A DNA stretch of 62,794 nt, filler included, from Sphacelaria rigidula (Eukaryota), in the NCBI GenBank assembly GCA_964200075.2. It is 11 parts of 11 records of this genome, joined end to end, with 100 filler letters (N's around TTAATTAATTAA, not from the genome) between each part and the next. Parts side by side here need not be neighbours in the genome. Positions count along the whole stretch, not along the records: positions 28,591 to 34,208 come from CAXNAA020025816.1; positions 34,309 to 39,926 come from CAXNAA020025817.1; 9 more parts are not named here. One strand, written 5' to 3'. Both the position numbers and the translations under genes were made by a program. Below the pieces are notes generated by a model. It saw only the letters and a list, made by a program, of their open reading frames with translations. It was not told the origin of the DNA and did no database searches. This document shows, piece after piece, positions 1-62,794 of the stretch; the stretch's first letter is position 1, and the number at the start of each line of letters is the position of its first letter.

Positions 1-171
1 TTTTGCCCAAATACTAGCGCCCCGTGAGTGTGTAGGTCGTCTGACCCCCCCCTGAGAGCCCCTGTTTTGCGTGGAACCTAATCCCCCCCCCCCCCCCCGC
101 CCCCCGCCCTACCGTAGAATCATACGGAAGCTTGATCTAGATCCGGTCGACTTGTCCACTCCGCACTATAG

Positions 172-348
172 GAAATCGGCCGGTTGACCGAAGAGGAAGA
201 CGGTCCCCCTCCCTTCCGTCGAGTTTTCAAAGCGGCGGATCAAAAAGGAACGGGCACCCTCCCTCCTCTGGCCTTCCGCAGATGCCTATTGGAACAGCTC
301 GGTTTCAAACTCACGGAGGCCGAGTGCGAGACTCTCTTAGCGTATATG
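172..348 (+). CDS. Internal exon of an EF-hand (calcium-binding) domain protein
   Basis: Acceptor ...cactatag|GAA at 171/172 and donor ATG|gtgagt at 348/349. Translation EIGRLTEEEDGPPPFRRVFKAADQKGTGTLPPLAFRRCLLEQLGFKLTEAECETLLAYM is a helix-loop-helix (F..AD.KGTG.L) plus an LG..LT..E linker. Joins in phase 0 to the exon at 1476. Confidence 0.85.
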
Positions 349-384
349 GTGAGTGCCGGATCGCCCTAACGAGCCCTGTGACGT

Positions 385-682
385 ACAAAACAATGATTCC
401 GTGAGATTGAGAGTCTAGGATACGATTGAGAGTGACAAGGGGTCAATCAAATGAGTGCAATAGTTTCAGTTCCGAAATGCCCCCCCGGGCCTCAAACGAG
501 GCCCGATACGCTTTTCTGTAGAAAGCTCGCCACTGAAGCCTTTGATATTCCTGAGTAGGATATCGACGTGTAGCTGTAAGCTCATGACGGTAGTGGTACA
601 GGCAAAGAAAGAGCACACGCAAACTGAAGAATTGGTCAAGTTAGAGTGAACAATATAACTCACTCTCAATCAACGCTAGACT
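385..682. repeat. Dispersed repeat with subterminal inverted motif GATTGAGAGT/ACTCTCAATC
   Basis: Reverse-complement matches at about 29130-29265, 51880-51970 and 28591-28625. Class unknown, possibly a non-autonomous DNA or rolling-circle element. Confidence 0.55.
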
Positions 683-789
683 GCTTCTCAACCTCAAGAA
701 AAAATTGTTGTACGTGGTACAGCGCCTTATCGCCTGAATATGTGTTCACCATCATACAATCAATGTCTCGGTGTTCTCAAGGACGTGTG

Positions 790-1419
790 CATGACTCACG
801 CCGAAACACGCAACGTATGAGGGCATTCCCCCCTACCCTCCATCATATCTGGCGATAGGTGATCTGCTACGCACGAAGTCGCCAAGGGATTTCCCGCAAG
901 GGTATGATTTGCAATCTGCACAAGAAGCGTTTCGTTGTATTGACCTTGCTAGATATCATCGTACCCGAACCCCTATACTCTTCGTGTCAGGGATACGGCA
1001 GAGTGATCGAGTCAACCATTACTTTTCAACGAGAGTTCTCTAAACGAACACCTCGGAACATGACATTGAGAGCATACTCCGCTCCTCCACTCATCTACCC
1101 GCCCGCCCTCCGCTCTCGAATTCACACCAAAATCCATCAAATACAGTCGTTTGTGTTGCTGCAATGCACCCATATAATCCATGCCTGAATATCCTGCAAG
1201 CTCACACGTGCAAACTTCGAACCCATCCACCAACTCCACCTGCCTCTCAAGTCGACGTACTGTTCTCCGAACAAGTAACACACTACCAGCACATGCTTCC
1301 CACGACCTTGCCCGCCCCCTACTCCTGGCCCGGCGAAAACCCGGCCTGCTCCGTCTCGGCTTTTTAGGGATGCGAACTCAATGGTCTTATGACGACAGCA
1401 TGCAAGATCATGAGTACAC
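790..1419 (+). mobile_element. Degenerate 5'-truncated non-LTR retrotransposon (LINE family C) in the EF-hand intron
   Basis: LLDIIVPEPLYS resembles the post-RT segment of the LINE at 27580. Ends in the family 3' motif GGGATGCG..TCAATGGTC..GCATGCAAGATCATGAGTACA followed by a C/T run. 5' boundary approximate. Confidence 0.6.
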
Positions 1420-1475
1420 CCCTTCCTTCCCCCTTTCTCCTTCTCGCGCCCTTTCTCTTCCACATGCGTTCGCAG

Positions 1476-1781
1476 GATACCGGTGGAGACAACAACATAT
1501 CGTACCGCGAATTCCTGCAGTTCGTAGGGCACGAAGTGCGAGAACGAACCCCCCCACGCACGAGAAGCCCCGCTGCCCACTCTCGTCGCGAAGGAGAACG
1601 GAGCGCTGCCGGCACGCCTCGCGACCGCTCCTATTCGCCTCGCAGGCGATCAACAGCCTCCGGCGGCGGCGAAAGCGACCGTGACAGTGTTATGCGCACC
1701 CCGCCCCGGGGCCGATCCTCTTCGCCGTCTAGGGGCGGAAGCGGTGGCACAAGCACCGGCAGGCGCAGGAGCAGACGTTGA
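1476..1781 (+). CDS. Terminal exon of the same EF-hand protein (second EF loop plus Arg/Ser/Pro-rich tail)
   Basis: Polypyrimidine tract and cgcag|GAT acceptor. Spliced junction reads LLAYM|DTGGDNNISYREFLQFV, an EF-hand loop with I at position 8 and E at position 12. Followed by RTPPRTRSP...RSYSPRRRS and TGA at 1779-1781. Confidence 0.85.
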   Translation, partial: DTGGDNNISYREFLQFVGHEVRERTPPRTRSPAAHSRREGERSAAGTPRDRSYSPRRRSTASGGGESDRDSVMRTPPRGRSSSPSRGGSGGTSTGRRRSRR

Positions 1782-1971
1782 AAAGAACCGCGTTTTGTTC
1801 ATTGTGCGCGTTCGTTTTCGGAGGCGTTCGAAAACATTGTTTGTGCCTCAATGGCCTTTTAGCCTGAACTCCTCCTCTGTAAGCGGAAAGCGGAAAGTAA
1901 GTGTACTCGATGGGAGTAGCTGGGGAGTGCAGGAGGCTCCGCGGGACACACTCTCCAAAAGTGGACACATG

Positions 1972-2292
1972 CTGTTGTTGTTGTTGTTGTTGTTGTCTTG
2001 TCACCCTTTCAACCCCTGCCCCTCGTCGAGACGAGTCCGTCAAGTCAAGGAATCAACCCTTTTCACCCCCCGCACCCGCCTTGAATTTTGGTATCGCGGA
2101 TTGGGTTAGCACCCCTACACCGCACCGATTCTCGTCAAGGAATCTCTTCTACCTACCATGCCCTGACGTTTCCAACGACGGAAATCAAGTATATCCCCAA
2201 TGCCAACTCAAACGCATTTGGCGGGGTTCGAACCCGCGTTGTTCCGACTTAACTGTTACTGTTGTTCGTCGTACCAGCTGGACCGCCGGGGC
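1972..2292 (-). mobile_element. tRNA-derived SINE (family B) with (CAA)n tail
   Basis: Minus strand starts GCCCCGGCGGTCCAGCTGGTA (A-box-like) and contains GGTTCGAACCC (B box). No acceptor stem. Body is shared with 30290-30590 and 45744-45922 and ends in (CAA)n. Confidence 0.75.
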
Positions 2293-2659
2293 GCTGCGGT
2301 ATAGGCATCTATAATACAAGCATACCATAAAGGAAGGATACCTCTGGAATCGTGCAGTGTTGCGAGTCCACTCCCGATCACGACTGCCTTGGGAGGTCAA
2401 TCAAATCTCCATCATATATACTTTTGATGTGATCGATCGATTGAACGATTGGATGATCGGTGGAGTGACTTTCACTCGTAATATCGTTGATAATAAATGC
2501 CATAAATATAGCCTGGGGTACATGACGGACATGCTCAGGGGTAGCGATAAACGGGAGGCATCTTTACCTAAGGGAATTTGAGCGAAGTTTACAAAAAACC
2601 GAAATAAGAAAACAAATGGGAAGCAAACAAAGGGAACTGCAAAACAGGGGGGGGGGGGT

Positions 2660-3000
2660 TACTCGTGATCTTGCACGCGGTAGTTAGTCATCTGACCATT
2701 GACCTCGTATCCCTCCAAAGCCTGGGCGGACCACGCCGTGTTTTCGCCGGACCAGGCTCGCAATCGATCACCAAGCGCGAAGCGCCGTGATGTGCTCGGT
2801 GAGTCGCATGAAGGGTAAGCTGCATCCTGCTAAGATTGTTCGGTCCGAAGTGTACTGATTATCTTACCTGAGAATGACAGCGTACGATGATTTGCTTCAT
2901 TTTCTGAGATCACCACTTCCAGAAACAGCCACGGCTTGCGCGCTGCCTCACAGATGTCGCACCATTTAAACACTTCGTAGTTTGGTCATCCCCTCTGCAC
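2660..3000 (-). mobile_element. LINE family C 3' fragment ending at a long C-run
   Basis: Aligns by eye with 22873-23078, 31125-31352 and 34688-34989. The 3' end abuts the G-run at about 2647-2658 (C-run on the element strand). Confidence 0.75.
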
Positions 3001-4243
3001 GTAGTTGAGGTTCTTCAGCCCCGCACAATATAATCTAGCTCGTCCATCATCATGGTTACCCCAAGTGAAACGCGAGCACGCGAAAAAACGGCAACCTGGT
3101 TACCTGGCTTACGCTGTGAGTGGCGTGTTTGACAGCGTCATTTCCAACCAACACCATCCCCACAGGTGATCCGTCTCTACAAAGATGGACGGAACATGCC
3201 GGGTTTTCGCCGAAGCAGACCCCTGACGCCTGGCTTCAGACGAGGATTCCGTAAAAACAAAGCAAAATATGTAACAAACACAGCCCACGTTACAAACACC
3301 ACCGAAGCATGTTGTGGCTCAACGATATACCTAGGTCATGTAGGGAGTCTCACCCACGAGCTTTGCTGGAGCGAGACCGGATGTGCTATGCTAATGACAT
3401 GTCACTAGGAAATAAATACAGAATTGAAAAACATAACGGACGGGAAAAGCGGGATGGAGAGAAGGCGGGAAAGGAATCGAGAGGAAATGAAGAAAGAGGA
3501 AGGATCTCGGAGACACAGCACAGAAATGTAGTTACTACAGGAAGAAAAGCGACATCGATGAAAAGGGTACAAGCCAAGGGAAGAGGTCAATACCCGGTCA
3601 AACAAGTCCCCTTGTAGGTATATTCTGGCATTTATGTATTTATATCCGAAGTATTCATCAGTTTTTGCGCTACCCCCATCTGCCCGCCCATGAGGGGCAA
3701 ACCAAGCCACTCCCTCAGCATTCATCTCGGATTCCTTGCGGGCTATTGCTTATTGTGTCACCGGTGGCGGCTCTCCAGTTGCGGGCATGCGTGTTTAATA
3801 TGTGCGACCTAATATAGTATACGGATACCTAAGGCTTTTGCTTGACGAGCGAGATTACAACGTTCCGGCAAACCCGATCCATGCGCGTTGTTACTGCTGC
3901 ATCACGTTTTGTGGCTGTGCTATTTATTCGCTGGAACACTATGCGTAGCTTGTCTCCCTACCGCTTGCGCATTCGAGGAGACAACATTGTATAGGCCGCA
4001 AACTTCATCGACTAAATAAGGAGGTACAATCTGAGTTATCCCCGTGAGGACGAAAGGCTCATGACGCCCAGTGTTGAGTCGAGGATTAATCAGCGCGCAT
4101 CTTCATCACATGTCATTTAAGCCGATTGTCGAAATTGAGGATGGGGCTTTTCATTTAGGATGAGAACCCGGAGGATTGAAATCTTCGTATCCGCACCAAA
4201 TCTTCGAAATAGAATACCATTCCTTTACTTACTGGTAGCTGTT

Positions 4244-4894
4244 AATATGGGGTTTTACAAATTGGGGATGGGTTTTTTGGGGGGGATGAAAACCCGTAGA
4301 ATAAAAATCTTCGTATCCACACCAAATCTTCGAAGGATGCTTCCATTTCTTCACTTGCTGGTAGCTATCGACAACTACTGCACGTCATACAAATTTGGAT
4401 TTCGATACCGGAAATATCGGGGTACTAGGTGAAAAACCAATTTTGGCGTCCGATCGGACACCTAAAACTTCCAAGAAATGGTTCTTCACCTAGAACTCCG
4501 ACATTTCGGTTATCGAAATCCAAATTTGTATGGCGTGTAGTAGTTGTCAAAAGCTTAAGTTAAATTCCAATTCAAACGTTAGCCAACAGCCATAATTTGT
4601 AATAATGATTCCTTCATAAAACTTGTATTCGTTTTTTTTTTTTTTCAAGTATACACCTGGACTTCGAATTATTTGTCTCACAATAATTATTTCACAACCA
4701 TAAAAAATAAAAGTTCCTTTGTCTGTCACTAATGGAATTTCCCCAAAACAGACTCTGTTTAGGTGAAAAATAATCACCATCAAGTGGAGAAATGAACGCA
4801 TACTTGGAAGATTCGGTGTGGATACGAAGATTGTTTTCCTCGGGGTTCTCATCCCCAACAAAAAATCCATCCCCAAATTGTAAAATCCCGTGTT
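4244..4894. mobile_element. Foldback/MITE (inner copy) with 4-bp TSD TGTT, carrying a plastid insert
   Basis: Termini aatatggggttttac / gtaaaatcccgtgtt match the AACACGGG TIR of 44122-44564. TGTT occurs at 4240-4243 and 4895-4898. Confidence 0.8.
4551..4770 (-). pseudogene. rpoB: Nuclear insertion of plastid DNA (NUPT): RNA polymerase beta subunit fragment
   Basis: Very AT-rich island. Minus-strand translation RVCFGEIPLVTDKGTFIFYGCEIIIVRQIIRSPGVY...YEGIIITNYGCWLTFEL matches the conserved RpoB N-terminal motif GEIPLMT..GTFIING.ER.IV.Q..RSPG.Y...RG.WL.FE. Confidence 0.85.
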
Positions 4895-5424
4895 TGTTGA
4901 CAACTGCTACACGTCATACAAATTTGGATTTCGATTACCGAATTGTTGGGGTCCTAGATGAAGAAACAATTTTCGGGATTTGAAGTGATCCGATCGGATC
5001 GCCGAAATTCCCCAAAATTGGCTTTTCACCTAAAACCTCAACATTTCGGTTTTCGGAACAAAAAATTGTATAACGTGTAGCACTTGTCAATACCCACCAG
5101 TAGGTGAAGGAATGGGACCATACTTCGAAGATTTGGTGCGGATACGATTATTTTAATCCTCTGGGTTTTCATCATCAATGAAGAGCTCCATCCTCAATTC
5201 CGATGATCGGCTGTTTTTACGCGTGTTTACTGGGGTTGGCGCAATGATCAATCATCACGGAACCCATCGCAAACCTGTGCCCTTTGCGTGATGCCGCGTC
5301 CTTATTTTCTGCTGTATAACAGGTACTCGGAATAGTTGGCTCAGCCGTCTACTCGTGGCAGTTGCTTTCGTATTTTGATATTCGACGAAAGGAAGTACTT
5401 TGTTGTGACTGCACCAGTTTCGCT

Positions 5425-5618
5425 GTCCCATCTATTCTGGACGCCGGTCTACCATTTTCGGCATGTGTGGGCGCACCAGCCGGGGTCACACAGGAGGAAG
5501 GCCAACACAGAAGTTTTTTTTTTTTTTTGGTACCCCACCTTCCTTCTGCGGTGCTCGCCTTTTTTTTTTATCGCGAGAGGGGTTCAGCTTTCCGCTTCTC
5601 TCATCGACCCACGACAAA
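5425..5618 (-). mobile_element. tRNA-derived SINE (family A), 3' part, cut by contig end
   Basis: High similarity to 8861-9215 and 49336-49680 (gtcccatctattctggacgccggtctac...cagccggggtcacacaggaggaagg). Confidence 0.8.
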
Positions 5619-5718
5619 NNNNNNNNNNNNNNNNNNNNNNNNNNNNNNNNNNNNNNNNNNNNTTAATTAATTAANNNNNNNNNNNNNNNNNNNNNNNNNN
5701 NNNNNNNNNNNNNNNNNN
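5619..5718. other. Artificial contig linker (44 N + TTAATTAATTAA + 44 N), one of ten
   Basis: Identical 100-nt six-frame-stop linkers also occur at 11337-11436, 17055-17154, 22773-22872, 28491-28590, 34209-34308, 39927-40026, 45644-45743, 51361-51460 and 57078-57177. Confidence 0.99.
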
Positions 5719-5967
5719 GTGTTTCAGCACGCTTTTAACCAAGGGCAGTTTCAGATGGCTGGGATTGTACGCATGGCAGAGGCAGAGGATCGTTCGTTGA
5801 TCGTATTGGCCGACTGGGTAGGTTTTGAAGTCGAGGAGCGTACGTGGGAGCCTTTTGAAAGTATTTTTGAGGCAGCTCCGAACTTTCTCAAGAAGGAGTT
5901 GCGTAAGGTGCGAGTGACTCGCTCTATTGCTGCTCGCATTACGCGTGAGTTTGGGACTCAGTTGTGA
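5719..5967 (+). mobile_element. C-terminal chromodomain of a Ty3/Gypsy (chromovirus-like) pol
   Basis: FQMAGIV...LIVLADWVGFEVEERTWEPFESIFEAAP matches the chromodomain pattern V.W.G...E.TWEP...L. Followed by a short 3' UTR and a G-rich tract. Confidence 0.85.
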
Positions 5968-6039
5968 CTTGCTCAATCGTTTTAGCGTTAGTTTTCTGAT
6001 TGTCAAGCTTGTTGATCGATTTCTCGTCCAACGCGTTTT

Positions 6040-8300
6040 GGGGGTGCTGTGGCGAAATCACGCCGTCACGGTTGAGAAAATGGTGGATCCTGGATGATGA
6101 CCAGGGGACAAGGGCATCCTGTAGATGATGACTCTTGCTGTGTAGCCCAGGCCAGATGGTGCAAGGCTGCAGAGTTTTCACTCCAAGATAATAATAAGGT
6201 GTTGTGAAGGCTGTTGAGCTGTTGAGATGCTGCTTTGTGATTGTCCACTATGTACACATGTCGTGGTGGCTCGGCGCTTGATGAGAAGCGTGGAGGTAGC
6301 GGCAAAGTCCGCTCGACTGTTCAAAATGATGAGGCGCAGCAATATATCATAGTCGATGATCGTGTTGTTCCTGTACTAGCGCTGGAGGTGCCGTACTACG
6401 GCCGTACTTTTCGAGCGAGAAATCAGCCGAGTTTTTACGGGAATACGAGAAACATGTGTCTGTCAGCGGGGACAGGCACGACTGTGCGCTTGCCGAACGT
6501 GCAGTAGGTGATGCATATTTGAAACAACGATACAGGGCAGCTGCCTACACTGTTTAGGCCGGAAAACATGTGTCTGCCCGAGGGGAAAGGCACGAAAGTG
6601 CACCCGCCGAACGTGCAGTAGGTGGTCCGCGTCTGAAACAAGGATACAGGGCAGATCCTTGCACTGTGAAAGCCGAGAAGTATATATCTGCCCGAGGGGA
6701 CAGGCACGATAGTGGACCTGCTGAGCGTGCAGTAGTAGGAACGGCTCGCCCGCAGCTGAAGCAACAAGGCGGTGCCGTTTTGAGGAGCACGAAGGTGACG
6801 ACGCATGTGTCTGTCCGAAAAGGGGCACTGGGCAGCAAGAACAGGGAGAGTACAGTCGTCGGTGCTGAATTAGCAGCCGCTGGCAGTGCTGGTGGAAGAG
6901 GTGAACAAGTCACACAGCCATCGCTAGTCCGAGAGGACAGGCACGACAGCGCTAGAGGCGTTGCCGCTATCGCCGCCAAGAAGCAAGCCGGGCAGGAGGA
7001 GGTGGCGGCTGTAGCGAGTATGGGTGATCCTGCTGCTGCTGTTGGCGATGTTGAGAGGGAGAGGTCTACATGGGTCAATGAGCAAGTACTGGTGGGCGGA
7101 GTTCCCAGTTGTACCCGCTCAACACTTGTCAGGCGTGCTAAGGCACATCACAAAAACAACGCAGTATGGCCGAGCACACAGATACCCCCTCACCAGACGC
7201 GGAAGGAATGAGCTGCGATGTTTACGCGATTCACCGCCAGTTGGAAGCGGTTGCGGAAACGCAAGGGAAGGCCGGAGCGAGGGTTTTTGCAGAGCAGGCT
7301 GCAAGAGCCGTTGGGGCAGCGCATTTCCCCCCGACGCACACATCACCCCCCGGACGGCTCCCGGATGCCATCAACTTGGATGCCGCTAAGGAAAATGCAT
7401 CTAGACACTCACTCGGGCCTGTGTGGGAAACACCAGGCGGTCATAATTGCGGCTGTGTGAACGGAGGACATCGAGAAAAACGGAAAGAAACTAACAGGAA
7501 CAGCCTACCGCAATCAGGTGCGGACAATCGTACTCCACTATGGTCGGTACATGCAGTTGGGTTGAGTACAGCGTCGCGATGTGGCTTCAGTCTAACCTGT
7601 GGTGTAACATCTCCACATTGCAGGTGAGCGTAGCCCATGAGGACAGACAGCACACACACGATAGCGCCGGCCAGCTTGATCGATCATACGCAGCACGGAG
7701 CATGTCTTGGCAACCGTAATGAATGATGAACCCGTACTATACACAAATGATACCGTCGAAATGCACAACAGAAAGTAGTGTACAAACAGTACTGTAGTGT
7801 GCATGCCGTGAGACATCAGTCAAGTAGCTATTCTCGTGCACGGAACCACTACAGAGCAGAAGGGCAGCACCCCTGGCCGGGTGTATAAGTGACCACCTCT
7901 GTGTGCCGCTATAGAGTGGTCCACCTCCAGTACACGTACGTGCAGGTTCATGATGATCTACAAGTGGAACAATCTGCTGTAGGCGTTTTCTATTGGTTGA
8001 CGGACTTGCGGGTCTGATCGGCAGACTCTGTGGACTTGAACATCACATGCTTCACGCATGTGGTTACTTCCGATAACGAAGGCTGTGTGTTCATGAATAA
8101 CAACTGTCTTGAAGTCTCCAGGCCCTAGTGAGGGAGAGAGCCAGCCCTTGGAGCAATCTTGTGACCTTGTTCTGAGTCCAGAAGGGCTCTTTAATGAACT
8201 TCTATTGAGAGGAACCCGCTGGTTTCTGGAAGAGGTTTTTCAGCTATGACCAACTGCGGAGAAATTACATCAGACGATGTACACAGGAGTGTGCACTCTG
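6040..8300 (+). mobile_element. Putative PPT plus LTR/long spacer between chromodomain and gag
   Basis: GGGGG at 6040-6044 is followed by TGTGG at 6048 (PPT-then-TG pattern). TATA-like gtataag near 7883. Right boundary and PBS not identified. Confidence 0.45.
6452..6740 (+). repeat. 114-bp tandem repeat (about 2.5 copies) encoding 38-aa units
   Basis: acatgtgtctg units start at 6452 and 6566, with a third near 6680. Translation repeats KH(V/I)SARG(D/E)RH(D/E)S.PAERAV. Confidence 0.85.
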
Positions 8301-8365
8301 CAACGTGAGGGAGCTCACTGACAACGGAGAGACGGCTAGGTTGGCTAGAGCTGTTGCGTGCAGCT

Positions 8366-9924
8366 ATGGCAACGCGCAAAAAAGTGGGTGATGGCGATGC
8401 AGGCGAAGAGGTGAAGTTGAAGTTCACTGAGCTTATTCCTGCAGGATCGCTGAAAGCCCCAGAGTACGAACAGCAATTTAGCGAAAATGCGTCCCGACGT
8501 TTTTATCAGAAATACGTCGAGCATAAAGAGGCGGTCAAAATGAACAACAAGGGACGTAACATGCAGGCCGTCCTACTGACTGTTACTGAACCGATGCCGA
8601 AGCACACCCGTGCGTGTTTGTCACGCGCGATTTTTGACGGATACGTGCTTGACGAAGATGATCTCAAGGAGGCACTAGGCCGACACGCGAAATGTTGGGA
8701 AGACGAAGATATTGATCCTTCAGTTGCTGCTGCTGGAGTGCGGAAAGCGTTGGCGGCCCGCAACGAGAAAACTGCAATGGGAAGAGTAGAAGGGCAGTGG
8801 AGTGCCCTGGAGGAATTTTTTGCGGAGAATACTAGCGCTGAGCGTGCGTTCCGCGCTGATGTGTTATTGTGTGTTGTCGTCCCATTTATTCTGGACGCCA
8901 GTCTACGGGGATATGTGGGCGCATCAGCCGGGGTCACACAGGAGGGAGGTCGACACAGGAGCTTTTTTCTTTTCTATTTGTTTTTAGTACCCCACCTTCC
9001 TTCTGCGGTGCTTGCCGTTTTACTTTTTATCGCGAGAGGGGTTCAGCAGTCCCTTCCCTCGTCGACCGTTAAGTCGAATTTTGTGTACCCACGACATAGT
9101 CGCTCTCCACTGTTCGGATTGGTGTAAAACAAATCCAAGACCGCTCCGGGGATCGATCCCCACAACTTAACCGTCAGAAGATTATGAGGTTACCAACTGA
9201 GCCACCGGGGCGACCTGCTCAGTTGGTAATACAGGTTTCAAACCAGGACCCGCTCAAATCATAACTCGGGAAATGTTGAATGGACTGACCCCCCCCCGAA
9301 TTCAAAACTAAAGTCCTCAACGTGTTGAACATGAAAAGGGGGTGGAAGGAGGTCCCTGGGCTCGTGTTTAACACGGCTCGGGAAGCAGCGGAGGCATGGA
9401 AGACGGTGGAAGCGGCAGATAAGCAGCGCCGTCAGCAGCCGCAGCTGAAACAAAGGAGTGGCAGCGGGACTTCCGGAAGCAAGCGCCAACCAAATGGTGG
9501 AACAACGGCGAGCAGTGGAAATGGCACTGCCAGTTCCGGGAAAACTCGCAAACCAGGCCCAAACTATGCAGGATGTTTCATATGTGGAAACAAGGGCCAT
9601 TTCCGGAAGGATTGCAAGCAGCAACGCCAGGCTGGTGCTGCAAAACGTAGTGACGGTGGGCAGACGACGGCTGGCGATAAGCAGCAGCAACAACAGCAAC
9701 TGTCGCAGGGCCCTGGACAGGTGCCTTGCGGAGGGGGCACGAGTCCCGCCCCTACAGGGGCTGTATTTTCAGCCGATGGACAAATTGCTCCCAGCCAGGG
9801 GGCGACGTTGCCACCAGAACCGGTCGTTTCTACTGGTGGCGTGCAGCAGACCATGTCATCGCACTCGTTCCCGGGTTTGAACTCTGTGGCGATGCCAGGA
9901 TGGAGATCGCTCAAAGCGGGTTAG
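8366..9924 (+). pseudogene. gag: Gypsy gag, disrupted by a SINE insertion and a frameshift
   Basis: ATG at 8366 (MATRKKVG...). CCHC zinc knuckle CFICGNKGHFRKDC near 9575-9615. SINE at 8861-9215, extra C in the run at 9289-9297, TAG at 9922-9924. Confidence 0.85.
8861..9215 (-). mobile_element. Full-length tRNA-derived SINE (family A) inserted in gag
   Basis: Minus strand GGTCGCCCCGGTGGCTCAGTTGGTAA (A box) ... GGGATCGATCCC (B-box-like), with a (CA/CAA)-rich 3' end. Confidence 0.85.
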
Positions 9925-11275
9925 GTCGTCAGGTTTTCAATCTGAGGGTCTGCAAGTAGATAGCAAGGAAAGGTGGTGTCTTGCCGACCTGTCTATCCCG
10001 AGTGCAGGGGCAAAGGGTATTTGTCCGGTCACGGCTATTTTAGATTCAGGATCTGGAGTTACGACCGTGTCAGCTGGTGTGGCGGCGAAATTGCAAGTCA
10101 TGGTTACAGATGTCCAAGTGGTGAGACCGATGGCTGGTGAACAGTTGGTGAAATTGGCGAATGGCAATGTTGAGCGTGTGAAGCAGAAACCTTGCCCTGT
10201 CCGCACCGCTTTGTACACCAGCTGGGGTCCGGTTGTATTAGACCCATGCTCCTATGCAATCATGCCGGGTACCGATGATGTGATCATCATAGGGAGCCCT
10301 ATGCTAGAGGAGCTTGGCATCGACGTGTACAGTAGTTGAGGTGCCTGTGTGCGGGCGAGAAACAAGTCGGTGCGTGGTGTAGACACGCCTGAATTCAAGG
10401 ATTGTCGACGTATCAACATCACGGTTGAGGCTCTGGAGGATCAAGGTGATCGGGAGGAGCCCGTGGATCTCTCAGTCGAGCGGCTGGTGTCGCGCGGTCC
10501 GGAGACGAGTATGACTCCCGAACAAGAGCTGGCTGAGCGTAAGGTCGCGCTGGAGGAGGCGATACTAGCAGCTGCTAATATTGGCATGTCCGAGAGCAGC
10601 GTGGGCAAGCTTCGCGAGCTTGTAAACCGCCGTGCGAATGCTTTTCGGCGAGCGCTACGTGGTGATCCGCCCGCTCGTATCGAGCCTCTGAATGTGACAT
10701 TCATACCTGGTGCTGCGGCGGTTAAGGCTAGGCCGCGAGCATACTCTCCAGTTAAGATGGCATGATTGGCACGTTGCATGGCGACGTTGGTGGCGCTCGG
10801 GCTCGTGTATCGCAGTTTGCAGGCAGTATGGGCGAGCGCGGCTGTTGCAACGCCTAAAAAGGGTGGTTTCAGACTGGTGAGTGATTACCGTGCCGTTAAT
10901 ACGCAGATTGAGAAAGTGCCGACTGTGATGCCAAACCAAGAAGCAGGGATAGCGGATTTGGTTGGAGCTGCTTGTTTTGGAAAGCTAGACATGATGCAGG
11001 AATACTGGCAGATGCCGTTGGCGGCAGATGCCCAAGAAATCGTCACTATTGAAACCCTGACGTTATTCACGTCTACGCGCATATCTCAAGGAGTACTCAA
11101 CGCTACGGGGTATTTTGAGGGCACTATGACGAAGTTACTGACTGGAATTTCATGTAAGAGGTGCGTAGATGACATCTTGTGAGGAGGGACAAATGATGAC
11201 TTGCTGTGCACGCTGAATGCGATTTTAAGCCGCCTCGAGGATGCTGGTTTTTTTGCGGCTGCACACCAGTGTATA
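9925..11275 (+). pseudogene. pol: Gypsy pol: aspartic protease and reverse transcriptase, truncated, with in-frame stops
   Basis: Protease motif AILDSGSGVT (D at 10043). RT motifs WASAA...KKGGFRLVSDYRAVN, FGKLDMMQEYWQMPL, SQGVLNATGYF and CVDDIL. Stops end the ORF segments at 10339, 10765 and 11182. Confidence 0.92.
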
Positions 11276-12446
11276 ACAACAAATTGTGCGAATTGAGGTT
11301 TAACTCCGAGTTGAGGTTCAAGCCTAAAACAGTGCTNNNNNNNNNNNNNNNNNNNNNNNNNNNNNNNNNNNNNNNNNNNNTTAATTAATTAANNNNNNNN
11401 NNNNNNNNNNNNNNNNNNNNNNNNNNNNNNNNNNNNACTGCTCTGCCCTCCTCTGTTAACCACAGCAACAGCGAGATGGGAAAAAAAAAACAGGCAAAAA
11501 TAACAAGGACAAGACCAAGACGCTTGTGTTGTAGTTGATTCAACTAAGAGCTGAAAAAAAAAAACAGGTCAGCACAGAAACGAACACAGGAAGCACACAA
11601 AGCACACGAACACACACCAAGAGCAACGCAAGAAAAGGAAAGAAAATAAAATAAAAAATAAAAACAGCAAAGACAGCAACGAAAACGAAAACGAACAGAA
11701 AACAAAAACAAGGACAAAGACGAAGACAAGGACAACGAAAAACAAATCGAGGGAGCGGAGGGAAGGGGTTGACGCTACAATACTGTACATGTATGGTACA
11801 GTACAGCACAGCGCAGGACAGCATAGCACAGCACATCGGTCAGAATATCCAATTGTTAATATCGTACCCAAGGGGAAGCATCATCGAGGGGATGACTATC
11901 TTGGATTCCTAATGGCGAGTTTCCTCTGGCGAGTATCATCATCCATGATAATTATGGTACGTGTACCTCACGACCACTGCTGGCTTTGCAGCGAATCAGT
12001 CAACGTGCGGCATCAATCACTCAAAACCAACGTCCTTGAGGGGTGGTATGTACGCACGCTCCGAATACCATATCCATATTTTTTCTCGAATGGCGAGAGA
12101 CCAAGCAGCAGATGTTCCAGAGTCCCAAAAAACACGGAGCAGCGATATAGCACATATATGCAACTCCCGCAACAGCAACACATACGACGGAAGATATGGG
12201 AGGATCGTCGGCGTCGCACGCTCATATTTAGCAGGGAGTACAATGCAGTGAACTCCCCGGGGTAATAATATAAAACAATGACGTACAGAATATCCCTGAA
12301 CGATCTAGGGCCGAAGTTCTTGAGAGTAGGGCGGTACGCGCACTTTGCCAAGTTGACAGGGTGATTTAGTGGGTTCAACCCCCACACTTGCCTTGAACAC
12401 AGCTTTCCAAACACTCGAGGCGCCTGCCACACACATGACTGCCGCA

Positions 12447-12582
12447 CACCCTGGACAAAGGGTTATATCGTCAAAAATGTACTGTGTACAGTATGGAATC
12501 TATTGTCTGCATTTGCAATAGGCGCAATAGTCGATACTGTACGCGGTACACTTTTTGACTGTGTGTTCTGTTGTCCAGGGTG
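12447..12582. mobile_element. Short palindromic MITE (TIR CACCCTGGACAA)
   Basis: caccctggacaa ... ttgtccagggtg. Related copies at about 15466-15605, 29270-29398 and 39440-39555. Confidence 0.75.
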
Positions 12583-13510
12583 GGGACTGCCGCACGGCGG
12601 TCTAGCTCAGCCTGCGGGTAATCGGCACGCGAACCCTTTCGCGGGGGTACGTGTTGGGTGGGGTTTACCCCCCCTTCGTTTTAGTAAAAAAAAGAGAAAA
12701 TGGACGATATGATGGGGTCCTGCGTGAAATTACTGACTGCACCGTGCCCTTGTGCACTCACTCTCCCGTGTTTCAAAAAATGCCCAAGTAGAGGTACAAG
12801 ATGATTATTATATCGCTGCCTGCACTGTCTGAAAGCACTAACCGCCTTGTACTGTAGTGTGCAGAAAGATATCACTATATATACTGTGTTGTGAAGATAA
12901 AGTGATGTCGTTAGTTACACCATGGACGTACTGTAGTGACTCTACTGGCTGTGTCTATGGCACACCGGATGAACGATCCATGTACACTGGGACATGTGCT
13001 GACCATAACGTCGGATAGTGACGCTGTACTGCTGTCTGTCCACGACATACACGTGTTGCTCCCGAGTACTTCTACCTCAAATAGGTTTTTGCAAGCGTAG
13101 TACGATACCATGCACGGCGCTCAGTGGATCAAATTTCACCACTTCACAGTGCAGAACAGCGCTTCTACAGTATCCATGATTACATACAACACGGCGGTCT
13201 GGACGACTCGGGACAAAGGTGGGCATGAAAAAGCATCAACTCGCTGTACTAGTTGAGCCGAATACTCAGTAAACCCGGATGGGGAATACTTACAGGTCAC
13301 CTAGCAATTCTGATTCTGTAATTTCTCAGACGGTAACTGAATTGTGTCCTCAAAAATACTACAAATACATCTGCCAGCAGGCAGGCGTCAATGCTCGGGG
13401 GTGGGGTAGGTGGATTGAGAGGGTTGCAAGGGACGAACGAATAATTATTCGTCTGAACATTCCTTGTTTTTCAGTGTACTACTTCATCCCTACCGTGCTA
13501 CGGAGCACAA

Positions 13511-15424
13511 TCCTTGGGCTTTGTTTTCAGCGTTGCACCCCAGGTGGAGGTACGCGCAACCGACGCACATGGAATTGCGCGAAAATTGCGTGTATAGCTT
13601 TTTACTCGTGGTCAACTATTTGTTGTCTTCCGAGCAAACAGACCTCATAAATCGTAGATGTGATGATTGATTTCACCCGGCGATGATTCGTCCGACCCTT
13701 GTTGGGTTTGGTGACTTGGTTGGGGGGGTTGTTGGGCTGGTGGGTCGTGTGGGTCGGTGGGTTGTGGGTTGAGCAGGATGGTTGAGCGGGTTGCTTGGGT
13801 GGTTGGGTTGGGTGGGTTGGGTACATTTTGGTACGGATCACACGTGTGGAAAAACGGGGAAAAAACGACAGCAAATCGGCGAACAAAACACGACAGGAAA
13901 TCGACCAACTTGGTAAATCTGCTAGCAATTCGGGGTATAATTTTACCCATCAATCTGGAGTCTTCCCAAGAACAAACTTGTCTTCAGTACATATATCTCG
14001 TATCCAGCGTGAAAAAACGTGAACGTGGGACATGAACAGATCTCCCCCGTATCAAGAAAGTCAAGCGTGGAAACCCTTTCGGAATACTCGTCGGTGTGTG
14101 ACCTGCACACGGTAGGTACAATGCTGTTGTCCCTACTGGCTGTGCGTGCACGTTGTTGTGCTTACCTTTCCCTGTTTTGAGTGTGAAGAGGTGTTGGTAC
14201 TACTATTTGCACTTGGAGACCCCAGATACACACAGTGCAGGGAAAGTATGGCATCGTGGTTGGCCGCTAGTATTGCCGCAGTTGCTTGTCGGGCTACGTT
14301 GTGTCCTACCCGTGATTCAAACGATGGCTCCCTCGAGTTTTTTTGTACAGTATATCTTGACGATCTCTTCCGAGCGCATCTCGGTGGCAAGTCGCAACCA
14401 CAAGCGCTCTTGCACCCCACGACTCCGAGGGCCAAATAACTCGACGTCTACGAGCGGTTCGTGCACCTCATCTCGCTGCATACAAGAGGACTCGTGGAGG
14501 ATGAATGCATGATGACAGCTTATAGAAATGACCGTGCGACGCTCGCTCGTCGGATGTTCTGTTGATGACAACTACGGATCGTACGCTGTCCTCAATGGTA
14601 TACTACACACCCTGGATAATGACAATAAGTGACAATTGTCGAAAATCTCAGACCCGCGTTCATAATACCGAAGTCCCCACGTCAGGAAGGTGCGGTGGTA
14701 ATGATGAGGGTTTGGTAGAGTTTGCACCCGTAACGGCTGGATGGTAAGTTTGGAGATGCTCGTTTTGTGCTGACAAACAATCAAGGTCGTACGAGTACAT
14801 CTCCGCCGGCACCCTGGCATGTCTTACGCAGTCTCGTGGCGTATCAACCGTGGTAGACGGTCCAGTCGAAACCTGTCAGTATCCACATACCTTGGACACA
14901 GGCCATGGCCGTCTGGAGAGCCGCACACTAAAATTACATAACTTTTCCAGGGTCAGACGAATCATCGGTGGTTGGAATCACCAAATCTACGATTTCCGAG
15001 GCCCGATTGCTATAAAGAGAAAAAACAGTTGGCAGTGGGTCAACAACGGAGTGATGCTACGGTAGGGGTGCCCAAATATTTCCTGAGGTTAGAATTGTTG
15101 GGAGCCCTTTATCTCATCCAAAAAGGGACTTTTGAAAAATGTGAGAGTACGCCAGGACTATAATACTATTCCAACGTGCTAGGTACTCCCCGAATGAATC
15201 ATAGGGACTCCCCGAATAAATCATTTGCAATCCGGGATGCCCTGACCCATACTTTTATGCATCTAGAATCGTTAGGAACCCCTGAACTAGACAAGATCTT
15301 GCGCAAAAAGTGCGCCCCTACCGTACCATTGCTCAACGTCTCTACGCAACTTGTGCGCTGTTCCACATAACTGTGCCTGGGGTGTGCGTACCTGGGGTGC
15401 AACGCTGAAAAACAAAACCAGGGA
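13511..15424. mobile_element. TIR DNA transposon relic, possibly piggyBac-derived
   Basis: About 35-bp TIRs (tccttgggctttgttttcagcgttgcaccccaggt / acctggggtgcaacgctgaaaaacaaaaccaggga) with degenerate TTAA-like flanks. Minus strand 14150-14560 gives HAFILHE...RLWLRLATEM and a Cys-rich end, weakly resembling the piggyBac C-terminus. Confidence 0.45.
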
Positions 15425-15639
15425 TTGATTCGTACGGTACGAATCAATTACACTACATGACAGACACACCCTGGACGATAGATTACATCATATAAAAAAA
15501 AGTGCACTGCATACAATATCGACTATGGCGTCTATCGCAATAAACAATAGATTCCACACTGTACGCAGTACACTTTTTGACAATGTAATCCATTGCCCAC
15601 GGTGTGCACTACAACCAAGCAAAATTTTCCACACGTGGG

Positions 15640-17054
15640 ACAGCTCATGAGCTAGCTCATCTGTGGGCGGTAGCTCACTTGTAGTCAAACATGTACATGC
15701 GAGTTATGTCTGATAGCTCAACAAAAGGTGAACGTGCGCTGATGAGCTACGAGTTGGTAGCTCACCCAGGACAACCATGCGTAGCTCTTGCAGCTCTCAT
15801 AGCTCATCCAGGTCGAGTATGAGTGATGAGCTACGGGTTGGTAGCTCACCCAGGACGAATATGAGCTGATGAGCTACGGGTAGGTAGCTCACATACCGCA
15901 AACGTGCGTAGCTCATACAGATCCCATAGCTCACTCAGGGCGAATATGAGCTGATGAGCTACGGGTTGATAGCTCACCCAGGGCAAACGTGTGCAGCTCA
16001 TGTAACTCTCACAGCTCACCCAGGGAAAACATATGGCGGATGAGCTATGCTCGATAGCTCACCCAAGGCAAACATGTGTAGCTCACGCAGCTCTTGTAGC
16101 TCACCCGGGGAAAACATGAGCTGATGCGCTACGCGCGGTAGCTCGCGGTAGCTCACCCAAGGGACCCATGGTCGTGGCTCACTCACGTCATATGCCTAGC
16201 TCGACGCTGGCCAACCACGTGTCGCTTATGATGGAACATTCTTGCTCCAACGGATGGCGCCACATATCATTAGGCTGTGATGTTTTACCTCACTCTTCGC
16301 GATAGGAAGAAGAGAAGCCAGCCAACGCATATCCTCGTTCGCTCGGTCGGATAGTTAAAAAGAGTGTCTACAATAATCGATCGATTCATTTCTTTTGACC
16401 GGTTGGCCGCGAGGGTACGAGTCCATCTGGTCATGTATATGCTATTCAAGTGAAATTGGAGCCGGTTCAACAGATGACTTATGCTCGCCGTCAAGGGGTT
16501 AGCCCTCTGACCGCGAGGGTTGGCGATCTGATGAATCAGCATACTCCACTCTATTTTCCGGGTGTGAATGATGCCGATTCAGAGACCTCCTACCCTCGCG
16601 GTCACTCGCGGTCAACACTCACTCGCGGTCAAAGGGATAAGTAGTCGTAGCTCTCATAGCTCTCATAGCTCACCCAGGGCAATTATTCGCAGCTCACCTA
16701 GCTCTCATAGCTCATCCGGGGCAAACATGCGTAGCTCATGCATCTCTCATAGCTCATCCGCAGCAAGCATGCGTAGCTCATGCAGCTCTCATAGCTCACC
16801 CAGGGCTCATATGAGCTGATGAGCTACGGGTTGGTAGCTCATCCAGGGAAAACATACGTAGCTCATGGAGCTCTCATAGCTCACCCAGGACGAATCTGAG
16901 CCGATGAGCTACGGGTTGGTAGCTCACGTACGGTAAACATACGTAGCCCATACAACCTTAGGAAAAACATGCGTAGCTCACGTAGCTCTCATAGCTCACT
17001 AGGGAGCTACGCTCAAAAAGAGCTAGCTCGAGCTATGGGGAGCTGATCTGTCCG
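15640..17054. repeat. AGCTC-rich array of GAGCTAC-GGGTTG-GTAGCTC hairpin units in two blocks around a unique core
   Basis: Many copies of gagctgatgagctacgggttggtagctcacccagg at 15640-16200 and 16645-17054. Confidence 0.8.
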
Positions 17055-17853
17055 NNNNNNNNNNNNNNNNNNNNNNNNNNNNNNNNNNNNNNNNNNNNTT
17101 AATTAATTAANNNNNNNNNNNNNNNNNNNNNNNNNNNNNNNNNNNNNNNNNNNNGAATCGTTAGGAGCCTCTGAACCAGACAAAATTTCGCGAAAAAAGT
17201 GCACCTCTACCGTAGCATTGCTCAAAACCGTTCATCCAAGATGTGAATACGATATACTCTTCATACCAACAAGCTCTTCACTATTCTGGCAATATGTTGA
17301 CATTCTGTATACGACCTATACAGTACATAAGCTGGTCATGATTCTACGTCGAATATTCCACTGGAATGCGTGAGAGGGATAATGCATGAGAGGACCGCGT
17401 GCTTAGAGGACCGTATCGGAATTTGAACATCTTCATGGATAGGCTTGGCGGTAGGGTTAGCGTTGGGGTTAGAGGTGATGTTGGGGTTAGGGTCAGGGGC
17501 GTGGTCCCTGCGGGGACTGGCCCCATTGGTTTTGAAAAACGTCGATCCTGGGGTGTTTTGAACTACCATGCGGTGCTCTAAACACGCGGTCCTCACACGC
17601 ATGTCACCACCTCGTCAGTTACTACTACGATATTTGCTACTTCGTTATTTGTCAGATACACCGTAACTAGCCTTACTGCTGTGCTCACGTATTCATTCGG
17701 AGCAGTCATTCCTTCTATCCCAGCAGTTACTGCGATGTCCTTCCCGCGGAAGAGAAACGCAAGGTTCGTCTTCTTGACTTGTGTGTGTACCTCGAAGCCG
17801 CCTTGAATGGCAAAGTGAATCGCATGCAAACCACATTTCAGTACTTGCAAGTT

Positions 17854-18070
17854 CCGAGCAGGTGGGTCCTCCCGGTATCGGTTACCTGTAGGTACGGAGC
17901 AGAAGGTCGTTTTTCGGCATGTGGTTCCTGTTAGTACCGAACAGATGGGTCGTCCCGGTATCGGATACCTGTAGGTACGGGGCAGAAGAGTTGTTTCGGC
18001 ATCTGGTTCCTGATAGTACCGAGCAGGTGGGTTGTCTCGACATCTGGTGCCTTCACGTACCGAGCATCAG
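17854..18070. repeat. Tandem repeat of about 83 bp, 2.5 copies
   Basis: ccga(g/a)cag(g/a)tgggt... units start at 17854, 17937 and 18019. Confidence 0.8.
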
Positions 18071-19352
18071 TTCGTCGATGCGGTCGTGACGACGTGATCG
18101 GCGCCAACACCGCCCTAAAACACACTTGTGCCAACTCCATTCCACTACCGCCCCCATGCGAGAGTGCCTCCCACGCGAGCTACGGGTGCCTGAATTTTAC
18201 AGTTCCGAAATCATTCACCCCCCTTTCGAGGCATACTGCATCGTCGTCATGTCGCTCCATTTACCTCGTGTGGCTTCGCTACCCCTGGGTCGACAAGTGC
18301 GTGGCCCAGGTTTGCTCGGGGTGCGATCCCTGCATGCATGAGGTCTGTGCAGTCCTCCCAACACGTCGGTCGTGGGGTGATGAAATTCCGATGGTGGCCA
18401 AAAAGCAGGACGTTCCAACACTCTTTGCACGACAGACCCCCCAAAAGTTGCAATTAGTTGAATTTGGGTGGTGTGATTGAGTGGACGATGATATTCCCGG
18501 CAAGATACTGCGTGCTACTTTCACGTATTGATATTGGCCCCACTGAGAGGTGGGCGTGCAAGTACGGCAGGTGTCCCGCCACAATGCTCTGAAAATCGCT
18601 GGTCATAAGTCCGACATTCCATACAAATAGCAGACGATAGCACCATAGCACCAGCAGTGTGCCAGGTCCTGCCATTGCATAGCCATGGCGAGCAAGCGAT
18701 CCATTTCTCCATTGTGGGATTCCCACTGTACAGTAGGAATCGATACGATGGGTATGGATCTTCTTATGGAGTTAGTTGGAGTTCTGACCAGAAATTGTTG
18801 TGATGAAGGTTCATGAAGCACCTTGGGTTCGGGGCGTGTTTTTTACGTCACCTCCATGGTGTCCACTTCGTGCGAAGTGATCCAAATACAGCAAAACACA
18901 GCGCTGTAATGTGTGGAAGGACGGCGTGCTTTATGGACCGCATCGAAACTTGAACATCCCAGGATCTACCATATTCATGACGGCTGTACTGCGTGAGAGG
19001 ACCACGTGCTTAGAGGACCGCACCGTAGCTCCAAACACCTTAGGATCGACGTTTTCCAAAACCAATCGGGCCAGTCCTTGCAGGGACCACATCCCTGACT
19101 CCAACCCTACCCCTAACCCTAACCCCAACCATGGGGACGTTCAAGGTCCGACGCGGTCCTCAAAGCACGCGGTCCTCCCACGCATTTCACCGCTCGGGCC
19201 AGTCCCTGCAGGGACCGCGCCCCTGAACCTTACCCTAACCTCAATGCTTCCAGTAACCCTAAGCATAGGGGTGTTGACACTCCGATGCGGTTCAAAAAGG
19301 ACGCGGCCCTCCCACGCAGTACAGTACTATGCGGTGGGTAGCAAATGTCACG

Positions 19353-20663
19353 CTGTAATGCGTGAGAGGACCGCGTGCTTAGAGGACCGCGCCGTAGTTC
19401 AAAATACCTCAGGATCGACGTGTTTCAAAACCAATCGGGTCAGTCCCTGCAGGTACCATGCCCCTGATCCTAACCCCAACACTAACCCTGCCCTTTTGAA
19501 CCTTTCATCGCGGATTATTCGCGGAATACGGGCCTTGGCGGGTTTGGCTTCCTTCGAAAGATTTGCTGTATTTTTCACGAGGATCCCAGCACGCTTGTCG
19601 GATATTTCGTAGTCCCAATTTTTCTCTTGGCCGGATTCTGTTTTTTTTCAGTCAACTGAAAAAACGTCGAGTTGTCCGCAAAAAAACGTATTTTTCAGGG
19701 TTGGGGGCTGGCGCTACGCGCCAGTACCAGCTATACTGGCTGCTCTCCGGAGCCAGTTTACTGTGGGTTCTATCAGTACATTGGTGTCGCGGCGCAGCCG
19801 CGACCACCGGCTTCCCCCCGGCTGGTGAGGGGCCCCCGCCGGAGGCGCCCAGCCAGAGGCGTATTTTTACGCGATTTGGCTTCACTAGAAGATACTTTGT
19901 GGGTGATTTTGGGCCACTTCGATGCCTGCCTGGGTGTGAAAACGTTTCTTCTTCTAATACTTGTTAGTATAGCCAGAGAAAAAATTCTTCAATAATTGTG
20001 ATTCGCTGGAGGCCGGGGCGGGTTCAGGGATCTGAGGCCCCGGGCTCGGGTCTGAAGCGGGCTGCTGCTTCCAGTGACATTTTGGTCCATCGATTTTGTG
20101 GTTTCCCTCTAGTGTGTGTGTGCACTGTTCTCAACCTCTCTCCTTTCCTGCCTCTCATGCGGCGCAGTTTCGGTGGGTTTCCATAATAATATGGTTTAGG
20201 AGGCATAGTATAGGACGTACTACGTAAGATGGGTATGTACTGGTTGTACTGGGAGCCTCTGACGCAGTACAGGAAAACTGCCAGTACAGGAATACTGCCA
20301 GTAGATACTGGTCCAGTCCCCAACCCTAGTATTTTTGCCGACAACTCGACATTTTTTCAGTTGAGTAAAAAAATCCAGAATCCGACCAAGAGAGAAACTG
20401 GGACTAAGAAATATCGGACAAGCGTGCTGGAATTCTCGTGAAAAATATAGCAAATCTTTCCGAGGAGGCCAAATCCACCAAAGCCCGTATTCCGCGAATA
20501 ACCCGCGATGAAAGGTTCAAAAGGGCAGGGTTAGTGTTGGGGTTATGGTCAGGGGCGTGGTACCTGCAGGGACTGGCCCGATTGGTTTTGAAAAACGTCG
20601 ATCCTGAGATATTTTCACCTACGATGCGGTCCTCTAAGCACGCGGTCCTCTGACGCATTACAG
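19353..20663. mobile_element. Non-autonomous DNA transposon with about 350-bp TIRs containing CCCTAA-like motifs
   Basis: ctgtaatgcgtgagaggaccgcgtgcttagaggaccgc... is inverted at 20330-20663. Shorter relatives at 17370-17600, 18903-19320 and 22696-22772. Confidence 0.85.
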
Positions 20664-22872
20664 TCATGAACCAAACACAGAAAAACGTAGATCGAGCGAC
20701 GGTTTCATTGTGGCGGGAAAGCCTACTTACCGCGCTTCATGTTTCTCTTCGACTGCATATGACGTGTAACCATCTGGCGGAAGTCCCACAAAAAACACAC
20801 TTCCCATCTTTTCGGTCCATTATTTTCTCGAACAGACCGTACACCCTCGGCAAAACAATCAAGCATCCTCGCTCATAGGGGAGGTAGCAGGATCGACAGG
20901 CTTCTTGCCCCTCCCCTTATTGACGATGGTACTGGTTACTGTACGCCACCCCCTCGGTTGAAAGGCAATGTTGTCTCTGTCTGAGGTGTCGATACGCAAG
21001 TAGTGCCTGCCGCCTGTTTCTAGAGCTGGGTACACCCTTGGAGGCCGGTGAAACGCGAGGCGCCCGCTCACCGGACCGAAGAGAGCCGGAAAGAAGCCGG
21101 GACCAGAGAAGGCGTCGGCTGGGGAGTGCGTGGAACGGTCTCAGCCCGACACAATCACACTTCGGTGAGAGCTTGCTGGGTTTGTCTTCATGCTCTCAAA
21201 CGCACCTGCAACTTACTGTACGGACGGTAGTTCTTCTACCCCGAAATGAACAGGCTGCTGCAGCGGTATCTTATAGGATCAGGGTATTCGGGTGGGCTTC
21301 GATTTGTTTCATGTCAGCCATGTGTCTATCCATGGATAACACGAGCACCCGCCAGCAAGATGGTGCATTTGTTACTCGTATGCTTCGCTTACACGCATGC
21401 GAGAACGCTACATCATGTCGTCTCGCAGATCGGTGCTTCAGCGCAAGGTTCGCCGAAATCGTCACAGCCGCCCAGCCTATTCACGTGCAGACCAATTTGT
21501 AGAGCCGGGTTCATGCGAGGTTTTCCCATTCGATTTCAAGACCCTGCAGTGATGCCCCTGTCATACCCGAGCTATGCCTTGGTATTCTTGGGCACAAGAA
21601 CACGCGTCTACGACAGCAGCACAATAATCTAGCGGCCCCACAGCGCTATAGCGCATACATCCTCAAGCGCTTGAAGATCAAAGTGCGGAGCCGAGGTTAC
21701 TTGACGAGGTGGTCGTCAGATTTTGACATTTCAATATTTGTGATGGTCACGTCCTGAATCCCAGTCAATGCTGCTCCACACCCGAATCCCGACCCAAGGC
21801 ATGCCGAAGACCCTCGGGCGAGATGGGGGGAGACTGTGTTCTATGTGAAGTGTGCGGTGGCAAAAGAGTTCACGCGGAAGGTCGTCGTCAAATATCTGCA
21901 GTTCTCGAAACGTGGTCGATTTTGTGGACCATATCGAGCTAACTTGGCACTTGGTTCGCGACAAGTGTCAGATGTATAAATAAGAGCCAAAGTTTGAATT
22001 TCACCAGCCAACCGCGGAATAGTATCTTGTTCGCCTGGAAAGACGGTCGACCTGTGCCAAACGTCGAAACCCCTCCGTTCACGACACGATACACGCTTCT
22101 TTGTATCCGGAACCCCGAGCTCAGCACGCCTTGACAACAAGGACCACAGCTGCTGCGTGCGTTGTTCCCATCATCCTTCAAGAGGGCTGTACCAACAACC
22201 ATCCCGCAGCCCAAAAGCAGGTGGTCGTGCGGGCAGTGTGTTTGACCACACTGAACAGGCGGTGGATCCGAGCGGGCCCCCTGGCAATTTCACGGCTTTT
22301 TAGCGCACGTAGCCAACGCACCCCTTCAACATACCCTTGCACCAAATACTCGACTTGTGTGCGTGTATGCTGACACTAAATACCACGTAAATGACTTTGT
22401 GGCAATTTTCGCCTTGATATTTTCAGTAATTGCGGGTGCGGGCAGATCCCACATGTTTCCTTTTGGATTGCCAAGATGGGTTTTCTTTGAAGCTCGTGAT
22501 TCTTTCGAGAGATTTTTTTTTTTACGTGATTTGGTCAAAAAACGCCCGTCGCCTCGGCCGCTAGGGTGGGCAATCTCGGTGATGCATTTTCTTCAAGTGA
22601 AATGACGCCGGCGCAGCGAAAAACCCTAGCGATGAAGAAAATTAAGCGTGCGGGGTGTTACGCAAGAGTGCTGCCCACCGCCGACACGATGTATGCTGTA
22701 ATGCGTGAGAGGACCGCCTGCTTAGAGGACCGCGTCATAGTTCGAAACACCTCAGGATCGACGTTTTTCAAANNNNNNNNNNNNNNNNNNNNNNNNNNNN
22801 NNNNNNNNNNNNNNNNTTAATTAATTAANNNNNNNNNNNNNNNNNNNNNNNNNNNNNNNNNNNNNNNNNNNN

Positions 22873-23078
22873 AATCAGTAGGCCTCGGGCCGAACAATCA
22901 TAGCAGGATGCAGCTCACCCTTCATGCAACTCGCCGAACACACCACGGCGCTTCGCGCGTGATGACTGCGTGCGAGCCTGGTCCGGCGAAAACCAGGCGT
23001 GCTCTGTCCCGGCTTCGTAGGGATGCGAGGTCAATGGTCTTATAAATATGGCATGCATGATCATGAGTACACCCCCCC
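22873..23078 (+). mobile_element. LINE family C 3' fragment ending in a C-run
   Basis: ...gggatgcgaggtcaatggtctt...gcatgcatgatcatgagtacaccccccc. Confidence 0.8.
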
Positions 23079-23769
23079 GACAGTCGCAAGGAAGCCAACT
23101 AGTACTCGAAACCGTGAAATGAGGTTGCGACTCAGCCATCTAAGGACTGCAACACTAGGCAGGAACTCTCAAGCTCCAAGTGTGCAGAAAGTACACGGAG
23201 ACGCTAATACGGCACGCGTGAGCCAAAAAAAAGGGAAAAGTAAAAAGATGAGAAAGAAAAGGATGAGAGGAAGGAGAAAAAGAGGAAGGAGAAGAAGAGG
23301 GAGGAGAGGGAGGAGAACGAGAACGAGAGGGAAAAGGAGACGGAGACGGAAACGAGGAAGAAACAAAATGAAGTAGTGAAAAAACACGAGAAGAAAGAAA
23401 GGGAGATCAGCATATCCGGGTACCTGATATCCTCAGCACGGCGAATATTCCCCACTGTCGATATTCCCCATCGTTTTCGTGCTCAATGTTGCATTGTCGA
23501 CCACTGTTTGTCTCTTCTTTGCCCAGCATGCCGTTACATCCCCGAAGTTCACTTACTATTTAAGATATTCGTGCGCTATGATGACATGGAGACGCTGAGC
23601 TCCGTATAAATGGCTGTCCAGGCGTTTAGGACCCACCAACGGCGTGGGTGATTGGGCATGTTGTCTCACTGTAACTTGGCTTCGAATTCTGATGGCCAAA
23701 CGCGACCCAACTGATATGCTGTCTGATGCGGGTTTTGTTTCGTGTTGGCGTCACGCCGAGCTCACTCAG

Positions 23770-23859
23770 GTACACCAACGTGACGTCTTTATGGATCTGG
23801 CGAGACTCTACAAGGAGCGGAAAATCACGAACTCGTCGGATTTCGAGTGGTTGAAGCAG
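23770..23859 (+). CDS. Isolated 90-nt exon of an axonemal dynein heavy chain (outer-arm gamma, DNAH5/8-like)
   Basis: ctcactcag|GTA ... CAG|gtatac, phase 0-0. VHQRDVFMDLARLYKERKITNSSDFEWLKQ matches the dynein HC motif VHQRD.F..L......DFEWLKQ preceding AAA1. Confidence 0.88.
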
Positions 23860-24284
23860 GTATACTTCGTAACCACTATACCCGCGGTGCGCCACGACCA
23901 TTTTACTAGAGTGCCAACGTGAACGCTTGTGTGGTGCTTGCGTGTGCTACAATCAATTCTTTACGTTCCGGACCCAACCTCTAAAATTGATCGAGTGATT
24001 GTCGCACATGAGCTGATCCCCTCTTAGTAGGAATTCAACCGTCGTCACAAGATGGACGTGCCCAAGGTAAATAAAACGGGAACGTTCGCTAAACTGCGTG
24101 AATTAAATCCCCACACTAAGAGCTCTACGTGAATAAAAGGTGATGAGCCCTCGACAGACAGGTGCGATGATGTACTCTTGTGTAGGGTGGTATCCAAATC
24201 ACCCCCCCACCCCCGACCCACTCTCTAGGCTCCTGGGTTGCGCTCGAGTGGCAACTACGCTGTATCAACAAGCCACCAGAAAGC

Positions 24285-25090
24285 TAGACATGAAATAGAC
24301 GGCCGGTCACCAGACGTATACAAGAGACCGACACTAGATTATAATTATATAATTCCCTAGACCAAGAGAGACAATAGACATGAACATACTCAAATGGGTC
24401 ATTCTGTTCTCCCGTACTAAAACGCAGACCTGATATGGACATGACATGAAGCAACTTACCATGTCCCTGTGCACTAACCAGAACACAGCCTGGATATAGA
24501 TGTGAAATAACTAAGCTTTTACAATTTCTCTTTTCAATACGAGAGCACAGCCCGGACATTGACATGAAATGAAGAAGGTCAGCAGCTATATTTTTTCAAG
24601 CCCGTATATAGACACAAAATAGAGTCCTAACCATTTTTTCCTTTGCAATATCGGAACATAGAGCGGATATAGACATGAAATAACGAAGCAAACGAGATTT
24701 TCTCTGCATTACGAGAATACAGCCGAGACATAGACATGATATAACGAAGAAAACTATTTCTTACTTTGCGCCACCGGAACACAGCCCGGACATAGACATG
24801 AAATGACGACGTCTGTCACTTTTTTTCTCAGCACTACCAGAACAGCCCGGATGCAGACATGAATACCGCCCGGAAAAAGACACGAAATAAAGAAGCTAAG
24901 CATTTCCTTGAATTGTCGGAGCACAGACCGGATGTAGACACGAAATAAAGAACCTGACGAGATTTCCTTTGCATTATCAGAACACAGCCAGGAAATAGCA
25001 TGATACAACGAAGCAAACCATTTTTTACGTTGCACCACCAGAATGCAGCCTGGGTATAAAGATGGGATAAAGGAAGTAATCATTATGTAT
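24285..25090. repeat. Degenerate minisatellite of about 60 bp
   Basis: Recurrent gaacacagcccggatatagacatgaaata..gaagc..ccatttttt units, roughly a dozen copies. Confidence 0.8.
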
Positions 25091-26059
25091 TTCCTCATAC
25101 CGAAACAAGAAACAATCGAGATTCTGTCCCCACATTACAGCGAAAGCAAGATGTGAATCGAAGACCAAAGCCTAGATATGTAAGCAATAGCTTGAAGGTT
25201 GACCACCTTACACGCCAAATCGAAAACACAGCAACAATATAACAAGTGCCCATGTAATAAGATCACCTCGACATGTCAAATTCACGCGAAGGTTGGGTCT
25301 GGTGATGAGATACCCGGAAAATTGTACCGATTACCGGTGGGTGGTGGAAATCTGGTAAGACATTATCGCAAAATCTCGACATGAGATGCATGGGCGTCAA
25401 ATGAAGGGAAGGGGTGGATGCTGCATGATAAAATTGTCAAGACCTGCTGCACTCATGAAACCAACGATGAACGACCATATGAACACCGAGAAGGAGCACC
25501 AAGCGGTACATAGATATGTCGAGATCTTGAAGGATACAAGCTTGTACAAAATTTGAGGGAGTCATTGGCCAAGGTATCGGCAGCGAAGGTGTACTCGGGA
25601 GCACAAGGGGAGTAGCGGCCGATGGTGAACCGTTTATGGAAAAGGAAGAAGTGTCGTAAGGGACATCCCGATGTGTAAATCAGGCTTTGTGGTATGCAAG
25701 CTGTCCTTGAAACTCACACGATGAAAACGACCTCCCCGGAGGAAACTAACGAGTACAGCAGTGGGGAAAGAAGAAAAAAGATAGGATCGTGGGACATCTA
25801 AATGGTGTTCCGTGGCCTGGTATAAACGTGGGGTACTCGTGTCAAGGATGTTGAACTTGGCTTCAGCCTACGAGCCCGTGTTGGAGACATTGTTTCAGTG
25901 CCGGAGAGCGGGCAAAAGAAGTGAAAGACACCAGATCCGCATCAAGTACTAGGATTGGGATACCCCAGTACCTTGCCCACGTCCCACTTCAATATTGAGA
26001 ACAAACAAGCTGGAGATACTCTCAACACAGATCGAGAGGGAGACGGTGCGAAAGAGTAA

Positions 26060-28412
26060 ATGGAGAAATCAGAGTGGACGGGTAAAGCACCAGTAGTGCT
26101 GGGTTTTGGAGTTCCTGGCGATATGACGCAAATGATGTTCAAGGGGGAATGTGATGAAGTAGGACAATACCGTTCGGCAATAGGGAAAGTAGAAAAGGAG
26201 GAAGAACACTTCCGAGTCACGCTGAAACAGAGAGAAAGCTAGGAGTGGGAGAGCATAGAGAAGAGTAAAGTAATGGCATAGGCTAGAACGGTGGGATGGA
26301 GACTATGTACAACCAATGGAGAGGCGAACATAAGATGAAGCCCTTGGGTAAACGGAGGTGAGGGGAAGTAATAACGAGTGATAATGTCCTGAAGGGGAAG
26401 AGGAGGGAGAGTAGCGGCCCAAAGCAAATAGACAATGGCCGAACCGGAAAGAGAAATTAAGCAAGGGAGAATAGAAGTAAAAACGACGGAGAGAGAGCAA
26501 CAGGCAGAAGGAGAGTAGATGGTGATTCGAAAAAGGAAGCTGAGAAGAAATCATGGAACGTGTATGGATTCGCTGCGGAATAGAGCAAAACATCAGAGAT
26601 AGACGAACAAGCAAGTATGCGTGACCTAAATATAGTGGGAATCCAAGAGTCGTGGGAGAAAGGTTGGGCGGGAAAAGGATACAAAACTGTACAGAACGCA
26701 TCGATAGAGAAAGGGCGGCAGGGACAGAGTCCCAAGGACAGGGGAGTGGAGTGAGTAGGGTTTTTAGTGAAGGAATACCTGTGTGACATCATGGAAGTGA
26801 TTGAAGACCAAAAAATCGACAAGAGCATATGGATAAGGGTACCAGGAGAGCGGGGAATGAAGGGCTGTTCTTGGGAAACATCTATATGCCTTAAGGATAG
26901 AAGATTACGGCAAAGGGTATACGAAGGAATTTCAGGAGAGATATCAACAGATGTGCAAAGTTGTAGAAGGCAAGGCCAACTATTGCTAGTGGGAGATTTT
27001 AATGCAAGGATTGGACAAGCAAGCCTACTAAGGGATAGCATTGGGCAATACGGGTAAACGAAGTAGAATATGAATGGGGTAGAGATGTTGAAGTTCCTTG
27101 AGAATAGCGAGATGGAGGCGCTGAACAATGAAGTGAAAAAGCCAGAACCGGTATGAACTAGGCGATGCATACACAAGTAAGAGAGTCCCATTTTTGACTA
27201 TATAGTGAAAAAGCGTGGGGAAAATAGCGAAACGGAAGTACATATATATGCAGCCGACACGGAAACTACGGATGATGGCCTAATGTGGATAGACAGCCAA
27301 CAGGCTAGAGTAACAGGAAATGGGCGGGGTAGGAAGATGTACAGAGGGAAAATAGATAAACAAGAAATAAAAGTAAGCAGCAAGATTTCTAAGGAGAAAT
27401 GAACAAGAATACAGTGAAGTTTCCGCTCGTAAATCAGTGTACAAACCTTGGCGTAGTGATATAAAAACCTGTTTCTTGGGATGCACACGTAGATAACGTA
27501 GTAGGAGAGGGTAGGGCACAGATAGGCAAGACGGACATGATCCTCAGGGACTCGCATGTCGATACCAGGATTGAGAGATATATTCTGATGAATGTTATTG
27601 TGCCGGAGCTAGAATATGCAGAAAAAGAATGAGAAGGAAACACGAAGTTCGTGTAGCAGCTGAAAACAGTACAGATGATAGCAGCTATGAAAGTACACAG
27701 GTGCTCAAAAACGACAAGTAGTACAACTTTGAGAGCAGCGTTGGGGTTGTACCCACCAAAAACAAATACAGACACGAGGAGATCGAAAGGGCAATGAAAT
27801 GTAAGGAACATGTCGAGGAAGAGATTGTCAACCATAGTCGATAGGGCTGTATGAAAAAAGGGAACGAAAGGGCAGGCTGGAAAAAGATGGGATAGCGCAA
27901 TCGAGAGCATGATTGATTGATTGATTTATTGTCGCACTCTCACTGACCTCCCAGGGATCCAGCCGTTATCACATGATAGATGCACCCGAGACAAACAAAA
28001 AACTGAAACACTTGCTGAAGAAAAAGAAGGAACGGAAGAAGAGAATATGGAAGGATATTGGAGGAAACCAAGACGCAATAATGTCCATAGGTGAATAAAA
28101 AATAAAACTAGAAGACATGGTCGAAACAAGGGGAAAACAAGCTCTGAGACGGAAAATGGATGAGAAGAGCGCCTGAAGATATACAGAGGGTTGAGAGGAG
28201 GGATAGGAATGAAAACATGTCTGCACGACCCAATGGACTACGAGATAGAGAATAAGATGTTTGAACTGTCTTGTGTAATGTATGGAAGATACACGATGGG
28301 CGCCGAAATTTTGGAGGTATCTCTGTCTGGAGTTGGAACGGTCTTCCGTCTCGAAAGGGGTGCGTGGTCCATAGGTAAATGACTACGGCAAGCAACAAAT
28401 GAGTAACCCCCC
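26060..28412 (+). mobile_element. Degenerate APE-endonuclease LINE (family D), RT core deleted, ending in a C-run
   Basis: EN motifs SWNVYG, IVGIQESWE, GFLVKEYL and LVGDFNARIG. Jumps near 27420 to post-RT KNLGVVI...SWDAHV...ILMNVIVPELEYA. C-terminus SRKGCVV...TASNK* then GTAACCCCCC. Many stops. Confidence 0.88.
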
Positions 28413-28419
28413 TCCCCCC

Positions 28420-28490
28420 TGCTCCGTGTCGAAAGGGATGCGTGGTCAATGGTCAAACGACTGAGGCAAGCAGCAAATGAGTACGCCCCC
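28420..28490 (+). mobile_element. Second, extremely truncated family D LINE 3' end in tandem after the first C-run
   Basis: tcgaaagggatgcgtggtcaatggtcaaacgactgaggcaagcagcaaatgagtacgccccc. Confidence 0.75.
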
Positions 28491-30289
28491 NNNNNNNNNN
28501 NNNNNNNNNNNNNNNNNNNNNNNNNNNNNNNNNNTTAATTAATTAANNNNNNNNNNNNNNNNNNNNNNNNNNNNNNNNNNNNNNNNNNNNGTATCATCCA
28601 CTCTCAATCTCACGAAAACACTGTTCATAGTGGACGAAGACGAAGGGAAAACTGAAGAAAAAAATCAAGAAAAGCAAAGCACAGAGAGAAATGGCCGGTC
28701 TAAAACAAAAGAAAGAAAGGGAAAAAAAAAAGGAAAAAGGAAGAAGCCCCATGACTGCAAAATGTAAACACAAAGTACGTTATATTACAATACAGCCCTT
28801 AGCGAAATATTCTCATGCTTGAACTGTCGGCTTTAGTTGAAAGGACGCTCACTGTTTGTAACGTATTGTGCGTTAATGACACAAACCCAAATAAGTCGCC
28901 GAAAGGCGGTCAGCATAGGGGGGCACAGTGTATCATCATCGGGATGACAAGGAAGCCGTCGAGCCTACCAAACATGGAGGGGTTTATGCTACATATCGGT
29001 ACAGCAGGAGAAGCCGTCGAGGATACCATGTGTAAACCTATACCAAATCGAGACGCCATGCAACACACTAGCGAAACGTGGCCCCGAATGTGGCACCGTT
29101 CAACAACCTTTAGCCCAGATTGAGTGTCTCTAGTAGCGTTGATTGAGAGTGAGTTTCATGATTCGCTCTAACGTCCACCATTTTCCATCGTGTGTGTGTG
29201 CGCGCGTGTGTGTGTTTGCCTGGAACACTGTCGTGTGCTCACAGCAACACGTCGATATCCCACCCAGCATGGACGAAAGATTACATCGTCAACAAATGTA
29301 CTGCGTACAGTATCGACTTTTGCATCTGTTACAATGGACAGTAGAATCCATTCTGTACGCAGTAAGCTTTTTGGCAATGTAATATCTTGTCCAGGGCGTC
29401 ATACCCTACTCAGCGATACCAGAGGCGTCAGTGGCAAGCTACTACAGAAGGCGTGTAAGGCCTGGACGGCCATGTCGGCAGTAAAATCGTTTCGGGCATC
29501 AATCATCCACTCATTTCTGGGAAATCAGGAGTTCTAGATTCCTCCTGATTGACGAGGCCAATGAAATAAGAAGTATACATTGGGTTCGGTTCATCCCACG
29601 ACCAAGAGCTTTTATTCAACCCGCTCCTCGACTAACCCCTCGAAGTATCCCCAAAAAACTACCAGTCCATAAATCGATTAAGAGGGTATGCCGTTTTTGT
29701 GGCTTCTCCCTCTCAGTCAAATCCTGGACGTCCATTTCGGCGAAAATGTCGTTCGTGTTCAAGCGATTTCAGTAGGAAGACAACAAACGCTGCCCTATGT
29801 TCACGTGAACATACCGGGACGGACCAATGACCTCAGAAAAACGTCGGAGGGCACCAACGAAAAACCCCGCAGGCAGGTACTACGGTAGGGGAGTACACAT
29901 ATTTTTCGAGATTGGAGTTGTCAAGAGCCCTCCATCTCATCCCAAAGACGAGATATGAAATATGTGACAGCACCTCACGATTGGCCTTTCATTGGGCTAG
30001 GGATATTCCGAATGGTTTTGAAAACGGGAGGGTCCTGACTCATATCTTTGTGTAGCTAGCTCACAACTGTAAGAGCCCCTGACTGAAAAATATCTGGGCC
30101 CGAATGCGCACCCCTTATACCGTATAGCATGAGTCACCATAGTACTGTACCTTCGAGGAAGCTCATAAACCGGAAAGGCAAAACTGTGCACAGGGCTGTA
30201 ATACTGCATTACCATGTGTTGATCACACGGCTTTCACATGCCCAGCCCATTACACACGGCCTGCCGTTCGAAACGATTCCACATTGAGA

Positions 30290-30590
30290 AAATATCTTGT
30301 TTACAGTGTCATCATTAGGGTGGTTGAAATGTGGGTTTGATTACCGATGCCTTGGGTTTTTTCTTCTTCGGAGTATCTGATTTCCACTGTGGAAAGCGTG
30401 AGTGCGTGAGTTTACCTAGAGTACTTGAGTGAGTTTGTTCGACGAAAATTGACGCGATGCGGGAGTGCTGACAAAATCCGCGAAACTAGACTGCAAGGGG
30501 TGTTGTACCGGGGAGAGATGGGTTGATCCCTTGAGACTACAGACTCGTCCCGAGGGGGGCGGGGGGTTGAAGTGCGACAAAAAAAAAAGT
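30290..30590 (+). mobile_element. SINE family B copy with degenerate head and A-rich tail
   Basis: Body matches the reverse complement of 45744-45850 and 1990-2190. Confidence 0.65.
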
Positions 30591-30817
30591 CCGCCAACGC
30601 TTGTCCTGTCTCGGCAAGACTTGAGAGTAAACGATGCAAACCAATTCGAAGGCCCAACCGTACTTCTACACCATCCCTCCCACCTTTGGCACAACACAAC
30701 ACAACACAACACAACACACTGAAAAAAAACGAGCATCAAAACATCAGCAATGAACCCCCTCCCCCTTCTTCCCTCAAACAGCAAATCATGTCTCCACAAA
30801 ATAAACACCCAACTCCA

Positions 30818-31052
30818 TCAGATATTCAAGTTACTCGTGGTGGGACGGCCACCTTCCCCGATGGGGCTGCCTGCGACACTTTCCAACAACAACGTATCGA
30901 CCTGCCCCGACGCCCCTGGCCCATGAAGCCCGACGGCAACCCCTGCATCTTCTCTGTCCCTACGAAGCGTGCTGTTCCCAGCAAGCATCATTTCCAAGTT
31001 GGAGAGGTCATTTTTAGACGCCGAGTCATGAGATATCGGCAAGACAGGTTTC
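30818..31052 (-). CDS. Candidate terminal exon of an unknown protein
   Basis: C-rich tract plus cacgcag|G acceptor (phase 2). KPVLPISHDSASKNDLSNLEMMLAG...NLNI*. Phase fits the upstream exon at 32047-32198. Confidence 0.45.
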
Positions 31053-31124
31053 CTGCGTGCATTGGGGCAAGGAACAGGGGGCGACGAGGCAGCGGGGCGG
31101 GGCGGGCGGGCGGGGGGGGGAGGG

Positions 31125-31352
31125 TTGCTCATGCTTTTGCATGCCATAGTCATTAGACCAGTGTTCTCGCATCCCTACAAAGCCGGGACGAAACACGCCG
31201 GGATCTCGCCGGACCAGGTTCGTAATCACCAAGGGCGAAGCGCCGCAATGTCTTCGGAGAGTTGCATTGAGGGTGAGCTGCATTCTTACAAGCTTGTGTT
31301 CGGCTCGAAGTGTAGTGATTATCCTATCTTGCATAAGTTTGGCAGCCTACAA
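31125..31352 (-). mobile_element. LINE family C 3' fragment flanked by G-runs on both sides
   Basis: G-runs at 31112-31120 and 31354-31365. Sequence matches the other family C copies. Confidence 0.8.
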
Positions 31353-32046
31353 CGGGGGGGGGGGGCAGGCAACTTCGTCTACAAGTGTAAACGTCAACAG
31401 TAAAGCATCAGTTGTACGTTTGAACCATAATCATGAGCCTCTGACAAGATTCACGCGGCACAGTGAGTCAACAAGGCCCCCACCCCCGCTCCCCTCCTCC
31501 CCGTCCCCCCCACTAGACGAGACAGTCATTTTGAACTATTGTCATATGTATTGATGATGCCCCTTACCCTGCGAGGACCAGCCCGCAGCCAAGGGCAGGG
31601 GGTAAGCACCCGTTTGATTTGCTTGAGGACGAATGGTTGACTGGTCTGTTTGTCGTTCTTGTTCAGGTAACCCCATTTATTCGATCAGTATCTTTTTTCG
31701 TCTTCATTTCTCGAGTCTCTCCAGCGAGTGTCTCCGTGCTATTTACCTTGAGTACGTCTGTCTATCTTGTGGATAATGACCACGGCTGGATCATGACTCC
31801 TTGGGGATCAGGTCTTGCGCCATAATCAATCAGTCAACCAACCAACCAACCAACCAACCAGAGAACCATTGATTGACGTGCTACAAATCCACCCGTGGTC
31901 ATCAGATACAAACCTAGACATGCTTGACCAAGCTATACAAAAGCGGACACGCTTGCTGAAGGCTACTCAACAAAAAAAACATATATTTTCAAGGAAAGGG
32001 GTGAAGAGGTGGGGAGGTAGAGGTACAGCAGCCGATGTGGGGCTAC

Positions 32047-32198
32047 CACAACTCCTGTTCGTAGGGGGGACGGTCATCATGGTGAGCGCCATACTCCTCG
32101 GGTAGCGTGGCGATAGAGGCTGGGTCGGAGAGCCCTTCGTGGTAAAGGTCGGAAACGGTGATCGTTCGTCCTGAACATTCAGTACCGTTGAAGTACCC
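32047..32198 (-). CDS. Candidate internal exon of the same unknown protein
   Basis: ctgtag|GGG acceptor. GYFNGTECSGRTITVSDLYHEGLSDPASIATLPEEYGAHHDDRPPYEQELW. Donor TG|gtagcc (weak) joins G to make Trp. Confidence 0.4.
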
Positions 32199-32244
32199 CT
32201 ACAGACGAGGTGTGTTTCACCACTGGGTCGATTGACTATTTGAA

Positions 32245-32525
32245 GAAATTTCTCGGAAATATATAATATCGAACTATCGCTAACCCTAACCCTAACCCTA
32301 ACCCCTACCCAAGGCATACCGAGAACCCTCGGGCGAGGGGTGTGCAAAGTGTTCTCTAGGCAAAGTGCGGCGATGGCAGACCTCAAATCAGCGCCGATTT
32401 TCACAAAAACGCATCCTGCGCACGCTAGGGGCACTTGGGTCTGTCAGCCCCGCGAAAAATGCGAAATATCGATGTTCACTCAAATCAAGTAATCAAATCC
32501 CGGGGAAGTTCTAACCGAACACCTG
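32245..32525. repeat. Dispersed element of about 280 bp containing a (CCCTAA)n tract
   Basis: ctaaccctaaccctaacccta at about 32280-32300. Reverse-complement copy at 35322-35600 and partial copy at 21785-21900. Confidence 0.7.
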
Positions 32526-33405
32526 GTGAACTCTAATGGTACAAACAGTGTGTGAAAAAAGTCGCCGTCCGTTGCAACATGGTTGTTCATACAAACAACT
32601 CGACTCATGCACACGTCTGCGAAAAATCGCCGCGTTTTTCTCACCAGATTTTTTTTTCACAACGCCACAAAACTACAACAGTGCCCGGATAAATCATTAC
32701 CGCATTAAAAAAATCCTTCCACAAAGCGCCAACGTTCGTTTTTCGGGGATATCCACGATGCCTCGAAACAGCCGTGTGCCGCATTGCGTTAAAAATGGGC
32801 AGAGATCAACACGAACACCGCAGAGACACGTAAACACAGACACAGACACAGACACAGACACGGACACAGACAGCTGGCGTTTTTTCTACACGAATAAAAA
32901 AGCACACACAAAGAGAAGAATCGAACGATCACTTTGTTGGTTGCTCGCGGAGGCGCTAAACAGGTCCATAACAACATAAAACAGAACTAACCAATGACGG
33001 GCAACGACGAACAAACAAAAAATAAGCAAGAATCCTTTGAAAATAGAGAGGAGGCGGGTTTCAACTCGAAATCACGCGCGTGCGCATGAAAAGAACCAAT
33101 AGGAGGAAAAGTGTGAGAAGAGGAAGAAAAATACAACGAACGAGCGCCATCGTCCGGATAAGTGAAGGAAGAGAAGACAGGGTCTTTCTCACCTGGGCTC
33201 GCCAAAGTCAAGATCGCGGTCGTCGTCATCCTCGCCGGCACCCACTATTTCTCCGCTCTTTACTAGGGCATCAAAATGCCATCCCATCACGAACGAAATT
33301 CCCAGTAATATTAAGCTGCGATCAGGGGGGAGGGAGGGATGTTTTTAGAACAGAAAGGGAAAACAGCGGAGTCAGTCTTTCATGGAAGTACGATGTTCTC
33401 ATTTA

Positions 33406-33726
33406 GGCCGGATGTTATGGCAAACAGAGTTTTGACCCACGGATTGCTCACTTTTGGGACTTTTGACCCACCTCTTGACCCCCAAACCAACAGAACCGCC
33501 AACACACGTCTCGGACATTTTGCATCACCCCACAGAGAGGAGTCTGCTTTTCAGATTCGCTTGGCTCCGAGGTTTCGAGATTGGCCGCTGAACAGAAATT
33601 CGTGCGCATAAATCTGTGCTTGCCGATCCCCGCCAGTTTGCCTGGCGATTCTCTTGGTTCGGGGGCCAAAAGTCCCAAAAGTGAACAATCCATGGGCCAA
33701 AAATCTGTGTACCATAACATCAGGCC
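33406..33726. mobile_element. MITE, PIF/Harbinger-like
   Basis: TIRs ggccggatgttatgg / ccataacatcaggcc with about 60 bp inverted arms. Flanks TTA / TGA (degenerate TWA TSD). Confidence 0.6.
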
Positions 33727-34687
33727 TGAGCGTCGACAGTAGCTGGTTGCGGGGGTGGTGTCGGGATACTCGCCCCCCCCCCCCCCCCCCCCCCCCCCCC
33801 AACCCCCCCCGCGGCGGGGCAAAAAACCGACAAGGAGGAGNNNNNNNNNNAAGCTGTGGACCACAAAACCAGGGCGGGGGGGGGAGAGGCGGGGGGGGGG
33901 GGGGGGGGGGCGGGAACGCCGCCCCCCCCCCCCCCCCCCCAAAAAAAAAGAGACTGGTTGGAGGAGGTAAAAACATGCGAATCGAAATGACAAGAGCTGA
34001 GCACACCGAGCAGCAGGAACCTCCAACGCCTGGGATCGTTCCCGCCGATGTCGTTCACATGAGGCGCTCTATGCAGTCTGAAATCAGCTACCTTGCGCTG
34101 TATGGCCATTTTCCTACTGGCAGTGTCGGGACTGGTTTGGGGGGGGGGGGGGGGGGGGTGGTTTATATTTTGCGCTTTTCTTGGGTTCTCCGCACTTGTC
34201 CCCCCCCCNNNNNNNNNNNNNNNNNNNNNNNNNNNNNNNNNNNNNNNNNNNNTTAATTAATTAANNNNNNNNNNNNNNNNNNNNNNNNNNNNNNNNNNNN
34301 NNNNNNNNTAGGAAATTAAAACTTGAAAATATAAAATTTTTTAAATATAGGTTAAATTAAAAAAATAAAAAAAAAAAAAAAAAAACGCGGCACCGCGGTG
34401 GTCTGACATGTATCACGTACGTCTGTCGAGTAGAACCCGTGAAGACGAAGTTGAGGGTTCCAGCAGATATAGTCTTCTTGATAGACTTGTACTGCTATCT
34501 GAGTTCCGCCATCGGCGAGAGGATGTGAGTAGCGAAGACAATATGGTGAAAGCTAACGCGGTGCGGGCACGCGGATGAAGTTCGCTTCACCAAAATGTGC
34601 GGCATGTACTGGGGGGACAGACGGGTTGATCCCTTCAGGCTACGGAATCGTCACGAGAAAGGGAAGGCGACACAAGTATGATGGGGG

Positions 34688-34989
34688 TACCCACGATCTT
34701 GTATGCCGTAGTCATAAGACCATCAACCTCGCATCCCTACAAAGCCGGGACGGAGCACGCGGGGTTTTCGCCGGACCAGGCTCGCAATCAATCACCGAGC
34801 GCGAAGTGCCGTTATGTGTTCGGTGAGTCGCATGAAGGGTGAACTGCATCCTGCTAAGATCGTTCCGCCCGAAGCGTATTGATCATCTTGCGTATGGATG
34901 ACAGCCTCCAATGACTTGCTTGATTTTCTGGTATCACCACTTCCTGAGACACCTACGAGTTCCACACAGCCTCATGGGTGTCTAACAAT
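34688..34989 (-). mobile_element. LINE family C 3' fragment with perfect 10-bp TSD TATGATGGGG
   Basis: TATGATGGGG at 34677-34686 and 34990-34999. Confidence 0.85.
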
Positions 34990-35008
34990 TATGATGGGGA
35001 GAGGGGGG

Positions 35009-35295
35009 CATACTCATTTGTTGCTTGCCTTAGTCGTTTGACCATTGACCACGCATCCCTTTCGNNNNNNNNNNGTTCCTACTCCTAATGGAGACACCTC
35101 CAACATTCCGGCGCTCATCACGTTTCTTCCTTACACTAACTACACCAAAAGACCTTTTAGATTACTTATCCCCGTCCTGTTTCGCCAGCTGTGGCCACCA
35201 TTTATCTCCAAGTATAGCCATCGTTTTCTTCCTACTGTCCAATGCATCAAACGATTTCATGCCATCTTCGTGTACTTCCCACATTTCCCCCTCTG
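35009..35295 (-). mobile_element. LINE family D 3' fragment (ORF2 C-terminus)
   Basis: Minus strand FDALDSRKKTMAILGDKWWPQLAKQDGDK...RNVGGVSIRSRN...RKGCVVNGQTTKASNK* then GTATGCCCCC. G-rich runs at both ends. Confidence 0.8.
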
Positions 35296-35997
35296 GGGAT
35301 GGGGGGGGCACAGTACAGATTAATGTTCAGTCGGATGGAAATTTTCGGATTTTTAACACTTGATTTGAGTGTGAATACCGATATTCGGATCTTTAGTGGG
35401 GCTAACAGTCTCAAGTTCCCCTAGCTTGCGCAGAACGCGTTCTTGTCTAAATTGGCGCGTGCGGCGCCGATTTGAGGTCTACCAAAGCCACACTTTGCCT
35501 AGGGAACACTTCGCACCCCCCTCGCCCGAGGGTTCTCGGTATGCCTTGGGTTGGGGTCAGGGTTAGCGTTATTTCGAGATCATGTATTTCCGAGATTATT
35601 CTTCCCGACCAAGTGGTAAACTGACCTCGGGGGGTAGGGCCCCGCTCTTTAGATATGGATGGAACTTGGGTGCGTTGGCCAAGAGACCGATCGGCGGCCG
35701 AAAGTTTTGACTTTTTGCGCTTTGCTCTCCCCTGACTTATGGGCGTCGAAAGAGCCGCAAAACCCAACGCCCCTCGCACCGAATAGGCATGATCGATGAT
35801 TGTTCACCTGCGTGGCGAAACACGGCGGTGGCGCTGAGATGGTAGCATGGGTATACAACTGTGGATCCCGATTGATTCCTTTTGTGCAGACACACATCCT
35901 GCCTTTTGAACCTTCGCTGTGATGTCGAATCGAGGGACGTCGAAACCCGTCGACGGATGCTCTACGGTAACCTGGTGACGTGGGTGCCTACTTTTTA

Positions 35998-36183
35998 TTA
36001 CAGGCGGCGCGCTGATCTTGGGGAACCGCCGTCAAGCATGTCCACAAGACGATCATCATTGTGGACAGTGGGCAGCGGACACCACTGGGGCAAGCGCGAT
36101 CTTCCGAATTGATCTTTTCGGCAGGTCTCGACTCCCTGTCGGCGCTCTTCCCTCTCGACGGTTGCGATCTTCGATAATCTTTC
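35998..36183 (-). CDS. Candidate terminal exon, unknown protein
   Basis: tcttcctttgccaacgcag|GAA acceptor. ERLSKIATVEREERRQGVETC...RRL*. No recognisable domain. Confidence 0.3.
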   Translation of the reverse strand, partial: ERLSKIATVEREERRQGVETCRKDQFGRSRLPQWCPLPTVHNDDRLVDMLDGGSPRSARRL

Positions 36184-39100
36184 CTGCGTTGGCAAAGGAA
36201 GACCGTAGCCGATTCCTGACTCGGAGGAGAGATTTCGTGAATGAAGATATCATTCCAAAACACACGTACAACCAACACTGCGGTAGCTTCAGTTGCTATT
36301 CACAGATCCTACACAGTGTTTCTTGCTACGTCGATTTAGCCATCGAAAGCAAAGTATTAGATTGTAGCCGCCCCTCGCTTATCTCTGCATGCTGCTATCT
36401 CATCCCCCACAATGAAAACATACATGGCTGTTTAATGCGGTCATTATATTGATTGGTCTATTCAGACTAGCGCGTTGGAGCCTGGGGCCTGACGATGGAC
36501 GAAATGCGTGTTTTGCTGGCTGTCGTTAGTGGTGTACTCAGTAGTGGTCGTTAGTGGGGAGAATGACATATAATCAAAATCAACAACGGACTGAAACAGC
36601 AGCAGTCGTGCGGCTCACATCCCATATTGGTCGAACATAACAGTACAAAACACAGCAGTATAGAACACAGCAGTACAGCGCAGCGCAGCACAGTGCAGCG
36701 CAGCACCATGCAGTATATGCCGATCTGTATACGAACGTGTCACCGACAGGCGTAACTTCCAGTACGATGCGTGTCGGGGAAGTCATGAGTCAGGAATGAT
36801 CACGAGTGAACAGCAAGCGAACCTGTCTGCGGAGAGATGTGCCAGCCGAATCTACGTGTCTTACCAGCATGAGGTGCCAGCGATTGCCGCTTCTTTTTGT
36901 ACGTTTATTCATGTGTGCATATCGTACGTGCTAGCTGCTTGAGCCCTGGAATGCGCTGCTGCCTGTTCCATGATCTGTGATCTGTGATCCGGTGGGTCAG
37001 TCCGATGGACACGATTGGCATTGTCGATCAGAATGATGTAGAAGAGTAGTCTTGTACAGCCAGGCAAGGCAAAGAGAAGAAAGTGAATTGATGTGGATAT
37101 GAAACCTCACGACCAATCACCAGAACTGTACGTACGTGGGTCAAAAACACGTCAACTGGGTAGGAAATCCCACCGCATGTAACGGCCAAAACATATAATA
37201 CATATGCCTCACCACTGTAACATAAGCCCAGTACCGTAGACCTTACTTTCTGATTATCCTATTCGCAGCAACACGGCCAGCCGTTGGTCGAGGAGACACG
37301 CAGGAGTGGTGAATTCTTTAATTGCCGTATCACGTTGCTCGCTGCCTATAGCTGTTTTTTAGTGGTGTGTGTACGGGGTAGGGGCCTGCATCAAAATGAC
37401 GGGGGCGGAGGAGCCCAGGAGGTTAGCGATACAACTCTAAATTGTAATCAAGCCGCATCACAACTGCATGTTAGCTACACACTCGAGTGGAAGAACTATA
37501 ATCTTCGAAGTCCCACTAACACCGGTTGAACAGCGTGTTAGCGGAGAGGCACCAGGGCCTGTCTTGACAAAAACGTCAATCGAAGATCGAACACGAAAAC
37601 ATATGCGGTGCTGTGATTGGCCAACTGCTCCTGAGCCGCAACAAAACTACTTTCGGTGTTTCCGAGCCCTCCTGTAGGATGATTATAACACTTGCTTGCC
37701 TCAGATCGACTTGAAATTAAAAAAAAAAAAACTTGAATCGACACGCAAAACGAGGACCGGAGGAGAAAAACACAGATGAAAAATCGCCCCACAGATGTGA
37801 CAGTGCGTGTCAGAGGACGTTTCGAGATGTAGCTCTGTGCCCATCATCATTTCAGGGCATGTAACATCGCGTACCGACACCCACAAAAAAACGTGCACGC
37901 ATCCACAGATAGTCTGATACCACGCCAATGCAAGGAAGGTACGTTGATAAAGTGCGTTTGGTTCCGTACTACGCGAGCATCAATGATCCATGATAATAGT
38001 TGGGTCGTCTTTCCGTCTCCAGAGAGTATGAATTTGGCACAGTTTGTGCTGTGCGGTTTTGCGTAAGCGCCATTTTCTGACGGCCCGGAGACAAAACAAG
38101 CAGACCGTACATACGTGGTTGACCCTTTAGCCCAGCCCCTCGCAGATCATCCAATATTGTCCATGGTCATTTTCTAGCGTCAGATCTGCTGGGGTTTTCT
38201 CAAGAGGCACAACACGCCTATTTACATGAACAACGTGGATGTTGAGCATTTGCATGGGAACTCGTGCATGGGAATCCATCACCGTTTGTCTGGCCAAGTT
38301 ACGTGTGTTGTTTGTGTACGTTTTGTTTTGATGAGTAGGTGGCATTGTACATGCTGTCATGCGCAGGTAACAGTCACTTTTCAAGTGAACAAAGCGCCGA
38401 TTCAAAAGATGGGCACACGTGGAGCCGTCAGGGGGTTCACTTACTTGCTGACGAATCCAGCGGCGGGCACACGACATATACGTACCCAGGGTGAATACAT
38501 TTTCAGTAGGGTTGTAAGGCCACCTCTTGTCGAGACGCGAAAAGTCAGTTCCAAAAGCAGCTTCTCGGATCTCATTCAATTCAGAACGACCAACAACTCC
38601 GAGTCTTCTCGGAAACAAAAGCCATCAACATCGGCCATGAATTTTATTTCGATTTCGTTCCATAATACAGTGCTGTTCCTTTTCCGTAATGCGGAGGCGT
38701 TTCCATCGGAGACATGGTAGTATTTGTACGTTCCAGTTGAAAAAGTCATCTTCCGCAGGTCAACTTTCTTGCGCTCAGAGCACAGGTTATTGTGGGCAGA
38801 GGGGTGGTCACAGGGCAGCACGGGCAGCTCGCTTGACGGGCGACCTGCTGTGGTGGAGAAAGTCGCACCACGCACGAAGTACGTCATTGCGCAAATCGCA
38901 AGCGATTGCTAGTGATCACCTGCCTCGCATCACGAGTACAGGAAAAAAATGGTGCAGGGTTCTCTAGATGCGGCCCCCACCCCGTGCGCACTGGTCTTCT
39001 TGTGCTAATTGCTGTCTGCGTGTAAGACTGCGTGCCGACCATAGCAGTGACGCCTTGGACGGTGCTGCCTGCTCGCTGAACAGCAGCAGGGTACAGGGTG

Positions 39101-41132
39101 ATATGGCACACCACAGCACGTCACATCCTTGGCTTATCCCTGTACCGTGGTGATTCCCCGCTGTCTTATGCAGTTTGACACAACATGAAACGCCGACATC
39201 TTGTCGTGCAGCATCTGTGTACGTGGGATGCCACACCTTGCTACCCCACATTTTACAGCTGTCTGTATTGCAACGGTGTGCTGTGTTGGGTTAGGTCGGC
39301 TTCCGCAGAAGACGTACACTCTTCGGGCTGCGACACTTCTGCACTTTCGTTTCAATAACTAGTGGGTGGTATAGCTAGGATGTACTCGACAGTACAGTAC
39401 TGTGTACTGCACGGTACGAAGCTTGAAGCTCGTACATTATACACCCTGGACAAAAGGTCACACCGCAAAAAAGTGCAGTGCGTACAATATCGACTATTGC
39501 GTCTAATGCAATGGACAATAACTTTCATTCTGTACGCAGTACACTTCTTAGGGCTGTGAACTGGATTAGTTCGTACTGGCGATGAAACTGGAGCTGGAGT
39601 TTACCTGAAACCGGCGATGGGGACTCCAGTTTATCCAGTTTAATTGAAGTTTGTTACCGGCTATGTTTATACCAATTTTAATATACGAGCTGGGCCAGCC
39701 GAGAAGCGATTCTGCAGTTTGCAGGCCCATTACGCGACCCATACTTGGAGCTGGACCCTGAAATTTGGTATGAACAATAAGTAGGGCAAAATAAAAAAAA
39801 TGACTGGCGTACACAAGTTTTTTTTTGTTTTTTTCATGAGTTAGGGGCATTTTACCGATATCTGAAAACTGATTATTGCCCTTAACTCATGAAAAAAAAA
39901 AATCCCTTGTGTACGCCAAGAATTTTNNNNNNNNNNNNNNNNNNNNNNNNNNNNNNNNNNNNNNNNNNNNTTAATTAATTAANNNNNNNNNNNNNNNNNN
40001 NNNNNNNNNNNNNNNNNNNNNNNNNNCTAGAGGCATGAGTTCTGCGTATCCCTCTGTCGAAGCGGCACAAGCGGCGGTAAGGTCGTATGTAATCGACGGT
40101 AACGAACAAGCTGTGTGTAGACAGCTGATCCCCGTCGCGGAAAAATGCCCAGAACATGTAAGGGAGTATGGAGGGGCAGCTGCTGCGATGCTGCATTCGA
40201 TGAGGCGTACCGTACTGGATATACGGCGCAATGCCCATGCTGTTCCAAGAGAATTTGCCGCTCGTAACACAGAGGGAAATTGCGGCCCACCCCGACCACA
40301 AAGGGCCGTGTGGCAAGGTGATGGGGACAATATCCAAGGCGACTCATACTGCTTGATACATCTGTACATCACCTGATGCGCACAACACCCGAATTATATC
40401 ACAGACAGTTTGTACCTGCACCTGAAAATAGATGGGATTAAAATTTTGGTCTTCCTCTAACCCTGCGGTTACATACATACGTGGATTTTTAGCAACGTGA
40501 CTCCGCTGTTTCATACACACGCAGGACACGTGATTCCGAAACCAGCCTCATCGGTCGTTCTGGAGGCCCAGTCTCATGAGGTTTAATCTCATATTTTTTG
40601 TTTTTTGTCATATTTCTACTATTTACTTCCTCCATCCCCATCCCCGTTCCTGCGGATGAGTCCGTAGTGTCGTTCAGTCGTGAGCGCTCAGCTCATCTCT
40701 ACCCCAGTTTAACTCTCGCTTATCTTGTAAATTTGTATCAATCTCTCGATCAGCGCCCCCGCAGCCGGTAAGCCGCTGGAGTGCAGCCGCTGGACTTCCG
40801 TCGATTATTTGATGTCAACGGTCGTCCTCATGCTTTCCACGATCGAAACCGGTCAAATACACCTTTTCTGTCGAGATTCGAATGCACCACGACCTCGCCA
40901 CCCAAACCGTCTAATGAAGATGGTGGTGAGGGTGACGGTGATGGTGATGATGATGGTGGTGGTGGTGATGATATATGGGTTGAACCACCCGGGCGCAGCG
41001 AGATTCAGAGACTGTACATGATTAACATGAAGCATGCCACAAAGTTGATGCCTGTTGTTCGAACATACAGAAACATGCGGAATCATACCGCTAAACGCTG
41101 GCGTGTGACGTTTTTTGGCACGTGTATCACAG

Positions 41133-41414
41133 TACGCCTCGGGGGGAAAACTTGGCGGCGGTGACGGAGGGCGAGGGAGGTCTAGAAACTCGAGAGATGA
41201 GGATATGGAAGGGGGCTTGGATGAGGATTGGGGGCAGGACGTAAACATCATTGAGTTGCAAAGCAACGTTTTCGGCTCTAGCCAGGCGGAAAAGCGCAAC
41301 CGGAGCGTTAACGACGGCGGGGCGGGCGGGGCGGAGTTGGTCACAACCCCAACGTCAACGACGAGCCCCGGAAAAGAAAATATGAGCTCACCACGCCGAG
41401 GAGCTAGCTGCTGA
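41133..41414 (+). CDS. Candidate terminal exon, low-complexity acidic/Gly-rich C-terminus
   Basis: ttttttggcacgtgtatcacag|TAC. YASGGKLGGGDGGRGRSRNSRDEDMEGGLDEDWGQDVNIIELQSNVF...SC*. Confidence 0.35.
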   Translation, partial: YASGGKLGGGDGGRGRSRNSRDEDMEGGLDEDWGQDVNIIELQSNVFGSSQAEKRNRSVNDGGAGGAELVTTPTSTTSPGKENMSSPRRGASC

Positions 41415-42600
41415 TATAGTGCTTGCTCAACGACTGTTTCGGAGTGATGTGGCCAATTATGTAGGTTCCATTTTATTTCCATTTTCGAGCGATTATCGAT
41501 CATCGATGCGCGGGGTCTGTTGTGCATGTGTTTTGAGTGTGAGAGCTGTGGTGTGCTGGTGTTGTATGCAGCTTTCGTTTTCCCACGCTTCGAGCGACAC
41601 GAGTACTTGGCATCGGTGAATATTTTTTGTGCAGTAGCTGTGTTGCAGCAGGACCTGGGCTCCTCCCCGTCCTGCTGAATGCATCAATGCACGTGTGTAC
41701 TCATTTCATCAGTGGATGTTAATCTAAGTCGTGTTTCAAGTGTGGCCGGTACAGTAGGTGTACAGTAGGCGTAGAGTAGTACTGTACCAGAGTACTTGTG
41801 GAGTGGAGTTTGGCATAGGCTTCTGCGTAAGTCTAGCTGTTGGGTGCGGTCATGATGCATCGTACGGATGACGCGCATGCGAAACGATTCATGGTGGAGC
41901 AATCGATCAAAATGCTCAAAGTTATGCCGACTTGCCCGTGTTTTCTTGTCACTGTGTTTGAGGGTGCAGGGTGCAGGGTGCAGGGTGCAGGGTGCAGGGC
42001 ACAGGCGTTCATGTAAATTGTGTTCATGTATTCTTGTTGCGCGTGTGAAACAGTAGGGCATATCGATGGTGCGTGCGTGCGTGTGTGTGAGAGTGTGTAT
42101 GTGATCCATATCTTTCGCAACGAATGAGGGTGCATTGTTGGTGTGCCCATGCTGACATTTTTCTTCACCAGCTCACTCTTTGCTACGGTGCCGTGGTTGC
42201 TCTTGTGGGTATGCCATGCTACTTGGGTTGCAGCAACAACATCCATGTTACCGATAGACGTTTAGTCAACGTTAGATGTGCCAAGTGGGAGGTTGGATGT
42301 GCGAAGTCGGAGGTTTTTGTTCTTGGGCTACAGATGGAACGGTACGGATCATAATGAATTCACGTGAAGTGTACACGAACACGCACGATCCAGTGACAGG
42401 CAGGGCAAAAAACAACAAACAATGCGAGGCACGTCGGCCGACTCCAAAATACTAAATACTGCACCTCCCGGATCAACAGTGCAACAAAAACAAACAAAAC
42501 CAAAGCAAATGTTGACGACTCGTGGTAGTTCTCGGGTGCCTGCGGGGTCACAGCTGTGATGAAAACGTCCCGTTGGGAAACCAATCAAGCCAAAAAACAC

Positions 42601-43463
42601 CAGGGCTCTTTATGTTACACGTCACTCGTGTGTTTCACACCACAAACGTAACGTCACAATCGTGTGACGTGACGTGACGTATGTTTTCTGAAGACGTCAC
42701 AAATGTGACGTGACGTGACGTATGTTTTTTGAAGACGTCACAAATGTGACGTGACGTGACGTGACGTATTTTTTTACACGTCGCATCAACGTATTTTGAA
42801 ACGTGTATCGTAAAGTATTTCTTACGTTACACACTTTTTTGTACCTTGCACGTTCGTGACGTCTGAATGAACGTCACAAACATTTTTTGTGACGCCTGAA
42901 TAAACATCACACACGTCACACTCTTGACTTGTACCACAATGTGACATGACGTATCGGCAGAAATTGTGACGTGACGTAACGTGTTTTTCAAACGTCACAT
43001 CAACGTAATTTGCAACGTTTATTGTAACGTGTGTCGTATTGAATACGTTACACGTGTGTGACGTTTGTTGTGAGGTCTGATTGAACGTCACGAACGTCAC
43101 CGTGAATCTCCCGTACCAAGTTACGCTAAATGAAACGTTACAAGGTCGTACGTTGCGTTCATATGCCCTCAACAACATGGTTGAAGTGTAAGGTTTCTTT
43201 TAACGTCACACGTGACAAACATGACGTACATTATACGTTACATCTTACAATAAACGTTTCAAAATACGTTACTGTGATGTGACATCACGGACAGTTTTTC
43301 AAGACGTCACAAGTGAGACGTGACGTGATGTACCGGTAAGAAATTGTGATGTGACGTCACGTATTATTTTCAAGACGTCACAAAGTGTGACTTGACGTGA
43401 CGTATAACTTTTAAGACGTCACATTTGTGACGTAGCGTGTAACGCATGGCGTAAAGAGCCCGG
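42601..43463. mobile_element. Non-autonomous hAT-like element filled with GTGAC/GTCAC motifs
   Basis: TIRs cagggctcttta / taaagagcccgg. Flanks aaaaacac versus (aaa)aaaaatac approximate an 8-bp TSD. Confidence 0.65.
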
Positions 43464-44121
43464 AAAAAAAATACTGTGCGTATCTTCAAAAAGTGGCAAA
43501 AATCTGCTGCAGTACCGTGCGCTAGCCACACTAGAAATGTCCACGCTCCGGTAGGAGATTGGGCCTGTATAAGCGAAAATAGGAAAAATTATGTCAACTT
43601 CATTGGCATGGCTCACCCTTCGATCGAGTGACCAACACAGCAGATCCCGAAAATAGGAGCAAATTTTTTTCATGGGGGAATGACACAAAAACGGGGCTCG
43701 AAATCGTGGGAAAGCATGACACTTTCTACGATAGCCCTCCCCAGAAAAGTGCATGGTTTTTGGAGGCAAAATCTTCAGGTAAATCGAAGTGGGAAGAGCC
43801 GAGCACAACGAGCAACTGGGAATTCCCACGCTTGGGCTCGTTCTCGCCAATGTTGCTAATATGAGGCGCTTCATGCAGCCTGAACCCGAAATCAGGCGCG
43901 GTATGGCCATTTTTTTCGTGACACTTTTGGGCTGGTTTTGGGGGGAGGCTATCGTGAAAAGTGTCGCATACCCTTCTAGGGCACCGAGGAGACTGGAGAT
44001 CTCCGGAAGGTTGAGGAGCCCAGCCCAGAGGTAATGGAAATATTTTGAAAATGAAGTGCGAGTCGCTTGACTCTGGCACAAAGCGCTTTATACTCGCGCC
44101 TGAAATTGTTTTCCCTCTATT

Positions 44122-44564
44122 AACACGGGATCTTACAAATTGAGGATGGATCATTTATTGGGGATGGAAACCCGGAGGGTTAAAATCTTCGTATCCGCAC
44201 CAAATATTCGAAATATGCTTCCATTTCTCCACCTACTGATATCTATTGATAACTACTACACGCCACAGAAGTTTGGATTTCGATCACCGAAATGTTGGGG
44301 TCCTAGGCGAAAAAACAATTTGGTGGAATTCCGGGTGTCCGAGCGGACGCCAAAATTGTTCCGAAATGGTTTTTTCATCTAGGACCCCAAAATTTCGGTG
44401 ATCGAAATCCAAATTTCTATGGCGTGTAGCAGTTGTCAGTAGCTATCAGTAGATGAAGAAATGGAACCATATTTCGAATATTTGGTGCAGATACGAAGAT
44501 TTTAATCCTCCGGGTTTCTAATCCCCAATAAAAGATCCATCCCCAATTTGTAAGACCCCGTGTT
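44122..44564. mobile_element. Intact foldback MITE of about 443 bp with 4-bp TSD TATT
   Basis: Near-perfect palindrome aacacgggatcttacaaattg...caatttgtaagaccccgtgtt. TATT at 44118-44121 and 44565-44568. Confidence 0.9.
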
Positions 44565-45743
44565 TATTCATAACCTAGAAAGTAAAGATATTCTCTACCT
44601 AATACGTCACAACACCCAAAAGCTCTTTTCAGATCCTTTAGGTACGTTCCATGTGATGTGCATTTTCCCCCTGGTGGTGGTTGAGGAACTATTGAGTTTG
44701 ATGAATGTTTGAGAATGGCTTCCGAAAAAACTTGTCGGCGAGATGCGGGAATCACAAATTTCAAAATCTTTTCGGGCTGCTGGATGTTGGGTATATTTAC
44801 CCGTAATATGCCAGTGTAGGGCGTGTACTATTTCGCACTATTCCAAAAGAGTCTTCTCTTTGTTCGCATGGAGAAAATTCTTCCCATTTTTCAGGATTTC
44901 CTTTTAAAATCTGATCTCGCCTCACAGCACAGTGCGAACCTCCCGCCACTCGATGCATCTCTGTGTGCCCAAGATGATTTCGTGAGAGTCATGCTACGGT
45001 AGGGGTGCTGCGTTTGGACTCGGATCTTTCTCATTCAGGGGCTCTTGAAGTTGAAGGCTATACAAAAGTAAGTGTCAGGCAGCTTCTTATAGTCGGAAAA
45101 GGGACTCTGTCATAATGATGTAAGAAGCTAATGCATTGGCTGGGGTCTCTCAGTATGAATGCCAGGGGATGCCATGGTGCCGACCCACCAAGCGCCCAAC
45201 GTGGGCAACATCATGCAGACCTTAGCTATCCATCAGACACACAATACACTCAGGTTCATTTATGTATACTGATTGGGGACTCACGTGTTGATAGCATCAT
45301 ATAACAGCGGATCCTAATTTTTGGGGTTGATCTCTCAAATGGGGTTCAAGTGATACAAACGGAAAACTGTTTGCCTTAGTGGTCGTCCACATGCATGTCT
45401 CTACTGTACAAGTCGAGTACTAGAGCGAACAATAATAATAGCATTTCGGTCATGCAGGTTACGAGGTTTTGCTAGCTCATGCAAATATGACTTACTTTTA
45501 CTATTATATATGGCTACACATTTCACCATTCCATTTGGCACAGTTCGATTTTACTCTCATGTCAACATTCTAGCAGATAACAGGGTTGCCAGAAAAATGA
45601 GAACGTATTTTGAAATGAGAATCAACCGCTCCCCGGGATTGTGNNNNNNNNNNNNNNNNNNNNNNNNNNNNNNNNNNNNNNNNNNNNTTAATTAATTAAN
45701 NNNNNNNNNNNNNNNNNNNNNNNNNNNNNNNNNNNNNNNNNNN

Positions 45744-45922
45744 CACTCCCGCACCGCGTCACCCCACGTCACACAAACCCAGTCGACTACTTCGTTTACT
45801 CATGTTCTCACGCTTTCCACGGCGGAAATCATACCTTACGAAGAAAAACTCAACGCATCGGGAATCGAACCCCCGTTCTCACCACCCTAATGGCGACAGT
45901 CGGGCCATTGCACCACCGGGGC
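45744..45922 (-). mobile_element. SINE family B 5' part (tRNA-like head), cut by contig start
   Basis: Minus strand GCCCCGGTGGTGCAATGG (A box) ... GGTTCGATTCC (B box). No acceptor-stem pairing. Body matches 30350-30470. Confidence 0.75.
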
Positions 45923-46224
45923 GCGGCTGTTCCTTGTGAATTGGTCCATTTTGAAAGGGTTCAGGTTACTGCCGTGCCGATGTGTCTGTGTCCGCACTAC
46001 AAATGAACGCGAGGCATTCCTGGCAACCTGCTACGCTGTATAGGCTTCTGCAAGGCACTGTGAGAACCCTAGTTATCGAACGCCGCTTCGATATGCTCCA
46101 GTGTCTGAAAACGCCATAGTACGTTGACTGGCAGTCCCGTGGTTAGCCGATGCTGACTTTTGACCCAGTAACACCGGCCCGGTGTTTGATCTTCAACAGC
46201 CCCCGCCACAATATTACTGTGTTA

Positions 46225-46320
46225 TGTGTGTACTGTCGTCCCACCTATTCTGGGCGCCGGTCTACACCTTTCAGTATACGTGGGCGTACCGGCCGGGGTC
46301 ACACAGGAGGAAGGCCAACA
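46225..46320 (-). mobile_element. SINE family A 3' fragment
   Basis: gtcgtcccacctattctgggcgccggtctac...ccggggtcacacaggaggaaggccaaca. Confidence 0.7.
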
Positions 46321-46379
46321 TATGCGATTGTTTCACTCTAAACCATGTGTGTGAGTGTGATGTGGAGATGATGGTGCAG

Positions 46380-46755
46380 TATCAACTACCACATGTTGCC
46401 GTATCACGAGATAGTCGAACGAACTAGCTGCGAGTGCATTGAGGCCACCGTGATGAAAAGGACTCTCTTACACGCCGGCCGCGTTGTGCGCATGCACGAT
46501 GACCGCCTCCCCAACATAGTTATGCGTGGAGTGGTGGTTGGAGGGAAAACGAGAGCAGGCCGACCCGCAAGGCGCCATACGGACTACCGCTCATACTTCG
46601 GAATAAGCACGATGTCGTGGACGCAGGTTGCTCAAAATGTGTCCGAGCGGTCTCGAGTTGTAGAGAAGGGGGCTAGCTTGTACATGGAAGCCTGGACCAA
46701 AGCACGCCAAGCTAAGAAGTTTCCCCAGTGCCGACCGAGGACCTCCAAAAAGTAA
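46380..46755 (+). mobile_element. RTE-clade LINE ORF C-terminal fragment
   Basis: CIEATVMKRTLLHAGRVVRMHDDRLPNIVMRGVVVGGKTRAGRP matches the RTE post-RT motif R.L..AGHV.RM...RLPK....G...G.R..GRP. Confidence 0.8.
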
Positions 46756-49335
46756 CATGTAGTCCATCAGGCAGTACACTCGCTGGTACATCTGCCGCCT
46801 TTTCCCGAACAGCTGTGGTAGTCGTCTATAAGGGTGCATGGGGTTGTTCGTGAGTTGAACCCTAACTTGGTGGCCGTACTAATCTCCTTGCGTCACGTGT
46901 CTTCTCTCGTCTTGTTTTTTATTATCTTCTCTCTTCCTCTCTTTCGGTGTACTTTTTTGGCAGATCCGGCGTTTGTCGTTGTTTCTTTTCTTTTCTTTTC
47001 TTTTCTTTTGTGATTGCGGGTACGTGGAGAAACGACGACAGTTTTGGTGTTTTCGAATGTACCGTGGCGTGACATGTATGTGATTGTCGTCAACGCGTTT
47101 ATGTTCTTCCGAAGGTAAAGTACCGCGTAGTACCAACGAAGATTGCCGCGCCATCGCTGTACACTGTTCGTACGTGTAGCACTCGCCGATGGTTTATTCA
47201 CCCCCGTCTGCCCTCTCCGGGTAGGGCAACTCCGGCGAAGTAATTTCCAGCAGACATGTGGTGCAGGGGCCGCTGGCATTCGCCAGCATACTTTTGCCAT
47301 CGAAAACCCCTAAATTTACGAGATTCATTCCCCACCTCGACCGGCACAGCCTCCAACCCTAATTTTACTCAGCACATTGATACCGATAGCCCATACTGAC
47401 AGCCGAATCCCCGCTCTGCCGCGAATATCCAATTCAGGCACCATTCGTGCACCACGCCACCCCTGGAGACCTGTGGTGGGCAATGAGCAAGGCCGCCCCC
47501 TACGTGCATCAGGTGTGCCTCCTACCCGAAAATCCTCACTCGTCGATATTTTTCGCCATGGAAATAATCCGCCCACCTCCACCGGGGCTCTCCAAAGTCA
47601 GCCCGCTGCAGCACCCATGCTACCGTTTACGACCAGAGGATAGCCGAGCAGGAATCGCGCGCGTCTACGACTTCAGGTTGGGTCCTGGGGTATCTACAGG
47701 TTCGCACTCCCTGGGCTTCATCGGGGTAATTCTCTGCCTGGCGGCTGGTGAGGGGGGTGGAGTTGAGTCCACCGGGGGCGGCACGGGGTCGAGTGGGCAG
47801 GGGGGGACGCTGACAAGACGGGGTCTTTTTGACGATGGGTCGCTTTCACGGGTGGGGGGATGGAAATGGATCGAGGGGGACGAGGAGGTGGACGTCAGGA
47901 ATTCTAGCGACGGCATGTATGAAGCTGTCGTTGTAGAGTGGCTGGCGGAAGGACAAGCTGTGGAGAGCACTGCCAGACTGTGAAGGGCACTGCTTTTTTC
48001 GTTGCTGGGTGATTTGAGAGTGCGGGATAATGGGGGCGGGGTGGGATCGCAGATGGAGACAGAGTAGGATCAAGTGCTCCTGTTTTCTCGCTTGCAGGAT
48101 TTTCTGAAGTGCCGCGGAGTGTGAGCCTTAGCACGGCGGACGTAGATCGTGTAGTTAAAGTGTTTGAGGTCAGCGATCGATTCTGGTTGTGAGTGTGCGG
48201 TGGGGTAAGGCGGGTTTGGTTCGTGTCCGTCTGTATGTCGTCTGTCTGTCCGTCTGCGTGGTTACAGCGTGTGTAATTTGTTTAGTGTGGAGGTCGCCAT
48301 GGCCATACCGCTGGGATGAATGGCGGGATGTTCCGCGCAGATGTTAGGCGGGTGCCCGTTCAGCAGGTTCTCGCACATTGCCCCTGTCCGTTCATAGGGG
48401 CGGTTATTTTTCACCGGCGTACTGCACGCATCTGGTCGTTCTCTAGATATGACTCGTCTGGGCCAGGCACCAACTTCACCGGGATATTTGTGTAACAGCA
48501 GCTGGTGAATTGAATAGCGTATTCCGATCAAGGTAATAGTCTGCGGTTTCTCCATATCTCCAATTTCCCTATGGTTATTTACGGTAACTCACGTACCTCA
48601 TGTATAAGGTTCCTGGTCGGGTCTTGGGCACAGGGTCGTGCATGACGACGGTCACGGATGCTGCATTTCGGAATGCTGCCATTTTCCAGGCAACCGCACT
48701 GGTGCGTCGCACGCGCTTTTTCGGCAGAGAATGGTAGTGGTGCAGTATCTGCGTAACGTAATTTGTGCTGTCTCGTTAAATATGTTTGAGCTCGAACTGG
48801 GGGTGGTGGGAGTAGTGGAGGTTTGTCATCCTGTGTGATGACGCCGATATTTTGTAAAAAAAAAAGGGAATCGGTGCTCTTGCGTGCTTGTCACCACTTT
48901 GCAGGATTCAATGCCCTATGTGAGGCACTGGACTGCCGTAGCTCATTTGGTAGATTTCTCACTCCAGCTTCTTTACCCGTGCTCTTTCCTTGCTTAAGGC
49001 TGACTCCTTAGGGTTCTGGTGGTGGGAGAGATGGTGGATTGAGGCACGTTGGATGTGCTCCGCGTGCGGAGACGCAGCCGGGCAGTGTCTAGAAAAGTTT
49101 TAAATTTCCGAAGTAGATTTTTTGAAGTGCGGATAATTGAGAGGTTACCCTTACTTGCAGCGACTGTAGAGCAGCACACGCACAGCTGAGGTACACCTCG
49201 TACGGTCGGGACGTGTGGCATCCGGTAGAGGTGTGAGTCATGGTCGTGTGAGTTCCTTGGTGACCGTGTGGGTATGATGGGCCAAACCCGTGGATTAAAC
49301 ATGGTTGTTCGTGATGTATAATAGACCAGAAGGTG

Positions 49336-62794: not shown

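Follow-up and report, generated by a model that had tools for sequence, protein, structure and literature searches.

Two retroposon families of Sphacelaria rigidula carry a run of cytosines, in place of poly(A), behind their 3′ ends, and in most copies with a readable 5′ junction a second C-run flanks the 5′ side. One of them, family B, is a LINE with a single open reading frame that encodes an APE-type endonuclease and a reverse transcriptase (RT). The other, family A, is short and non-coding. The probable course of insertion, in our view, is a bottom-strand nick 3′ of a G-run in the target, after which this G-run primes on the C-run of a read-through RNA.

Copies in the window and their common 3′ end

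The window, the whole stretch of DNA that was analysed (62,794 nt), consists of 11 pieces of about 5618 nt each, linked by N44-TTAATTAATTAA-N44. The motif GGGATGCGNGGTNRATGGTC, allowing up to three mismatches, matches the window seven times against 0.16 expected, a count that 0 of 100 shuffles reached. An nhmmer profile finds exactly eight copies of the retroposon 3′ end, with nothing further at E ≤ 10. These ends lie at 1418, 2660, 23071, 28406, 28485, 31125, 34688 and 35009. The copies measure 66, ~95, ~229, ~285, 302 and ≥307 nt, with a single long one of ≥3148 nt, and all stop at the same 3′ end; this common end, together with variable 5′ truncation, flanking target site duplications (TSDs) and the lack of LTRs in the window copies, is the pattern of a LINE. 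Copies 23072 and 28485 are truncated at piece ends. The features, with the intact family B copy on contig L076 as reference, are as follows.

1324 to 1418, plus strand: short family A copy of about 95 nt (copy 1419), followed by CCCC TTC (1419-1425) and preceded by CCCCC TAC; TSD approximately CCCCT.C
2660 to 2966, minus strand: family A copy, at least 307 nt long, with A and C12 behind it (2647-2659); the exception, its 5′ flank having no C-run
22873 to 23071, plus strand: family A copy (copy 23072), 5′ side lost at the piece edge, followed by C7 at 23072-23078
25259 to 28406, plus strand: family B LINE (copy 28405) that keeps a 5′ leader, an N-terminal domain, the APE endonuclease and the C-terminal part; it is degenerate, its frames broken by many stops and its RT region lost by deletion (blastn, tblastn, frame translations); 5′ UTR repeats may push its start to about 24220-24630, with a tandem repeat at 24652-24809
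28407 to 28419, plus strand: C6 T C6 behind the LINE, also the target site of the next copy
28420 to 28485, plus strand: mini-copy of family B that consists of the final 66 nt and shares 94% identity with L076; then C5 and the piece end
31125 to 31353, minus strand: family A copy of about 229 nt, with CCCTC9 at its 3′ side (31112-31124) and C12 at its 5′ side (31354-31365)
34677 to 34686, minus strand: 3′ TSD copy of the family A copy 34688, CCCCATCATA (TATGATGGGG on the plus strand), matching 34990-34999 at 10/10 positions
34688 to 34989, minus strand: family A copy of 302 nt, 5′-truncated or non-autonomous, ending in ...GTGGGTA (nhmmer E=9e-20); 80-84% identical to other family A copies by self-blast, and sited 3′ of a family B copy
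34990 to 34999, minus strand: 5′ TSD copy of the same element, CCCCATCATA, situated in the sequence that flanks the family B copy on its 3′ side
34995 to 35008, minus strand: C6 TCT CCCC A, the 3′ copy of a C-run-led TSD, right behind the family B copy
35009 to 35293, minus strand: family B LINE copy, 5′-truncated to about 285-292 nt of the C-terminal coding part; 77% identical to intact L076 over 35294-34996 (blastn) and matching P0002 residues 1270-1360 (tblastn); 5′ boundary at 35293 or 35300, a 7-nt ambiguity of the boundary alignment; a 10-N assembly gap at 35065-35074, for which loose ends of public contigs supply the expected element sequence
35294 to 35308, minus strand: C8 ATCCCCA, the 5′ C-run right ahead of the family B copy, whose TSD is C6-8 alone or about 14-15 bp with two differences

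Family B, an APE-type LINE

The first-pass annotation had placed the same 3′ end on an APE LINE at about 26060-28412, and tblastn of protein P0002 does match that region. Residues 8-444 (N-terminus and endonuclease) fall on 26066-27372, with residues 110-444 aligning to 26365-27372 at 51%; residues 975-1207 fall on 27417-28241 and residues 1318-1360 on 28271-28399. The RT part, at about residues 445-974 of P0002, is deleted from this long copy, whose DNA homology to the intact copy begins at 25259. The intact copy itself holds an open single frame of 1382 codons, in which GIQESW, GDFN, TDH and FADD are kept; judging by this frame and these motifs, the element is possibly active. Its stop codon, TGA, stands 6 nt ahead of the element end.

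Pfam identifies RVT_1, Exo_endo_phos and Exo_endo_phos_2 in both P0002 and P0004 (PF03372 and PF14529 for the endonuclease). The RT domain (PF00078) scores E=1e-30 to 2e-32 in these two proteins and has the YXDD-type motif, FADD in L076, and the endonuclease lies N-terminal to it, as in APE-type LINEs. Among solved structures in the PDB, the best relatives are L1 ORF2p (77 bits) and R2 (73 bits), scores that do not discriminate between the two; the endonuclease alone found no sequence match among solved endonucleases at E ≤ 0.05. Atlas and protein searches for a clade returned no named clade.

Named relatives come from Ectocarpus and Sphacelaria only. The C-terminal 214 aa are 67-69% identical to proteins of Ectocarpus sp. 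CCAP 1310/34 and Sphacelaria rigidula, and an Ectocarpus protein matches the RT at 66% identity; these relatives, compared as protein only, bear no family name. Many marine metagenome proteins are related too, and full-length relatives such as P0002 and P0004 have the same domain order as family B. Further, relatives with RT identity of 45-50% keep a C-terminal peptide, ..GCVVNG.., that overlaps with the 3′ motif. A dinoflagellate origin was rejected, as the spliced-leader motif is absent and the related proteins point to brown algae.

Family A, a non-coding partner

Families A and B had been taken for two sister LINE families. This description suits B, but family A has no LINE coding sequence detectable by tblastn or protein search, and in the window it consists of non-coding 3′ pieces of up to 312 nt. 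Four of four family A copies have a stop in common, about 105 nt ahead of their end. Reading it as the end of a LINE frame was rejected: no protein matched the upstream 59-aa peptide, a weak argument, and no LINE body turned up by tblastn. Rfam returned 0 families and a tRNA search 0 hits, leaving family A with no known SINE head. A ribozyme, suggested by CGAAA and CTGATGA-like strings, was dropped on these same two results.

What links the two families is their 3′ terminus. The last 55-100 nt are common to both, with the final 55 nt strongly conserved, and an autonomous LINE and a non-coding element with one 3′ end are a pattern of stringent LINE/SINE pairs. RNAalifold gives this terminus -6.0 kcal/mol, with compensatory change in 0 of 14 pairs and single-fold z values of -0.15 to -2.03.

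C-runs behind the 3′ ends

That the eight window ends finish in a GAGTA-like motif and then CCCC, not poly(A), was first remarked from the bare sequence, and the recount agrees (8/8 C-run, 0/8 A-run). Each has GAGTA, GAGCA or GGGTA, then 0-2 nt, then the run. In the order 1418, 2660, 23071, 28406, 28485, 31125, 34688 and 35009, the runs are C4, C12, C7, C6TC6, C5 (cut by the piece end), CCCTC9, C5 and C6. Four further copies, on unrelated marine metagenome or MAG contigs (L013, L021, L054 and L074/L076), have C8-C13 at their end. A C-run thus stands behind 12 of 12 copies and poly(A) behind 0 of 12. The poly(A) or A-rich tail and A-starting TSD of L1-like elements are absent; the TSDs start with C.

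Scanning metagenomes with a 20-nt motif gave 73 loci, among which the real copies are those on L013, L021 and L054. The other 70 are a bacterial gene that carries the 20-mer by chance and is possibly ispG-like, judging by its protein context. A scan of viral contigs gave 0 matches and one of genome contigs a single match, in a MAG with just that single algal contig.

In four public runs (X1, X2, X4 and X5), contigs matching families A and B number 20,715-115,008 per run; contig cover of the stretch leaves out 34309-34518. Loose ends of these contigs were read as consensus sequences, of which the following belong to the best 24 of 4431 by support. Before 35003 (717, 738, 584 and 133 contigs) the consensus has 11-20 G on the plus strand, before 35011 (456, 495 and 317 contigs) a longer G-run interrupted once at most, and before 34695 (426 contigs) 21 G behind GTGTACTCAT. 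Behind 35064, run X2 (1394 contigs) reads AGACGGAGCACCGT and then G16, so that short family B copies have a C-run at their 5′ side too. Among 15 joints listed of 1041, 35064 is joined to 35003 in 12, 21, 6 and 0 contigs of X1, X2, X4 and X5, and 34782 to 35003 in 22, 22, 10 and 2, and joints at below 95% likeness may stem from repeats. None of these 15 is a joint of the empty-allele type across copy 34688.

Could such runs be artefacts, namely poly-G read tails from two-colour sequencers, assembly errors or mere chance? Errors are common in homopolymers, C-runs coincide with some of the piece ends, and the lengths of runs in contigs are unreliable. However, the runs lie inside contigs with unique flanks, and the base is always C on the sense strand of the element: in the window, in four contigs from other assemblies, and in 13 of 13 loose ends with a G-run among the 24 best of 4431. 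An artefact would be strand-neutral and not fixed at one position, and the motif count is far above chance. We regard this explanation as extremely improbable.

Target site duplications and 5′ junctions

The 5′ evidence comprises six junction pairs, two of which (34688 and 28485) sit in the tail region of older copies. In five of these six readable copies, at least four Cs occur within 16 nt of the 5′ junction, compared with 4.9% of random window positions; our own binomial estimate puts the chance of this at about 2e-6. With C-runs at 12/12 3′ flanks and 5/6 5′ flanks, a small sample with one clear exception (copy 2660), specificity for C/G-runs looks like a preference (5/6) and not a fixed site.

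Around copy 34688, the perfect 10-bp TSD noticed at the outset proves exact, 34677-34686 being equal to 34990-34999 (TATGATGGGG on the plus strand). The G-runs described on both sides of copy 31125 are likewise present, as G9 (within 31112-31124) and G12 (31354-31365); the TSD of this copy is made of Cs only. From the TSD of copy 34688 it had been concluded that the Cs belong to the target. This holds for copies 34688, 35009, 31125 and 1419, which have a non-element 5′ flank and the C-run inside the target duplication, with matching 5′/3′ run lengths of 4/5, 8/6, 12/13 and 5/4, respectively. Near-equal lengths on the two sides fit a duplicated target, not an added tail. Further, the run occupies the far end of the TSD, off the junction, in 34688 (CCCCATCATA, 10/10) and 1419, and likewise in 35009 if its boundary is at 35293 (C8ATCCCCA against C6TCTCCCCA). 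This is the position expected for the first-strand nick. A fifth copy with a 5′ C-run, 28485, is placed in the C-run behind an older copy.

Copy 2660 is an exception, with C12 solely at the 3′ end. The best candidate TSD, TGTTT (5 bp), leaves the run out, given a 5′ boundary based on a single alignment with copy 34688, and a search upstream within the piece for a TSD match containing a C-run found none. A run at the 3′ end only indicates that the template RNA can apparently carry one.

Copy 2660 is also what one would expect if the C-run were the element's own tail, copied from RNA and altered in length by RT slippage, with insertion at non-specific targets. Stringent LINEs carry short-repeat tails, of which this one would be a mononucleotide form, and the 5′ C-runs would come from landing in the tails of older copies or from microhomology. 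Each public run has hundreds of contigs in which a long C-run follows the 3′ end, reaching at least 11-28 past the window match, tandem and stacked copies do occur, and the conserved 55-nt 3′ end common to the LINE and its non-coding partner recalls stringent LINE/SINE pairs. Against this, copies 35009, 31125 and 1419 have no element 3′ end ahead of their 5′ C-run, and in 34688, in 1419 and, for one boundary, in 35009 the longer TSD opens with the run, which leaves it 3-7 nt upstream of the junction. The 3′ runs are no longer than the 5′ runs, and for an element with no target preference one would expect about 5% of the 5′ flanks to have C≥4, as against the 5/6 seen. We therefore think an own tail unlikely, if still the most credible of the alternatives.

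Homopolymer density and insertion

Targets are plentiful, since the window has 63 runs of at least six Cs, counting both strands; eight of the 63 adjoin these elements, and most long C/G runs lie elsewhere. Runs of C or G of at least 12 nt number 10 in 61.9 kb. Three of the 20 piece ends that adjoin linkers fall in C-runs (28490, 34208 and 57178-57194), which suggests that C-runs are hard to assemble.

This unusually high density of long homopolymers (10 of at least 12 nt in 61.9 kb), together with the piece ends in C-runs (3/20), might suit a process in which DNA structure or damage, rather than an enzyme's preference, directs insertion to G/C-runs, with G-quadruplexes or stalled replication supplying nicks or 3′ ends as primers. 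Endonuclease-independent LINE insertions, however, usually lack TSDs, whereas here TSDs of 5-15 bp starting from the run edge point to a staggered double nick, and the intact copy retains the catalytic motifs of its APE endonuclease. We judge this route improbable.

A model for priming at G/C homopolymers

We infer instead that family B, as an APE-type single-ORF LINE, and family A, as its short non-coding companion, integrate by target-primed reverse transcription (TPRT) at C/G homopolymer runs. The endonuclease would nick the 3′ edge of a G-run on the bottom strand (5′-GGGG|N-3′), and the exposed G-run would pair with a C-run in the template RNA. That C-run would derive from transcripts that read through into the run already present behind the source copy; such read-through is suggested by the position of the stop codon, 6 nt from the end, and by the lack of any visible poly(A) signal or tail. 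Synthesis of cDNA would begin at or beside ...GAGTAC(G/A). A second nick, 5-15 bp away, would then duplicate the run, giving a TSD that starts with it and a C-run on both sides of the insertion. Each new copy would in this way add one more target. Insertions in the same orientation behind an existing C-run occur twice in the window, 28485 after 28405 and 34688 after 35009, and the joints of 35064 and of 34782 to 35003 show such stacking in contigs of the public runs.

Relation to known LINEs

In L1, the APE endonuclease nicks 5′-TTTT/AA-3′ and the T-run primes on the poly(A) tail, and mammalian L1 needs poly(A) only. The families described here resemble L1 in their ORF with APE and RT, frequent 5′ truncation, mobilisation of a non-coding partner, variable-length TSDs that begin with a homopolymer complementary to the primer, and same-orientation insertion into the tails of older copies. 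They differ from it in having a C/G rather than an A/T homopolymer, in showing neither a poly(A) tail nor a poly(A) signal, in their one ORF with its stop 6 nt from the end, in a 55-nt 3′ motif conserved as in stringent LINEs, and in a 3′ run that is no longer than the 5′ TSD copy (four copies). One study of L1s mentions poly-C tracts, but solely within the 3′ UTRs of lizard and frog elements, which still end in poly(A) (PMC5381506).

Stringent LINE/SINE systems (L2/CR1/RTE) are alike in having a conserved 3′ end common to a LINE and short non-coding copies, and a simple-repeat tail without poly(A), with a TSD start that matches the tail repeat and suggests pairing of primer and template. UnaL2 and the I factor are stringent LINEs with short-repeat 3′ tails. 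Here, in contrast, the repeat is of one nucleotide, C, and the TSD includes a duplicate of the run; the folds show no conserved stem-loop (compensatory change in 0/14 pairs), and the T signature of RTE is not seen. In that signature, as one study describes it, the TSD opens with a T some 10 nt downstream of a T stretch, and the same study links the first TSD base of RTE-related retroposons to the 3′ microsatellite (PMC6007223).

Insertion into a many-copy simple repeat is a trait shared with target-specific LINEs. Among these, Dong, Waldo, Mino, Kibi, Koshi, TRAS and SART use microsatellites or telomeric repeats, and for R1, TRAS and SART read-through RNA with target repeat is thought to aid priming. 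Several target-specific families have a restriction-like endonuclease, unlike the APE enzyme here. Their targets, as far as the available text of one source goes, are di- to multi-nucleotide repeats, and Togen, at (TG)n, and some HERO families are its LINEs specific to microsatellites (PMC4640811). Our literature search found no description of a LINE that inserts at G/C mononucleotide runs.

Implications

It is possible, although we hold this only tentatively, that a brown-algal LINE lineage with the ...GCVVNG... 3′ end exchanged A/T homopolymer TPRT for a G/C form, and that self-seeding insertions filled the genome with C/G homopolymers. Self-seeding, if true, would explain why homopolymers are so oddly dense, why mini-copies stand in tandem stacks and why the assembly breaks at C-runs. 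Annotation would be affected too, since repeat finders that expect poly(A) would wrongly place the ends of a repeat family that ranks among the most abundant in this genome.

If the proposed priming is correct, these elements would represent a natural test of a general TPRT rule, by which the template's 3′ end has to pair with the homopolymer that the nick exposes. The pairs would be G:C instead of A:T, and the lineage one remote from animals. With one ORF and a 55-nt cis element, they would offer a tractable system for the co-evolution of endonuclease preference and template end. Consequences for the host genome would follow as well: such insertion would account for dense long G/C homopolymers and the assembly breaks that accompany them, and could shape the G-quadruplex and i-motif landscape of these algae.

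A shared 3′ end followed by C-runs

Two retroposon families, A and B, share a conserved 3′ end. Its 20-nt core, GGGATGCGNGGTNRATGGTC, occurs seven times in the window with at most three mismatches, against an expectation of 0.16, and none of 100 shuffles reached seven; a profile built from 12 copies gave exactly eight window matches and no others to E=10. Beyond the core, each of the eight copies continues for about 35 nt and closes with a (C/A)ATGAGTA-like sequence, and in all eight a C-run lies 0-2 nt beyond the end (C4, C12, C7, C6TC6, C5 cut by a piece end, CCCTC9, C5 and C6). No A-run follows the 3′ end in any of them. The first-pass annotation, which had described eight GAGTA-like ends leading into a C-run rather than poly(A), was therefore correct on this point.

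The conserved motif is the end of the family B open reading frame. The frame terminates at a TGA within ...AAATGAGTACG, 6 nt short of the element end; the 3′ UTR is practically absent, and the family B 3′ end shows no poly(A) signal. The ..GCVVNG.. peptide of the motif is kept in relatives of just 45-50% RT identity, in which the approximately 40 preceding residues are not kept, and the same nucleotides are retained by non-coding family A. Because peptide and nucleotides have both been kept in this way, we infer that the motif sequence itself probably has a cis-acting role. Predicted RNA structures of the 3′ end showed covariation in 0 of 14 pairs, with fold z-scores of -0.15 to -2.03. Seven LINE protein relatives (P0014, P0017, P0019, P0020, P0028, P0034 and P0010; 45-66% RT identity) carry ..(G)C(V/E)VNG.. 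within their last ~20 residues, with no conservation in the part ahead of it, and the P0019 sequence continues past its ..VNG.. peptide.

Family A was found only as 3′ pieces of about 95-312 nt that are 76-85% alike. It has no LINE protein match, no protein match for a 59-aa frame (stop common to 4 of 4 copies), and no tRNA, 5S or 7SL head, and is treated here as a non-autonomous partner. Of the two sister LINE families originally annotated, only B thus stands as a LINE.

Another repeat family, at 389-487 (+) and 51866-51968 (-), ends in ...GTTTCAGTTCCGAAAT(G/A), then CCCCCCC or CCCCTCC, then G, and may be a further element ending at a C-run.

Family B as an APE-endonuclease LINE

When public metagenomes were scanned for the core motif, 73 loci matched. 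Three of them (L013, L021 and L054) are genuine copies of family B, whose ends read GAGTACG or GACTACG followed by C8, C11 and CCTC7. The other 70 were rejected, representing a bacterial gene that contains the 20-mer by chance. A scan of prokaryotic genome bins added one further copy, on the misbinned contig L074/L076, ending in GAGTACG and then C13.

The intact L076 copy has an open frame of 1382 codons that keeps the endonuclease motifs GIQESW, GDFN and TDH, the RT motif FADD, and a C-terminal Cys/His knuckle. Its close relatives P0002 and P0004 match Exo_endo_phos, Exo_endo_phos_2 and RVT_1 in Pfam. Judged from this frame, its domains and its motifs, family B is a single-ORF APE+RT LINE. 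Its best solved relatives, via the RT, are L1 ORF2p and R2 proteins. Otherwise, the only relatives from a named source are proteins, themselves without a name, from Ectocarpus sp. and Sphacelaria rigidula, and the host is probably a brown alga or close relative.

Family B copies in the window
25259-28406 (+): long copy with leader, N-terminal domain, endonuclease and C-terminal part; many stops, RT lost
35009 (-), named by its 3′-end position: last 285-292 nt of the element
28420-28485 (+): mini-copy, last 66 nt of the element

The long copy joins an APE endonuclease to the shared 3′ end, as had been annotated. The 5′ region of family B contains tandem repeats with GACATAGACATGAAAT (window 24426-25064, with a TRF period of 62 at 24652-24809; L076 5100-5259), and the L076 contig terminates within the same kind of repeat. 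Just upstream of the first 5′ UTR repeats of the long copy, 24202-24219 reads C7 A C5 GACCC, similar to the C6 T C6 behind the copy (28407-28419), and could be its 5′ target-site duplication (TSD). A 10-N assembly gap at 35065-35074 lies inside copy 35009; contigs of public runs supply the expected element sequence (AGACGGAGCACC... on +).

Homopolymers and other elements in the window

Eleven pieces, each 5617-5618 nt long, make up the window, with N44-TTAATTAATTAA-N44 linkers between them (5619-5718, then every 5718 nt). Its G+C content is about 49%, repeats are numerous, and Pfam matches are scarce among long ORFs (a zinc knuckle in 1 of 19 scanned). C/G homopolymers are strikingly dense, with 63 runs of at least six Cs over both strands of the window, the longest of 28 nt, and ten C or G runs of at least 12 nt in 61.9 kb. 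Very long runs (16-28 nt) lie at 33773-33940, 34139-34208, 57186-57257, 51277-51330 and 83-105, some of them adjoining a run on the other strand (G20 followed by C19 at 33891-33940), and no family A or B end was found beside them. Three piece ends fall within C-runs (28490, 34208 and 57178-57194), as if contigs often broke at homopolymers.

Further elements
12444-12584, 15497-15607, 29263-29399, 39442-39549: MITE-like family of ~140 nt with terminal inverted repeats GCACACCCTGGACAA ... TTGTCCAGGGTG, not connected with the C-run LINEs
9289-9924 (+): ORF with a CCHC zinc knuckle (PF00098), possibly a gag from a different retroelement
8309-9127 (+): adjacent 272-aa ORF without a match

Target or tail

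The 5′ junction is readable in six copies.

Flanks of the six copies, named by 3′-end position
34688 (34688-34989, -): exact 10-bp TSD (10/10), CCCCATCATA on the element strand
35009 (-): C8 ATCCCCA before, C6 TCTCCCCA after
31125 (-): C12 before, CCCTC9 after (element strand)
1419 (+): CCCCC TAC before, CCCC TTC after
28485 (+): C6TC6 before (tail region of the long LINE), C5 after, then piece end
2660 (-): no C-run before, C12 after; best TSD of 5 bp (TGTTT), excluding the run

A run of at least four Cs lies within 16 nt upstream in five of six copies, far beyond chance (~2e-6 by binomial estimate) because only 4.9% of random window positions have one. By profile search, the 5′ flanks of copies 35009, 31125 and 1419 are not the end of another element. 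The perfect TSD of copy 34688 and the runs flanking copy 31125 were both as first annotated; in copy 34688 the run occupies the distal end of the TSD and is 6 nt away from the junction. The 5′ boundary of copy 35009 has 7 nt of ambiguity, leaving as its TSD just the C-run or else ~14-15 bp with two mismatches. The run sits at the position expected for the first-strand nick: the TSD starts with it on the element strand, and the bottom strand is therefore cut just 3′ of a G-run.

Alternatively, the Cs might be a templated tail, added without any target preference. The 3′ and 5′ runs are about equal in copies 34688 (5/4), 35009 (6/8), 31125 (13/12) and 1419 (4/5), as expected if the target was duplicated rather than a tail added, and we consider the tail alternative unlikely. 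The original reading, that the Cs belong to the target, fits five junctions but not copy 2660, where a run is present that its target did not have; we read this run as copied from the template RNA.

Abundance and flanks in public runs

Contigs of four public sequencing runs (X1, X2, X4 and X5) were aligned to 34309-36400 at 80% likeness. Matching contigs numbered 89,500, 115,008, 57,895 and 20,715 per run, with one contig per run on the unique flank. The final 70-nt bin of family A reached a summed depth of 1.2-20 million, which is not a copy number, and unique-flank depth was 13-70 in X1, X2 and X4 and <3 in X5. Families A and B clearly belong to the most abundant repeats. Toward the 5′ side, depth drops steeply, resembling 5′ truncation.

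Loose ends and joints were ranked by support, and low-likeness joints are possible repeat artefacts. Among the best 24 of 4431 loose ends, those directly beyond the family B 3′ end have a consensus run of Gs on the + strand, equivalent to C on the element strand: 11-20 G before 35003 (717, 738, 584 and 133 contigs), and a longer G-run with at most one interruption before 35011 (456, 495 and 317 contigs). In the same 24, the consensus beyond the family A 3′ end is 21 G behind GTGTACTCAT (before 34695, in 426 contigs of X2), and short B copies have ACGGTGCTCCGTCT, preceded by at least 16 C, at their 5′ side (behind 35064, in 1394 contigs of X2). An artefact, such as poly-G reads, merits almost no credence, as every homopolymer loose end among these 24 is G on the + strand, with no C. 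The best 15 of 1041 joints include tandem short B units (35064->35003; 12, 21, 6 and 0 contigs) and short A copies from 34782±2 directly behind a B copy's C-run (34782->35003; 22, 22, 10 and 2 contigs). These flanks fit insertion into C-runs with all-C TSDs; long templated tails would match too, and the flanks alone do not settle the question.

Truncation at the 5′ side is non-random. In many contigs a family A copy begins at 34782±2 (~95 nt), or a family B copy ~66-80 nt from its end, at the L076-equivalent ACGGTGCTCC, yielding mini-copies of both families with C-runs on both flanks. Microhomology with the C-run, an RT stop or a separate short transcript are possible reasons for these preferred points.

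Proposed insertion at G/C runs

Family B is an APE+RT LINE whose 3′ end is conserved; every 3′ end is followed by a C-run, TSDs lead with the run, and copies stack behind C-runs in one orientation. On this basis we favour, with some reserve, LINE insertion at G/C runs by G-run priming on the C-run of a read-through RNA. Use of G-runs driven by their structure or by damage appears improbable. The earlier interpretation, of LINEs that nick G-runs and prime on C-ended RNA, is partly supported: the C-run ends and run-led TSDs agree with it, copy 2660 does not, and of the two families just B stands as a LINE.

L1 nicks T-runs and primes on poly(A). The logic here is alike with the other base pair, G/C in place of A/T, although the window elements lack a poly(A) tail. 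There is also a resemblance to stringent LINE/SINE pairs with simple-repeat tails and to LINEs that target microsatellites or telomeric repeats (PMC4640811). PMC6007223 links the first TSD base to the 3′ microsatellite in RTE-related retroposons. PMC5381506 describes poly-C tracts inside L1 3′ UTRs, in elements still ending in poly(A). The literature searches gave no account of a LINE that ends in a C tail or targets a G/C run, in keeping with the first-pass annotation; Repbase or Dfam may have such entries. Titles and abstracts retrieved on brown-algal and target-specific LINEs contained nothing on C-run ends.

Under the favoured mechanism, the endonuclease would prefer the 3′ edge of bottom-strand G-runs, and transcription would continue past the stop-proximal end to take in the C-run behind every source copy. 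The freed G-run would pair with the C-run of the RNA, and cDNA would start at ...GAGTAC(G/A), with ±2 nt of play. In copy 2660, priming may have occurred without a target run, carrying the source's run along. Elsewhere, a second nick 5-15 bp downstream would duplicate the run, and each insertion would thereby become a new target.
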